A stretch of DNA of 57,653 nucleotides from Terriglobia bacterium. GTDB taxonomy: Bacteria > Acidobacteriota > Terriglobia > 20CM-2-55-15. The notes under the pieces were generated by a model. It was not told the DNA's origin, made no database searches, and was given only the letters and a program-made list of their open reading frames with translations. Within the stretch, counting starts at the first letter, position 1. The number at the start of each line of letters is the position of its first letter. Location: NCBI GenBank assembly GCA_041481485.1, contig JBGPBY010000003.1, forward strand, positions 1 to 57,653. The letters run 5' to 3'. This document shows positions 1-57,653 of the stretch, piece after piece. The translations under genes were made by a program, and so were the position numbers.

Positions 1-121
1 ATCTCGGACATCGATCCTGGCAGCCTTCCTCCGTTTTGCGAATGCGCGTTCAGGGCAGTCCCGGGCGTTTCATCCCCGATTTCGGAAGTTACAATGATCG
101 AGGCATTTGTTGCGTAGACGC

Positions 122-140
122 CGGTTTTCCAAACCGCCGC
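122..140 (-). repeat. Dispersed hairpin GCGGCGGTTTGGAAAACCG, copy A
   Basis: Identical 19-mer to 28986-29004 in opposite orientation. Confidence 0.8.
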
Positions 141-291
141 CCGAATCTGGGAATGGAGTGAGGTCTTTTGTTTGGGCATAAGACCGGTGTTGCATAGTGG
201 ATATTATACGTAGAAGTTATATTAAATCAGATAAATCACGAAAAAGTAGTAGCAAGGCTCTGCAACCCCCATAAACATTGGGTGTTTTTGC

Positions 292-387
<96 letters not shown>

Positions 388-396
388 GCGGCGTGT

Positions 397-450
397 TATC
401 AACAGCTTACCACATCTTTTTCAATTCACCTGCTGAACAGTTGCTGAACA
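397..450. other. att-associated sites: IHF-like box and tandem arm-type repeats
   Basis: TATCAACAGCTTA (397-409) fits the IHF consensus WATCAANNNNTTR; direct repeat TGCTGAACA at 431-439 and 442-450 lies at the integrase 3' end. Confidence 0.55.
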
Positions 451-1581
451 TTTGTGGAAATCGTCCAAAGTCGTCTCCAAAGTCTTCATCGCCGCCAGGA
501 CTGCCGGGTCAAAAGCTTTGATGTAACGCTCCTTGGTAACGTGCGGTTTTGCATGACGCAGGATGCGCTGGACGACTTTTTCATTCGCGCCCAGTTCATA
601 CAGGTTCGATGCAATACCGCGTCTGCACGCATGCCAGCCGTACCACTCCAGCCGAATTGTCTTCATGGCCGGGCGGATGACTTGTCGACTCAGATTGTAC
701 AAATCCATGTGTTCTCCGCCGCCCGAGTGAAACATCACACCCTTCGACGGACTCCCCATGGAAAAACGATACGTTTCAAGAATTTCTGCTAGTTGCCGAA
801 TGACCGGAACGGATTGGGCGCTGGCTCGGGTCTTGGGTCCGTTTACAACGCTCTTCCAAACGGACCTTGTGACGCTGAGTGAATTGCCCGTGTAGTCAGT
901 CCATTCCAGCCCTCGCAGTTCCCCTTCGCGGAGCCCTGCAAAAGCTGCTGTCGCAATCACAGCTTTTGGTAACAACGGCAGAACGTCCAGAAGCGAACGT
1001 ATCTGGGTCAAACTGTACGCAAAAGTTTCGCGCGCTTCGCGCATATTTCTGGGAATACGGGCATCCTGGACGGGGTTCACTCCATCGAACGCGCCTTCAT
1101 TCTTTGCGTGACTGAAAACGCCGCTGAGCACACTCTTGATGTGCTGCAGAGTAGTTTTGCTTAGGTCGTGTTCTTCGGCGATGGCCTTGAGCATTCTGCT
1201 CGCATCCACCGTTCTGAACTCACGCAAACGAATCTGTCCGACGCGGTCCGACATGTGATTCTTCCAGATTTCCCGATACCCTTTTCTTGTCGAAGCACGC
1301 AACTCGTCGATGTAGGGCAGGTAGATGTCCTCGACAAATTCCTTGAGGTTCATGCTGGTCTCCGGCGTGAACTTGCCGGCGTTGAGCCGATGCATGAACT
1401 CGACTTTGAGGGGCATGATGTCGGATTCGCGTGGATAACGTTCCAGACGTCCTAACATTTTTGCCCGCTGCTTGAATTTGATCGATCCATTTTCCTGCCG
1501 TACTTGGACGCGATACTTTACGTACCAAGCCGCATGGTCTGCATACAAACATCCATCTTGATAACGAACGGATTTGGTCAT
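421..1581 (-). CDS. Tyrosine recombinase/integrase
   Basis: AGLREGELRGLEW (catalytic R), K in GPKT, WHACRR (HxxR), ILRH and ERY (catalytic Y); 386 aa. Confidence 0.95.
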   Translation of the reverse strand: MTKSVRYQDGCLYADHAAWYVKYRVQVRQENGSIKFKQRAKMLGRLERYPRESDIMPLKVEFMHRLNAGKFTPETSMNLKEFVEDIYLPYIDELRASTRKGYREIWKNHMSDRVGQIRLREFRTVDASRMLKAIAEEHDLSKTTLQHIKSVLSGVFSHAKNEGAFDGVNPVQDARIPRNMREARETFAYSLTQIRSLLDVLPLLPKAVIATAAFAGLREGELRGLEWTDYTGNSLSVTRSVWKSVVNGPKTRASAQSVPVIRQLAEILETYRFSMGSPSKGVMFHSGGGEHMDLYNLSRQVIRPAMKTIRLEWYGWHACRRGIASNLYELGANEKVVQRILRHAKPHVTKERYIKAFDPAVLAAMKTLETTLDDFHKCSATVQQVN

Positions 1582-1590
1582 TTTTTCTCC

Positions 1591-1809
1591 TTAACGACCC
1601 TGCCCGTTCGCACTGACCAGCTGACGATGTAGCCACTCGCGGAGCTCCGGACTTCCCCAAGGAAAACGGACGTAACGTCCAAGCCTGAAATGCGGGATTG
1701 GATCGCTGGTACGTTTTGCGTTGGTCCACGATCGTACCCAGGTTTCGGGTACGTTGAGCCGTTTCGCCAGCTCGGTCGAGTCTATCACTTCCACATCCGC
1801 TTGATTCAT
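1591..1809 (-). CDS. Excisionase-like HTH DNA-binding protein
   Basis: 72 aa, ELAKRLNVPETWVRSW...IPHFRLGRYVRF (HTH_17/Xis-like), directly upstream of the integrase. Confidence 0.85.
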   Translation of the reverse strand: MNQADVEVIDSTELAKRLNVPETWVRSWTNAKRTSDPIPHFRLGRYVRFPWGSPELREWLHRQLVSANGQGR

Positions 1810-1839
1810 GGCCGGTCCTTCAAAAACAAAATTGACAGC

Positions 1840-2790
1840 TCAACGTTGATCACGCGTTGCCGACCTCGTGTTGGGTGGTTCTACGCCGGCGACACGCTGA
1901 GTCGCACTTTCAGCTAAAGTTTCTCGGGTTGTCCCATCGGATTCACGAGACATCAACGAGAGCTGGGCTTTGATAACGGTGAGGCGGGCATAGTAGATGG
2001 GGTCTGCTTTATCATCGGCGCGGTAATCAGCTATGCGCTGGATGACCTGATCCGCTTGGTCACCTCGAGCCAGCGCTCGCTTTGCGTATGCCCAATCGGC
2101 TTCGGATTGACTACGATGTCCCGTCCGAGTTTTCCGCCCTCCATGATGCGAGTCGCCAACATGGCGTGAGGAGTCGGGAGAATCTTCCTGAACCTGAAAG
2201 TCTTGTGCGTGATAGTGCGCGTCAGTTTCGTGGTGCACACGAACGACAAACGCCTCGTTGTACTTTCTGTTTGTGAATCCTGGTAGGCGGAGGAGCCGGG
2301 AAATATCCGTAGCTGCCGAATCGCCACCGTACTGTGAGGCCAGAGCCCGCAGAAGCGCTTCCGCTTGCGTTGTGTCGAGGCCTTCGACCCGCCAAACGAC
2401 TTGATGTTTTCCAGGCGAAGTGTCGAGGACAAAATTCGGCGGTGGCACGTCGCCTGAAGTACGAATGGCCTGAAGCGAAGCTCCCGCTTCCTCGTCGAGG
2501 TCCAGATAGGCATGACGCACCTCGCGGATTTGTTCCTTCGTCCGGCTTCGCGATCCTGCCTTTACCGGATTCATGCCGATGAAAATGTCAGCACCGCTCT
2601 GGTTTTGCTTTTGGAGCCAGTTTTGAAAGGCCTCGCTCGCAATGGCCTCGACAGGAAGAATTCGCTGTATGGTTTGCTTCCGGCTGCGATTCCTGACCAG
2701 AACCGCGGCGTGGTCATCGGGCTGGTGGAGCGCGAAAACATATTCCGGCGCGGACAGGTATCGCGGCGCGAATGAAACAGCGCCGTTCAT
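1840..2790 (-). CDS. RepB-family DNA primase domain protein
   Basis: HAYLDLD, DTSPGKHQVVWR and TDISRLLRLPGFTN motifs; ATG at 2790 overlaps the upstream stop (ATGA). Confidence 0.85.
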   Translation of the reverse strand: MNGAVSFAPRYLSAPEYVFALHQPDDHAAVLVRNRSRKQTIQRILPVEAIASEAFQNWLQKQNQSGADIFIGMNPVKAGSRSRTKEQIREVRHAYLDLDEEAGASLQAIRTSGDVPPPNFVLDTSPGKHQVVWRVEGLDTTQAEALLRALASQYGGDSAATDISRLLRLPGFTNRKYNEAFVVRVHHETDAHYHAQDFQVQEDSPDSSRHVGDSHHGGRKTRTGHRSQSEADWAYAKRALARGDQADQVIQRIADYRADDKADPIYYARLTVIKAQLSLMSRESDGTTRETLAESATQRVAGVEPPNTRSATRDQR

Positions 2791-2950
2791 GCGTGCTCCT
2801 TGGGAGCGACGTACATGGAGCAAAAGTCAAAAAGGTCGGAGTCCGGATCGTAGCTATTGATCTCGAGGACTTCAGAGATGAACCGGCGTCCCGGTCTTCG
2901 TTCGATGTGGATGACGACGTTGAGGGAATCGGCGATGTTTGTCTTGATAG
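2787..2950 (-). pseudogene. C-terminal remnant of a CpaF/TrbB/VirB11-family ATPase
   Basis: IKTNIADSLNVVIHIERRPGRRFISEVLEI resembles the secretion ATPase C-terminus; the Walker-box region is missing. Breakpoint approximate. Confidence 0.7.
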
Positions 2951-3539
2951 ATTTGGAGCAATCTACAGAACTCATTGGACGAATCTGTTCGCGTTCTATG
3001 GCCTGAACCTAAGAGACTTCGAACGGGATCAGGCGATGTTCGCGCCTCCGAAGACTCAGCTTGTTCCTGAAGCGAGCGAGAGTTTCGGCGATTCATTGCT
3101 CGTTCCCATGATGCGGCAAGAGAACGTGCTTCTCGACAAAACCAACCTGATTTCGCGACTTGGAGATACGTGGGGGAGCGTGCCGATTCGTGCACTTCAG
3201 CATCTGGACCTGAAGAACGGCATTTATGGTGTCATCGGCGCGTCCGATTTCACGATGTATCCTTTGCTGAGACCAGGTTCAATCGTTCAAATCGACGAGA
3301 ACCAGACAAAGCCGTCACAGGCAAAGTGGAAGAACGAACATGACCGTCCAATTTACTTCATCGAACTCCGCGAAGAATTCATCTGCAGTTGGTGTGAGAT
3401 TCGCGACGGAACACTCCTTGCGGTTCCCTATCCAAGCCCCAAGAGCGAGATACGAAAATTCGCCCATCCTCGAGAGGCAGAAGTTATCGGGAGGGTGACG
3501 AGCGTTGCGGCGATGCCGTTGGCCGGTCCTCAGCCGTGA
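2951..3539 (+). pseudogene. 5'-truncated XRE/S24-like regulator (N-terminal HTH lost)
   Basis: YGVIGASDFTMYPLLRPGSIVQID...RPIYFIELR...EVIGRV is an S24-like C-terminal domain; the upstream part of ORF 2772..3539 is only antisense of the ATPase remnant. Confidence 0.65.
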
Positions 3540-3687
3540 GGCGATAGTTGCGCACCGTGTTCAGTCTTAAAAGGTTTGACGTGTCCTGTATTCGGGACGA
3601 AATATTGGGGAGGCAGGAATAGGGAAACTCAGTGGGAGTCCTGAGGTATTCTCGTACGGAACAAGTCCAACGTTGGGAGAAACGAAT

Positions 3688-4086
3688 ATGGTGATCGGAG
3701 ATCGTTTGCGGGAGCTGCGGGAGAACAAGAAATTCTCGCAGGGTGACATCGAGAAGCGGACGGGACTACTGCGTTGTTACATTTCGCGGGTCGAGAACGG
3801 CCACACCGTGCCGGCAATTGAGACGCTCGAAAAACTGGCGCGGGCTCTCGAAATTCCCCTATATCAGCTGTTCTACGACGGGGACGAACCGCCCAAGCTG
3901 CCGAATTTGCTGAAGAGAAAAACGGCGGACGACATCGCGTTTGGCAGCAGCGGCAAACAGGCGGCCTATCTGCACAAATTGCGGAAGTGCCTGAGCAAAG
4001 CAGCGGAGCCGGACCGCAAACTCATCATGGTGATGGCACAAAAACTGGCAATTGGCCGAGGCCGCCGCGCTGCGGCGGAAGGATAA
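3688..4086 (+). CDS. XRE-family HTH transcriptional regulator
   Basis: IGDRLRELRENKKFSQGDIEKRTGLLRCYISRVENGHTVP (HTH_3). Confidence 0.92.
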   Translation: MVIGDRLRELRENKKFSQGDIEKRTGLLRCYISRVENGHTVPAIETLEKLARALEIPLYQLFYDGDEPPKLPNLLKRKTADDIAFGSSGKQAAYLHKLRKCLSKAAEPDRKLIMVMAQKLAIGRGRRAAAEG

Positions 4087-4119
4087 AGAAGGAAAGGGCC
4101 GCGCCTGAAAGCGCGGCCC
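4086..4119 (-). terminator. Intrinsic terminator between the convergent XRE and parB genes
   Basis: GGGCCGCGC-CTGAAA-GCGCGGCCC 9-bp stem (4096-4119), followed on the minus strand by TTTCCTTCTT. Confidence 0.75.
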
Positions 4120-4132
4120 GAGCGGAAGCGGT

Positions 4133-5776
4133 CTAGTTTGGTTTGACTGGTGTTTTGGCTTTCCGCTTGTCGCTGTCCTTCTTGTCCGCACTCTTCGAGA
4201 GTTCCGCGCGAACATCGGCAGTGATTCTTATCCCGTCGATTTTGTATCGCGCAGCGGTACGCGCAAGGTTCGAATCCTTTGCGAGCGATTGACGCGGATT
4301 GAATCCGGGACAATACAAATCGGAAACGAGAGCGCATACGACGAGAAAGCGCTGGACGTCCTGCGCGTTCATCTCGCGAACGGCCTTCCCCGCAATGGCT
4401 TCGTAATCGACGGTCACTCCGCCCCAAGATGCTTTGGATTTCTTCTCCGCCCAGCCGTACGTGCGGCAAAGGCGGCGGTGGTTGTCATGGCCGAGCCTGC
4501 GAAAGTAATCGAGGGCGGCCATTTCAAGGTCGGGACGCGCAAACGTGCCCGGGAGCTTTTTGCGAATGGCGTCGAGAATACGGACGCGGGATTGTTTTTC
4601 GATGCGCTCCGCGAGGAGTTCTTTCGCTCGCGCGGCGCGTTCCTGCGGCGACGGTTGATAGCGCGTCTCGTGTGCGTGCACGGGGCATTTTTCATTGCGG
4701 CACACGTGAACGATGGTTCCCGCTTGTGGGCCGTCCGTCACGACGGCGGGTTTCGTTTCCGAGCACTCCCCTTTTTTGGAGATGCGACGGTATTGTCCTT
4801 CGTATAGAACATCCGGTTGCGGTTTCTTTGTCTGCCACGCGGGAGCATGAGAGACACGCAGTGGCTTCTCGCCGGATGCTTCAAGGGGTTTCATGCGAAT
4901 CTGCACAAGTGCTTCGACTTTCGCGCGATAGCAAGCGCGGTCGGTGCAAATCGATTTCTGCCGCACTTCGGGAAAGAGCAACGGATTGTTGCCGGTGCGC
5001 TTGGAACAAGCGGAACAACTTCCCGCAACGGGAAGTAGCTTTTCGTCTTGGGCATCGAAAGGCGCATTCGAAATGTCGAGATGGATTTCGCGCTCAATCC
5101 ATTCGCGGAGTGAGCGGACGGTAACGGCCTCGGCCTTCTTGTCTTTGAGGATCGCTGCCGCGCTTCGGTGCTCCGGAAAACATTCGGCGAGGGCCCGGTG
5201 CTGGTCGCCCGGTTGCAGCCGAGCTACTTCGAAGGCATGAGCAACCGTCAGCTTTCCCAAGTAAAAGGCCTGTTGAGCTTCACCGATCAGTTGCAGCAAG
5301 CGCAACCTCGCATAAACGTATTTTTCAGAGCGCCCAACTTTCTCGGCGAGCGTCTCGACGGTGTAGATGTCCGGTTGCATTTGCATGAGGGCGAAATAAC
5401 CCCGTGCCTCATCGAGTTCGTGAACATCGGCGCGTTGCAAGTTCTCGATGAGTTGCAGTTCGAGGCATTCGGTGTCGGTCAGTTCGCGGATGCTGGCAGG
5501 GATGGTCCCGCGCCCTGCTAGCTTCGACGCGCGGTAGCGCCGCGCTCCGGCCACGAGTTCGAAGGTGTCTGGTCCTCCATCCGGCAAAGGCCGGACGAGA
5601 ATGGGTTGCAGGATACCGTGTTGCTGGATATTGGCAGCCAATTCGGCGAGTTTCGTTTCGTCGAACTGGCGTCGTGGATTGGTTTTCGATTCGCAAATGC
5701 GGTTCAGAGGAATTTCCTGAACCGAGGACACGAGAGTTGGAATACTGCTTGTGGGTAGTGCGATTGCTGTTGTCAT
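4133..5776 (-). CDS. ParB/RepB/Spo0J-family protein (long, mobile-element type)
   Basis: NPRRQFD, GILQPILVR, VAGARRYRA, LIENLQRAD and an HTH; Cys-rich C-terminal extension. Confidence 0.93.
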   Translation of the reverse strand: MTTAIALPTSSIPTLVSSVQEIPLNRICESKTNPRRQFDETKLAELAANIQQHGILQPILVRPLPDGGPDTFELVAGARRYRASKLAGRGTIPASIRELTDTECLELQLIENLQRADVHELDEARGYFALMQMQPDIYTVETLAEKVGRSEKYVYARLRLLQLIGEAQQAFYLGKLTVAHAFEVARLQPGDQHRALAECFPEHRSAAAILKDKKAEAVTVRSLREWIEREIHLDISNAPFDAQDEKLLPVAGSCSACSKRTGNNPLLFPEVRQKSICTDRACYRAKVEALVQIRMKPLEASGEKPLRVSHAPAWQTKKPQPDVLYEGQYRRISKKGECSETKPAVVTDGPQAGTIVHVCRNEKCPVHAHETRYQPSPQERAARAKELLAERIEKQSRVRILDAIRKKLPGTFARPDLEMAALDYFRRLGHDNHRRLCRTYGWAEKKSKASWGGVTVDYEAIAGKAVREMNAQDVQRFLVVCALVSDLYCPGFNPRQSLAKDSNLARTAARYKIDGIRITADVRAELSKSADKKDSDKRKAKTPVKPN

Positions 5777-5810
5777 GTTCGTTTTTCTCCTTTTCCTGTG
5801 TTTTCTCGAA

Positions 5811-6101
5811 TCAATACTCTTCGGGAAGCAAAATTGTCGAATGCGAGCGATTGGCTTCTGTAATCACCCACACGCGGTCTCCGGAGTTGGTTTTGTAGCT
5901 GCTGAGAAGGCGAAAGCCTTTCTCAAGGCTGAGTTGGTTTTCCTTGCGGTCGTCTTCGCAGAGCTCTCCCCAATCGCCAGTGACATGGCGCGAGAGAAAC
6001 TCCATCGGGGATTGGCCGGATTTCTCGAGCGCTGCCAGTGCGCCCGGTGTTGCGACGAGCTGGCCCAGGTCAAACAGCGGTTTTCGTTCTGTCTTTTGCA
6101 T
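5811..6101 (-). CDS. Conserved plasmid/ICE-related small protein
   Basis: LFDLGQLVATPGAL...RHVTGDWG...TILLPEEY, a family I recognise from leading regions of conjugative elements; GGAG RBS. Confidence 0.8.
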   Translation of the reverse strand: MQKTERKPLFDLGQLVATPGALAALEKSGQSPMEFLSRHVTGDWGELCEDDRKENQLSLEKGFRLLSSYKTNSGDRVWVITEANRSHSTILLPEEY

Positions 6102-6175
6102 TTGTGGACTCCTTGATTTGAATTTGGGTTTGCTCCTCCGAGGCGCGGCGAATTGCCGCGCATGGGAAGCAAATT

Positions 6176-6308
6176 CCCTTCATGGCGGGGGAAGGCGACT
6201 GTCCGTCCGCGCTGTCAAGGGCGCCGGGTTCTGGCGTTCATCGGAGCGCAGCGCAGACCCTTGACAGAAGAAGCGGACGGATCAGGCGCAGCATTTGGCC
6301 AGGAAGGG
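6176..6308. promoter_or_regulatory. Long multi-segment fold-back (leading-region ssi/Frpo-like element)
   Basis: Nested arms CCCTTCATGGC/GCCAGGAAGGG, TCCGTCCGC/GCGGACGGA and CTGTCAAGGG/CCCTTGACAG. Confidence 0.65.
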
Positions 6309-6362
6309 CAGTGAGCGAACTAGGGTTTGTGAGTACTCGACGAAATCAGCGAAAATCAATTC

Positions 6363-7070
6363 GTGTGTAACCGATACCGACTGATGCATTCGAAGCAGTA
6401 CTTAACCGAACGATTCGAGGCTTCGGATGACTCCGGCATGGAAGATCATCCTCGCTACAACATCGCTCCAACCCAGCAAGTCTTGATCGTCCGGAAAGAA
6501 CAGGGAGAAAAGGTTCGTCACCTCACTACCATGCGCTGGGGCTTGATCCCCTCCTGGGCGAAAGACATGAGTATTGGAAACAAAACGCTCAACGCCCGGT
6601 CGGAAACAGTGACAACGACACCCGCATTTCGACAGTCGATTTTGAAGAAGCGCTGCCTGATTCCGGCCGACGGATTTTATGAGTGGCGGAAGATGGGAAA
6701 GGTGAAGCAGCCGCACTGTTTTGAAGTAGGAGAAGGTGACGTCTTTGCTCTCGCCGGATTGTGGGACGAATGGACGAGTCCTGACGGAGAGATTATTGAA
6801 AGCTGCACGATTCTTACGACAGGCCCGAATTCACTCGTGGAAGATCTGCATGACCGGATGCCGGTGATTGTGCCCCCAGAGAAATACGAGCAGTGGCTCG
6901 ACCCGGACGTAATGGACTTTGCGGAAATTCGTGACATTTTGAAACCATACGAAGCGACATCCATGCGCCGGCATCCAGTCAGCACAAGACTGAACAATGT
7001 AAGAAACGAAGATGCCGAGTTTGCGGCTCCGGTCACGCTCGAAACCCCAAAACAAGATTCGATGTTTTAA
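6363..7070 (+). CDS. SOS response-associated peptidase (SRAP/YedK family, abasic-site processing)
   Basis: MCNRY (Cys2), RYNIAP, RWGLIP, NARSET, DGFYEW, HDRMPVI. Confidence 0.95.
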   Translation: MCNRYRLMHSKQYLTERFEASDDSGMEDHPRYNIAPTQQVLIVRKEQGEKVRHLTTMRWGLIPSWAKDMSIGNKTLNARSETVTTTPAFRQSILKKRCLIPADGFYEWRKMGKVKQPHCFEVGEGDVFALAGLWDEWTSPDGEIIESCTILTTGPNSLVEDLHDRMPVIVPPEKYEQWLDPDVMDFAEIRDILKPYEATSMRRHPVSTRLNNVRNEDAEFAAPVTLETPKQDSMF

Positions 7071-7150
7071 TTACGGAGTTCAGAAGACCCTCTCCCCTTT
7101 CTTGAACCTTGACAATTCTTCCTCCAAGGGATGAGAATCTAGCCGTAGGC

Positions 7151-7170
7151 GAACAAAAAGCGAATATAGT
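7151..7170 (+). promoter_or_regulatory. LexA-box-like site adjoining the imuA -10 element
   Basis: GAAC-AAAAAGC-GAAT (7151-7165) resembles the GAAC-N7-GAAC box of Acidobacteria/Alphaproteobacteria; TATAGT at 7165-7170 lies 5 nt before the ATG. Confidence 0.65.
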
Positions 7171-7175
7171 GAGCC

Positions 7176-8246
7176 ATGGCAGCCATCCTTATTAAGCAAT
7201 GGAAATTGGAACCGGGTCTCGTCGGACGAGGTCTCGAAGGATTCCAGAGACGCTCCGCCGTCGAAGTGCAACCGAGCGGTGTCCGCGAACTCGATGCGCT
7301 GCTGAGTGGCGGATTTCCCCGGGGATCTTTGGTGGAATTATGCGGAGATGGTTCTTCCGGCCGTACGAGCCTCGCATTCTCTTTGCTTGCCCAGGCGACC
7401 GAGCGACAGGAGGCCTGTGCGTTCGTTGATGTTTCGGACTCCCTCGATCCGCTATCGCTTGCGGCCGCAGGGGTGGAACTTTCGCGTCTGCTCTGGATTC
7501 GCTGCGGCGAATCGGGGAGCCAGGAACCGGATCTGAGGACGTCTCCCTACTTTGCTGCTGCTGGCAAGGAAACGGAAAAGAGTTTTGGCCTTGAGCCCGA
7601 ACGCAAGAAACCAATGCACGCAAATGGCTGGAAGCACCCGCGCGAATTGATGCGCGGAGTCGAGCACGCGATTCCTATGGTGATGGGAAGCCGGGCATCG
7701 ATTCCAGTGCCAAAGACGGGTTCCGTCGTGGCCCGTTGTGTGGGAGAGCAAGTGGAGCGAGACCGCGAGCCTCCACGCCGTGGAATTCGTCCTCCCAGAC
7801 TTTTGCCGAAACTCGAAAGTGCTCCGATACGCGAAGCGCGATTCCAGGCGAAAAGCACGAAGCCGTGGAAACAACTCGAACAAGCGCTGAAGACGACGGA
7901 CCTGCTTTTACATGGGGGCGGGTGGGGAGTCGTGGTCGTCGATCTCGGAGGAATATCGTGGGTAGATGCGCGACGAATCAATTCGAGCATGTGGTTCCGT
8001 TTCCGGCGCGCGGTCGAAAACACATCGACAACTCTACTTCTGCTCGGAGAGGAATCATGCGCGAAGAGTTGCGCTTCACTGGTTCTCCGCTGTCAGCGGA
8101 AAACGGACAACTGGAATCGCGCGGCGGCAAGAGTTCCTACAGGGGCAGCCACGCTTGAAGGTTTTGAAGTTCAGGGAGAAGTGACTCGTTCGCGAGCGGT
8201 TTCGGGTCCCACCGATTCCGCTCGATGGAAGATACGTACACCATAG
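7176..8246 (+). CDS. imuA: ImuA-like RecA-fold mutagenesis protein
   Basis: ELDALLSGGFPRGSLVEL, degenerate Walker A GSSGRTS; first gene of an imuABC cassette. Confidence 0.85.
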   Translation: MAAILIKQWKLEPGLVGRGLEGFQRRSAVEVQPSGVRELDALLSGGFPRGSLVELCGDGSSGRTSLAFSLLAQATERQEACAFVDVSDSLDPLSLAAAGVELSRLLWIRCGESGSQEPDLRTSPYFAAAGKETEKSFGLEPERKKPMHANGWKHPRELMRGVEHAIPMVMGSRASIPVPKTGSVVARCVGEQVERDREPPRRGIRPPRLLPKLESAPIREARFQAKSTKPWKQLEQALKTTDLLLHGGGWGVVVVDLGGISWVDARRINSSMWFRFRRAVENTSTTLLLLGEESCAKSCASLVLRCQRKTDNWNRAAARVPTGAATLEGFEVQGEVTRSRAVSGPTDSARWKIRTP

Positions 8247-8303
8247 GCCGCTAGAACCTCCGGTTTTGTTTCCCTTTCCTCTACCAAGTTCAGGGGACGT
8301 ACG

Positions 8304-9866
8304 TTGGCTTTCGCTTGTCTATTCGTTCCAGATTTTCCCGTGCAGGCCGTCGTCCGTCTCGAGCCGGAGCTCCGGAAACAACCTGTCGCGATTCTTGCCG
8401 GCGCTTCTCCGTTGACGAAGGTGTTTGCGGTGAACGACGAAGCGCGAAATCTTGGCGTCGAAACGGGAATGACGAAGGTGCAGGTGGAAGCGTTCCGCGG
8501 AATTGCCTGGAGATGGCGATCCGTTCCTCAAGAAGCGACAGCTCACGCGGCGCTCCTCGACTGTGCGTGGACGATTTCACCGCGCGTCGAGGACGCGGAA
8601 AAACGCGAGGGGCAGGATTATTCAGACACGGTGGTGCTTGATCTGGCAGGTTGCGAAAAGCTCTTCGGCTCACCCGAGAAAATCGCGCACGATCTGAAAC
8701 GAGTTGCGGGGGAAATGGGACTAGCTGCCCACGTCTCCGTTGCCGGAAACCCGCGAGCAGCTGTCTGCGCTGCGCATGGTTTCGCGGGCGTCACGGTCAT
8801 TCCAGAGGGAGAAGAAGGTCTTCGAATCGGAACGCTTCCTCTCGAAGCTCTCCGCGTCCCCGCCCAATTCGTCGAGACGCTAGGGCGCTGGGGCATTCTC
8901 ACCTGTGCGGAGTTTTCTGTTCTCGCCGAAGTTGCGGTAGTCGAGCGACTCGGACAGGAAGGCCTTCGCTGGTGGCGGCTGGCACGGGGTGGGGACCAAC
9001 ATTCGCTGATCGCCAGAGATTTTCCCACGACGTTTGAAGAGCACATGGATCTGGACTCGCCGGTGGAATTGCTGGAGCCGTTGCTTTTTGTCCTGAACCG
9101 GCTTCTCGAACAACTGTGCTCGCGTTTGCGGATGCACATTCTTTCCATTGGCGAAATTAAAGTCACTCTCGCTCTCGAACCAAAAGACTCGCGAAGCAAA
9201 GAACCGGTTCTGCATATCCGAACGCTGCGGCTTCCCGTTCCCGGCCTGGACAACAAATTGTTTCTGAAACTCCTGCAGCTCGATCTCGAGGCGCATCCTC
9301 CTCCCTTGCCCGTCGTATCCGTTCGCATCGAGACGGTTCCAGCGAGGGCACGCTCGCGACAGCTTGGTCTCTTTCTTCCTCTCTCCCCCGATCCGGAGCG
9401 TCTTGAAATCACGCTTGCGAAAATTCAGAACACGGTCGGAGAAACCAGGGTTGGGGCACCGGTGCTACTCGATACGCATGGGCCTATCTCTTTCCGGCAG
9501 AACCGCTTCGTTATGCCGGAAATGAAAGACAGGCGCGGTATTCGAGAAAAGCCGACGACCGCCGCGATGCGCATTTACCGGCCACCGCTTCCGGCGATCG
9601 TTGAGTTCAAAGACGGTAAACCAGCAGTGCTCGCCTGTGAAGGCGCCCATCGCCAGATACTCGCGTTCGCCGGGCCCTGGAAAAGGAAAGGAGATTGGTG
9701 GTCGGAAACTCCCTGGGCCCGCGAGGAATGGGATGTCGCCATTCGGACGCTGCGTCCGAAAGTGCAGGCAGAACAAGCGCAAAAAAGCGAGAACGAGACG
9801 GCGCTCTATCGTGTGTACAAGGATCTGCGGGCGAAACGCTGGTTCGTGGAAGGAATCTACGATTGA
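8304..9866 (+). CDS. imuB: ImuB, inactive Y-family polymerase
   Basis: ACLFVPDFPVQA start, SPRVE, no catalytic DE pair, QLGLF clamp motif, GPW...WW...WFVEGIYD tail. Confidence 0.9.
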   Translation: MAFACLFVPDFPVQAVVRLEPELRKQPVAILAGASPLTKVFAVNDEARNLGVETGMTKVQVEAFRGIAWRWRSVPQEATAHAALLDCAWTISPRVEDAEKREGQDYSDTVVLDLAGCEKLFGSPEKIAHDLKRVAGEMGLAAHVSVAGNPRAAVCAAHGFAGVTVIPEGEEGLRIGTLPLEALRVPAQFVETLGRWGILTCAEFSVLAEVAVVERLGQEGLRWWRLARGGDQHSLIARDFPTTFEEHMDLDSPVELLEPLLFVLNRLLEQLCSRLRMHILSIGEIKVTLALEPKDSRSKEPVLHIRTLRLPVPGLDNKLFLKLLQLDLEAHPPPLPVVSVRIETVPARARSRQLGLFLPLSPDPERLEITLAKIQNTVGETRVGAPVLLDTHGPISFRQNRFVMPEMKDRRGIREKPTTAAMRIYRPPLPAIVEFKDGKPAVLACEGAHRQILAFAGPWKRKGDWWSETPWAREEWDVAIRTLRPKVQAEQAQKSENETALYRVYKDLRAKRWFVEGIYD

Positions 9867-12800
9867 AGTACATCGAGCTGCACGCTTCATCGGCCTTCAG
9901 TTTTCTGGAAGGCGCTTCACGCCCTGAGGATCTCGTTTCACGCGCGAAGGAACTCGAGATGCCCGCGATTGCTCTGGTCGATCGTGATGGTGTGTACGGG
10001 GCTCCCCGCTTTCACATGGCGGCAAAAACGGTTGGCATACGCTCGCACGTCGGTGCGGAAATCTCGGTGGAAGGATTTGGAAACCGCGCGGGATTGCCTC
10101 ATTGGATGCCGAACGCTTCTTCCCCGCAGCCGGTGCGGTTGACGCTGCTCGTCGAAAGCCGGGCCGGATACCAGAACCTCTGCCGCCTGATCACGCGCTA
10201 TAAATTGCGCGAAAAGGAAAAAGGAACCGGAACGGCCACTCTCAGAGAGATCGCTGAACACGCGGAGGGGCTCGTGTGTCTGACGGGAGGGGCGGAAGGA
10301 GTTCTCGCGGCCTCTCTTTCAAGTCATGGCTACGACGAAGCGCGGAAGAGCGTGGAAACGCTGATGGCTTTATTCGGACGGAAGAATGTGTATGTCGAAT
10401 TGCAACGGCATTGCGATTCCGTGGAAGAGCGCCGGAATCAGGCGGCGGTCCGACTGGCGAAGTCATTCCATCTGCCGCTTCTTGCGACCAATGGTGTTCA
10501 TTATGCGACGGCCGCAGAGCGCGAGCTGATGGACGTCTTCACCTGTATTCGCAATCACGCAAAGCTGGAAACTGCGGGAAGGCTCCTGGAACGGAACGAC
10601 GAGCGAGCGCTTCGTTCCGCTGCGGAAATGAAAGAACTCTTTTCGGATTTACCCGAAGCAATAGACAACACGAGCGAACTCTCGGCGCGACTCGGGTTCA
10701 CACTGGCCGAACTCGGCTATGAATTCCCACGCTATCCCGTTTCCGCGGGAGAAACGATGGATTCGTTCCTCAGAAAGCGCACGGAAGAAGGTTTTCAAAA
10801 CAGGTATGGCACGAAACGCAATGGAGAGTTGTTCGAACGCGCGCAAAAACAAGTACAGCGAGAATTGGAGTTAATCGAGAAACTGAAACTCGCGGGCTAC
10901 TTCCTGATTGTTTGGGACATCATTCGATTCTGCCGCGAACAGAATATTCTCGTGCAAGGCCGTGGTTCGGCAGCGAACAGTGCTGTTTGCTATTCGCTGG
11001 GAATCACAGCGGTCGATCCAGTCGGCATGGAGTTGCTCTTCGAGCGGTTTCTTTCGGAGGAACGCGGAGAATGGCCGGACATCGATCTCGATTTGCCGAG
11101 CGGTGACCAGCGAGAAAAAGCAATTCAGTATGTGTATCAGCGGTACGGCCAACTTGGCGCTGCGATGACGGCGAACGTCATCACGTATCGCGACCGCTCC
11201 GCTGCGCGAGAAGTGGGCAAAGTTCTTGGGTTCGATCAAGAGACGCTCGACCAGCTTGCGAGCGTTGTCGACAGTGGCGAATGGAGAGGTCCGTCCGACA
11301 ATTTCGAGAATCATTTTCAGCAAGTCGGCTTAGACATGAATCATCCCCGAATTCGCAAATACTGGGAGTTGTGCGAACGCATTCAGGATCTGCCGCGACA
11401 TTTAGGCCAGCACTCGGGAGGCATGGTGGTGTGCCAAGGGCAGCTCAATGCAGTGGTTCCGCTCGAACCGGCGTCGATGCCGGGACGGGTTGTGGTGCAG
11501 TGGGACAAAGACGACTGCGCCGACATGGGCATCGTGAAGGTGGACCTGTTGGGACTAGGCATGATGGCAGTGCTCGAAGAGTGTCTCGAACTCATTCCGA
11601 AGCATTACAACGTACCCATTGATTTGGCGCAGCTCCCTTCCGACGATCCTCCGGTATACAAGACTTTGCGCAAGGCGGACACGGTGGGAATGTTTCAGGT
11701 GGAAAGCCGAGCGCAGATGGCCTCGTTGCCGCGCAATGCTCCGGTCAAGTTTTACGACCTTGTGGTGCAGGTGGCCATCATTCGTCCCGGTCCGATTGTG
11801 GGAAAGATGATGCATCCCTATATGCGGCGGCGGCAGGGAAAAGAATCCGTCGCGTACGCGCATCCTTCGCTCGAACCGATTCTAAAAAGAACGTTGGGGG
11901 TGCCGCTGTTTCAGGAACAACTGTTGCGTATAGCCATGGTCGCTGCGAATTTCACGGGTGGCGAAGCGGAGGATTTGCGCCGAGCGATGGGATTCAAGCG
12001 TTCGGAAGAACGCATGAAGAAAATCGAAGCCAAGCTGCGAAGCGGCATGACGCAGAACGGCTTCCGTCCGGAAACGCAGGAGGAAATCATTACCCAGATC
12101 AGTTCGTTCGCCCGTTACGGATTTCCCGAATCGCATGCGGCAAGTTTCGCTCTCATCGCCTACGCGAGCGCATACTTGAAGGAGTATTACCTCGCAGCAT
12201 TCACCGCTGCCTTGCTCAACAACCAGCCGATGGGTTTTTACAGTCCGGCCGTTCTGATACAAGATGCGCGATTGCACGGACTGCGTGTCAGGCCGATCGA
12301 CGTTCTTCAATCGGAGTGGAACTGCACGATCGAGCATGTCTTGCGAAACGAAAAGGACATTCCGTGTTTGCGAATCGGGTTTCGGTACGTCCGCGGAATG
12401 AGGGAGGCCGCGGCGGAGAAGATCGTTTCGGAGCGGCGAAAGCGCACTTTCGGAGGAATCGAAGACTTAACCTACCGCGTGCCGGAGCTACAGAAAGCGG
12501 AACTGGTGACGCTCAGCGAAATCGGCGCCCTGAATCCCCTCGGAAACGGAATGCATCGACGATCGGCGCTTTGGCAAGTCGAGCGAGCCGCGCGTCCGGG
12601 AGGCCCATTGCTCGACACGATTCCTGAGCAATTGGAATTGTCGCCGCTGAGACGGATGACAGATGAAGAGCGCCTGGTCGCGGATTTTCACGGAGCGGGC
12701 CTGAGTACGGGTCCGCATCCGATGAGCTACTGCCGCGAGGCTCTCACAAAACAGGAAGTGAAACGAGCATGTGACTTGCCTCGATTGCCAGACGGGCAAT

Positions 12801-13072
12801 TCACCCGTGTGGCAGGATGTGTGATCGCACGGCAGCGTCCGGGAACGGCCAAGGGCTTCGTCTTTTTGAGCCTTGAAGATGAAACGGGAATTTCGAATGT
12901 GATTGTGAATCCCGATCTTTACGAGAAATACCGGAAAGTGATTAACAGGGAAAAGTTTCTACGCGTGGACGGAATTCTGCAGAATCAAGACCACACCATC
13001 TCGATCAAAGCGTCGCAGGTAATGCCCATTTCGATTTCTGCGGCTGAAACACAATCCCACGACTTTCACTAA
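9863..13072 (+). CDS. dnaE2: Error-prone DNA polymerase DnaE2
   Basis: YIELHASSAFSFLEGAS (PHP), QGRGSAANS, PDIDLD, C-terminal SHDFH; TTG start overlaps the imuB stop. Confidence 0.96.
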   Translation: MKYIELHASSAFSFLEGASRPEDLVSRAKELEMPAIALVDRDGVYGAPRFHMAAKTVGIRSHVGAEISVEGFGNRAGLPHWMPNASSPQPVRLTLLVESRAGYQNLCRLITRYKLREKEKGTGTATLREIAEHAEGLVCLTGGAEGVLAASLSSHGYDEARKSVETLMALFGRKNVYVELQRHCDSVEERRNQAAVRLAKSFHLPLLATNGVHYATAAERELMDVFTCIRNHAKLETAGRLLERNDERALRSAAEMKELFSDLPEAIDNTSELSARLGFTLAELGYEFPRYPVSAGETMDSFLRKRTEEGFQNRYGTKRNGELFERAQKQVQRELELIEKLKLAGYFLIVWDIIRFCREQNILVQGRGSAANSAVCYSLGITAVDPVGMELLFERFLSEERGEWPDIDLDLPSGDQREKAIQYVYQRYGQLGAAMTANVITYRDRSAAREVGKVLGFDQETLDQLASVVDSGEWRGPSDNFENHFQQVGLDMNHPRIRKYWELCERIQDLPRHLGQHSGGMVVCQGQLNAVVPLEPASMPGRVVVQWDKDDCADMGIVKVDLLGLGMMAVLEECLELIPKHYNVPIDLAQLPSDDPPVYKTLRKADTVGMFQVESRAQMASLPRNAPVKFYDLVVQVAIIRPGPIVGKMMHPYMRRRQGKESVAYAHPSLEPILKRTLGVPLFQEQLLRIAMVAANFTGGEAEDLRRAMGFKRSEERMKKIEAKLRSGMTQNGFRPETQEEIITQISSFARYGFPESHAASFALIAYASAYLKEYYLAAFTAALLNNQPMGFYSPAVLIQDARLHGLRVRPIDVLQSEWNCTIEHVLRNEKDIPCLRIGFRYVRGMREAAAEKIVSERRKRTFGGIEDLTYRVPELQKAELVTLSEIGALNPLGNGMHRRSALWQVERAARPGGPLLDTIPEQLELSPLRRMTDEERLVADFHGAGLSTGPHPMSYCREALTKQEVKRACDLPRLPDGQFTRVAGCVIARQRPGTAKGFVFLSLEDETGISNVIVNPDLYEKYRKVINREKFLRVDGILQNQDHTISIKASQVMPISISAAETQSHDFH

Positions 13073-13085
13073 TTCCAGCGCAGTC

Positions 13086-14153
13086 CTACTCGAAGAGTAC
13101 CGGCTGAGCGGATGCATTGTCCGTCTCGCGAAAATTGCTGAGCCCAACGCCAACGAGACGAAAGCGTTGTTGCGGGCTAAGTTTCACACGCTGTCGCAAC
13201 GATAGGGCAATGTTCGTCAGTTCTTCACAGGAGGAAGGTGGAAAGCCGGGTGTATGGCTGCGCGTTAGGATTTTGAAGTCACTGGTCTTCAGTTTGAGCA
13301 TCACGGTGTGAGCGATGCGCGACTCGGTCCGTGACGCTGTCCAGGTCTTTTCCGCAAGTCTTCGGATCATGGGCTCCGTTTCTGTCAACGGGACATCTAG
13401 TTCGAACGTATCTTCTGCAGATATGGACTGCGTTGGTCGGTCCGGAACGACTTCGTTGTTATCGACTCCTCGAGCCAACTCGTGGAGACGGACCCCATAG
13501 CGACCGAAGCGACGTTCCAGTGTTGATAAATCGAGCGATCGCAAATCCGCGAGTGTTTGTATTTGCAAGACTTTGAGCTTTTCTTCCGTGACCTTTCCAA
13601 CTCCCGGCAAACAACCCACTGGCAGAGGCAGCAAAAAGGTATCGACTTCTTCGGGCTGGATGACGAACAGTCCATCCGGCTTCTTCCAGTCGGAAGCAAT
13701 CTTGGCGAGGAATTTATTGGGCGCCACACCCGCCGAGGCGGTCAGATTTAGTTCCATGCGAATCTGTTCGCGAATAGTGCGCGCCACTTGCGTAGCTGTT
13801 GGAAGTCCGGTCTTGTTCTCCGAAACATCGAGGTACGCTTCATCGAGAGATAAGGGTTCGATCAGATCGGTGTGCCTCTTGAAGATTTCGCGTACCTGCC
13901 GGGAGACAGCTCTGTAGCGCGGAAAATCCGGCGGCAGGAACACGGCATTGGGACAGAGGCGTTCCGCCCGAACTGCCGGCATTGCGGAACGCACGCCAAA
14001 CTTTCGCGCCTCATACGACGCCGCGCACACCACGGATCGGTTTCCGCGCCACGCGACGACGACGGGGTTGCCGCGCAGTTGCGGATCGTCCCGCTGCTCT
14101 ACCGACGCGTAAAAAGCGTCCATGTCGATATGCACGATTTTGCGCAGGCGCAT
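13086..14153 (-). CDS. dinB: DNA polymerase IV
   Basis: HIDMDAFYASVEQ, SYEARKFGVRSAM, SLDEAYLD, NKFLAKIASD; C-terminal QPVLF. Confidence 0.96.
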   Translation of the reverse strand: MRLRKIVHIDMDAFYASVEQRDDPQLRGNPVVVAWRGNRSVVCAASYEARKFGVRSAMPAVRAERLCPNAVFLPPDFPRYRAVSRQVREIFKRHTDLIEPLSLDEAYLDVSENKTGLPTATQVARTIREQIRMELNLTASAGVAPNKFLAKIASDWKKPDGLFVIQPEEVDTFLLPLPVGCLPGVGKVTEEKLKVLQIQTLADLRSLDLSTLERRFGRYGVRLHELARGVDNNEVVPDRPTQSISAEDTFELDVPLTETEPMIRRLAEKTWTASRTESRIAHTVMLKLKTSDFKILTRSHTPGFPPSSCEELTNIALSLRQRVKLSPQQRFRLVGVGLSNFRETDNASAQPVLFE

Positions 14154-14330
14154 GCCAGAGTCATTTTATTCCTCATTTAAGAAAGACTGGGAAGTCCTTC
14201 TCCCGAAAGCGAGTACTTTCTCGGTGGGTCTAAATCGGGAATGGCACCAGACTCTTCTGCGTCATGCTATAACTCGATAACGCACACATAGTTACGATGT
14301 TGCTGTGCAGGAGAGGGCGTTTTATCGCGT

Positions 14331-17300
14331 ATGGCTGGGTCAGCTTCGCCAAATCCGGACTTCAAAGGGCTCGTTTTAGGGACGATCGAGAAGTTGCGCG
14401 CAAAGCTGCTCGATTTGACGATGGCCAACCGGCTGCTGAACTTCAAACCTTCTGAAAAATCGAAGAGCCACGTGCGGGTCATCGACGAGATTCCTGAGGC
14501 ACTATTTGAAAAGCTAGAGAATGGGAAGGAACTTGAGTTTGCATGGATCGAAGATCCAGATTTGGAACCAACGGATGAGCGTACACGTGAGTTCAGTGAG
14601 GCGGTGAAAATTGGCAAAACCTCCGACACGGACTACCTGGAACAACTGGAGAAGCTTGGAAAACGTCCGTCGCGGAGGCAACTGGCCACGGCTGAACGGG
14701 GGTTGCGGGACAGAGTACGTCTTTCGTTAGGCTTGGCTCCCAGACTCAAGCCATCGGTCGTCGACCGGGCCCGTGAATTGGGATTCGATCCGAACTACGA
14801 TTTGGCATCTGATTCTGAGCATCGCAGTCGTGCGCACGGTGATTCCCGAATTCAGACTCTGCTGTATCGAGAAGCAATGGAGGCCAAGCTTTCGGCAATT
14901 CGAGAAACTGACAAGACGCTTCTCGACGATGCGGGAGTGAACGCATTGTACGCCGTCTTCGGTGCCGTGGAGTGGTTTGAATCGGCTGACTCCGACGTGC
15001 CGATTTTCGCTCCGGTTCTGTTTGTTCCCGTGGAAATTCGGCGAGTTCTGGACGAAGGGGTCTATCACTACGTTCTCGTGGCCCGCGATGACGATATCGA
15101 GGTCAACCAGGCGTTTGGACAACTTATAAGAGAGACTCATTCCATCGAGCTGCCTCCATGGAATCCGGAATCAACGCTGAGTACGTACTTCCGTGATGTC
15201 GAACGTGTCCTGGAATCCCAGCGTCGGTGGCGCCTGCGCCGTTGGGTGACAGTCGGACTGTTCACGTTCGCGAAAATGGCGATGTATCGGGATCTGGAGA
15301 CGAAACGGTGGTCGGAAGCAGGCGGCCTCGAGTCGCACTCCGTATTGAACGAGTTGTTAGCCGGCACGGAGGCAGTGTCAGACGTAACGCTGGCCCCCGA
15401 TTATGAGATCGATTCGCCTGCGATGGCTCAGAAAAACCAGACGCTGGTTACGGACGCAGATTCATCACAACACAGCGCATTGATCGACGTTTCTGAAGGA
15501 AAAAGTCTGGTGATTCAAGGACCGCCAGGAACAGGGAAATCACAGACGATCACGAACATCATTGCTGCCGCGATGAACGAAGGCAAGAGAGTCTTGTTTG
15601 TTGCTGAAAAAATGGCGGCGCTGAAGGTCGTGAAGGATCGTTTGGACAGTTTCGGTCTGGGGGTTTTCTGCCTCGAGGTTCATTCGAACAAGACCAGGAA
15701 AACGGCAGTCCTCAAGTCACTGGAGGAGCGACTAAATCTCTCCGGCTCACTACTCGATGGACGGCAGCTGAGGCAGACGCTGGAGTCCTTTGATCAGACG
15801 CGCAACGAATTGGTCCACTATGCGAACAAGATGAAGGAGGATGTTGGGGAAACAGGTCTTACCGTCCATGAGGTTTTGCGCGGGAATTGTATCCGGACGC
15901 CTTTGGGAGAATCACTACCCCCCGGCTTGCGAAAAGCCCGGACGGTTGAGCCGACGCAAGTGAGCGATTCAACGCGGTCGGAGTTGAAAGACCTAGCGAA
16001 CGACCTGCAATCCGCTGCTTCAAACATAAATCGGTGGGGCGGCTTGATGAATCACCCATGGCGGGGCCTTGAGAATGACGGACTCGACGTATTTCAAGCA
16101 GAAGAACTGCTTTCTGAGCTGACCTCCTGGGATCAGTCCCTTGGAGTGCTAGAAGATGAAATTGCTGCCGCAAACAAGGAAACCAAGTGGGGAATGGAAA
16201 GCACGGCCAAAAGTGCTGAGCGCTTCATTATGGATGTTCTGGCAATTCCAGCTGCAACCGCCACGCTGAATGACGAGCTTATCCGCAAAGGCGCGACCGA
16301 CAAGGGCCTGGGTGAGCTGAAAAGTACCTTCGAAAACGTAAAGAATGTGGACTCTTTATACGAACAATTGATGCATGTTTTCAAGAATCGTGAGTCGCTG
16401 GATGACGCGAAAGTCTCGGAAGTGCAATCGGCGACAGCAGTTGGGCATGAACTACACCTGGAAGAAGTCACCGTTGGAAATATCGCTGTCCTGAATGCTG
16501 AACGTTCCGTCACGGCCAAACAATTGGAAGAAGCAAGTTCGGAACTGCGGTTGTTTGCAGAGCAGTTTGGAATCAAGAGCCCCACAGTTGGCGACGTGGG
16601 AAGCATGATGACTGCGATTGCCCTCTTGTCGGAACTTCCGATAAATCTCCTGGGCCTACGGGACGAAGCCCTGGTCGCAGACGGCTCGTTACAAATTGTC
16701 GAGCGCGGGAGCAAACAGGCTGAAAATATTCGAGCTCTCAAGAGCACGGTCACTGCTGACTTTCGGCTCATTGCACTTCCGTCCATCACGGACATCCGTG
16801 CTGCGGCGGCCACGCTTGAAAATTCAGGATTTCTCGCGCGATGGTTCGGTTCCGAGTATCGGGCGGCCCGGCGGGTATACGACAGTATCGCGCAACCGAA
16901 TGCAGTACAGCGCAAACGGCAGCCTGGACAAGAACTGGATAGATTGGCTCGCTTCATTGAACAAAAGCGAGAACTTGAGAATGACGCGGAACTCCGTCGT
17001 GTGGGCGGAATCTCCTTTCGAGGTGTGGAAACTCAGTGGCAGGAATTACTTGCTGTGGCGCGCTGGGCTTCGAAAGTGCGGCGCGAACTTCCCACGGGGT
17101 CCGTGGGAAACGACCGATGCCGCGAAGCCCTGTTGATCGGAGAAAGAGCGAGGCTCCAAGGGGTCATCGAGCTGTCGAGGAAAGCCGAACGATTGACCGC
17201 ACTAAAACGGTTTTTGGGTCTCGGCGCAACCCTTGAGCAAGATGCTGACTCATTGTGCGTTGTCAGGCAAGCGGCCGCAGTACGCACGGGAGAGCTGAAC

Positions 17301-19493
17301 GCAAAGTTGAGCGCACTCTCGATCAATAACGGGATCACGATGTTGGAATTGGAAACCGTCGCGGCAAAATTGCAATCTTTGAAAGAATCCAAAGACAGGC
17401 TTAGCTCTACTGAATCGATGGAAATTCTACGATTTGCGCAAGAGGGGAAGCACTCGAGTGTTGAGATGCTGGAAGGCACGCTGTCTTTTCTTGACGCCAT
17501 CGGGAAGGTTGCCATACCTCAGCTCGTGCGGACAGAGCTCTACAGTGGAAGTGCGAGGATGGTTTTGGAGCTGCTGACAAGGCACACGGGTGCGTTGACG
17601 GAAGCGCTCAACAAAGCTGCGAACCATAAGAGGCTAGTAAAGGAACTGGGCCGGCTGAACGAACGCGCTTGGACCGGAAGTGATGATTTCGAGGGTGTGA
17701 ATCTAGATTTCCTGCGCAAACGGATCACTCACGCACTTACAAATCCAAACGCGCTCCAGCCGTATCTTGATTTTTTGAGAATCGAGGGCAAGGCGAAAGC
17801 AAGTGCTCTTGAGCCGATTCTGAAGCATCTGGAGGGCAATCCCTTTCCGTACGCGCGACTTGGTGAGGCGTACGATTTTATTTTCTTCCGTTCGTGCGCC
17901 GAATCCATCCTATCCACGGATCCGAAACTGAAATCACACTCGGGCGTTACGCATGACCAATTGCGCAAGCGCTATCAACAGCTAGATCGAAAAGTGATGG
18001 ACCTGAGACGGCTGGAGATCGGGCGCAAACTGATGGACGTGCCGATACCACAGGGAAACAACCGCGGACGCGCTTCGGAGATCACCGAATTAGCTCTGAT
18101 TCGACGGCAGATCGGACTGCAACGAAGACACGCCGCGCTTCGCGATTTATTTAAGAGGGCCGGTCAAGCAACGCAAGCGTTGAAGCCCTGCTTCATGATG
18201 AGCCCAATGTCGGTTGCGCAATTTCTTGATCCCGGAGGTCTGCGCTTCGATTTGGTGGTAATGGATGAGGCCTCGCAAATACGACCTGAAGATGCGCTTG
18301 GAGCTATAGCTCGTGGCCGACAACTCGTCGTTGTGGGTGATCCGAAGCAGCTTCCTCCGACATCCTTCTTCGAGAAAGTGGATCGTGACGAGACAGTGGA
18401 CGACAATTCCGAAGAGGCCGATATCCACGATCTGACATCGCAGGAGTCCGTACTCGATTTGGCGCGTGGACCGTATCAACCCGTTCGTCAACTCCGCTGG
18501 CACTATAGGTCGCAACACGAGAATTTAATTGCGTTCTCAAATAACGAATTCTACGACAACACGTTAATCGTATTTCCGTCGCCTAAAGGTGAAGATCCCG
18601 ACTACGGCGTGCGTCTTGTACAAGTTGACGGCGTTTATGAAGCGGGATTGAACCGTTTGGAAGCGGAAGCCATTACCGAAGCAGCTCAGAAATTCATGAA
18701 GAACTTTCCCAAACGCTCTCTTGGGATTGTGGCAATGAACAAGCCACAACAGGAGTTGATTCAAAAGATGATGGACGAGCTATTTGCAACGGATGTAGAG
18801 GCTGAGAGCTATCGCGTACGTTGGGAGCATTCGCTAGAGTCTGTTTTTGTCAAGAATCTAGAAAACGTGCAGGGTGATGAGCGCGACGTCATTTTCATTT
18901 CGACGGTATACGGAAAGGATGCGACAGGAAACTTTTTTCAACGACTGGGCCCCATCAATGGCGCACATGGTCACAGGCGATTGAACGTTTTGTTTACGCG
19001 CGCGAAGCAGCAAGTGTGTTTGTTCACCTCGATGAGGGCGAGCGATTTGAGAGTGGAGGAATCCTCGCGCTGGGGCGTCAAGGCATTGAAAAACTATCTG
19101 GCCTACGCGCAAAGCGGTCATCTGGATGCCGGCGAAATAACCGGAAGAGAACCCGACAGTGAATTCGAACGTTGGGTGATGGGAATGTTGGAGGAATCAG
19201 GATACGAAGTCGTGCCACAGCTGGGCGTGGCGGGATACTTCATCGATCTTGCGGTACGGCACCCGGATCAAAGAGGCTCGTTCATTTTGGGCGTGGAATG
19301 TGACGGAGCCATGTATCACTCGGCGAGGTCGGTGCGGGACCGCGATCGCCTGCGGCAAGAGGTTCTTGAGCGGCTCAGATGGAACATCTACAGGATCTGG
19401 TCGACGGACTGGTTCCGAAATCCTCGAGCCGAGTTTCAGAAGCTTTCGACTGCGCTTGAGGCGCTGCGCACCTCTAAGGCGGGTCCCAATTAA
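14331..19493 (+). CDS. DUF4011-SF1 helicase-Vsr-like nuclease (Hhe-like defence protein)
   Basis: KLLDLTMANRLLNF, QGPPGTGKSQT, DEASQ, GDPKQLPP, VQGDERD and C-terminal IDLAV...GVECDG...RIWSTDW; 1720 aa. Confidence 0.9.
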   Translation: MAGSASPNPDFKGLVLGTIEKLRAKLLDLTMANRLLNFKPSEKSKSHVRVIDEIPEALFEKLENGKELEFAWIEDPDLEPTDERTREFSEAVKIGKTSDTDYLEQLEKLGKRPSRRQLATAERGLRDRVRLSLGLAPRLKPSVVDRARELGFDPNYDLASDSEHRSRAHGDSRIQTLLYREAMEAKLSAIRETDKTLLDDAGVNALYAVFGAVEWFESADSDVPIFAPVLFVPVEIRRVLDEGVYHYVLVARDDDIEVNQAFGQLIRETHSIELPPWNPESTLSTYFRDVERVLESQRRWRLRRWVTVGLFTFAKMAMYRDLETKRWSEAGGLESHSVLNELLAGTEAVSDVTLAPDYEIDSPAMAQKNQTLVTDADSSQHSALIDVSEGKSLVIQGPPGTGKSQTITNIIAAAMNEGKRVLFVAEKMAALKVVKDRLDSFGLGVFCLEVHSNKTRKTAVLKSLEERLNLSGSLLDGRQLRQTLESFDQTRNELVHYANKMKEDVGETGLTVHEVLRGNCIRTPLGESLPPGLRKARTVEPTQVSDSTRSELKDLANDLQSAASNINRWGGLMNHPWRGLENDGLDVFQAEELLSELTSWDQSLGVLEDEIAAANKETKWGMESTAKSAERFIMDVLAIPAATATLNDELIRKGATDKGLGELKSTFENVKNVDSLYEQLMHVFKNRESLDDAKVSEVQSATAVGHELHLEEVTVGNIAVLNAERSVTAKQLEEASSELRLFAEQFGIKSPTVGDVGSMMTAIALLSELPINLLGLRDEALVADGSLQIVERGSKQAENIRALKSTVTADFRLIALPSITDIRAAAATLENSGFLARWFGSEYRAARRVYDSIAQPNAVQRKRQPGQELDRLARFIEQKRELENDAELRRVGGISFRGVETQWQELLAVARWASKVRRELPTGSVGNDRCREALLIGERARLQGVIELSRKAERLTALKRFLGLGATLEQDADSLCVVRQAAAVRTGELNAKLSALSINNGITMLELETVAAKLQSLKESKDRLSSTESMEILRFAQEGKHSSVEMLEGTLSFLDAIGKVAIPQLVRTELYSGSARMVLELLTRHTGALTEALNKAANHKRLVKELGRLNERAWTGSDDFEGVNLDFLRKRITHALTNPNALQPYLDFLRIEGKAKASALEPILKHLEGNPFPYARLGEAYDFIFFRSCAESILSTDPKLKSHSGVTHDQLRKRYQQLDRKVMDLRRLEIGRKLMDVPIPQGNNRGRASEITELALIRRQIGLQRRHAALRDLFKRAGQATQALKPCFMMSPMSVAQFLDPGGLRFDLVVMDEASQIRPEDALGAIARGRQLVVVGDPKQLPPTSFFEKVDRDETVDDNSEEADIHDLTSQESVLDLARGPYQPVRQLRWHYRSQHENLIAFSNNEFYDNTLIVFPSPKGEDPDYGVRLVQVDGVYEAGLNRLEAEAITEAAQKFMKNFPKRSLGIVAMNKPQQELIQKMMDELFATDVEAESYRVRWEHSLESVFVKNLENVQGDERDVIFISTVYGKDATGNFFQRLGPINGAHGHRRLNVLFTRAKQQVCLFTSMRASDLRVEESSRWGVKALKNYLAYAQSGHLDAGEITGREPDSEFERWVMGMLEESGYEVVPQLGVAGYFIDLAVRHPDQRGSFILGVECDGAMYHSARSVRDRDRLRQEVLERLRWNIYRIWSTDWFRNPRAEFQKLSTALEALRTSKAGPN

Positions 19494-19574
19494 CACTGCG
19501 CATATTCGACCGATCTCCGTATCTAACAGAATATAGGCCGCTTAGAGGGTCAATCTAAACAATTCGGATTGTAT

Positions 19575-19603
19575 TTGCTATTCGCGAATCGCGAATATAG
19601 AAT
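19575..19603 (+). promoter_or_regulatory. Sigma70 promoter with palindromic operator in the spacer
   Basis: TTGCTA-N17-TAGAAT; perfect inverted repeat TATTCGCGA-A-TCGCGAATA (19579-19597). Confidence 0.7.
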
Positions 19604-19609
19604 ATGTCT

Positions 19610-20140
19610 ATGAATCTGAAGCCCCAAGACATCGTGGTTGCACTGAAGCTGTTCGGCTATCCGAACGGCCGTCCAGCGATGTCGATTGTAGCGAGTGATC
19701 TCGGCCTCAGCCCATCGGAAGTTCATGGAGCCATTCAGCGCCTGAGAAGCTCGAAGCTTCTGCGTGGTCCCGCGCTTAAAGACAAACCGAATATTTCTGG
19801 TCTTGAAGAATTCCTCGTCCATGGACTGAAATACGCTTTTCCTGCGGAGCACGGCGAAGTGACGAGGGGCATTCCTACTTCGTACGCGGCCGAACCGCTG
19901 AAGAGTGAAATCGCCAACTCGAACGATTTGCCGCCAGTCTGGCCCTGGCCTGACGGCGAAACTCGCGGTGTCAGCCTCGAGCCTCTCTACAAGAGCGTGC
20001 CGCATGCCGCGTTACGTGATCCCGCGCTCTACCAACTTCTTGCGCTCGTAGATGCGATTCGGGATGGACGCGCGCGCGAGCGGGATTTGGCCGAGCGCGA
20101 GTTAGTCCACAGGTTAAGGTCGGCTCATGGCCAATCCTAA
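19610..20140 (+). CDS. HTH protein, AbiEi-like antitoxin/regulator
   Basis: LKPQDIVVALKL, HTH (ASDLGLSPSEVH), GLKYAFP...RGIPT; overlaps the downstream NTase gene. Start is 19604 or 19610. Confidence 0.7.
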   Translation: MNLKPQDIVVALKLFGYPNGRPAMSIVASDLGLSPSEVHGAIQRLRSSKLLRGPALKDKPNISGLEEFLVHGLKYAFPAEHGEVTRGIPTSYAAEPLKSEIANSNDLPPVWPWPDGETRGVSLEPLYKSVPHAALRDPALYQLLALVDAIRDGRARERDLAERELVHRLRSAHGQS

Positions 20141-20819
20141 TCTCGAACTTCTGACGGATGCGGCCAAGCTGCTTGCGCCGCTTCTCGGAGAATTAGTGTT
20201 TGTGGGCGGTTGTGCGACGGCATTGCTCATCACCGACAAGGCAGCGGCGGATGTGCGTCCAACTTTTGATGTGGATGCGATTGCGGAAATCACGTCCTAT
20301 GCTGAGTACGATAAATTTTCGGAGAGACTCAAGAAGCTCGGGTTTCAAGAAGACACGAGAGAAGGCGCACCGCTCTGCCGCTGGCTGCAAAAGACGACGA
20401 CGCTCGATGTGATGCCGCTCGATGCAAGGATTCTTGGATTTTCGAATTCGTGGTATCGGCCGGCAATGGACCACGCAGAAGAACGCGAACTCGAAAAGGG
20501 ATTGAAAATTCGTTTGGTTGCGCCCGTGTATTTCTGTGCTTCAAAACTTGAGGCGTTTGCGGGTCGGGGTAACCGTGACTACGCGGGGAGTAGAGATCTC
20601 GAAGACTTGATCGCCGTCATCGATGGTCGTAGTGAATTGGCAGAGGAAATTCGAATGGCGGCGGGCGATGTACGCAGCTACATCGCGAAGGAAAGCAAAC
20701 AGCTGATTTCGATCTCTGCGTTTATGGACGCTCTCCCGGGCCATGTGCCGCCAGACGCCGCCAGTCAGGAAAGAGTCGGCACAATTATTTCGCGACTTGA
20801 AAAGATTGGTTCGCCCTAG
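20127..20819 (+). CDS. Pol-beta-fold nucleotidyltransferase, AbiEii-like toxin
   Basis: FVGGCAT (GG motif), RPTFDVD (DxD), SKLEAF..RG, DLED. Confidence 0.75.
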   Translation: MANPNLELLTDAAKLLAPLLGELVFVGGCATALLITDKAAADVRPTFDVDAIAEITSYAEYDKFSERLKKLGFQEDTREGAPLCRWLQKTTTLDVMPLDARILGFSNSWYRPAMDHAEERELEKGLKIRLVAPVYFCASKLEAFAGRGNRDYAGSRDLEDLIAVIDGRSELAEEIRMAAGDVRSYIAKESKQLISISAFMDALPGHVPPDAASQERVGTIISRLEKIGSP

Positions 20820-20866
20820 GCTTAAAGTCCTTCGAGTGGGATTTCCTCGGTGACGCGGCCCACGTC

Positions 20867-20891
20867 GGCCGCGGTTTGGAAAACCGTGGTC
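20867..20891 (+). repeat. Dispersed hairpin, copy B
   Basis: GGCCGCGGTTT-GGA-AAACCGTGGTC; core GCGGTTTGGAAAACCG at 20871-20886. Confidence 0.8.
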
Positions 20892-21061
20892 CGTGCCGTG
20901 ATATCAATCGTACCGGGCGAGTAGTCTCAACTCCTGATTGAGCTCTTCACTTTACCGCTGGATTGAAGCCTTCCGTTATATCTGCGGAACTTGACAAGGC
21001 ACATACTGGGGCATAGTCTTCCGCTCACTCTCCTTCCTGCTTGAATGTACCGGAGGTATCC

Positions 21062-24000
21062 ATGAAGGCCCCCGCCACTTTTCGATCCTTCGTTCTTTGT
21101 GTCGCGTTGTCCATCTTCGCAGTCGCCCGATGCCAGGGCCAAGAACCTGCTGGGTCCCCAGCTGCGCCAAAAGCGACTGCTGCGGGGGCAGCCTCTGAAT
21201 CTCCATGCGCAAAGCCCGTCACCGCGCCTGCATCTTCGGTTTCGGAAGAAAGTGTTTGCCTGTTGGTATCGGGAGACTTGTCGAGGTCGCGCGACGGGCG
21301 AGATGTCGTTGCGCCCGTGGGAGGGTTGGGTGACGGGAAGACGAAGGGCGTGTTGCATGAAATGCTTAGCCTTGAAAGCCAGTCCACAGTGCCTACGTTG
21401 CGATTGTTGACTGGGAACAATCTGGGCCGCGCTATTAAATCCGGCGCGCTTTCTTCTGCCGGCGGCGGTTTGCCGAAGTCAAATCTAGCAACTACGATCG
21501 TGGCGGGTTCGGAGACCATTGTGGTCACGGCGGAAAATTTTGTCGAAGAAAAGAAGATGACCGCTTTTGAAAGGAAAGTCGAAGAACTAAGAGCTTTATA
21601 TGCGGCTGAAGGCCTCTCCCTCGATGAGCTTAAATGCGGTACCGCCGCTAAGGATGCGCAAACGAAGCTGGAAAGAGCGGGTTCATCGCCGACGCAGAAA
21701 GAGGTCGACGCTGCTTGGAAGGTTCTGGAACAGTGCGATGGCGACCTGTTTACCTGGCAGCTTCAGAAGTATTTTGACGCCGTCGCGATAGGTCCGGGTG
21801 ATTTCAACTACAGCCGGGAGACTACCTTAATCCAGCAGCTACGCCATTTTCCATTCTTGTCGGCTAATTTGTTCATGGCCAACGAAGAACCTGGACCCAA
21901 AGTCCCCAACAAGAAAGACCCACGTCTGCTGGTTGATTCTCAGGAGATTTTCCCGGGAAGTTCGGTGACCTTTGACGTCGGCGCTGATCCTGCGGACGCC
22001 GTTTGTGAGGTCATGGTCAAAGGAACCAAAAGCGAACGAGAGATGGCTCCCGGGGCTGGCATCCGCGGAGGAGATCCGTCATGGGATAATAAGGCCACCT
22101 TTCGGTTCCAGTTTCTTTCCGATACCGAGTGCCAGCAGAAGAGCGTGCGGCCGAAAAACGGACACGTCGAACCGAGCAAAGGCCGAAGCGTGGTTTATTC
22201 GTACACGGCAAAAGGACATTTGCGAAAGGCTTTCTTTCCGTTTGATGATGCTGTGACGACCGAGGAGACGAGCAGAGTCGTAACGCTGAAGTTCCCTGTG
22301 CCTCTAAGTCCCGCGAGCAGCTATCAGTTGGAAATCAAATACCGCGCCGGTTCCGCACCACAGACGAAGACCATAAAGTTTTACACCTACGAACTGTTCA
22401 CGATTACCTATTCTTGGAACGAGCCGCCAACCGACCCAAGGGCGACTGAGGTAATGGCGAAACACCGGGAAACAGCCCTAAGTGCCGATTCGGTGCCGGA
22501 GAAAAACAAGGCTGTCTCGCTATCTGGTCCGACGGGTCGACCACTGGAAACGGGACTTCCACAAAAGCGTACGAGTTGGCTCGGATACGACATTCCTATT
22601 CTGTGCACAGTCTCGGAGGATGCGAGTCGAGTGCAACTTGGAAATGTGTGCACGATTTCCGTCTTCGATGAGAAGAAGCTGACCGAGATGCCGCGAACAC
22701 TGACTGGGAAAAAGTCAGACAACGCGGAACTCATCAACCGGCTCCGGGCGGAACCGATGACGGAAGCTCTCGACTATTGGAATGCTGAGTTGAATTGGTT
22801 GCAGAAGAAGAAAGTGATTGAGGAACTCGCAGCTTCGCCCGGGGGCAGTCTGGGAAAAGAAATCGCGGAGCTTTGCCCGCTCCTTCAAAATGCTAAGAAG
22901 TGTCTACCAGAAGTGAATGGCGAGGAAATTTCGATTCATTTGGATGTTGCAGAATTGGACTCTTTGCTGAGCAAGCGGCAAAAGAATCCAGCCATCGTGC
23001 TGCTAGCCCAAACGGACGCTGCGGGCTTGGACGGTTTGGCTGGCAAGAACTCGAAATATGCGGTGGTTGTGGGAGGCTCCGGCGCGGGCAGTTCAGAACC
23101 TGCTGCATCGAGTTCCGGGGTGCACGGCCCGCTGCGTATCGTGCCGCTGGATTTTGGCAAGAGCGTGGACCAGCTCAAACTCGAACTGGTTTCCAATAGC
23201 CCGTGGCAGGTCAAGAACGCAAGTTACGCTCGTGACGATGGCGCGCAGCATTCCGGAGTTCCGGGAATAGCATTTCCGGTTCTTTTCGCAACGGCGGATG
23301 ACGATAGCTTGCGTCCGTGCTGCGCTGGAATGGATCAACTAGCACTTCTCTCTGAATGGGTGCTGGCATCGGATCTTAATGGGGCGGTGGGTTCACGTCT
23401 GCCTTCGCAGGATGTGTTGAAAGCGGATAACGACCGAACGTTTGACGTTTTGATGGAAGTAATGCGCGAGAAACATCGCGCCGAAGTGGCGCTTCTCCCC
23501 ACCGATTTTGTTGATCCTCTGCCACTTCGGTGGCTCCGTTCCGTGCGCTGGCTGGGTTGCCACAATGGAAATTCAGCGTTCAAATGCTCTGACAAGGACG
23601 GCAAAAGAGACGGCGGTCATTTTACGGTCGACTTGGCAACGGCACCTTTGGAACTGTTGCAATCGATTCCCGGGATTGATCCGGCGACGGCCATGTTAAT
23701 CCGGAAAAACAGGGACAAAATTCGGTCGAGGTCCGATATCGGGTCCGGCGGGGTTTTGGGCGCAGGGGCGGGTTTGGGCGATTCGGCATACGCGTGGGCC
23801 AAGTGGTTTGTCCACGGCCCGGACGATGCCACGCCAGATCCCGTTCCTTATATTGACGAGCGAGCTTTTGTAGATCTGGTTTTGCGCCGATTGATTTTTG
23901 TCAATCATGATCCCCGAGGCGTCATTTTGACGGGAGATTTAGCGAAGACTCTCTACACAAAGGCTGCTGGGGGTTCGAAACTGCAAGGGTTTTCAAAAGA

Positions 24001-25396
24001 CGGTCTGAATGTTTTTACGCATCAGGTGCGGCCGATCGAGGGGACACTCCCCGTGACCGTCGTGACATCGACTCCCGTGGCGCAATTGCAGGGTCCGTAT
24101 CCGGATGCCCTGGATGATCCGAGCGTTCTTCGGCAGAAGGTGAACGACAAACCGAAGGACAAGCTGAAGGACAAGGAGGAGGACAAGCACAAGGACATCG
24201 GGCAGGAATTCCGAGCCGAGGTTTTGGACAAATCGCTCATTTCAAAAGTACCCGTGGATACGGACCAGTATCCCGACGTGAAGAAATGGACTGCAAATCG
24301 AGACGCCAAACCGTACTGGCTATTGTCGCTGCAACAGCTCGGGTTTTCGTTCAATCAAATCTCGAATTCGAGTAACTTCAAACCCATCTCAAACGAGCCA
24401 GCAACGCAAGCTAAGAGCCAGCGAATCATTTCGATAGGCCCGCGTTTCTCAGCGGGGCTGTATTCTCCAAAGCTCGAATGGATAAACACGGTGGGGATTG
24501 ACTATCAGACCAATCAGATTTCGCCGAACGATATCAATCCGGTGCTTGACCAATATCGTCTTCGAACAGAACTTGACTGGTACTGGCAACAGCATCGGGG
24601 CAACGTGAGTTTCCCATTTTATGTCGCGGGTGAATTCGATTCTCAATTCGCATTGCCGCTCGGAGTTATCACGCTCACGGATTTGGCGAACAGCACATTA
24701 GTTAAGACCAAGACACTGCCGTTGCCCCTGACGTTTCCAGCAGTGCGGCAGCGCGACCTAATTGGAGAGGTCGGCATCCTTGCCACGAACCGCACCAGAA
24801 CAATTTGGTTTCGATTTGGTTTTTCGCCGGACCACAATTTCAATCGACTGGACTCGGTCAGTTTGACGAGCGGCAGCATCATTGTTCAGGCGACGCCCGG
24901 GAAGATCAGCGATGCCGTGAATGCCGCCAATCTGACCGCCTTCAACGCCGGTCTGACGCAGCCATTCCAACCCGGGAAAATCCCGTCCAGCCTCAATGTG
25001 GTTAGCGTGACTACACCGGCGCTGGCGTTCGGGTACAACTATCAGAAGGATTTTCAACTTCCGAATAACAAGAACAAGAAAATTACGATCAAGAGCGATT
25101 CCAAAGAATGGAATTTCTATTTCCGCCAGGCAAATGACAATTCCTCGCAGCCAAGATTCAGAATCTGGATTGAAAACTCGGTGAAGATTCCGATATGGGG
25201 GAATTTAAGTTTGGCTCCTGGATTTGACATGTTCGTGTACCGAAGCAAGCCGGACACGCTTGGGACGAATCCAGCGAAAGCCATGACATTCACAAGCTGG
25301 CGGCCGACCCTCTCCTTAAACTACTCGTTTGACTGGAAACCGGCAGCGATGTCGGCAGGTGAGAGTTTCAAATTCGAAAACGCCAAGCCGCAATAG
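21062..25396 (+). CDS. Large exported protein: degenerate 5'-nucleotidase-like domains + ComEA-like HhH + C-terminal OM beta-barrel
   Basis: GGAGG RBS and signal peptide; FDAVAIGPGDF and FPFLSANL; VDLATAPLELLQSIPGIDPATA; amphipathic beta-strands ending LSLNYSFDWK; 1444 aa. Confidence 0.7.
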   Translation: MKAPATFRSFVLCVALSIFAVARCQGQEPAGSPAAPKATAAGAASESPCAKPVTAPASSVSEESVCLLVSGDLSRSRDGRDVVAPVGGLGDGKTKGVLHEMLSLESQSTVPTLRLLTGNNLGRAIKSGALSSAGGGLPKSNLATTIVAGSETIVVTAENFVEEKKMTAFERKVEELRALYAAEGLSLDELKCGTAAKDAQTKLERAGSSPTQKEVDAAWKVLEQCDGDLFTWQLQKYFDAVAIGPGDFNYSRETTLIQQLRHFPFLSANLFMANEEPGPKVPNKKDPRLLVDSQEIFPGSSVTFDVGADPADAVCEVMVKGTKSEREMAPGAGIRGGDPSWDNKATFRFQFLSDTECQQKSVRPKNGHVEPSKGRSVVYSYTAKGHLRKAFFPFDDAVTTEETSRVVTLKFPVPLSPASSYQLEIKYRAGSAPQTKTIKFYTYELFTITYSWNEPPTDPRATEVMAKHRETALSADSVPEKNKAVSLSGPTGRPLETGLPQKRTSWLGYDIPILCTVSEDASRVQLGNVCTISVFDEKKLTEMPRTLTGKKSDNAELINRLRAEPMTEALDYWNAELNWLQKKKVIEELAASPGGSLGKEIAELCPLLQNAKKCLPEVNGEEISIHLDVAELDSLLSKRQKNPAIVLLAQTDAAGLDGLAGKNSKYAVVVGGSGAGSSEPAASSSGVHGPLRIVPLDFGKSVDQLKLELVSNSPWQVKNASYARDDGAQHSGVPGIAFPVLFATADDDSLRPCCAGMDQLALLSEWVLASDLNGAVGSRLPSQDVLKADNDRTFDVLMEVMREKHRAEVALLPTDFVDPLPLRWLRSVRWLGCHNGNSAFKCSDKDGKRDGGHFTVDLATAPLELLQSIPGIDPATAMLIRKNRDKIRSRSDIGSGGVLGAGAGLGDSAYAWAKWFVHGPDDATPDPVPYIDERAFVDLVLRRLIFVNHDPRGVILTGDLAKTLYTKAAGGSKLQGFSKDGLNVFTHQVRPIEGTLPVTVVTSTPVAQLQGPYPDALDDPSVLRQKVNDKPKDKLKDKEEDKHKDIGQEFRAEVLDKSLISKVPVDTDQYPDVKKWTANRDAKPYWLLSLQQLGFSFNQISNSSNFKPISNEPATQAKSQRIISIGPRFSAGLYSPKLEWINTVGIDYQTNQISPNDINPVLDQYRLRTELDWYWQQHRGNVSFPFYVAGEFDSQFALPLGVITLTDLANSTLVKTKTLPLPLTFPAVRQRDLIGEVGILATNRTRTIWFRFGFSPDHNFNRLDSVSLTSGSIIVQATPGKISDAVNAANLTAFNAGLTQPFQPGKIPSSLNVVSVTTPALAFGYNYQKDFQLPNNKNKKITIKSDSKEWNFYFRQANDNSSQPRFRIWIENSVKIPIWGNLSLAPGFDMFVYRSKPDTLGTNPAKAMTFTSWRPTLSLNYSFDWKPAAMSAGESFKFENAKPQ
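24143..24196 (+). repeat. 12-bp-period intragenic tandem repeat encoding (K/E/N)DKx
   Basis: aacgacaaaccg aaggacaagctg aaggacaaggag gaggacaagcac aaggac. Confidence 0.75.
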
Positions 25397-25484
25397 ACGG
25401 GCGGGCAGGAAGCGGAACGGTCGGTGAGTTCCCGGAGTCCAAGCCCTTGTTCTGTAGCGAGACTGGATGCAGGAGCAGTGTGCA

Positions 25485-26513
25485 ATGCCAGAGGGCGAAT
25501 CCAAGCGGCTGACAGTCATTGTCGGGGCAGGTGCTTCATACGACTGTGGAGACAGCGAAACAGCCGCCATGATCAACGAGGCTTACCGCCCTCCTCTTGC
25601 GAAGGACATTCTTGGGCGGCAGTTTGACGGGATCTTGAATCGCTATCCAGCGGTGACTGCGCGATTGGATGAACTACGCACCAAGCTGGCGAACGGTGGA
25701 GACTTCGAGGAGATATTTCGCGGGTTGTTGGAATCTGCTGAGCACCATCAGAACTTCTGGCCTTTACAGCTTCCTTTGTATTTGAGAGAGCTTTTGTGGA
25801 CGATCAGCCTTGAGTATATCCGCGGTAGTTCGAAGTTTGACACGCTCGTACGGCGCGTATTGGAATCACGGTTCGAAGAAGTATTGTTCCTGAATTTGAA
25901 TTACGATCTTTTTCTTGAGGACGCACTTTCGACCTACGACCATCACGAATTCAATTCTCTGAGTTCGTATATTCCGCAGAATAAAAAGTGGCGATATGTG
26001 AAGCCACACGGCTCGGTCAATTGGGGCAGAATTGTGGACAACTGTCGGGGCGACAGTTCAGGAAGATTCTTTCCCAGCCGCCTTCAAGAGATGCCAATCT
26101 TTTCAAGCGAGCTTCAGGTCGTAATGTGGAACAGGCATTCACACGACTTCTATATCCCGGGAGGTGGTCCGTCTGGCTATCTTTACCCGCAACTGGTCGT
26201 CCCAACCGACAGGCCGAAGAGCTTTGTATGTCCGCAAGAACATGCAGATCAGGCACGAGCGTTCGTTCAGAATTGCCAGCATTTTCTTATCGTTGGATTC
26301 AGCGGCCGCGATCAAGATGTGCTCGGGCTGCTTCAGGAGGTGCCAGCTGGCAGCCAGTTGGTGATCGTAAGCAAGGGCGATGCCAAGGAGATTGAGACAA
26401 GAATAGGTGCCGCAATCTCGGCTTCCCCAGCCAAGAAGCTGACGATCCACTCGCACGACATCGGTTTTTCGAGATTCGTCGCGAGCAGTACACTCGACAA
26501 TCTAGTCTCTTAA
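25485..26513 (+). CDS. SIR2-like (SIR2_2) domain protein
   Basis: IVGAGAS, NLNYD, VKPHGSVNW and IVGFS motifs; AGGAG RBS. Confidence 0.85.
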   Translation: MPEGESKRLTVIVGAGASYDCGDSETAAMINEAYRPPLAKDILGRQFDGILNRYPAVTARLDELRTKLANGGDFEEIFRGLLESAEHHQNFWPLQLPLYLRELLWTISLEYIRGSSKFDTLVRRVLESRFEEVLFLNLNYDLFLEDALSTYDHHEFNSLSSYIPQNKKWRYVKPHGSVNWGRIVDNCRGDSSGRFFPSRLQEMPIFSSELQVVMWNRHSHDFYIPGGGPSGYLYPQLVVPTDRPKSFVCPQEHADQARAFVQNCQHFLIVGFSGRDQDVLGLLQEVPAGSQLVIVSKGDAKEIETRIGAAISASPAKKLTIHSHDIGFSRFVASSTLDNLVS

Positions 26514-26684
26514 GGAATGCTTGAGAGGCCGGTTGAGTAGCATCACCAAGAATTTCCGCGCGACGGGACGAGATCAGACTCGCAGATGATAGCCTTCCTG
26601 AGTCGTTCGGCGATGTGGTCGAAGCTAACTCGATGGTCGAGTAAGGTATGGAAATTCTTCCTTAGTCTATTTGGCAAGGACTCC

Positions 26685-27518
26685 ATGGAAACCAAGACTT
26701 ATCGGTTGGGCTACCATCTCACGGTTTTTCTCGATGTTCAGGGCCAGCGAGAGAAGTTCAAGGAGCTGCGCCTGCCGAAATCGTCGGAGGAGCATGTCGC
26801 GGTTCAGGAAGTGTTGAAAGATACGGCTGGATTTGTAGTTGGCCTTCGCTCCGCATTTCGGAACAATTTCGAAGCTTTCGAGGCTGGGATTTCACGTAAA
26901 AAAGGCGTGAGCCTGCAGCCCAGGTTTGTTGGGTTTTCGGACTCGTTTGTCGTATCGGTGCCCCTCGCACCAGTGAATGGCGATATGGAGCCGATGGTCA
27001 GGATTTTCTCGGCTCTGTCCTCGGCCGCGACAATCATGATGACCGCCATGGCGAGCAAACATGCCGTTCGGGGTGGGATTGAAGTTGGGCTTGGAGTCGA
27101 AATTGGACCGGAGGAAATTTACGGTACGGCGCTGGGCGATGCGTATGAATTGGAATCAAAGCGTGCAGAGTATCCACGTGTCCTAATTGGGAAGACCTTT
27201 TGGGATTACCTCGGCGCAGCCGGGAAAGAATTCAGTAGCAGGAAATCGGACGCGTTATGCGCGATGGTGAAGAGAATCATTGCTTTGACGGCCATAGAGG
27301 GCGGGGAAAGATATCTCGATTATCTCGGTGACGTGATGGCGCGGCTTGCAAAGCCGGGAGAGGGGCAGATCATGGTGCAGCCGGGGTACGATTTCATCGT
27401 TAGTGAGCACGAGAGATTTGTTGCCGCAAAGAATGAGAAGTTGGCTGAGCGCTATCGGAAACTGAGAGACTACTACGAGTCTAGGCTGGCGCTTTGGGGC
27501 CTAACCAAGAAAAGTTAA
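26685..27518 (+). CDS. Class III nucleotidyl-cyclase-like protein
   Basis: VFLDVQG (first Asp), FSDS (second Asp), VRGGIEVG, IYGTALGDAYELESKRAEYPRVLI. Start is 26685 (AAGGA RBS) or 26586. Confidence 0.65.
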   Translation: METKTYRLGYHLTVFLDVQGQREKFKELRLPKSSEEHVAVQEVLKDTAGFVVGLRSAFRNNFEAFEAGISRKKGVSLQPRFVGFSDSFVVSVPLAPVNGDMEPMVRIFSALSSAATIMMTAMASKHAVRGGIEVGLGVEIGPEEIYGTALGDAYELESKRAEYPRVLIGKTFWDYLGAAGKEFSSRKSDALCAMVKRIIALTAIEGGERYLDYLGDVMARLAKPGEGQIMVQPGYDFIVSEHERFVAAKNEKLAERYRKLRDYYESRLALWGLTKKS

Positions 27519-27820
27519 GAACCCATTGTGCCCGATCAACCCTTCAGACACCCGCAGCCGCTCACCTATTTTGCAGGAAGCGAGTTGCTTTGGTGTTTTC
27601 GGAACTGCTCGAGGACCGCGATTCAGGTGCAGCGGTTCCAGTTTTGATTGTCGCGGATACACGTTTCCTAAATAGCGGACGTCGACTCACCTGAAGTCTT
27701 GACTCGCTCCCCGAGCGGCTGAAGAATTCGAAAATCCGTTAGTCCACCCGCCTCTTTGAGGGTTGTTGCACGGTGGAATTGACTCAATGCCATACAAAGC
27801 TGATATACTCCGCCGCGAAT

Positions 27821-28846
27821 ATGAGTGCCATTGACGAAGGACAAACTCCGAAAGAAGGAACAGCCAAGAACCGAGACCGATGGCTGATTGCCGCGTTGTG
27901 TATCTCGGGATTCATTCTCGTCTCTGCAGCACTGTATCTGGCACCACAGACCTCTTCTGAAGGCCACCAGAAATACTGGGAGATGGGAGCCCATCTCTTA
28001 CGAGACTTAGGAATTGCTCTCGTAGTCGCGTCTGCACTTGCGTTTGCCGTGGACGAATATTTGAAGGAAAAGCTTGTAAGCTCGGTTGCCAGAGAGGTTT
28101 CGCATCATGTCGCGAAGAATACTTCCAAATACGTATTCGGTTACCTTGTACCGGACGATCTAAAGGAGGAACTTCTTGAATTGATGCGGCCTGCTGCCTT
28201 GCGGCGCAATTTTAGGCTGCACCTTTCACTCGATTACCTAGGCGATAAGCATCCCAATTTTGTTCGAGTGACGACAAAAGTTAGCTTCATCTTGGAGAAT
28301 CTGAAGGATCAGGAACTCTCCTACCGTCATTCATTGAAGATGACGAGCATGTTTGCGGATATGGAAGCTCCCGAGATTGTGCGGTTCGCATGCCGAAAAG
28401 GATCTCGGGATGAATATAAGTATGATTATCGGGGCACGAATTCGATGCTAGCCGCAAACGATGAACGATTAACCGTATCCAGATCGTCAGACAACCGGGA
28501 ACTGATCGTGCGTCGCATAGTAACCATTCCCCCATTTTCGAAGGAATTTGAGTTTCGAACGGAGTCCAGCGAGATTATGGAGGTTCCCTATGCGGATGTA
28601 CTGAGTTTCACTTATGCGACCTCGATTGTCGAAGTGGAAGCACATTATCCCAAAGACATGGACGTGGTTATCGAATTTGGCAAAGGGAGAGCGGTTGAGA
28701 TATACACGGATCATCCCAGCCGTCCAACCATCTGGCGTTATACAGGTGTTTGCCTGGCTGGTCAGCACATAAAATATGATTTCAGGCGTAGAGCCGAGCT
28801 ATTACCTGGAACTGATTCTGAGCTTGCGGATCATTCACCCTCATAG
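27821..28846 (+). CDS. 2TM membrane protein with beta-rich C-terminal domain
   Basis: Two N-terminal hydrophobic helices (WLIAALCISGFILVSAALYL; LGIALVVASALAFAV); own promoter-like TTGACT...TGATATACT upstream. Confidence 0.75.
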   Translation: MSAIDEGQTPKEGTAKNRDRWLIAALCISGFILVSAALYLAPQTSSEGHQKYWEMGAHLLRDLGIALVVASALAFAVDEYLKEKLVSSVAREVSHHVAKNTSKYVFGYLVPDDLKEELLELMRPAALRRNFRLHLSLDYLGDKHPNFVRVTTKVSFILENLKDQELSYRHSLKMTSMFADMEAPEIVRFACRKGSRDEYKYDYRGTNSMLAANDERLTVSRSSDNRELIVRRIVTIPPFSKEFEFRTESSEIMEVPYADVLSFTYATSIVEVEAHYPKDMDVVIEFGKGRAVEIYTDHPSRPTIWRYTGVCLAGQHIKYDFRRRAELLPGTDSELADHSPS

Positions 28847-28983
28847 GGAATATCAAAGTTCTATTACACCTGACAGAGCTATATGTGTATGGAATAAAAT
28901 TGTTGGACCAACAGCCAAAGAATCCGTTGGTTCCAATTGCAACACTCGAACACTCCCAAAAGCAGAGGCAGCGCCATCCGGGT

Positions 28984-29010
28984 CGGCGGCGGTTTGGAAA
29001 ACCGCTGCCG
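28984..29010 (+). repeat. Dispersed hairpin, copy C
   Basis: CGGCGGCGGTTT-GGA-AAACCGCTGCCG, 12-bp stem with one G-T pair. Confidence 0.8.
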
Positions 29011-29043
29011 GTTTGCCGACGACGTAGAACGTGACCTCGGTCA

Positions 29044-29240
29044 TCACGGTAAGCGCAATAGCGATTTGTCGCCAAGCGCTGCCCGCCCAGCTAGAATATC
29101 CGCGTGACTAGAGAACGCTGGGCTCAGATAGGAATCACGGCTCAATTCCTCATCGTGGTAAGGACGCTCGGCGAGTTCTTCCGGCTCAGGCACGTCCATG
29201 GCACGAGCTTCTCGATCGCAGTCGCTGCGCCATATATTGG
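29044..29240 (+). repeat. ~197-bp direct repeat, copy 1
   Basis: Aligns by eye with 53961-54158, with scattered substitutions. Confidence 0.92.
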
Positions 29241-29379
29241 TGGCGCGTTAATAGCTGCATGCTTCTGCTGGGCAGGCGTGACATTGTACTTCTTCCGACG
29301 CTACACGCTGTCCGCCTGGATCGCGCTGGCGGCCGTAGTCATTCTGCTTGTGTACAAAATTACTGCAATTGGTTGGTGA
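29104..29379 (+). CDS. Small 3TM membrane protein
   Basis: 91 aa, hydrophobic; GTG 6 nt after TAGAAT (leaderless); its 5' part is duplicated near 54.0 kb. Confidence 0.75.
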   Translation: MTRERWAQIGITAQFLIVVRTLGEFFRLRHVHGTSFSIAVAAPYIGGALIAACFCWAGVTLYFFRRYTLSAWIALAAVVILLVYKITAIGW

Positions 29380-29721
29380 TGGCGGCTCGCTCTGACGTTT
29401 GAGTCGAGCTGCGGGCAAGCTCTTTCAGTCGGCGAGCGGAACCAGTAATACGAGCCTGTCGTGCCGAGACCCCATCCACAAGTATTCATATCGAGGCGTG
29501 GTTGGGAAAACCTCCACTCGGTCAGACCCTGGTGCAAATGGACCTGCGACGGTCTAGAGAAGCGTTGCGTTCAGGCGCTCTTTGAGGCGAGTGCCCGGAG
29601 ATTCTTGCCCGTACTCTCAAGACAGCTTTGTGCCCTCGCCGTTTCCGCTAGAGCTTGTTCAACGATTCGCGTAGCTTATTTTCTAGTCTAGGGGTGAAGG
29701 AGATAGCCGTTTCCGAGCGGC

Positions 29722-31116
29722 ATGCCGATCATGAGTCCCGCGATTCCAATGATACTGGCCGAAGTATCCGGTTCTCACGCGGACCCGGTAGTGCCGATCC
29801 TGCTGGCCTTGGTTCTCTTGACGCTGGCGGCGGTTTTCGGCGGACGCCTGATGACTCTGATCAAGCAGCCTCCCGTCCTCGGGGAATTGATAGTCGGGCT
29901 GTTGATTGGAAACCTGGCATATTGGTTCGGAAACCCGGGGATCACCGTGCTGCGCGAAGGCGACGCGCTTCGCAGGATCGCTGATCTCGCTCTGTCTTCC
30001 AACGTAAGCCTTTCCGAGGCTGCTTTGCGGCTGTTGCCCGCGGGATCGCACGCCGAGCGGGTTTCCGCGATTCTCGCGGGAACGAAGGGCCTCGACTATG
30101 TGGCCGTGTATTCGTTTGTGGACCTGCTCTCCCGCATTGCCATCCTGGTGCTGCTTTTCCTCGTTGGTCTCGAAACGAACATCCGCGAGATGAAGCGGGT
30201 GGGACGAACTGCTCTTTCCGTGGCAGTGATCGGAGTGCTGGCTCCGATGACCCTTGGGCTGGGCACGATGAAATTCCTGCACCCGGACTCGGCACTCGCG
30301 CGCGATCTCTTCATTGGCGGCATTCTGACCGCCACGAGCGTAGGCATCACGGCGCGGGTTCTCCGCGATTTGCGTCAGGACACAACGGATGAGGCACGCG
30401 TGATTCTGGGTGCAGCCGTCCTTGACGACGTGCTGAGTCTGATTGTTCTTGCCGTGGTTAGCGTCCTGGCTGTGACGGGCACGGTCAGCGTGTGGAGCAT
30501 CGGCTGGACTACCGCGAAGGCCGCCTTGTTTCTTGGAGGCTCGCTGTCGATTGGAATCTGGATCACTCCGTGGGTGGCACGCAGGCTCGCAAGCGCGGGA
30601 ATTCACAACGTGAAGCTGCTGACGGGGTGGATCTTCGCATTTTTTCTCGCCTGGCTGGCTAGCGGAGCGGGGCTTGCGGCCATCGTAGGAGCGTTTGCTG
30701 CGGGGGTGATTCTGAACGACATTTTTGACAAGGAAATGGAGGGCCTGTCGCTGCGGGAATTGCTGTCGCCGGTGGAATCGCTGATCGTGCCGCTGTTCTT
30801 CGTATGGATGGGCATTCAGGTGAAGCTCGAAGCCCTCGTGAGCAAGGACGTGTTGATCGCGGGAGCGGCACTGACGGTGGTGGCGATCGTCGGGAAGGTT
30901 CTGAGCGGCTTGGGATGTCCGAAGCGAATGAATCGTCTGGCCGTTGGGTTCGGCATGATGCCGCGCGGCGAAGTCGGTTTGATTTTCGCTGGCATCGGCA
31001 AAGGCATCGGGGTTGTGGATGACGGATTGTTTTCCGCGGTCATCCTGCTCGTTATGGTGACGACGCTGCTTACGCCGCTGGCCTTGCGGTGGACGCTGCT
31101 GCAAAAAGCGTCCTGA
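29722..31116 (+). CDS. Cation:proton antiporter (CPA2/NapA-like)
   Basis: PPVLGEL, LLFLVGLE, ATSVGIT, AAVLDDV, PRGEVG. Confidence 0.93.
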   Translation: MPIMSPAIPMILAEVSGSHADPVVPILLALVLLTLAAVFGGRLMTLIKQPPVLGELIVGLLIGNLAYWFGNPGITVLREGDALRRIADLALSSNVSLSEAALRLLPAGSHAERVSAILAGTKGLDYVAVYSFVDLLSRIAILVLLFLVGLETNIREMKRVGRTALSVAVIGVLAPMTLGLGTMKFLHPDSALARDLFIGGILTATSVGITARVLRDLRQDTTDEARVILGAAVLDDVLSLIVLAVVSVLAVTGTVSVWSIGWTTAKAALFLGGSLSIGIWITPWVARRLASAGIHNVKLLTGWIFAFFLAWLASGAGLAAIVGAFAAGVILNDIFDKEMEGLSLRELLSPVESLIVPLFFVWMGIQVKLEALVSKDVLIAGAALTVVAIVGKVLSGLGCPKRMNRLAVGFGMMPRGEVGLIFAGIGKGIGVVDDGLFSAVILLVMVTTLLTPLALRWTLLQKAS

Positions 31117-31122
31117 GAATGG

Positions 31123-31521
31123 TCAAACTCGACTCTTCGCAGGAATGGCATCGCGAAAAGCATTTTTCATCCGCGGAAGCAGGAGATAGGCGAGCAGTGC
31201 ACCAGAAATAACGAACCCCGTCGCACCTTGCGCGATACGGCCCAAGAAAAGATTGACGATATTTCCGAGAACCTGCGCGGCAATGAGAGCGACAGCCAGC
31301 CACCATCCCCAAAATCGCCGCCGGAACCAGCCGACACCTGCTGCAAATAGAGCCGCACTGAGCAAGAGGAACGGAATTCCGACCATCCAGCCGAGCGGCG
31401 CAAGGTTGCGGTGGGCGCGCGGATTCAAGGCCCACGCGCGATCGAGCGCTGTGCCCGGCCAGAGCAAGGTTATCCCGGCGAGGCTGGCCATCGCGGCTCC
31501 GAAGAAAAGGAAAACACCCAT
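31123..31521 (-). CDS. Hypothetical 4TM membrane protein
   Basis: Four hydrophobic segments, GWFRRRFWGWWL; start uncertain. Confidence 0.65.
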   Translation of the reverse strand: MGVFLFFGAAMASLAGITLLWPGTALDRAWALNPRAHRNLAPLGWMVGIPFLLLSAALFAAGVGWFRRRFWGWWLAVALIAAQVLGNIVNLFLGRIAQGATGFVISGALLAYLLLPRMKNAFRDAIPAKSRV

Positions 31522-31725
31522 TGCCGTCAGCCCGTGCGGGGAAGGCACTTGTGCGAAGCCGTTCGCGGAGGTCAAGCGCTGACTATACCGGAATTGTGGG
31601 GCGCAAAGAGGACTCCGGTGTTTCGGGAGGTTGACTCGCGCAGGGAATCCTCTGCTGCAGAACATTCTTGGCGCGATGGAAAAAAGAGAATCAACGCGTT
31701 GCCGCGAGCATTCTGTCCTGGCCGC

Positions 31726-32925
31726 TCACTCAAAACGCAGAGCATCCACCAAGTTGAGAAGCGAAGCGCGGCGTGCCGGATAGATTCCCGAGGCGACACC
31801 GACAAACAAAGAGGAACCGAGCGCCAGCGCGATCCCGGCGGGAAGGATGGGAACGCTCCAGCCGAACGCTTTGCCGGCAAGCGCGGACAGCAGGATGCCT
31901 CCGACGACACCGACGCACCCGCCCGCGGAACTCAGAATGGAGGATTCGAGCAGAAACTGGATCATGACGGATTTGCGCTTCGCGCCGATGGCGCGGCGGA
32001 TGCCGATCTCGCGCGTTCGTTCGGTCACGGCGACGAGCATGATGTTCATGATGCCGATGCCGCCGACGAAGAGCGATACCGCGGCCAGCGCGGTGAGCAG
32101 AAGCGTGACGATGGAGGAAACAGACTCGGAAGTCTGCATCAACTCCAGCTGCGTTTTGATTTCGAATCCGTTGCCGGGATGGCGGCGGTCGAGCAGCTTC
32201 TTCACCTGCGAAACGACCAGGGGAATCTGACTGGCGTCGCGCGCGGTGATGGCGATGACGCGGAGGTCGGTCGATCCGAGCAGCCTCTTTTGCAGAGCTG
32301 CGAGAGGAAGAAACACGCGGTCATCCGTGCTCATGCCCGGACCGAGGCCTGGGCCGTCGCCTTTCGATGCCAGTACGCCGACGACTTCGAAGTCCACACC
32401 GGAAATCAGGATTCGCTTTCCGATGGGTGTTACGCCGGGAAAGAGATACTGCGCGACCGTTGCGCCGAGGACAGCGGACTTGGCGGCGGTGGCGTCGTCT
32501 TCGTCGGAGAGAAAGCGCCCGCGCTGCAGCTGGGCCAGACGGACGCGCGCGTACGAAGCGGTGACTCCCATCACGAAGTTGTTGGCAAGCTGGTTCGAAC
32601 CGAAGCTGACGGCGAGCCGTGTTTCCTGCTGCGGCGAAACTTCGACGACCGCGGGACAGTTCTGCAGAATAGCGCGCGCGTCGGAGAGGTAAAGGGGAAT
32701 CGGCTGGCGGCCGACGCTTGGCGGCGGCCCGGAATTGACGGCCACGAGGTTCGAGCCGAGCGAGGCAATCTGATTCTCAATGGCAATGCGCGCGCCCGCG
32801 CCAACGCCCAGCGTGACCATGACGGTGAAGACGCCGACGATGATGCCGAGCATGGTCAGCAGTGCGCGCATCTTGTGCTTTCTCAAGCTGTCGAGCGATT
32901 CCGAAAAATAGTCGAGCGGGCGCAT
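31726..32925 (-). CDS. MacB/FtsX-type ABC permease
   Basis: RALLTMLGIIVG, GGIGIMNIMLVAVTERTREIGIRRAIGA, YPARRAS. Confidence 0.95.
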   Translation of the reverse strand: MRPLDYFSESLDSLRKHKMRALLTMLGIIVGVFTVMVTLGVGAGARIAIENQIASLGSNLVAVNSGPPPSVGRQPIPLYLSDARAILQNCPAVVEVSPQQETRLAVSFGSNQLANNFVMGVTASYARVRLAQLQRGRFLSDEDDATAAKSAVLGATVAQYLFPGVTPIGKRILISGVDFEVVGVLASKGDGPGLGPGMSTDDRVFLPLAALQKRLLGSTDLRVIAITARDASQIPLVVSQVKKLLDRRHPGNGFEIKTQLELMQTSESVSSIVTLLLTALAAVSLFVGGIGIMNIMLVAVTERTREIGIRRAIGAKRKSVMIQFLLESSILSSAGGCVGVVGGILLSALAGKAFGWSVPILPAGIALALGSSLFVGVASGIYPARRASLLNLVDALRFE

Positions 32926-32931
32926 GGAGCC

Positions 32932-34221
32932 TCAGGGGCTGAGAAGTCGCTGGAGAAAGTTTTTGGGCTTGGGTCCGGGAATTGCCGGAAGCGCTTGTGT
33001 CGCGGAGGCGGTCTTCCGCTCGAATTGAAGATCGGAAAGATCGGGGTTCGGTTGGAACTCGTTTTCCGTGACATTCGCAGTGAAGGAAAACTGGTCTGCA
33101 ACTTGAGGGTTGGCCGTCGCCAGGATGCGCGTTGGCTCGCCGATCTCGCCGCGAATGGCAACGGCGGAGGGCGTTTCTCCAAGAACCTGCACTTCCGTTT
33201 TCCTGAGATGCATTCGGTCCGGCGCGGAATCTTTCTCAACCGTGAAGAGGAAGGCGCGGCCTCCTTCCTTGAGGATGGAGGCCGGAGGAACCAGGAGCGC
33301 ATTCTTTGTAATGGTGCGGAACAGCATGATGTTCGAGGGCATGCCGATGCGAAATTCCTGCGCCGAGCGGGGAACGGAGAGAACGACACGATAGGTGGTC
33401 ACTCCGTTCATGACCGTCGGCTGGAGCGCGATAGTCTTCACCTTCCCTGAAAACACTATGCCCTGGAATGCGTCGAGGGTGAATTTCGCTTCCTGACCCG
33501 CGAAGACTCCGCCCATATCCACGGCGTTCACGTCGGCGTCCACTTCGAGCGAGCCTTCCTCGGCGATGGTCATGAGCGTATTCGTTGGTTTCGCGACTGC
33601 GGCGTTCGGTCCGAGGCCGGCGACCGCCGTGGCTGAACCCAGCATCTCGCCCTTGTGGACATAGAGAGCGATGACGACGCCGCGAATGGGAGAGAGGAGA
33701 TGCGCTCTGCTGATCTGCTCTTCCGCCATGGCCACGGCGCCGCGGTCGGCTTCGGTTTGGTGAAGAATCGATTTGTAGTTGGCTTCGGCAGTTTCCAAAT
33801 CCACTTGGGCAAGGACCTGCGCGGCGGCAAGAGACTGCGCGCGGTGCAGGGATGCCTCGGCCAGCGCGAGGCTGGCCTGATCTTTCTCGAGCGCCTGGCG
33901 CGCTTGGGCGAGAGCCGGTTCGAGGAGCCGGAGGTCCATGGTGGCGAGAGATTGATTCTCCTTAACGCGATCGCCTTCCTGCACGTCCAGTCCGGTGACG
34001 AGACTTTGCGTGTCGTACTTGATGTCCACGGTGCGGTGTGCCTGGACCGTTCCCGTGGCAGTGACAGCGGACAGGAGGTCGCCCGTGCGCACCTCGACGA
34101 TGGGCAGTTCGACGGTCGCTTCGCTCTGCGGCCAGTAGCGGAGCGACCCGAGCGCCACGAGCGGAAGGAGCACGATCGCGGCGAAGGGCCCCAGCCGCTT
34201 CGCTGGAGATTTGCGGCTCAT
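32932..34221 (-). CDS. Efflux periplasmic adaptor (MacA/HlyD-like)
   Basis: N-terminal TM, VTATGTV, lipoyl/hairpin region, SPIRGVV, LLVP. Confidence 0.9.
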   Translation of the reverse strand: MSRKSPAKRLGPFAAIVLLPLVALGSLRYWPQSEATVELPIVEVRTGDLLSAVTATGTVQAHRTVDIKYDTQSLVTGLDVQEGDRVKENQSLATMDLRLLEPALAQARQALEKDQASLALAEASLHRAQSLAAAQVLAQVDLETAEANYKSILHQTEADRGAVAMAEEQISRAHLLSPIRGVVIALYVHKGEMLGSATAVAGLGPNAAVAKPTNTLMTIAEEGSLEVDADVNAVDMGGVFAGQEAKFTLDAFQGIVFSGKVKTIALQPTVMNGVTTYRVVLSVPRSAQEFRIGMPSNIMLFRTITKNALLVPPASILKEGGRAFLFTVEKDSAPDRMHLRKTEVQVLGETPSAVAIRGEIGEPTRILATANPQVADQFSFTANVTENEFQPNPDLSDLQFERKTASATQALPAIPGPKPKNFLQRLLSP

Positions 34222-34547
34222 GTCTTTCGCGGATGCAGCGTCCGCAGATCTTCGAGCATGAGCAGAAACTGATTGCGGTCGAGTTCGCCCCGCGCGTAGC
34301 GCGCGCGGAGGATTTCCTCTGCTTGCGGCGTTTCCGATCCTGGACTCGCCGATGACTCGTGCTTGCGAACGGTGCGCATGAGCCAGGGCAAGGCGGTAAA
34401 GACGAGAACGACGACGACGGCAAGCGTGACTGCCTGGTCGAAGACCGGACCGAGGACGGGAACGAGAGGACCAGGTCCGAAAATCCCTGCTACATAGAGA
34501 AGGAGCAGAACGCCGAAACCGAGCGCGATGAGTTTAGCGGCAGCCAT
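34218..34547 (-). CDS. 2TM + SHOCT domain protein
   Basis: AEEILRARYARGELDRNQF; AAGGAG RBS. Confidence 0.85.
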   Translation of the reverse strand: MAAAKLIALGFGVLLLLYVAGIFGPGPLVPVLGPVFDQAVTLAVVVVLVFTALPWLMRTVRKHESSASPGSETPQAEEILRARYARGELDRNQFLLMLEDLRTLHPRKT

Positions 34548-34563
34548 GGGGGCACTCCTTCCA

Positions 34564-35139
34564 CTAGTTCTGCGGGGGTGGGGGCGGCGGCGGAGCACTG
34601 CCCGGCCCTGCAGGTCCAGCAGGCGCGGCGATGGTTTGACCATTCGCGGTAATGGAAATCGCGTCGAGTATGGTCTTTCCCGTCGCAGTCTGGCGCGGGT
34701 AGCCGGTGACAGCGATTTCCGACTTCAATCGCGTGATGGACTCGGTCTGGTAAGCGAACTCCGGCGGAAGATTCACCTGCATGTTGTTGGAAAGCACGAA
34801 GCCGGAGATTTCTCCTTCAGGTCCATAGTTGAATTGCCGGATCGTGGCGCGGACCGTGGACGCGGGAACTTCGGGATAGACAACCGCTCTCGGGGGCGGA
34901 GGCGCGTCGAGACCGCAAGCGGGAGGGGGTGGCGCGGGCCGGCGTCCTCGACGCGGAGGTGGAGGCGGCGGACCGTCGGGCGGCGGTGGTGCCGGCGCAC
35001 AGGCTGCAGGCGGCGGTGGTGGTGGTGCCGGTTCCTGCAGGGCGGCCTGTGGCGGACGAGCTGCGGCGGGTCGACAGCCGATGGTGAAGAGCCCAAGGGC
35101 AATCATTGCGGGTACGACGAACAGAAGTTTCGGTTTCAT
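34564..35139 (-). CDS. Proline-rich lipoprotein with OB-fold-like domain
   Basis: MKPKLLF...FTIGC lipobox, poly-Pro tracts, GEISGFVLSNNMQVNLPP. Confidence 0.75.
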   Translation of the reverse strand: MKPKLLFVVPAMIALGLFTIGCRPAAARPPQAALQEPAPPPPPPAACAPAPPPPDGPPPPPPRRGRRPAPPPPACGLDAPPPPRAVVYPEVPASTVRATIRQFNYGPEGEISGFVLSNNMQVNLPPEFAYQTESITRLKSEIAVTGYPRQTATGKTILDAISITANGQTIAAPAGPAGPGSAPPPPPPPQN

Positions 35140-35181
35140 GGGTTCGTTCCTTTTTTCCTTTTGGCTGGCGGACTCTCGAAC

Positions 35182-35197
35182 TGCATGCGGTTGACCA
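35182..35197 (-). promoter_or_regulatory. Sigma54 -24/-12 promoter candidate
   Basis: Minus strand TGGTCAACCGCATGCA (GG-N10-GC) upstream of the lipoprotein operon; a sigma54 activator is encoded nearby. Confidence 0.6.
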
Positions 35198-35410
35198 ATG
35201 CTGTGGAAAGTATTGAAGCGGGCTGCAAGTCGAACGGATTGCGGCGAGTACGGGGTAAAAAGGAAAAGCTGCTGGGACGGCGAAGGATTGCAATGAGGGC
35301 GGAAAGCGTACAAAGATCGTTCGCAAACCGTACGCGAAACCGTAAGGCATTAGTGAAAACACAGACGGATAGGATGGCGCTGCTCGTGCTTTGTCTAAGA
35401 CGCGAAGCCT

Positions 35411-36685
35411 ATGAGAAGCAGCGTGGAAACTTCCGAACAGAACAAGCAGAGCAGCTTGCGATCCCTCGAATGGCTGAACTTCTTTTTGGCCGACGTGCAA
35501 ACGGGACTGGGTCCGTTTGTCGCCGCTTATCTTGCTTCCTCCGGCTGGAACCCGGGCAGCGTTGGTTATGCGTTGACGTTCGGCGGGTTGCTCACCGTCG
35601 CGATGCAGACGCCGGCGGGAGCGGTTGTGGATGCGGCGCGCCGGAAACGCCTGCTTGTTCTAGTGAGTCTATCGGTGCTCGTGGCCGGCGCATTCCTGCT
35701 GATGGCCCGTCCGACCGTGCTCTCCGTCTATGCAGCGCAATTTTTGATTGGCGGAGCCGCGCCATTTCTTTTGCCGACAGTCGCCGCGATCACGCTGGGC
35801 ATCGTCGGCGCGAAGGCATTCGACAGGCAGTTCGGGAAAAACCAGGCGTTCAACTCCGCGGGGAACGTATTTACCGCGCTGCTTGTGGCGTACGTGAGCT
35901 ACAAGTTCGGCTATCGTGCGATCTTCATTGTTGCGGCTTTGCTCGCGATTCCGGCGGCGTTCTCCGTATTCGGAATTGACTCGAAACAGATCGATTACGC
36001 GCGCGCGCGCGGTGGCCGGACGGGGGACAAGGAACTCAAAGCCGAAGGAGTTCCGGCTTTGATGAAGGATCGCGTCCTTGTCTTTTTCTTGCTGGCTGCG
36101 TTTTTGTTTCACCTCGCGAACGCGGCCATGCTGCCGCAGCTAGGAGAGATGCTTTCGAAGGGAAATCCGAAAACCGCGGCTCCGTTCATGTCCGCGTGCA
36201 TCATCGTGACGCAACTGGTCATCGCCGTCTCCGCGGCGTGGATTGGCAGGCGTGCTGGAACCAAAGGACGAAAGCCCCTTCTGCTGCTGGGATTCGGAGC
36301 GCTGCCGGTTCGCGGTGTGTTGTACACGCTGACGCACGCGGCGGGAGCGTTGATCGCGATCCAAACGCTTGACGGCGTGGCGAATGCGATTTTCGGAATC
36401 GTCTCGATTTTGGTTATCAAAGACCGTACTGAGGGAACAGGAAGATTCAATCTGGCGGCGGGAGCACTGGCCACGATGGTCGGCATCGGCGCGGCGCTCA
36501 GCACGACGGTTGGAGGCGTGCTCATCCAGCGCGTGAATTACCAGGCTTCGTTCCTCGGTTTGGCGGCAATTGCTGCGGTCGCGCTTGGCCTTCTCTGGTG
36601 GTTCGTGCCCGAGACCTTGGCCGACACTCAAAAGGACATGGCGGTTCTTACGAAACGTGCCGCCGAGCTTTCCCCGCTCGCATGA
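35411..36685 (+). CDS. MFS transporter
   Basis: LNFFLADVQTGLGPF, FHLANAAMLP, GTGRFN; about 12 TM. Confidence 0.93.
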   Translation: MRSSVETSEQNKQSSLRSLEWLNFFLADVQTGLGPFVAAYLASSGWNPGSVGYALTFGGLLTVAMQTPAGAVVDAARRKRLLVLVSLSVLVAGAFLLMARPTVLSVYAAQFLIGGAAPFLLPTVAAITLGIVGAKAFDRQFGKNQAFNSAGNVFTALLVAYVSYKFGYRAIFIVAALLAIPAAFSVFGIDSKQIDYARARGGRTGDKELKAEGVPALMKDRVLVFFLLAAFLFHLANAAMLPQLGEMLSKGNPKTAAPFMSACIIVTQLVIAVSAAWIGRRAGTKGRKPLLLLGFGALPVRGVLYTLTHAAGALIAIQTLDGVANAIFGIVSILVIKDRTEGTGRFNLAAGALATMVGIGAALSTTVGGVLIQRVNYQASFLGLAAIAAVALGLLWWFVPETLADTQKDMAVLTKRAAELSPLA

Positions 36686-37929
36686 CACATCCCGAAACAT
36701 TTATTTGGATCATTGCTCTGGCCGCCATCGGGCTGATGTTGGCTCGTCCGAGAGGTATTTCCGAGGCTTACTGGGCGTGCGGCGGAGCGCTGTTCCTTAT
36801 CGCGACGCGGCTGATTTCGCTGCGAGCCGCAGCGCATGCCGTGCGCGAAGGGAGAGACGTTTATCTGTTCCTCGCGGGAATGATGATTCTAGCGGAACTT
36901 GCCCGGGAGAATGGTGTCTTCGAGTGGCTTGCGGATGTGGCGGCGCGACACGCGAGGCAATCATGCTGGCGACTGTTTGCGTTGATTTATCTGGTGGGGG
37001 CGGTTGTAACCGCATTTCTTTCGAACGATGCGACGGCGGTTGTGCTGACTCCCGCTGTTCTCGCGGTCGTGCGAAGAGCTAAGGTCCAGCCGATGCCCTA
37101 TCTGCTGGCCTGCGCTTTCATTGCAAACGCCGCGAGCTTTGTTTTCCCCATTTCGAATCCAGCAAACCTCGTGGTGTTCGACGGCCGTGTTCCGGCGCTG
37201 GGAATTTGGCTGAAGATATTTGCGCTTCCCGCGGTGGCGTCTGTGGCGGCGACTTTTGTCTGCCTCGCGTGGATGTCACGCAAGGAATTGTCGAGTGCGT
37301 TTTCGGAGTCTGCGAGTCACGTACACCTTTCGAAGCAGGGAAGGCTTGCGCTGGCGGGCCTTGTCACAGCTGCTGTCGTGCTGGTCGTGTCCTCGGTTCT
37401 CGGTTTATCTCTGGGTCTGCCTACCTTGGTGGCGGCTCTGCTCGCGACCGGCCTGGTTCTGTTGAATGACCGGGGAATTGTGCCAAGGATTGCCAGAGGA
37501 ATTTCCTGGAGCGTGTTGCCGCTGGTGGCCGGGTTGTTCGTCATCGTTGAGGCCCTGGAGGGCGCAGGCTTGCGGAAGTTCGGTGTTTCGGGATTCGAGA
37601 GACTGGCCGAGCTGTCCGCTGCCGTTGGCAGGATCGCGGCGGCGTTCCCTGTTGCGATCCTCTCGAACGCGATGAACAATCTGCCCGTGGCGCTGATGAG
37701 TGGCGCGGCGGTGCAACATGGGCAAGAAAGCGGTGTACTGGCGCATGCGGTGCTCATCGGAGTTGATCTCGGGCCCAATCTTTCCGTGACCGGTTCCCTG
37801 GCGACGATTCTCTGGCTGATCGCGCTGCGCCGCGAAGGAGTAGAGATTACGGCGTGGGATTTTTTCAAAATCGGAATTGTCGCAATGCCCGTGGCGCTGA
37901 TTGCCAGTCTGCTGTTTCTTTGGAGTTGA
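36682..37929 (+). CDS. ArsB/NhaD-family transporter
   Basis: FLSNDATAVVLTP, PISNPANL, MNNLP, GPNLSVTGSLATILW; ATGA overlap with the MFS gene. Confidence 0.9.
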   Translation: MTHPETFIWIIALAAIGLMLARPRGISEAYWACGGALFLIATRLISLRAAAHAVREGRDVYLFLAGMMILAELARENGVFEWLADVAARHARQSCWRLFALIYLVGAVVTAFLSNDATAVVLTPAVLAVVRRAKVQPMPYLLACAFIANAASFVFPISNPANLVVFDGRVPALGIWLKIFALPAVASVAATFVCLAWMSRKELSSAFSESASHVHLSKQGRLALAGLVTAAVVLVVSSVLGLSLGLPTLVAALLATGLVLLNDRGIVPRIARGISWSVLPLVAGLFVIVEALEGAGLRKFGVSGFERLAELSAAVGRIAAAFPVAILSNAMNNLPVALMSGAAVQHGQESGVLAHAVLIGVDLGPNLSVTGSLATILWLIALRREGVEITAWDFFKIGIVAMPVALIASLLFLWS

Positions 37930-37933
37930 AGAA

Positions 37934-38587
37934 TTGCCCAAGCGAATTCCGTTCTCGATAGCGGCGGGGATTCTACTTACTCTTCCCCTTGGAATAATGA
38001 TGCCGTGCAGGGCGCAAGAGGGTCCTCCTCCTCCCCCACATCCGCCAGGAGTGCATCCGGAACCACCGAGACTCGATGAACGAAGCGTGAAGGAACGAAT
38101 GCAAACGGTGAGGAATCGTCTCGCACAAGTAAGGGTTACGGATAAGGACGCCGAAGACTTGATTTCAGCGGCACAGCGGGAGCTGGGGCGCGCACAAGGA
38201 AAGCTCGGGGGAAACGAAATCCATGCGGCGGACCGGCTGCAGGCGGCGGCTGACGCATTCGTGCACGCGGCGGAACATTCCCTTCATCTGGCGGATGGTC
38301 CGAAGGGCCCGGTTCCACAGCCTGGAGAAATTGCGGATCACTTGCAGCGCGTGTATTTCCGCTTGCAGCAGGCCGATTTCTTCGCGCGTGCAAGCGGAGA
38401 GCCGGAAGCGAAACCGCTGCCCGGCTTCGCCCGGAAATACTATGAAGAAGCCCGCAAAGCGTACGATAGAGGCGGCTGGTTCGCGGCCGATGAGTATGCA
38501 AAATCCGCTGACGACACAATGCGGGGACTTGAGAATCTGGCGCAGGCTGCTGTGCCGGAGCCGCCGCCTCCGCCGAGGCCGCGGTAG
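37934..38587 (+). CDS. Exported helical Pro-rich protein (possible two-component accessory)
   Basis: Signal-like N-terminus, helical body; directly upstream of the kinase. Confidence 0.7.
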   Translation: MPKRIPFSIAAGILLTLPLGIMMPCRAQEGPPPPPHPPGVHPEPPRLDERSVKERMQTVRNRLAQVRVTDKDAEDLISAAQRELGRAQGKLGGNEIHAADRLQAAADAFVHAAEHSLHLADGPKGPVPQPGEIADHLQRVYFRLQQADFFARASGEPEAKPLPGFARKYYEEARKAYDRGGWFAADEYAKSADDTMRGLENLAQAAVPEPPPPPRPR

Positions 38588-38593
38588 AGAATA

Positions 38594-40045
38594 ATGAAGA
38601 CTTTCTTCCAGCGCCGGTTGCAGCTGCAGCTTCTGCTCATCTTGCTTGCCGGGGTAGCCGTCGCATCGTTGAGCGTGCTGCTCATCTGGGACAGCGTGCA
38701 CAATGCGGAACGCGTTGTCATCGGTGATATGGGCGGCCAGTTGAATTCTGCCGTGACGGAACTGTCCCGGCAGTACGCGTCCCGCGCCGACTCGGACTCG
38801 ACCTGGGCATCGCTGCCGCTCGCGTCCCAGGACGTTTCGCTCCGCGGCGTAACGCAAGCGGTGTTGCGTTCCTATCCCGGAGTCGAGGGAGGATTTTTCT
38901 CGAACGGGGAGTTCGTCGGCTACGCGTTTCCGACGCACGACAATCCGGCAGCCAAGACCGATGTTCCCGCCGCCGAGCGATCGGTTATAGAAGATGTTTC
39001 GCGCCGTGCGAGGGCAAGCGGCGATGCCCAGGAGTTGCTGCGAGGCGGCAGTGAACTGGTTTTTGTGCGCGCGATGAAAACGCGCGGGCAGGATGCCGTG
39101 GCGTGGGCGATGCAGCGGCGGCCGCGGCAGACGGGCACGGCGTGGCGTCGTGTGCTGCTCATCGCTCTCGTGCTCGCGGCCCTCATGAGTGTCGGCGGGA
39201 CTTTGCGGATGGCCGTCGCGCTGCGACGGGGCGTCACCGAGATTCAGGATGGTCTTGCGGGGCTTGAAAAGGATTTCAACCGGTCGCTGCCCGAAAGTTC
39301 GGGGGAACTGGGTGAGATCACAAAATCGATCAACCGCATGGCGGAGGTCCGCCGGAAGCTGGAGGAAGAGTTGAGGCGGGAAGACCGGCTTCGTACGGTG
39401 GGGCGCACGGTGGCAGGATTCGCCCACGAGATACGGAATCCATTGAACGGCATTCGCCTTTCGATGCAAGTGCTCGAACAGCGCTTGAAGAGCGGCGCCG
39501 TCCAGCCTCCGGATCTGAAACTGGTGATGGGCGAAGTGGACCGTATGGATGCGCTGCTCACGGAGCTGCTCGCATTTCGGGAAAAGAAAAACAGCGATGT
39601 CTCCGAGCAGGACATACTGCCGGTCCTCGAACGTTGCGTGGAACTGGTGCAGCCTTCGAACGGTGGATCGAGAATCCGCATCGAAACTTCCGGGCACGGG
39701 TCTCCGCTTGCGGCCAGGGTGGACGCGCAGAAGCTGACGCAGGCGATGTTGAACCTATTGCTGAACGCGGTGGAAGCGGCTGGAAAAAATGGAGAAGTCA
39801 TTGCGAGGCTGCGACGAAACGACGAGCACGTAGAGATTGAAATTCAAGATTCGGGACCCGAACTCACTGCCGAGCAGCAACAACATATGTTTGAACCGTT
39901 CTACACGACGAAAGCCAACGGGACGGGTCTGGGCCTCGCGGTGTCGCGACAGCTCATCCTGGAAATGGGTGGGGAGCTGCGGTATGAGCCGGGGACGGGA
40001 AAGAAAGCGTTCGTGATTTCGCTCGAGGCGGTGCAGCGTGGGTAG
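38594..40045 (+). CDS. Sensor histidine kinase
   Basis: 2 TM, HAMP, AHEIRNPL, NLLLNA, DSG, FEPFYTTK, GTGLGL. Confidence 0.96.
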   Translation: MKTFFQRRLQLQLLLILLAGVAVASLSVLLIWDSVHNAERVVIGDMGGQLNSAVTELSRQYASRADSDSTWASLPLASQDVSLRGVTQAVLRSYPGVEGGFFSNGEFVGYAFPTHDNPAAKTDVPAAERSVIEDVSRRARASGDAQELLRGGSELVFVRAMKTRGQDAVAWAMQRRPRQTGTAWRRVLLIALVLAALMSVGGTLRMAVALRRGVTEIQDGLAGLEKDFNRSLPESSGELGEITKSINRMAEVRRKLEEELRREDRLRTVGRTVAGFAHEIRNPLNGIRLSMQVLEQRLKSGAVQPPDLKLVMGEVDRMDALLTELLAFREKKNSDVSEQDILPVLERCVELVQPSNGGSRIRIETSGHGSPLAARVDAQKLTQAMLNLLLNAVEAAGKNGEVIARLRRNDEHVEIEIQDSGPELTAEQQQHMFEPFYTTKANGTGLGLAVSRQLILEMGGELRYEPGTGKKAFVISLEAVQRG

Positions 40046-41387
40046 AGAAAAAATACTTGTCGCGGAGGATGACCGCACGGCGCGTGTATCACTGGCCGAG
40101 TTGCTCGAAGGACAGGGATTCGAGGTTCTGCTGGCCGAAACAGGAACACAAGCCGAATCGATTCTCTCGGAGAACGAGCCGGATCTTGCGCTGCTCGACA
40201 TTCGCATGCCAGGAGCAGACGGCTTGACCGTTCTGCGGAATGCGCGAGCGCGGAGTTCGGACACCGCGCTGATCATCATGACCGCGCATGGAGACAGCAG
40301 CACCGCGATCGAAGCGATGAAGGCCGGAGCCTTCGACTACGTTCTCAAGCCCATCGATTTTCAGCTGCTGCTGCAACAGATTGAGAGAGCGCTTGAGCAT
40401 CGCCGGCTCTTGCGCGAACAAAAGCACGCGGCACCGGGTCCGAAAGTAACTTCTGCCGCCGCCATCGTGGGGCAAAGCCCGGTCATGCAACATATATATA
40501 AGTTGATCGGCCAGGTCGCCGCATCGGATGCAACAGTGCTGGTGCGGGGCGAATCGGGAACGGGAAAAGAGTTGGTGGTGAACGCGATTCACTTCAACAG
40601 CGCGCGCGCGAAAGGTGCACTCGTCAAGGTGAACTGTGCTTCGATCCCCGACTCATTGCTGGAGTCGGAACTTTTCGGGCACGAAAAGGGGGCATTCACG
40701 AACGCGGTCTCGCGGCGGATCGGCCGGTTTGAGGAAGCGACGGGCGGAACCCTTTTTCTCGATGAAATCGGCGAACTGACTCCGGCCCTGCAATCGAAAT
40801 TGCTGCGCGCGGTACAGGAACGAACCATCGAACGCCTCGGCAGCAACGCTCCAATCCCGGTAGATATCCGCTTGATTACGGCGACATCGCGGAATCTCGA
40901 AGAAGCGATTCAGGAAGGAGAATTCCGCGAGGATCTGTACTACCGCCTCAACGTGGTGACGATGTCTTTACCGCCGCTGCGCGAGCGCCGCCAGGATATT
41001 CCCGCCCTCGTGGAATACTTTCTGCATCGTGGAGGAAGGTCAGCATCCATCACGGCGCAAGCGTTGACGAAGCTCAGCCAATACCACTGGCCCGGGAACA
41101 TTCGCGAACTCGAGAATACGATCGAACGTGCGATGGTACTGGCTCGCGAGGGCGTGGTGACGGAGAATGAAATCGAGTTGCGGCCGGCCCAGAGCAGCTC
41201 CGATGAAGGATGGGCGGCACAAGCTCCGGTGGAAGGTGGGTGGGAAGCAAACTTTGCGGAACTCGAGAAGTCGCTGGTCGAGCGCGCGCTTCTTCAAGCG
41301 CAAGGAAACAAGAGCAAGGCCGCGGATCTACTCGGGATTCACCGACGGCTACTGTACGAGAAAATGCGGCGGCATGGGCTTTCGTAG
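40038..41387 (+). CDS. Sigma54-dependent response regulator (NtrC family)
   Basis: Receiver, GESGTGKE, GAFTNA, LFLDEIGE, WPGNIREL, Fis-type HTH. Confidence 0.96.
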   Translation: MGREKILVAEDDRTARVSLAELLEGQGFEVLLAETGTQAESILSENEPDLALLDIRMPGADGLTVLRNARARSSDTALIIMTAHGDSSTAIEAMKAGAFDYVLKPIDFQLLLQQIERALEHRRLLREQKHAAPGPKVTSAAAIVGQSPVMQHIYKLIGQVAASDATVLVRGESGTGKELVVNAIHFNSARAKGALVKVNCASIPDSLLESELFGHEKGAFTNAVSRRIGRFEEATGGTLFLDEIGELTPALQSKLLRAVQERTIERLGSNAPIPVDIRLITATSRNLEEAIQEGEFREDLYYRLNVVTMSLPPLRERRQDIPALVEYFLHRGGRSASITAQALTKLSQYHWPGNIRELENTIERAMVLAREGVVTENEIELRPAQSSSDEGWAAQAPVEGGWEANFAELEKSLVERALLQAQGNKSKAADLLGIHRRLLYEKMRRHGLS

Positions 41388-41434
41388 TGCCCGATGAAGC
41401 GGTTTTTCGTTGGATTTGTCGTTGATGCCTGCAA

Positions 41435-41932
41435 TCAAGTTCCCTCACTGATCTCAGGCGTTCCATTCGAGTTCTTCGGCCCATCAAGCTTTGGCGGCGC
41501 CGTAGCTTGCTTTGGATCTTCCAAGCTCACGGCCACTGTTTCTTGAGGAAGGATTCCCGGCGCTGAGGCCGGAACTAGCAGTTCCCGTATGGATTCGAGA
41601 AGACACTCCACGGGTTCCGTTTTTGAAAGGACCTTCCGCGCGCCCGCCCTTTTGCCCTCCAATTCGATCTGGTCGTTCTTGTGGAGTGTGTACAGAATGA
41701 TGGGGACGGCGGGTGAGTGTCTCAGAATCTCGACGGCCGCGTGGAGGCCATCAAGCATTGGCATGGCGATGTCGAGAATAATAAGGTCGGGCTTCAGCTG
41801 GTGCGCCAGCAAAACGGCTTGCCGGCCGTTGGCAGCCTGACCGCAAACATCCCATTTCCCGTCCTGCGAAAGGACAGTGGACAAAAGTTTGCGAATCTCT
41901 TCGTTATCGTCCGCGATCAGAATCTTCGGCAT
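41435..41932 (-). CDS. Single-domain response regulator
   Basis: ILIADD, PDLIILDIAMPMLDG; no DNA-binding domain. Confidence 0.88.
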   Translation of the reverse strand: MPKILIADDNEEIRKLLSTVLSQDGKWDVCGQAANGRQAVLLAHQLKPDLIILDIAMPMLDGLHAAVEILRHSPAVPIILYTLHKNDQIELEGKRAGARKVLSKTEPVECLLESIRELLVPASAPGILPQETVAVSLEDPKQATAPPKLDGPKNSNGTPEISEGT

Positions 41933-42516
41933 CAGGGCGTGCCCTTTAGAAATGGCAGCCCTTCTGTAGGTTATCCGACATAGGGCCCACGGGACACTAC
42001 AATTGTCCGAAAGAAGGAGGAATACAAAGATTCGTGTATGTCCGACGTACCCCCTCGCAAAGGCCAGTACTCAGGATGTGCGTTGGTGTGACTGCTCCAT
42101 TGGTGTTGTTCGCTCTCCTGCGCCCGCCCGGATTTGCGGCGAGCAATAGCTTGTGGCCTGGAACCTTTCGGGCATTCTGGACCTAACCGTGGCCGTGAGT
42201 ATCGGGGCTCGTCGGCAAATAAGCAACACGCTACCACGCAGAAGTCACAGACATGCTCGGAGGAACTCCCGTGGGGAGGCCGCACCACACCTCTCCCGTG
42301 GCCAACAAATCGGTCAATGGGCAATCCGGAAGTTGGCCAGCCGTCAGATCAGTAACGGCAAAAGCGCTTGTATGAATTAATGGGGCAAGCCGGTTCGGTG
42401 GGCAACCCGACTCAGAGTGTATCCAATTGTGTCCTTCCGGGAGTTCAACTTGTGGCATGCGAGTCTTCGTCAGCTTCGCTCGACTCGCCGTCACTGGCTT
42501 TGAGCTTCAACTGGCT

Positions 42517-42571
42517 CAGAGCCTTGACAGGAGGAGCGGGCGGATCAGGCGCAGGATTTGGCCAGGAAGGG
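42517..42571. repeat. Second copy of the right half of the leading-region element
   Basis: 50/55 nt identical to 6254-6308. Confidence 0.9.
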
Positions 42572-42669
42572 TATTTGGAAGAAAAGACAGTTTTGTTCGA
42601 GACTCACGGAACTGGTGCCAGGTCTCGGAAGCTTCAGGATTTCATGGGGACGAGCCATTCGGCTGCGAT

Positions 42670-42687
42670 GGCGGTTTGGAAACCGCC
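42670..42687 (+). repeat. Dispersed hairpin, copy D (variant)
   Basis: GGCGGTTT-GG-AAACCGCC, one A shorter than copies A-C. Confidence 0.65.
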
Positions 42688-42819
42688 TAGAGTTTGGTTC
42701 ACCGGCATGCATTCGGTGGAAAGCCGAGAATGCGCCGTTCTAGTTGCCCCAATCTAATGTCACGCAAATAAAAGCTTGTCCAAGCAGAAGGGTTTCTGGG
42801 AATAGCTCGGAGACATTGC

Positions 42820-42845
42820 ATCGATATACGATATCGAACTACGAT
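42820..42845. promoter_or_regulatory. Tandem ATCG-N5-CGAT palindromes (probable PadR operator)
   Basis: ATCG-ATATA-CGAT followed directly by ATCG-AACTA-CGAT, 20 nt before padR. Confidence 0.6.
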
Positions 42846-42865
42846 GTAAGTAAGTGGATGAAGGT

Positions 42866-43195
42866 ATGGATGATCGCGAACTGTATGGAGGCCTGATTCG
42901 GCTGCATGTGTTGCATCATGCGAGCGAAGAGCCGCTGTATGGGCATTGGATGATCGAGGAACTGCGGCGGCACGGATACGGCATAGGTCCGGGAACGATG
43001 TATCCGCTGCTTCACGGCCTGGAGCGGAAAGGCTATTTGCTGGCGAAACGCGACCGTGTTGGCAGCCGCTACCGCAAGGTATATCGCATCACACCCTCGG
43101 GACGAAGAGCCTTGACGGTAGCGCGGCGCAAGGTGCAGGAACTGTTCGGTGAAATGTTTGAGGCAGCTCCACGGAATCGAAAGAGGGCAACATGA
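42866..43195 (+). CDS. PadR-family regulator
   Basis: LYGHWMIEEL, GPGTMYPLLH, RKVYRITPSG. Confidence 0.93.
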   Translation: MDDRELYGGLIRLHVLHHASEEPLYGHWMIEELRRHGYGIGPGTMYPLLHGLERKGYLLAKRDRVGSRYRKVYRITPSGRRALTVARRKVQELFGEMFEAAPRNRKRAT

Positions 43196-44697
43196 GCCGC
43201 CTGCCAACTTCCCGTCGTGAATTTCTGAAACTGGCCGGCGCAGCAGCGGGCTCTGGCTTAGTTGGTCCAGGTATTGGTTTAGGTCGGTCGGGACTATTTG
43301 CCGGCGCGGAGCCTCAGGCGGCCGAGTCGAAGGCTGACTATACACTTCGCATTGGGGCGAGCCCGATTGAAATTGCCCACAACCGGATCGTTTCCGGAAT
43401 TACGTACAACGGCAAGTTCCCAGGCCCGTTGCTGCGGTTCAAAGAGGGGCAGCCGGTCATCGTTGACGTTTTTAATGACACCGATACTCCGGAGCAATTG
43501 CACTGGCACGGCCAGTTCGTTCCAACGGACGTGGACGGCGCAGCCGAGGAAGGCACGCCGTACGTCCCCGCTCGCGGGATGCGAAGGATTGCTTTCACTC
43601 CGGGCCCATCCGGTTTCCGCTTCTATCACACGCACAATCGCGCGGGCGCCGACCTACGTGCGGGGCAGTACAGCGGCCAGGTTGGTCCCGTGTACATTGA
43701 ACCGAAACAGGAGCCGGGCAGTTACGACAAGGAAGTGTTTCTCGTTCTCAAGGAATTCGAGCCGTCATTCAGCCAGGGCGGCGACATGGCACAGGATTTT
43801 CTGCCGCCTTCCGGAAAAATCAAAGAACTCGAAACGGCGGGCGAATCTTCGATGAAAGCCTCGCTTGCGAAAGGCATGCCGCATGGCTACGAAGTCGGCT
43901 ATCGGTATTTTACGATCAATGGGCGGATGCTGGGGCATAGTGAGCCGATCCGCGTGAAACGGGGCGATCGGATTCTCTTTCACGTTCTTAACGGAAGCGC
44001 GACGGAGATTCGAAGTCTCGCGTTGCCGGGACATACCTTCAAGGTGATTGCTCTCGACGGGAATCCCGTTCCGACTCCTGCGGAAGTTCCGATGCTCTGG
44101 ATGGGAACTGCAGAACGCATCTCGGCCGTTGTCGAAATGAACCATCCGGGTGCGTGGATCATGGGTGACTTGGCCGACGACGACCGGAATCATGGTATGG
44201 GCGTCGTCGTCGAGTACGCAGGCCAGCATGGCAAACCCGCATGGCTGCCGCCCAAGGCGTTTCATTGGAATTACACTCGGTTTGCCAGAGCTGCTGCGGC
44301 CGTTGCGATGCCCGACGAAGTTTTCGATATGACTTTCGCGAAAGAAAACGCAGCGGAAGAGGGGTTCAACCGCTGGACGATCAACGGAACCGCGTATCCC
44401 ATGGAGCAGAAAAGTGTGCCGGCATCGTTTCATCTGACACAGGGAAAGCGCTACCGCCTGCGGATGCGGAACGCGAGCGACGACATTCATCCGATTCATT
44501 TGCACCGCCATAGTTTCGAACTCACCAAGGTGGGCGGTGTACAGATGAGCAGCGTGATGAAAGACGTGGTAATGGTCGGCGGGTACCAGGAAGTTGAAGT
44601 GGATTTCACCGCGAACAATCCGGGCCTGACGCTGTTCCACTGTCACCAGCAACTGCACATGGATTTTGGCTTCATGACATTGTTCGACTACATCTAG
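43192..44697 (+). CDS. Tat-exported multicopper oxidase
   Basis: SRREFLK Tat motif; HWHG, FYHTH, HPIHLH, HCHQQLHMDFGFM. Confidence 0.95.
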   Translation: MSRLPTSRREFLKLAGAAAGSGLVGPGIGLGRSGLFAGAEPQAAESKADYTLRIGASPIEIAHNRIVSGITYNGKFPGPLLRFKEGQPVIVDVFNDTDTPEQLHWHGQFVPTDVDGAAEEGTPYVPARGMRRIAFTPGPSGFRFYHTHNRAGADLRAGQYSGQVGPVYIEPKQEPGSYDKEVFLVLKEFEPSFSQGGDMAQDFLPPSGKIKELETAGESSMKASLAKGMPHGYEVGYRYFTINGRMLGHSEPIRVKRGDRILFHVLNGSATEIRSLALPGHTFKVIALDGNPVPTPAEVPMLWMGTAERISAVVEMNHPGAWIMGDLADDDRNHGMGVVVEYAGQHGKPAWLPPKAFHWNYTRFARAAAAVAMPDEVFDMTFAKENAAEEGFNRWTINGTAYPMEQKSVPASFHLTQGKRYRLRMRNASDDIHPIHLHRHSFELTKVGGVQMSSVMKDVVMVGGYQEVEVDFTANNPGLTLFHCHQQLHMDFGFMTLFDYI

Positions 44698-44719
44698 ACG
44701 AAAACGAGCGGGGTACGAC

Positions 44720-45166
44720 GTGTCGGATGATTTCTCAACTGTCTGGGCGGGTCGCTCGGCGAAAGCGGTCGTGTTAATCCGCATTCTCGCTGGCTGGGTC
44801 TTCGTGTCCGAGGGGATTCAGAAATTTCTGTTTCCCGACGCGCTGGGCGCGGGTCGTTTCATTAAAATCGGAATTCCATGGCCGCACGCCATGGCTCCTT
44901 TTGTCGGCGCAGTAGAAATCGTATGCGGAAGTCTGGTGCTCGCGGGTCTGTTCACGCGCCTTGCGGTGATACCTCTGCTCGGAGTGATTTGCGTCGCTCT
45001 GTATTCGACGAAAATAGTCGCGTTTGGGAAATTTGGATTCTGGGGCACGCTGCATGAGGCACGCACGGACGTCAGCATGCTGCTCGCGTTGATTTTCCTG
45101 CTGCTTGCAGGGGGCGGTTCTTGGTCGCTCGACGCGGTCTGGCGTGCGCGCCGGATTTCGACGTGA
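44720..45166 (+). CDS. DoxX-family membrane protein
   Basis: LIRILAGWVFVSEGIQKF, GLFTRLA, GGGSWSLD. Confidence 0.9.
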   Translation: MSDDFSTVWAGRSAKAVVLIRILAGWVFVSEGIQKFLFPDALGAGRFIKIGIPWPHAMAPFVGAVEIVCGSLVLAGLFTRLAVIPLLGVICVALYSTKIVAFGKFGFWGTLHEARTDVSMLLALIFLLLAGGGSWSLDAVWRARRIST

Positions 45167-45335
45167 GAGAATCGCCCACGTCGAATCTCTCCTCCGACGG
45201 TTTGCTGTCCCCATGGACCATCTTTCTCGCGTATCTGCGTCTCGGTTGTACTTCGTTTGGGGGGGATCGCGCATCTGGGTTATTTCCGGGAGGAGTTTGT
45301 GGTTCGCCGGAAGTGGCTGGATGATGCGACGTTCC
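45163..45335 (+). pseudogene. chrA: Frameshifted and truncated chromate transporter fragment
   Basis: LRLGCTSFGG / IAHLGYFREEFVVRRKWLDDATF split by a frameshift at a G7 run; homology ends near 45335. Confidence 0.85.
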
Positions 45336-45403
45336 CGCCGAAGGACCGAACCCTTTGGTTGAGAGCCGAAAGCACCTAGTCTCTCATTGCGGCTTGTCGC
45401 AAC

Positions 45404-45682
45404 TTACTTCAGGTATCGATTTACGATATCGATAAGCTCTTCCGCGGCTTCTGATCCCTCCGCGGTCAGTTTGGACTTCGGGTCGAGAACGTGATACCGA
45501 ACGTGTCCTTCCATTACTTCAGCCATTAGCCCGTTGATCGCACCGCGGCAAGCAGCAATCGTTTGCAGCACCTTCGAGCACTCTTCGTCGCTATCCAACG
45601 CGGTCTCGATTGCGCTCACCTGCCCCTTGATTCTCCTAATGCGGTTGAGAAGTTTCTTTTTGTCTTTGGTGGTGTGCGCCAT
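45404..45682 (-). CDS. CsoR/RcnR/FrmR-family metal-sensing repressor
   Basis: MAHT...RIRRIKGQV...ECSKVLQTIAACRGA...EGHVRYH. Confidence 0.93.
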   Translation of the reverse strand: MAHTTKDKKKLLNRIRRIKGQVSAIETALDSDEECSKVLQTIAACRGAINGLMAEVMEGHVRYHVLDPKSKLTAEGSEAAEELIDIVNRYLK

Positions 45683-45711
45683 ATCTCTTCCCGCTTCCGT
45701 TGGTTCAATGA

Positions 45712-45726
45712 TACTATCCCGGAGTA
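45712..45726. promoter_or_regulatory. RcnR-type operator TACT-N7-AGTA
   Basis: TACT-ATCCCGG-AGTA in the divergent intergenic region. Confidence 0.65.
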
Positions 45727-45830
45727 CAGTAATTAAAGGCCCGCGTGGGGGATTCACATCCATCCCCGGGGTGATTAGTAGGCGCCGGGCTAAGCGTCAA
45801 AGCAGAAACTGGGGTAGTCTAAGACTCGGG

Positions 45831-46130
45831 ATGATCGGCAAGTCCAAGACGGGACGTGGTCATGTCAGGGTGGCGGCTCTTACCCTGGCGGTTCTGTTCG
45901 TTTTCGTTGTGTTTGTCTCCCAAGGCCTGAGCCACTCACATCCGAGCGGGAGAGCAGACGCTGCTTGCCAGGTCTGCCAAGCGGCGCACATAGGCTCCGC
46001 GCCACGGGCCCTGAGCCCGTCGTTGTTCAGCCCCCTTGTTGCGACTGGGTACGTTCAGCCGTTTATCGTAACGATTCACCAAGAGTTTTTCTTCCACGAT
46101 TCTCCTTCCCGCGCGCCGCCCAAGGCGTAG
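45831..46130 (+). CDS. DUF2946/CutF/CruR-like leader protein with RAPP arrest motif
   Basis: N-terminal TM, HSH, CQVC, C-terminal SRAPPKA; directly upstream of a TonB receptor. Confidence 0.8.
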   Translation: MIGKSKTGRGHVRVAALTLAVLFVFVVFVSQGLSHSHPSGRADAACQVCQAAHIGSAPRALSPSLFSPLVATGYVQPFIVTIHQEFFFHDSPSRAPPKA

Positions 46131-46264
46131 TCCAGAAACACCCCGCTCTGAGTCGTTCTAATGCGCTGTCCCTTTAATGGGGCGGTGCCATCGCCATATT
46201 TCCAGGCGGCCAATCCACCACTAGCAAACACACATCGACCAACCTTGGGTCGCAGGAGAAATCA

Positions 46265-48895
46265 ATGAGTTTTCGAAAGTTTATTCTTTCCGTTTTCAGT
46301 TTCAGTTTTTTGTTGTGTGCGACTCCTAGTCGGGCACAGCTGGGGAATTCCGGTACCATCGAGGGAACCGTAAAGGATCCGTCCGGTTCTGCGGTTGGCA
46401 ATGCAACGGTAGAAATCTCCTACGCGGTCAGCGGATACAACCGCACTGCGGCCACGGGCCCGGATGGCTCATTCCGTTTTACAAACGTTCCCTTCAATTC
46501 CTACCATATGGTGGTGACCGCGACCGGCTTTGCGGCGTTCACCCAAGACGTGGACGTGCGATCCAGCGTTCCGACAACGATTCAGATTGGTCTGAAAATT
46601 GGCGCGGCGACGACGAGCATTACGGTAGAGGCAAATGGCGGGGACTTGGTCGAGAATGAGTCGACTTTTCACACGGATGTGGACCGCGGATTGTTCGACA
46701 AACTTCCATTGGAAAGCGCGTCTTCGTCATTTTCGTCGCTTGTCACTCTGGTGTCTCCGGGCGCCGCCGCGGACTCAAATGGTCTCATTCACGGTCTGGG
46801 CGACCACGCGGAGAATTCCTACTCCGTCGACGGACAGCCGTTCACCGACCAATTCAGCAAGGTTTTTTCGAACCAGCTTCCTACAGACGCGATTCAATCC
46901 ATGGAAATCATCTCAGGCGCACCGCCGGCGGAGTTCGGCGATAAGACCAGTCTCGTTGTCAAAGTGACGACGCGCTCGGGCTTGGGAATCACTACGCCGA
47001 CGGGTAGCGTGACAGGTTCTTATGGGAGTTTTGGCACCGCCAACGTTGGCTTCAATCTCGCTTACGGGGGCCAAAAGTGGGGAAATTTCATCGCACTGAA
47101 CGCTCTGAAAAGTGGACGTTTCCTGGACCCCCCCGAATTCACCGTTCTACACGACAAAGGCAATCTGGAAAACATGTTCGACCGTTTTGACTACAACGCA
47201 TCGAAGGAGGATTCGATCCATGTGAACTTCCAATATTCGCGTTCCTGGTTCCAGACGCCGAACACCTTCGACAATCTCAATGTCCTCGACCCTGACGGCA
47301 ATAACATCGGCAATACCGATCAGCGCTCTAAAATTGGGACGTTCAATATCGCCCCGACCTGGACCAGGCTCATCAGCGCCAACGCAGTGTTTACATTTGG
47401 CGCGTTCGTTCGAAGGGATCAATACAACTACTATCCGAGCAACAATCCTCTGGCAGACTTGGGGCCGATTAATTCGGAAACCATTACGCAAGACCGCAAG
47501 CTGACCAATGCCGGGCTTCGATCCGACATCTCCTACGTAAAAGGCGTTCACAACATCAAAGCGGGCTTTACCTTTGAGCACACGTTTTTAACGGAAAATG
47601 ATAATTTCGGCATCATCGATCCAAACCTGCTTCCATCGACAACGGACGCCCTAGGAAATCCGTGCTTTGATCCGAACACAAATACCGCAACACCCGGCAC
47701 GCCGTGCGCGGTCCTGCTTCCGATCGATTTGACTCGTGCCGGCAGTCTTTTCGCCTTCCGTGGTCACACGGACGTCAAGGAACTTTCACTCTACATTCAG
47801 GACACAATTACCAAGGGAAACTGGTCGTTCAATCTGGGACTCCGGGGTGATCTGTATCGAGGACTGACGTCCACCACCCAGGCGGAGCCACGGCTGGGGA
47901 TCGCTTACAACATAAAGCCGACCAACACAGTTCTGCGGGTGTCTTATGCACGAACCCTGGAGACACCCTTCAACGAAAATCTGATTGTGGCAACCACGGG
48001 TTGCAACGTTGACGTGATTGCCGCGCTCATTCCGTGCGTGCCGGCAAATTCTCCTCCGGGTTTCCGAAATGAGTTTCACGCGGGTTTCCAGCAAGCATTC
48101 GGAAAGTATTTGGTGGTAGATGCCGAATATCTCTGGAAGTACACGCACAACGCCTACGACTTCAGCATTCTGGGGAATACTCCCATCACATTTCCGATCG
48201 TGTGGAACAACTCCAAGATTCCGGGTTATGCCATTCGCGCAAGCGTGCCGAATTTTCACGGCTTCACAGCATTGGTCGTGATGTCCAGCGTAGCGGCTCG
48301 GTATTTCCCGCCGCAGGTGGGCGGCCTGGGAGTCACGGTGGGACAAAGCGGGTCGGTATTCCGGATCGACCACGACGAGAAGTTTAATTCGACCACGCAC
48401 TTGCAGTATCAGCCCTGGAAGCGCGGGCCGTGGGTGGGCTTCAACTGGCGGTATGACAGCGGTCTTGTCGCAGGCGCAGTTCCCGACTTCGCCACTGCAC
48501 TGACGTTCGACGGGGATCAACAGGCGGCGATTGGGCTGTTCTGTGCTGGACCTGGCGGACAGAGGATCCTGGCGACTCTTACGTCTCCTCTCAGCAATGA
48601 TCCCGGGAGCTGCGGCGCCAATCCCACCGGAACGGGCGCCATACGCGTCAAGATTCCAGCCGATGGTACGGAGAACGACGACAAGAACCCTCCGCGTATC
48701 GCACCGCGCAATCTCTTCGATCTTGCCGTTGGCCACGACAATCTGTTTCATGGTGATCGCTTCCGGTGGAGCGCCCGCGTCACCGTGATCAACCTGACCA
48801 ATAAGGAAGCGCTTTACAACTTCCTTTCCACGTTCAGCGGCACGCACTTCGTGAGCCCGCGTGCGGTAACCGGAGAACTCGGCTTCCACTTCTGA
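46265..48895 (+). CDS. TonB-dependent receptor with N-terminal carboxypeptidase-regulatory-like domain
   Basis: Signal peptide, GTIEGTVKDPSG, plug (YSVDG, PAEFG), barrel ending LGFHF. Confidence 0.93.
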   Translation: MSFRKFILSVFSFSFLLCATPSRAQLGNSGTIEGTVKDPSGSAVGNATVEISYAVSGYNRTAATGPDGSFRFTNVPFNSYHMVVTATGFAAFTQDVDVRSSVPTTIQIGLKIGAATTSITVEANGGDLVENESTFHTDVDRGLFDKLPLESASSSFSSLVTLVSPGAAADSNGLIHGLGDHAENSYSVDGQPFTDQFSKVFSNQLPTDAIQSMEIISGAPPAEFGDKTSLVVKVTTRSGLGITTPTGSVTGSYGSFGTANVGFNLAYGGQKWGNFIALNALKSGRFLDPPEFTVLHDKGNLENMFDRFDYNASKEDSIHVNFQYSRSWFQTPNTFDNLNVLDPDGNNIGNTDQRSKIGTFNIAPTWTRLISANAVFTFGAFVRRDQYNYYPSNNPLADLGPINSETITQDRKLTNAGLRSDISYVKGVHNIKAGFTFEHTFLTENDNFGIIDPNLLPSTTDALGNPCFDPNTNTATPGTPCAVLLPIDLTRAGSLFAFRGHTDVKELSLYIQDTITKGNWSFNLGLRGDLYRGLTSTTQAEPRLGIAYNIKPTNTVLRVSYARTLETPFNENLIVATTGCNVDVIAALIPCVPANSPPGFRNEFHAGFQQAFGKYLVVDAEYLWKYTHNAYDFSILGNTPITFPIVWNNSKIPGYAIRASVPNFHGFTALVVMSSVAARYFPPQVGGLGVTVGQSGSVFRIDHDEKFNSTTHLQYQPWKRGPWVGFNWRYDSGLVAGAVPDFATALTFDGDQQAAIGLFCAGPGGQRILATLTSPLSNDPGSCGANPTGTGAIRVKIPADGTENDDKNPPRIAPRNLFDLAVGHDNLFHGDRFRWSARVTVINLTNKEALYNFLSTFSGTHFVSPRAVTGELGFHF

Positions 48896-48914
48896 AGTTG
48901 CCCCCGAAGCAAAG

Positions 48915-48949
48915 GCCCCGCGAGGGTTCGACGGAGGACCTCGCGGGGC
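48915..48949 (+). terminator. GC-rich hairpin after the TonB receptor
   Basis: GCCCCGCGAGG/CCTCGCGGGGC 11-bp stem; no clear U-tract. Confidence 0.5.
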
Positions 48950-49064
48950 ACCCCTAGTTGACAGAGGAGTCCATTAGTGCCGGTTAGGTAAGTCTCGTGG
49001 GTGGTGCATGACGAGGCAAGTGACAGCGTCACGGTTCGACGGAGACCGGTGGAGAGCGGCGGCG

Positions 49065-49451
49065 ATGCGCTCTTTTGTATTGTTCTGCGTGCTCACAGGC
49101 TCTATTTCTTTCCCGCTGTCTTCACAAACTCCCTCAAAGGGCACTCCATCCTCCGGAGGCAGCGGAAACTATCGTTTCCAAGTCGTGGACGGAGAGACGG
49201 ATATCCCAGTCCCAGGCGCACAGGTTTCCCTTCGCTACTTGCAGACGAACGGCACGACCGAGGCAAGAAAAGAAATCGAACTCAATACGAACAAGCAGGG
49301 CATCGCCGAGTTTCCCGTGCTGGAAGCTCACAAGCTGGCGGTCAGTGTCACGGCGAAAGGGTATCGGTCCTATTGGCGCTGGATCCAGGCAAACGCGTCA
49401 GCGGGGATAACCCGCGTCCGGCTTGAGAGATGGGCAAAGAAGCCCACATGA
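49065..49451 (+). CDS. Small exported prealbumin-like fold protein
   Basis: Signal peptide; FQVVDGETDIPVPGAQV...TNKQGIAEF...VTAKGY. Confidence 0.7.
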   Translation: MRSFVLFCVLTGSISFPLSSQTPSKGTPSSGGSGNYRFQVVDGETDIPVPGAQVSLRYLQTNGTTEARKEIELNTNKQGIAEFPVLEAHKLAVSVTAKGYRSYWRWIQANASAGITRVRLERWAKKPT

Positions 49452-50185
49452 ATCGAGAAAAACAGGGCAGCGTCTCTTTCGAGCGGAGCGATCTGAGCGC
49501 TTCGGACTGGCACAAGGATCTTCTGATTTTCTGGCTGTTTCATACCAGCAGCCAGATGCAAGTGTCTCTTAACCGTTGCTTCTTGAAATTTGGGATTACG
49601 TTCCAAGAGACGAACGTCCTTCTCCGCTGTGTGCAGGCCGGAACGATTTCGCCCGGTCGCCTCGCGGCCGTTCTCGGTAAAGACAAAGGGAAGATAACGC
49701 GATATGTTGACCGACTGGAGGCAGGCCGACTCGTGAAGCGAGATGTGCTTCGTCGTGACCGGAGATTCTCCATCATCAAACCTACAAGGAAAGGAAAACA
49801 TCTGGCGCGAGAGCTGAGCGTTTTCTTCGACAACATTCGTAAAGAACTCTTCGCAGGGATTGAGAAACGTGATGCCCGTTGCTTGGAGCAGATGCTTCCG
49901 CAACTCTGCCGGAACGCGGGCCAGATCAAGTTCCGACGGAAAGGCAACAAGCGACGCCGCAGGCGGATTGGAATCCACGAGAGGAAACCGGAAGGCGAGC
50001 AGACAAATCATCTTCGAATCGCCGAGCACATTCTGACGCCTTCTCCCAACGGGCGCCCGGGTGACTCGCTCCCTATGGAAGAGGAAGATCTTGAAAGTCA
50101 GTTGCTCGGGCGCGAGGAACGGAGCAGGGCAAACAAGCCCGCGGGAAAACCTGTGGAAGAATACGAAGGATTGCTCTTGAAATGA
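49448..50185 (+). CDS. MarR-family regulator with C-terminal tail
   Basis: ITRYVDRLEAGRLVKR...DRRFSIIKPT; ATGA overlaps at both ends. Confidence 0.85.
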   Translation: MNREKQGSVSFERSDLSASDWHKDLLIFWLFHTSSQMQVSLNRCFLKFGITFQETNVLLRCVQAGTISPGRLAAVLGKDKGKITRYVDRLEAGRLVKRDVLRRDRRFSIIKPTRKGKHLARELSVFFDNIRKELFAGIEKRDARCLEQMLPQLCRNAGQIKFRRKGNKRRRRRIGIHERKPEGEQTNHLRIAEHILTPSPNGRPGDSLPMEEEDLESQLLGREERSRANKPAGKPVEEYEGLLLK

Positions 50186-51003
50186 AACGCGTGTTTCACG
50201 TCCTTTCGAAAGTATCTGGCACGGTATGGCCAGGGATGATGAGGGACTCTGGCTACGCGGCTCGCCTGATTATCTTTGGTTTTCTGACGGCCACAACGTT
50301 GTTCTTGCCCGCGCCGGCAACTGCTACCAGTGTGGTCGCGCTCATCGATAGCACGAATCACCGCGTGGTGATGGCGGCCGATTGTAGAGTGAACCGGCGA
50401 TTGGCGTCGCTTTCGGAGTGCAAAATCATTGAGGGGCCCGGTTGTACGGTCGCCATTGCAGGCCTTTACCGAGAAAACGCAACTGCATTCGATCTGCGGA
50501 GATTTGTCGCCGCCGCGTGCCAATACCACGGCGACCTGCGGGAGAAGGCGGAAGCGTTCCTGCGATTGTCCAGGAAGTCCTACGAGGCCGCTGTCCGTCA
50601 CATTCGAGAAACCGATCCACGCGAATTCAGCCGGACGATAGAAAACAGACCCACGGAAGTTATCTTTGCGGGGCTTCTGAAAGGGCATGTCACGCTGTTC
50701 GTAAGAGGTTTTGTCTCGGACCCACAAGGGAAGATCACCACGGAACGGTATGAGAGTTCGGATACGCCGAATTCTTCGATCGGCTATTTTGTCGGTCTCA
50801 ATGGTCATATCCGGGAGCGCGTAAAACCCTTTAGTCAATGGGAGCGCCTGGGCTATGCCGAAGCCGCGCGCCGCTTTGTTGAAATGGAGATCAGCGCCAA
50901 CCCCGACTTGGCGGCCCCTCCGATTTCTGAGCTGGAGATTGACGATCACGGAACGGTTCATTGGATCTCGCGGGGCGCGTGTGGCACGCGCGAATCCGAC
51001 TGA
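50182..51003 (+). CDS. Exported Ntn-hydrolase/proteasome-beta-like protein
   Basis: Signal segment ending ATA, then TSVVAL...VVMAADCR, CK, IAG. Confidence 0.55.
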   Translation: MKRVFHVLSKVSGTVWPGMMRDSGYAARLIIFGFLTATTLFLPAPATATSVVALIDSTNHRVVMAADCRVNRRLASLSECKIIEGPGCTVAIAGLYRENATAFDLRRFVAAACQYHGDLREKAEAFLRLSRKSYEAAVRHIRETDPREFSRTIENRPTEVIFAGLLKGHVTLFVRGFVSDPQGKITTERYESSDTPNSSIGYFVGLNGHIRERVKPFSQWERLGYAEAARRFVEMEISANPDLAAPPISELEIDDHGTVHWISRGACGTRESD

Positions 51004-51113
51004 CCAGTTCTTGCGACCTTCATGGGGTTCGACGGTGACCGGTGATATCTCCCGGCAATACGAATAGGCCGCTTCGTCGGGACACGAAGGCCGACGTTCG
51101 GTTCGACAATGCG

Positions 51114-51497
51114 CTAGTGCTGTTGTCGGAACGGATGCAGGGTGTGTTGGCGAAATTCCTTGGGCAGAGGTAGCAATTCGCCCGCGTCCCTGGACCGGCT
51201 GGCCCAATCGACAATGGCCTGATACTGCGTGAACTCCGTAATTTCCCCGAGCCACTGTGTCCCGCTCGCGTTAGAGATGGTGACTACATTGGGAAGGTCA
51301 CACGGCCCCAGGCAGCCACTGATTGTGAGTTGCACCCGTTTCAGCAAGCCTCTGGTGCGCCACTCTTTCTTGAGCCAGTCCACCGGTACGGGAGGTCTGC
51401 CGTTTGCGGTGTTCCCGCAACAGCATCCTTGGCAAACCGCGACGTGACCGATAACGAGTCGCTTCGTTTCCAGGGAGAATTTATTCGTGTCACTCAT
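51114..51497 (-). CDS. Thioredoxin-like (2Fe-2S) ferredoxin domain protein
   Basis: VCQGCCCG and SGCLGPC. Confidence 0.8.
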   Translation of the reverse strand: MSDTNKFSLETKRLVIGHVAVCQGCCCGNTANGRPPVPVDWLKKEWRTRGLLKRVQLTISGCLGPCDLPNVVTISNASGTQWLGEITEFTQYQAIVDWASRSRDAGELLPLPKEFRQHTLHPFRQQH

Positions 51498-51546
51498 ACA
51501 TTTTCACCAGAGGGCTGTGAGGAAACTTTCCGGTCTTCGGCGTCTT

Positions 51547-53517
51547 CTACTTTGGTCCGACCTGCGGCGATTCGGCCAACAAGCCACGCACCAGCTGGTT
51601 GGCCGAAGAGACCGGCGGAAGCAGGCGGGCAGAGTTCAAGATGAAGGTCAGTTCGGAGGAAACGTGGATGAATGCCGCCAGGAGCGGATTGAGAAATCCG
51701 AAAGCGGCCAAGCCGACGCCGATGCTGTCCACGACCAACGTGCCCACGAAGTTCTGCATGATGGTGCGGCGGCAGCGACGCGCGATCATGAGAGTTTCGA
51801 CGAGCTTGGAAAGATCATTGCCGATAAGGACGACGTTTGCACTTTCGCGGGCGACATCCGTGCCAGCACCCATGGCAACGCCGACGGTGGCTTTCATGAG
51901 AGCGGGAGCGTCATTTATGCCGTCACCCACCATCACGACGTTGTGCCGCGCTTTGGTGAGTCGGCCGACGAACCGCAGCTTATCCTCGGGTAGGAGTTCA
52001 GCCGCGATTTCGTCGACGCCCAGCTTTCTGCCAATATCCTCGGCCACAGCCTTGGAATCACCTGTGAGAAGAACTGTCCTCAGTCCCATTGATTTCAGAT
52101 CGCGTATCGCCTTCGTGGCTTCGGGTCGCAGCATGTCTGCAACGATAAGAGTTCCCATGAACTGGCCGTCTTGCGCCACAAAAACCTCGGAATCTGTCTG
52201 CAAGATTGCACCGGCTGGGACTGCGACCCCGTGCGCTCCGAGAAAGAGCCGATTGCCTACGATGGTTTCCACTCCGCATCGAGATGCGACGATTCCTTTC
52301 CCCGGGGTGTAATCGAATTGTTCGGGTTCTTCAGCGGTGACGCCCATGCTGGACGCCTTCTTCAGTATTGCCCTCGCCACGGGATGTTCTGAGCGTGATT
52401 CGGCGGTGGCTGCCGCTTGCAGCAAAACAGCAATCGGAATCCCTTCGACGGGATGCATGTCGACAACTTCGGGGGTGCCGTAGGTCAGAGTTCCCGTCTT
52501 GTCGAGAAGAATCGTGTCAATGGTTGCGAGTGATTCCAGGTAGAGACCGCCCTTGATGATTGAGCCCAGCTGCGCGGAGCGTCCAATGGCACCAAGGATT
52601 GCCAATGGCGTTCCGGCGGCAATGCCGCACGCACCGGCTACGATGACGACGGAAATGGTCGAGCGCACGTTGTGGGTGATGAGAAATGTAAGAGCAGCAG
52701 CTCCTAGAGCGAAGTAAACCAGATAGCCCGCGAGACGGTCTGCAATTCCTTGGATCGGGGCACGCGATTTTTCCGCTCGTTCGACAGCATCAATGATCTT
52801 TCCGAACGTAGTGTCTCGCCCAATGCGGTCAACCTGCACTTCGAGGGCGCCGGATTGATTGATCGTGCCTGCATAGACTGACGTTCCGCTGCTTTTCTCG
52901 GTAGGCATCGATTCGCCCGTGATCGTTGCCTGATCGACGAACGAGTGGCCTCCAACGACCACGCCGTCCACGGGAATTCGTGCTCCAGGCTTGACGAGAA
53001 CGATGTCCCCAACCGAAATTTCGTTCGTCTCGACATCTTGCCACGATTCGTTTCTGCGTACCGTAGCGGTCGTGGGCAGAAGACCGACCAAATGGCGGAT
53101 GGCTGTGCGCCCGCGACTAACCGTCAGTCCTTCCAGGATTTCGGCGGCGAGAACAAACAGGGTTATGACAAGGGCGGTGAAGATTTCACGGATCGCGAGA
53201 GCGGCCACGATGGCGATAGCCATCGAAAGCTCCATCGTCATGCGACGCTGCACGATATTCTCGTACGCTTCGTGGAATATCGGGAAACCGCCCACAAGCG
53301 TACAAATTACGCCGATGCCCGTGACGTACGGATTCCGCGCGCCGCCAAGAAACCAAATGGCCGCGGCCGCCGCCGCGACGAACAACACGCGATTGATCTC
53401 CCGCCAATTCACGGCATGGCCGTGGTCGTCTTCGTGACCAGCGTGCCCTACCGGCACCGGTTCGTGTTTGTCGCGATGCGTTGCAGCCTCGGCTTGTGTT
53501 AACTGTGGTTGGGACAT
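51547..53517 (-). CDS. Heavy-metal P1B-type ATPase
   Basis: His-rich N-terminus, TGES, DKTGTLT, SEHP, GDGINDAP; TM motif GACG instead of CPC. Confidence 0.95.
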   Translation of the reverse strand: MSQPQLTQAEAATHRDKHEPVPVGHAGHEDDHGHAVNWREINRVLFVAAAAAAIWFLGGARNPYVTGIGVICTLVGGFPIFHEAYENIVQRRMTMELSMAIAIVAALAIREIFTALVITLFVLAAEILEGLTVSRGRTAIRHLVGLLPTTATVRRNESWQDVETNEISVGDIVLVKPGARIPVDGVVVGGHSFVDQATITGESMPTEKSSGTSVYAGTINQSGALEVQVDRIGRDTTFGKIIDAVERAEKSRAPIQGIADRLAGYLVYFALGAAALTFLITHNVRSTISVVIVAGACGIAAGTPLAILGAIGRSAQLGSIIKGGLYLESLATIDTILLDKTGTLTYGTPEVVDMHPVEGIPIAVLLQAAATAESRSEHPVARAILKKASSMGVTAEEPEQFDYTPGKGIVASRCGVETIVGNRLFLGAHGVAVPAGAILQTDSEVFVAQDGQFMGTLIVADMLRPEATKAIRDLKSMGLRTVLLTGDSKAVAEDIGRKLGVDEIAAELLPEDKLRFVGRLTKARHNVVMVGDGINDAPALMKATVGVAMGAGTDVARESANVVLIGNDLSKLVETLMIARRCRRTIMQNFVGTLVVDSIGVGLAAFGFLNPLLAAFIHVSSELTFILNSARLLPPVSSANQLVRGLLAESPQVGPK

Positions 53518-53558
53518 GATAGGTTCACCTTTCGAAGCGGTCCCGGCCGTCTCCGTCG

Positions 53559-53837
53559 TTACTTCAAATAAGCTCGACCGGCGGCGCTGAGTTCTTCGGC
53601 CGCCTTTACTTGGGGGGAGTTCCTGCCATTTCCCAGGGCTAGGGCGTGGAATCGAATGTGCCCTTCGACCACTTCCGCCATGAGACCGTTCACTGCTCCG
53701 CGGCAAGCCGCCATAAGCTGTAGCAGTTTGGAACAGCCGTGCTGATCGCTGAGCGCGCGTTCGATGGCTTCGACCTGTCCAGCAATCCGCCCGAGGCGAC
53801 TGAGGAGCTTTTGTTTGTCTTTGGCTGTATGGGCCAT
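53559..53837 (-). CDS. CsoR/RcnR/FrmR-family repressor (second paralog)
   Basis: MAHTAKDKQKLLSRLGRIAGQV...GCSKLLQ...EGHIRFH. Confidence 0.92.
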   Translation of the reverse strand: MAHTAKDKQKLLSRLGRIAGQVEAIERALSDQHGCSKLLQLMAACRGAVNGLMAEVVEGHIRFHALALGNGRNSPQVKAAEELSAAGRAYLK

Positions 53838-53861
53838 CCGGTTCGCTTTCGAATAATAATA

Positions 53862-53882
53862 ATATACTAGGGTATAGTATAT
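53862..53882. promoter_or_regulatory. RcnR/CsoR-type operator
   Basis: ATATACTA-GGGTA-TAGTATAT, containing TACT-N7-AGTA with a G tract. Confidence 0.75.
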
Positions 53883-53960
53883 TAAAAATCAGTGAGCATC
53901 GTCAATTTGATGCAGCAATGACGATTCGAGACCGTTATGTCTAAAGACTCCGGCCGGATC

Positions 53961-54158
53961 TCACGTTGAGCGCAATGGCAATTTGTCGCCAAGCGTTGCC
54001 CGCCCAGCTAGAATATCCCCCGTGACTAGAGAACGCTGGGCTCGGATAGGAATCACGGTTCAATTCCTCATCGTGGTAAGGATACTTGGTGAGTTCTTCC
54101 GGCTCAGGCACGTCCTTGGCACGAGCTTCTCGGCCGCAGTCGCTGCGCCGTATGTTGG
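53961..54158 (+). repeat. ~197-bp direct repeat, copy 2 (truncated paralog of the 29104 gene)
   Basis: Encodes VTRERWARIGITVQF...APYVG, then homology stops abruptly. Confidence 0.92.
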
Positions 54159-54263
54159 CTCAAATAAGCTTGCATCGCCTCCGGCCGCAGCAGCACGGAC
54201 GTGGAATACATTGACAGACGTATCGTTGCCGTCGGCGCCAACGGCTCGGCATCTTTGCGGATC

Positions 54264-55436
54264 TCAAAGCATTTTTCTGAGAGGCGAAGTTCCTTTCATT
54301 GAGATGGATGCGAAGGCACTCAACCCGGTCAAGACCACAAGTATCCATAACGCACTACGGATGGTCGAAAGCTGCGCGACAAACCCGATCAGGGGTGGAC
54401 CCGCCAGGAAACCAATATAGCCAGCCGTCGTGACTACCGCGAGGCTGGGACCGGGTGCACTGCCTTCAATGTTCCCCGTAGCGGCAAACGTATTGGGAAT
54501 AATCGTGGCCAGCCCTGCACCAGCGCACGAAAATCCCACCAAAGCCCAAGCGGCATTGCCGAACAACAAGACGAAGACAAGCCCTGCAGCGGCCAAAAGA
54601 GCCCCGTAACATACCAGATGGGCGCGTCCAAGCTTGCCAGTGAGATAGTCGCCTGCCAGGCGACCTCCGGCCATCGCAGCTGAGAACACCGCATATCCAA
54701 GAGCGGCCAATCCTGGCCCGGTGAGAATCGAAGTACGAAGATAAATCGCGCTCCAATCGGCGATCGCACCTTCAACGAGCATGATTGAAAATGCAAGAAG
54801 AGCGAGCGCGCCTAATGGGACAGACCACGTAAGCGTGCCTCCGGATTCCGCCTTCTCGGCGTCCTCAGATGCAGAAGGAAGTGGAAGCCACCTGAACGCG
54901 AATATGGACATTGCGGTAAGTGCTATTCCGCTGAACCAAAAGTGAGTCCTGGCCAGAACCGCATGTGAGGCAACCCATCCCCCTAACGCAGAGCCGGCCA
55001 TTCCGCCCAAGCTGAAGAGCGCGTGGAATGACGACATAATGTGACGCTGGTATCGCTTCTCCAGCATCACGGCGTGAGTATTCATCGCTACATCCATCGA
55101 GCCACCCATCGCCCCGTAGAAAAGAAGAGCCAGTGACAGCGTTAGGACCGTATTGGATTCGGCAATCAACGGCAGCGTGAAGCAAAACCCCAATGTCGAC
55201 CCAATCGAGATGCTCAGACTTCCGAGCTTGCTAATGAGCCATCCAGCGGCGGGCATCGCGAGAACGGAACCGATTGCCGCCATCATCAACGACCTGCCCA
55301 AAACAGAGGGAGAAAGATGGAGGTGCGCCTGAAAGGCAGGAATCCTCGAAGCCCAGGTGGCGATGATCAGCCCGTGGATCAGAAAGATTAAGGACACGCC
55401 CACTCGTACCTGTTGGAGGTTGCGTTGCTGCATCAA
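54264..55436 (-). CDS. MFS transporter
   Basis: WASRIP, DVAMN, SSFHALFSLG, EGAIADW, GFLAGPPLIG. Confidence 0.93.
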   Translation of the reverse strand: MMQQRNLQQVRVGVSLIFLIHGLIIATWASRIPAFQAHLHLSPSVLGRSLMMAAIGSVLAMPAAGWLISKLGSLSISIGSTLGFCFTLPLIAESNTVLTLSLALLFYGAMGGSMDVAMNTHAVMLEKRYQRHIMSSFHALFSLGGMAGSALGGWVASHAVLARTHFWFSGIALTAMSIFAFRWLPLPSASEDAEKAESGGTLTWSVPLGALALLAFSIMLVEGAIADWSAIYLRTSILTGPGLAALGYAVFSAAMAGGRLAGDYLTGKLGRAHLVCYGALLAAAGLVFVLLFGNAAWALVGFSCAGAGLATIIPNTFAATGNIEGSAPGPSLAVVTTAGYIGFLAGPPLIGFVAQLSTIRSALWILVVLTGLSAFASISMKGTSPLRKML

Positions 55437-55601
55437 TCGGATTCCATTCGATCCGGGCCTCTGACGGTGTTTCTTCGCAGAACTTCTCCTTCACAGCGCC
55501 TCTCGGAGAACACCGAATTTGACGTGCTTGCCTCTGGACGTGCCGTCATTTGCTCGAGCAAATCATCGATCTCATTCGGTGATATCGGGTCGAGCTCTCC
55601 G

Positions 55602-56651
55602 TCACGGCCGAGCACCAACCGCCGACGTGGACGCGCGTTCAACGAGCGTGTAGTCAAAAACGACATCTTGTGGCACCGACATCGTAGGCGTTCGCATTGA
55701 TTCCAACAGCAAAGAGACGCCGTGCTCGACCATCCTGTCGATGGGTTGTCGGATCACTGTCAGTGGTGGCCAGGACTTCAGCGCCGTTGGCGTGTCATCA
55801 AATCCGGCCACGGAGAGATCGTCGGGAAGCTCCATCCTCCGCTGTTGCGCCACCCACACTACGCCTAACGCCATATCGTCGTTGCTGGCCACGATCGCTG
55901 TCGGTCTATTCTGGAGATCGAGAATTTGTTTGGCAGCAACGCGCCCGGACTCAAAGGTGAAGTCCCCCTCTCTGGTGAGTCCGATCTGCACTGGAATCCC
56001 GGCTTTTCTCAACGCGTCCTGATAGCCGGCGCGCCGCTCCAGGCTGTCGGCGTGAGTGGGTGGACCGCTGATGAACCCGATTCGCCGATGCCCAAGGCGA
56101 ATCAGGAATGTGGTCAGATTTCGAGCCGCAGACCGATTATCAATTCGCACAGTGTTCATATTCGGCAATGGACCTGCGGCCGCAATTGCTGTTGCTTTCA
56201 TTTCGGAAAGCACCGCACTTCCGACGAGTAGCTCGGCGTAAGGCGGAACAAGCAGCAGACCTTGAACACCACTGCGAGCAGCGTTCAGCACCAGCTTCTC
56301 GGTCGATCTCTTGGTTGGACTATTGCTAGAACGGACGAGCAACTGAGCCCCGTAGGCTGTGCTGGCATTGATCGCAGCCACAAGGACTTGCGCCAGGAAA
56401 GGAGTCTGCTGATCTGAATAGAGCAGAGCGATTCGGCTGCAGCCGCCGCTCGCCAGCCTACGTGCCTCATAGTTTGGAACATATCCGGTGTTGCGAATCG
56501 CCTGACGCACCCTAGCGCGAGTCTGGTCACTGACCTTGCCGGTGCCATTGATGACGTTCGAGACCGTCATCATTGATACACCCGCCTGCTCAGCAACCGT
56601 CCGAATCGTTACGGCTGTGCTGCCACGCCCTGTCCTCTTGAGCATCACCAT
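55602..56651 (-). CDS. LacI-family regulator
   Basis: TIRTVAEQAGVSMMTVSNVIN HTH; LSVAGFDD; LVERAS. Confidence 0.95.
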   Translation of the reverse strand: MVMLKRTGRGSTAVTIRTVAEQAGVSMMTVSNVINGTGKVSDQTRARVRQAIRNTGYVPNYEARRLASGGCSRIALLYSDQQTPFLAQVLVAAINASTAYGAQLLVRSSNSPTKRSTEKLVLNAARSGVQGLLLVPPYAELLVGSAVLSEMKATAIAAAGPLPNMNTVRIDNRSAARNLTTFLIRLGHRRIGFISGPPTHADSLERRAGYQDALRKAGIPVQIGLTREGDFTFESGRVAAKQILDLQNRPTAIVASNDDMALGVVWVAQQRRMELPDDLSVAGFDDTPTALKSWPPLTVIRQPIDRMVEHGVSLLLESMRTPTMSVPQDVVFDYTLVERASTSAVGARP

Positions 56652-56687
56652 TGATGATCCCGGGGGATGGGGTAAAGAGATCGGGCT

Positions 56688-57653
56688 CTAAGGCAGAGCA
56701 TAGGCAATGACGCCACCGCCGATCTTCACCTTGGGATTCTTACCACCGCCGGAGGACACCGCAAAATACTGCTTGCCGTTAACGGCATACGTCGAGGGCG
56801 TGGCAACGCTCGATGTCGGCATCGTGTCTTCCCAAAGGAGCTTGCCCGTCAGCTTGTCGAACGCGCGGACCTTGTTGTCGTAGACAGTTGCGGCGATGAA
56901 AAAGATGCCGCCTTTCGTGACGATTCCCCCACCATAGTTCTCACTGCCGGTGGTGGGGTCATTCAACTCCGGATAATTCCCGAACGGAATCTGCCAGACA
57001 TATCGACCCGTGTTGAGATTCAACGCATTCAGCGTGCCCCACGGCGTGCTGACCGCAGGGTAGCCATCCGGGTCCAGGAACTTTGTATAGCCTTGGAACA
57101 CGTAGTCGACGTTGGCACTCGCGTTGTCAGCTGTAGTCGCCGGCTTCGAGTTGTCATCACTGATGTAAGTCGTCAGGCCGTCGATCTGAGCCTTGCTCAG
57201 GCTGCCTTCAAATCCGGGCATCCTCCCCGATCCATGGGCAATCATTTGTGCGATCTGCTGGCTCGCCATCCGCTTGGTCAGTCCAAGCAATGCGGGGAAC
57301 GACGGGGGGTTGCCCTTGCGGTCGACGCCGTGGCAACCGGCGCAGGAGGCGTTGTAGATTTCGGCAGCAGAGGTCTCGCCGCTGGTCTTCTTGACCTGCG
57401 CCCGCAACTGCAGGATGTAGGCTTGTTCGTTGGAGTTGATATAGAGAATGCCGGTCTCGGGGTCCCAGGCAGCGCCGCCATATTCGCCGCCACCATCCAG
57501 TCCCGGAAAGATGACGGTGCCCTCGAGCGAGGGTGGATCAAAGCGGCCACGGTTGCTCAGCGTCGCCAGGTGCGCCCGCACCGCCGCGTTGGCGGCGGGC
57601 GTGCGCCGGGTCAACGTCTCCTCCGTGAGTCGCTGACGAGCGAACGGTTCAGG
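56688..57653 (-). CDS. PQQ-dependent dehydrogenase with cytochrome c domain (5' part outside the window)
   Basis: FPGLDGGGEYGG, CAGCH haem motif, PWGTLNALNL, RAFDKLTGKLLW, ATPSTY. Confidence 0.92.
   Translation of the reverse strand, partial: PEPFARQRLTEETLTRRTPAANAAVRAHLATLSNRGRFDPPSLEGTVIFPGLDGGGEYGGAAWDPETGILYINSNEQAYILQLRAQVKKTSGETSAAEIYNASCAGCHGVDRKGNPPSFPALLGLTKRMASQQIAQMIAHGSGRMPGFEGSLSKAQIDGLTTYISDDNSKPATTADNASANVDYVFQGYTKFLDPDGYPAVSTPWGTLNALNLNTGRYVWQIPFGNYPELNDPTTGSENYGGGIVTKGGIFFIAATVYDNKVRAFDKLTGKLLWEDTMPTSSVATPSTYAVNGKQYFAVSSGGGKNPKVKIGGGVIAYALP

Follow-up and report, generated by a model that had tools for sequence, protein, structure and literature searches.

A metal-ligand-depleted 5′-nucleotidase homologue with a ComEA-type motif and a predicted outer-membrane barrel in a defence-island setting of a Terriglobia bacterium

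What might a large, exported relative of the 5′-nucleotidases do when its metal ligands have been replaced, its C-terminal end resembles an outer-membrane barrel, and its gene lies among defence genes? This question is raised by a 1444-residue protein (P0001) encoded on contig JBGPBY010000003.1 of the Terriglobia bacterium assembly GCA_041481485.1, of which a stretch of 57,653 nucleotides (the window) was analysed. The original prediction, made from the letters alone, proposed an exported pseudo-5′-nucleotidase that binds rather than hydrolyses nucleotides or DNA, and its architecture was not recognised. This agrees with the searches: in Pfam, NCBIfam and PADLOC, no family reaches threshold for the protein. 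Judged by its sequence, the combination of a dead 5′-nucleotidase body, a ComEA-type motif and an outer-membrane barrel belongs to no named family. Here, we describe the gene, its parts and its relatives, and weigh what the protein may do.

The gene, its relatives and its neighbours

The open reading frame (Table 1) has the start, stop and length first described, and the strings quoted at the time (LLTGNN, GPGDF, LLAQ, VVGG, VMREKHRAEVALL and VDLATAPLELLQSIPGIDPATAMLI) are all found in the translated protein. It is preceded by a Shine-Dalgarno-like sequence and by a candidate promoter, which a consensus scan missed because the second hexamer matches at three of six bases. In an alignment with a second locus (L002), this promoter-like site lies within the only upstream stretch that is kept; DNA similarity between the two loci covers about 90 nt ahead of the ATG and the gene as far as its stop codon.

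Table 1. Features of the gene and its predicted product (all on the + strand; positions are those of the window)
Feature	Position	Residues	Basis or remark
Promoter-like site	20991..21019		TTGACA 20991-20996, 17-nt spacer, TAGTCT 21014-21019; read from sequence
Shine-Dalgarno-like GGAGG	21052..21056		5 nt 5′ of ATG; conserved in L002
Coding sequence P0001	21062..25396	1444 aa + stop	ATG 21062, stop 25394-25396
Predicted signal peptide	21062..21136	~1-25	Hydrophobicity maximum at residues 10-21; alignment
5′-nucleotidase-type metallophosphatase-like domain	21242..23251	~61-730	Model, Foldseek, VIA, hhalign, motif table
Insertions in this domain		~127-237; ~300-445	Loop and three helices; beta-rich Ig-like part
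Further insertions in this domain		~449-509; ~566-615	Low-confidence stretch; helices
5′-nucleotidase C-domain-like region	23408..24133	~783-1024	Interrupted by the helix-hairpin-helix module; only the start (783-816) supported
ComEA-type helix-hairpin-helix module	23612..23809	~851-916	HHH_3, reciprocal profile matches, PDB chains
Charged K/D/E-rich linker and short helix	24134..24313	~1025-1084	Alignment, composition, model pLDDT 28-71
Predicted outer-membrane beta-barrel	24314..25333	~1085-1424	Model, Foldseek, VIA; cysteine-free, most conserved part
20-residue tail beyond the last strand	25334..25393		Model pLDDT 34-53; conserved ...ENAKPQ end

Export of the protein is supported by its N-terminus, where residue 10 starts the most hydrophobic 12-mer of the entire protein and the pattern MK.PA...LCVALS...VARC.GQ is kept among homologues. 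As Cys24 is not conserved among them, the signal peptide appears to lack a lipobox; the cleavage site that bounds it in Table 1 is a predicted one. Beyond the signal peptide there are 14 cysteines, in sequence-local pairs and with none in the barrel, a pattern that would speak for an exported, oxidising setting.

The architecture is known from about twenty environmental sequences only: around 10 close and 5 distant full-length metagenome proteins, plus fragments. Homologues are at 50–88% identity, and there are relatives at 24%. None of 60 related genomes and none of 400 genomes of the phylum holds a family member, and no relatives were found in plasmids or viral contigs; so far, the family is confined to uncultured soil and sediment bacteria. 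The gene is under purifying selection and has retained a function, with a dN/dS against L002 of 0.133 overall, 0.048 for the barrel, 0.059 for the helix-hairpin-helix (HhH), 0.066 for residues 917–1024 and 0.15 for the dead domain.

The gene has PDC-M21A/B on one side and a SIR2-like gene on the other, with a Hhe/ProA-like helicase adjoining and an integrase on the same island, in keeping with the defence-island setting first proposed. At L002, HipB/HipA lie downstream and an integrase fragment is also present, making this a mobile or defence-type setting as well, and at a third locus (L003) the gene is followed by a convergent Peptidase_S58 gene. Downstream neighbours thus differ in both of the other loci, neither of which has a SIR2 homologue after the gene, and conservation between loci is limited to the gene itself and its promoter-like region. 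This does not support the suggestion that the protein is an upstream partner of the SIR2-like genes, and the two genes following the SIR2-like one show no homology evidence for the cyclase named in the original prediction. For the protein itself, PADLOC matched no defence-system model, the only hit being Csn2 at the noise level (E 0.028).

A 5′-nucleotidase fold with replaced metal and catalytic residues

The AlphaFold2 model of residues 58–1030 is of moderate confidence (pLDDT 61.7, and below 50 for residues 942–1030), and its best Foldseek matches are YfkN, CpdB, CD73 and UshA (best E 5e-4). In VIA-align, it superimposes on E. coli UshA (1ho5) with Z 18.4 and an rmsd of 3.2 Å over 257 aligned residues at 17% identity, running from model positions 2–680 onto UshA chain positions 28–333, and all 50 of the VIA matches listed for this part are 5′-nucleotidase-family proteins. 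Homology is also seen at the profile level: when hhalign compares the family with 14 true 5′-nucleotidases, it scores 50.4 (E 9e-5) for family positions 621–816 on UshA 185–408, and 39.5 (E 0.002) for 237–275 on UshA 108–147, above all six control profiles (one reversed and five column-shuffled; 13.9–19.9). The larger match takes in DRTFDVLMEVMREKHRAEVALLP, set against UshA ~380–405, and thereby the start of the C-domain, while a match at residues 984–1026 is at the noise level of the controls. These results bear out the UshA-type fold that had been read from the order of motifs. Ordinary family searches do not see it: Metallophos (PF00149) and 5_nucleotid_C (PF02872) find nothing at E ≤ 0.1 in P0001 or at E ≤ 10 in nine members, genome scans with both give no match at the locus, and Big_5 matches weakly in three of the nine members.

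The N-domain fold is shared with UshA, CD73, NadN, YfkN, CpdB and SoxB alike (Z 17–18.4, ~250–265 residues aligned), with collinear motifs, and UshA-type proteins are likewise exported. The protein differs from them in its four large insertions, in the HhH module within its C-domain-like part and in its active site. Compared with UshA of E. coli K-12, with motifs I and II placed solely by order and strand position, the UshA motifs VLHTNDHHGHF, LLLSGGDINTG, AIGNHEFD, IAATHMGH and MIVGGHSQ read LLVSGDLSR, LLTGNNLGR, AIG[PE]GDFN, LLAQTD and VVGGSGAG here. In the hhalign alignments, UshA N116-H117-D120 pair with P245-G246-N249, H217 with Q650, H252 with S673 and Q254 with A675. Given the roles of the UshA residues, the losses take in every histidine in motifs I, III, IV and V, together with the bridging Asp that belongs to motif II and the His-Asp pair needed for catalysis. 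The replacement covers all five motifs in all aligned members, confirming the loss of metal ligands noted earlier, and no member has a histidine at a motif position save one at motif IV in a distant relative (P0011). Near-invariance is also seen in the replacement residues GNNLGR and G[PE]GDFN: G244, G246, D247 and N249 are invariant and GNNLG nearly so, even in relatives at 24% identity.

A helix-hairpin-helix and a barrel

The HhH module is clear in its first motif, while its second appears degenerate. HHH_3 matches residues 855–887 of P0001 with E 0.019 and 15.5 bits, against a Pfam cut-off of 27; it matches six of nine members, and stays below the cut-off in all nine scanned (best 22.5 bits). 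The likeness to ComEA, put forward originally, is supported by about 50 reciprocal matches to multi-HhH ComEA-like proteins (profile positions ~770–835, E down to 1e-17) and by PDB profile matches to the ComEA-related chain 2duy (E 0.005) and to 8dfk (E 0.07). ComEA itself combines SLBB and HHH_3 as the DNA receptor of natural transformation, whereas here a single module sits in 1444 residues without SLBB, and its hairpin reads PGID instead of the GIG usual in HhH motifs. Among Atlas look-alikes of residues 780–1030 (scores below 0.9), the families carried are HHH_3 or T2SS protein K, which means that DNA binding by the motif is not a given.

The model of residues 1031–1444 (pLDDT 77, pTM 0.69) forms a barrel, so that both this and the metallophosphoesterase-type fold appear in the models. 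Foldseek gives 88 PDB matches at E ≤ 1e-3, led by BrkA and EstA (E 2e-6), while VIA ranks Tsx (Z 14.9), VhGalP (14.0), NanC (13.9), AaaA (13.4), KdgM (12.9), EstA (12.1) and NalP (11.6), rows no more than 1 Z unit apart counting as tied; in both lists, every leading row is an outer-membrane barrel. The run of amphipathic strands noticed originally is thus an outer-membrane barrel by fold, and the host, with 10 Omp85-family matches in its own genome, does have an outer membrane. From the DSSP string and the matched barrels, the strand count is probably 12, with 14 possible; Tsx, NanC/KdgM and autotransporter translocators are 12-stranded.

Two kinds of barrel protein offer themselves for comparison. 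The small specific channels Tsx, NanC/KdgM and VhGalP have the top VIA scores (Z 12.9–14.9, rmsd 3.2–3.8) but are free-standing proteins of ~200–250 residues, with 6–9% identity to this barrel, no sequence-level match and scores that tie with those of other 12-stranded barrels. Type Va autotransporters (EstA 3kvn and AaaA 9oqa, and the barrels of NalP, BrkA, AIDA-I and Hbp) share both the barrel matches and the order of parts, from signal peptide through a large N-terminal module and a linker to a C-terminal barrel. Unlike them, the protein has no long predicted linker helix, only a short one at barrel-model positions 43–52, and it has a C-terminal tail past the last strand. The Autotransporter beta-domain (PF03797) has no match in the protein or the genome. 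The linker carries a 12-residue insertion unique to this copy in the alignment, and a search for the barrel joined to a different passenger found none.

Retention, uptake, exclusion or catalysis

A shared fold shows no function by itself. With the dimetal and catalytic residues gone, an HhH and a barrel added and no named family to refer to, ligand binding without hydrolysis is the natural reading. We tentatively favour, at a little under an even chance, an outer-membrane-anchored dead 5′-nucleotidase homologue that binds nucleic acid without cutting it and works as a self-contained module. The protein would be exported by Sec, and its C-terminal barrel of ~12 strands would anchor it in the outer membrane. 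The ~1000 residues before the barrel would represent a whole 5′-nucleotidase homologue (the metallophosphatase-like N-domain and at least the beginning of the C-domain) that lost its dimetal ligands and His-Asp pair and gained the Ig-like insertion and the ComEA-type HhH. The HhH would grip the phosphate backbone and the old nucleotide cleft would take either a nucleotide or a DNA end bearing a phosphate, with the result that DNA or nucleotides are retained at the outer membrane. The whole would travel on mobile islands as a single-gene module with its own promoter.

If this is true, a housekeeping periplasmic enzyme fold has become a non-catalytic ligand-binding module with a DNA-binding insert, fixed to an outer-membrane barrel. 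This would be a new anchoring mode for a 5′-nucleotidase-family protein, in place of the soluble form or the lipid, GPI or LPXTG anchors of the family, and a new candidate for DNA or nucleotide retention at the diderm envelope, touching on extracellular-DNA binding, uptake and foreign-DNA exclusion. Its general importance is uncertain, as the family is small and so far limited to uncultured soil and sediment bacteria, on mobile islands; as a single gene with its own promoter and separable domains, it makes a clean, testable case.

Retained catalysis is very unlikely. A divergent phosphoesterase with a non-histidine site (D72, N119/N120, D247, N249, Q650) and another metal or none might act on extracellular DNA or nucleotides from its outer-membrane anchor, with phosphate scavenging as one possible purpose. 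In its favour, polar residues stand in for the ligands, purifying selection acts on the domain, and near-invariance of these residues in relatives at 24% identity could signal a different chemistry instead of none. However, every residue listed above as lost belongs to the dimetal and catalytic set of motifs I–V that is required in characterised superfamily members, and Metallophos finds no match even at E ≤ 10. A role in defence, excluding incoming phage or plasmid DNA at the envelope (for instance by trapping its leading end), alone or as a sensor for the SIR2-like genes, would suit the flanking genes and integrase, the similar setting at L002 and the sporadic distribution. We regard it as unlikely, however, because no PADLOC model matches, SIR2 homologues are missing after the gene at the other two loci, conservation stops at the stop codon, no relative turned up in viral contigs, and island location alone is weak evidence. 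A more specific proposal, somewhat less likely still, is an envelope-level DNA-end trap, in which the cleft would hold the terminal 5′-phosphorylated nucleotide and the HhH would clamp the adjoining backbone, so that the tethered protein would catch DNA by its leading end as it crosses the envelope; it could either exclude phage or plasmid DNA, as an island-borne single-gene defence, or draw DNA inwards with neither a type IV pilus nor a secretin.

A periplasm-facing arrangement is the remaining alternative, and a doubtful one. Here, an open channel of the Tsx/KdgM/NanC type would admit small solutes or polymers, and the dead nucleotidase and HhH beneath it would capture incoming nucleotides, oligonucleotides or DNA as a ComEA-like uptake ratchet. 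The channels at the top of the VIA list, the flexible charged linker ahead of the barrel and the lack of a long predicted pore-spanning helix all favour it. Against it, VIA rows within 1 Z are tied, with AaaA (the longest alignment, 262 residues) and EstA close behind, and autotransporters come first in Foldseek. Furthermore, 6 small HHH_3 ORFs of canonical type are present in the genome already, and we know of no 12-stranded barrel that passes DNA.

For the favoured binding module, the type Va order of parts makes surface display, as an extracellular-DNA receptor or adhesin, somewhat more likely than a periplasmic position: we would give the former about an even chance and the latter nearer a third. 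Several observations point away from the surface. In diderms, both UshA and ComEA reside in the periplasm; in this protein, PF03797 is absent, a helix of only 10 residues precedes barrel strand 1, and 20 residues follow the last strand. The longest loop (residues ~1103–1118, by our own reading of the strand list) is nearly invariant.

A 5'-nucleotidase body with replaced motifs

The target gene encodes an exported protein under selection that combines a barrel, a dead 5'-nucleotidase body and a helix-hairpin-helix (HhH). Its open reading frame of 1444 codons begins at an ATG with GGAGG 5 bases upstream, and all the strings quoted in the original prediction are found in its sequence. The gene is real and constrained: compared with the 79% identical copy at L002, one of two metagenome loci carrying other copies, it has an overall dN/dS of 0.133 (Nei-Gojobori), with values by segment listed in the feature table. 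The sole strongly hydrophobic segment is the N-terminus (12-residue window maximum at residues 10-21), which is kept among homologues. A lipoprotein N-terminus was considered and rejected, as Cys24 is missing in the L002 copy and in the metagenome homologue P0008; for this reason, the segment is read as an ordinary signal peptide and not as a lipobox.

Structural model and profile alignment identify the first ~1000 residues as homologous to 5'-nucleotidases. Residues 58-1030 were modelled with AlphaFold2 from an alignment of 17 rows; the quality is moderate (pLDDT 61.7, pTM 0.55), with low confidence at residues ~127-163, 449-509 and 942-1030. A 5'-nucleotidase-type fold had been proposed from motif order, and Foldseek against the PDB bears this out, ranking YfkN (E 5e-4), CpdB, CD73, UshA and other 5'-nucleotidases highest. 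Running VIA-align with this model on Foldseek's best 1000 chains matched UshA (1ho5) with Z 18.4 and an rmsd of 3.2 A over 257 aligned residues at 17% identity, spanning model 2-680 and UshA 28-333, which we take to be essentially the entire UshA N-domain; the best 50 rows are all UshA, NadN, CD73, SoxB, YfkN, CpdB or their kin. A BFVD fold search with the model gave no match at E<=1e-3.

Profile-profile alignment used a reference that joins UshA of E. coli K-12 to 13 ORFs for true 5'-nucleotidases, taken from genomes within the same class. Family positions 621-816 align with UshA 185-408 (score 50.4, E 9e-5) and positions 237-275 with UshA 108-147 (score 39.5, E 0.002), while control profiles (one reversed, five column-shuffled) score 13.9-19.9. 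The longer match crosses the interdomain linker and reaches the start of the 5'-nucleotidase C-domain, where VMREKHRAEVALL, quoted in the original prediction, is located; beyond this start, the model is unreliable. A further collinear match (family 984-1026, UshA 477-518) scores 19.2, which is control level, and counts for nothing. With the single sequence, hhalign to UshA recovers the motif III stretch only, and segment-wise hhalign of motifs I-II and of residues 780-1030 gives nothing above noise.

The replacement of the five nucleotidase motifs, first noticed in the target, recurs in all aligned members. Motifs III, IV and V were located by hhalign, and motifs I and II by their order and predicted strands. 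In UshA, the residues replaced here bind the metals and make up the catalytic His-Asp pair; judged from sequence, the 5'-nucleotidase active site is absent from the family. The replacing residues are nearly invariant, with G244, G246, D247 and N249 invariant down to relatives of 24% identity, so the former cleft is still under selection.

Motifs of UshA and their counterparts in the target family
Motif	UshA	Target family
I	VLHTNDHHGHF	LLVSGDLSR
II	LLLSGGDINTG	LLTGNNLGR
III	AIGNHEFD	AIG[PE]GDFN
IV	IAATHMGH	LLAQTD (LLAHAS in the homologue P0011 alone)
V	MIVGGHSQ	VVGGSGAG, or unrelated residues

Helix-hairpin-helix module and barrel

Residues ~855-887 match HHH_3 below threshold, as do the corresponding residues in six of nine members. 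Searching the PDB with the family profile retrieves the ComEA-related 2duy (E 0.005) and ComEA 8dfk (E 0.07), and the same profile draws SLBB+HHH_3 repeat proteins from a library of 1.84 billion proteins. Because the module follows the first C-domain-like elements, it would be an insertion in the C-domain-like region. DNA binding by the predicted HhH is likely, if not assured, since ESM Atlas look-alikes of residues 780-1030 belong either to HHH_3 or to type II secretion (T2SS) protein K (T2SSK) families, at scores <0.9.

The C-terminal barrel, proposed from a run of amphipathic strands, is recovered in the model of residues 1031-1444 (pLDDT 77, pTM 0.69), which is almost entirely beta and has 88 PDB matches at E<=1e-3 in Foldseek; BrkA and EstA (2e-6), both autotransporter barrels, come first, followed by OmpT, AaaA, FapF and NalP. 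VIA, run independently over 48,161 chains, ranks Tsx (Z 14.9), VhGalP (14.0), NanC (13.9), AaaA (13.4), OMPLA (13.2), KdgM (12.9), EstA (12.1), FapF (11.8) and NalP (11.6); rows no more than 1 Z unit apart are ties, so the first rank of Tsx has no special meaning. The barrels matched by VIA (Tsx, NanC, AaaA, EstA, NalP and others) are 12-stranded, and our reading of the DSSP string of the model is likewise 12 strands with two long bulged hairpins, 14 being possible, with long loops predicted on one side and short turns on the other. The barrel lacks cysteines; outside it, the mature protein carries 14, as sequence-local pairs. A word-based search, which distant barrels can escape, found only fragments or family members when looking for a free-standing barrel or another passenger on the same barrel.

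Family size, orientation and possible roles

On the target, all Pfam, NCBIfam and PADLOC models stay below threshold, the only Pfam signals being sub-threshold HHH_3 (E 0.019) and HHH_5, and neither a single-sequence PDB search nor the whole protein as an ESM Atlas query gave anything usable. Nine other members (50-88% identity), all of them unnamed metagenome proteins, came from a word-indexed search through 5.8 billion proteins. HMMER with a profile of residues 61-1200 against 1.84 billion representative proteins brought in another five full-length relatives, all distant (P0011-P0014 and P0017; 1158-1335 aa, 24-29% identity), some N-terminal fragments, and about 50 multi-HhH ComEA-like proteins aligned at HhH positions only. 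Two metagenome loci were recovered, L002 with a full-length and L003 with a partial gene. In the collections searched, which do not amount to proof of absence, no member was found in 185,579 species genomes (pattern scans with differing patterns), 60 related genomes, viral contigs or plasmids (tblastn); 400 genomes of the phylum gave only ComEA-size, HhH-level matches, in two genomes. The folds of the parts are known and their combination is absent from the libraries searched, nor do the titles and abstracts listed in literature searches mention an autotransporter or barrel fused to an HhH or nucleotidase. We rate the protein as a pseudoenzyme of the 5'-nucleotidase family in which both insert and anchor are new, an unusual and cleanly testable architecture in a tiny family.

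The host assembly (7.26 Mb, 756 contigs) has 10 Omp85-family matches, and the host therefore has an outer membrane. In the proposed mechanism, the barrel would be inserted in this membrane, the HhH would bind the DNA backbone, and the former nucleotidase cleft might hold a nucleotide or a phosphorylated end without hydrolysis. We see about an even chance that the N-terminal module is displayed on the cell surface in autotransporter-like fashion, which is favoured by domain order and the Foldseek ranking, EstA and AaaA being precedents for globular passengers. A periplasmic module is a somewhat weaker candidate: it is favoured by the absence of a PF03797 match from target and genome, by a model with a C-terminal tail and no long linker helix, by a longest loop that is nearly invariant in our reading of the strand list, and by UshA and ComEA themselves being periplasmic. 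Any other orientation is improbable.

Rival readings would make the protein an uptake ratchet, on which the arguments for a periplasmic module bear; still an enzyme, to be weighed against the replaced motifs; or a part of envelope-level defence. The defence-island location originally proposed holds, with integrase, PDC-M21A/B, SIR2-like and Hhe/ProA-like genes around the target. The suggestion that the target is an upstream partner of the SIR2-like genes is not supported: its neighbours differ at L002 and L003, and tblastn found no homologue there of the SIR2-like, 310-aa, 357-aa or PDC-M21 proteins.

Island setting and borders

DNA similarity between window and L002 runs from ~90 nt upstream of the ATG, including TTGACA-17-TAGTCT, to the stop codon, so the travelling unit is a promoter-like region plus the gene. 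No terminator-like site was found between the target and the SIR2-like gene, and 25385-25490 folds no better than shuffles (z +1.16). Matching contigs from four DNA runs are short (229-965 nt among the matches listed) and mostly identical to the window; they add nothing independent on the target's neighbours.

Features of the window in gene order, target segments with dN/dS against the L002 copy, and regions at the metagenome loci
Feature	Position	Strand	Detail
Repeat copy	122-144	-	inverted, near tRNA-Ser end
tRNA-Ser	294-387	-	window start
Translesion/mutagenesis cassette carried by integrative element	421-14153		integrase, RepB-type primase, ParB, SRAP peptidase, ImuA-like RecA-fold protein, ImuB-like Y-family protein, DnaE2-like and DinB-like polymerases
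Hhe/ProA-like helicase-nuclease	14331-19493		1720-aa DUF4011 helicase, C-terminal MTES_1575 nuclease domain
PDC-M21A/B
Repeat copy	20864-20886	+	between PDC-M21B and target
Target gene	21062-25396	+	1444 aa
SIR2-like, 310-aa and 357-aa genes	25467-28846		SIR2_2-like (34.4 bits); other two without family
Repeat copy	28982-29004	+	40 nt inside island right border
Target segment	residues 61-300		0.147
Target, Ig-like part	residues 300-445		0.251
Target, poorly modelled stretch	residues 449-509		0.276
Target segment	residues 510-730		0.162
Target, HhH	residues 851-916		0.059
Target segment	residues 917-1024		0.066
Target, barrel	residues 1085-1424		0.048
L002, adjoining target homologue	1461-4811	-
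L002, adjoining target homologue	10266-11890	+
L003, Peptidase_S58 gene	3740-4481	-	apparently split into two ORFs that overlap (profile positions 1-45 and 154-243)

The 1720-aa helicase scores 1454 bits with Hhe (cut-off 2000) and 1121 bits with ProA (cut-off 1500), and so, by NCBI thresholds, is kin to the two families but belongs to neither. Relatives of the 310-aa protein (32-35% identity) occur in three of 400 further genomes of the phylum; the ~1.5 kb on either side of these relatives holds no homologue of the SIR2-like or the 357-aa protein. At L002, a divergent ABC transporter pair lies 5' of the target homologue and HipB/HipA 3'; the locus encodes a protein of 815 aa in which an ABC-2 type permease is fused to a PHB-depolymerase-like esterase, as well as an ABC ATPase and a truncated integrase. 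At L003, the Peptidase_S58 gene lies 3' and convergent, its apparent split possibly reflecting a frameshift or a contig-end cut.

A ~20-23-nt repeat with the core GGC[G/C]GCGGTTTGGAAAACCG, which includes the palindrome CGGTTT..AAACCG, has three copies in the entire 7.26-Mb assembly, every one inside the window, and may serve as a site for recombination or protein binding. The middle and right copies flank the target plus three downstream genes, and some similarity between the left copy and the right one extends beyond the repeat, over ~70 nt. Contigs of runs X6 and X9 match the window right of 29044 with a few differences and carry unrelated sequence leftward, which fits a right island border at ~29044, and G+C also climbs there, near 29 kb, from about 0.52 to 0.60. 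Contigs of runs X7 and X8 end loosely to either side of the Hhe-like / PDC-M21A junction (19571-19603), which suggests that this junction differs in other genomes.
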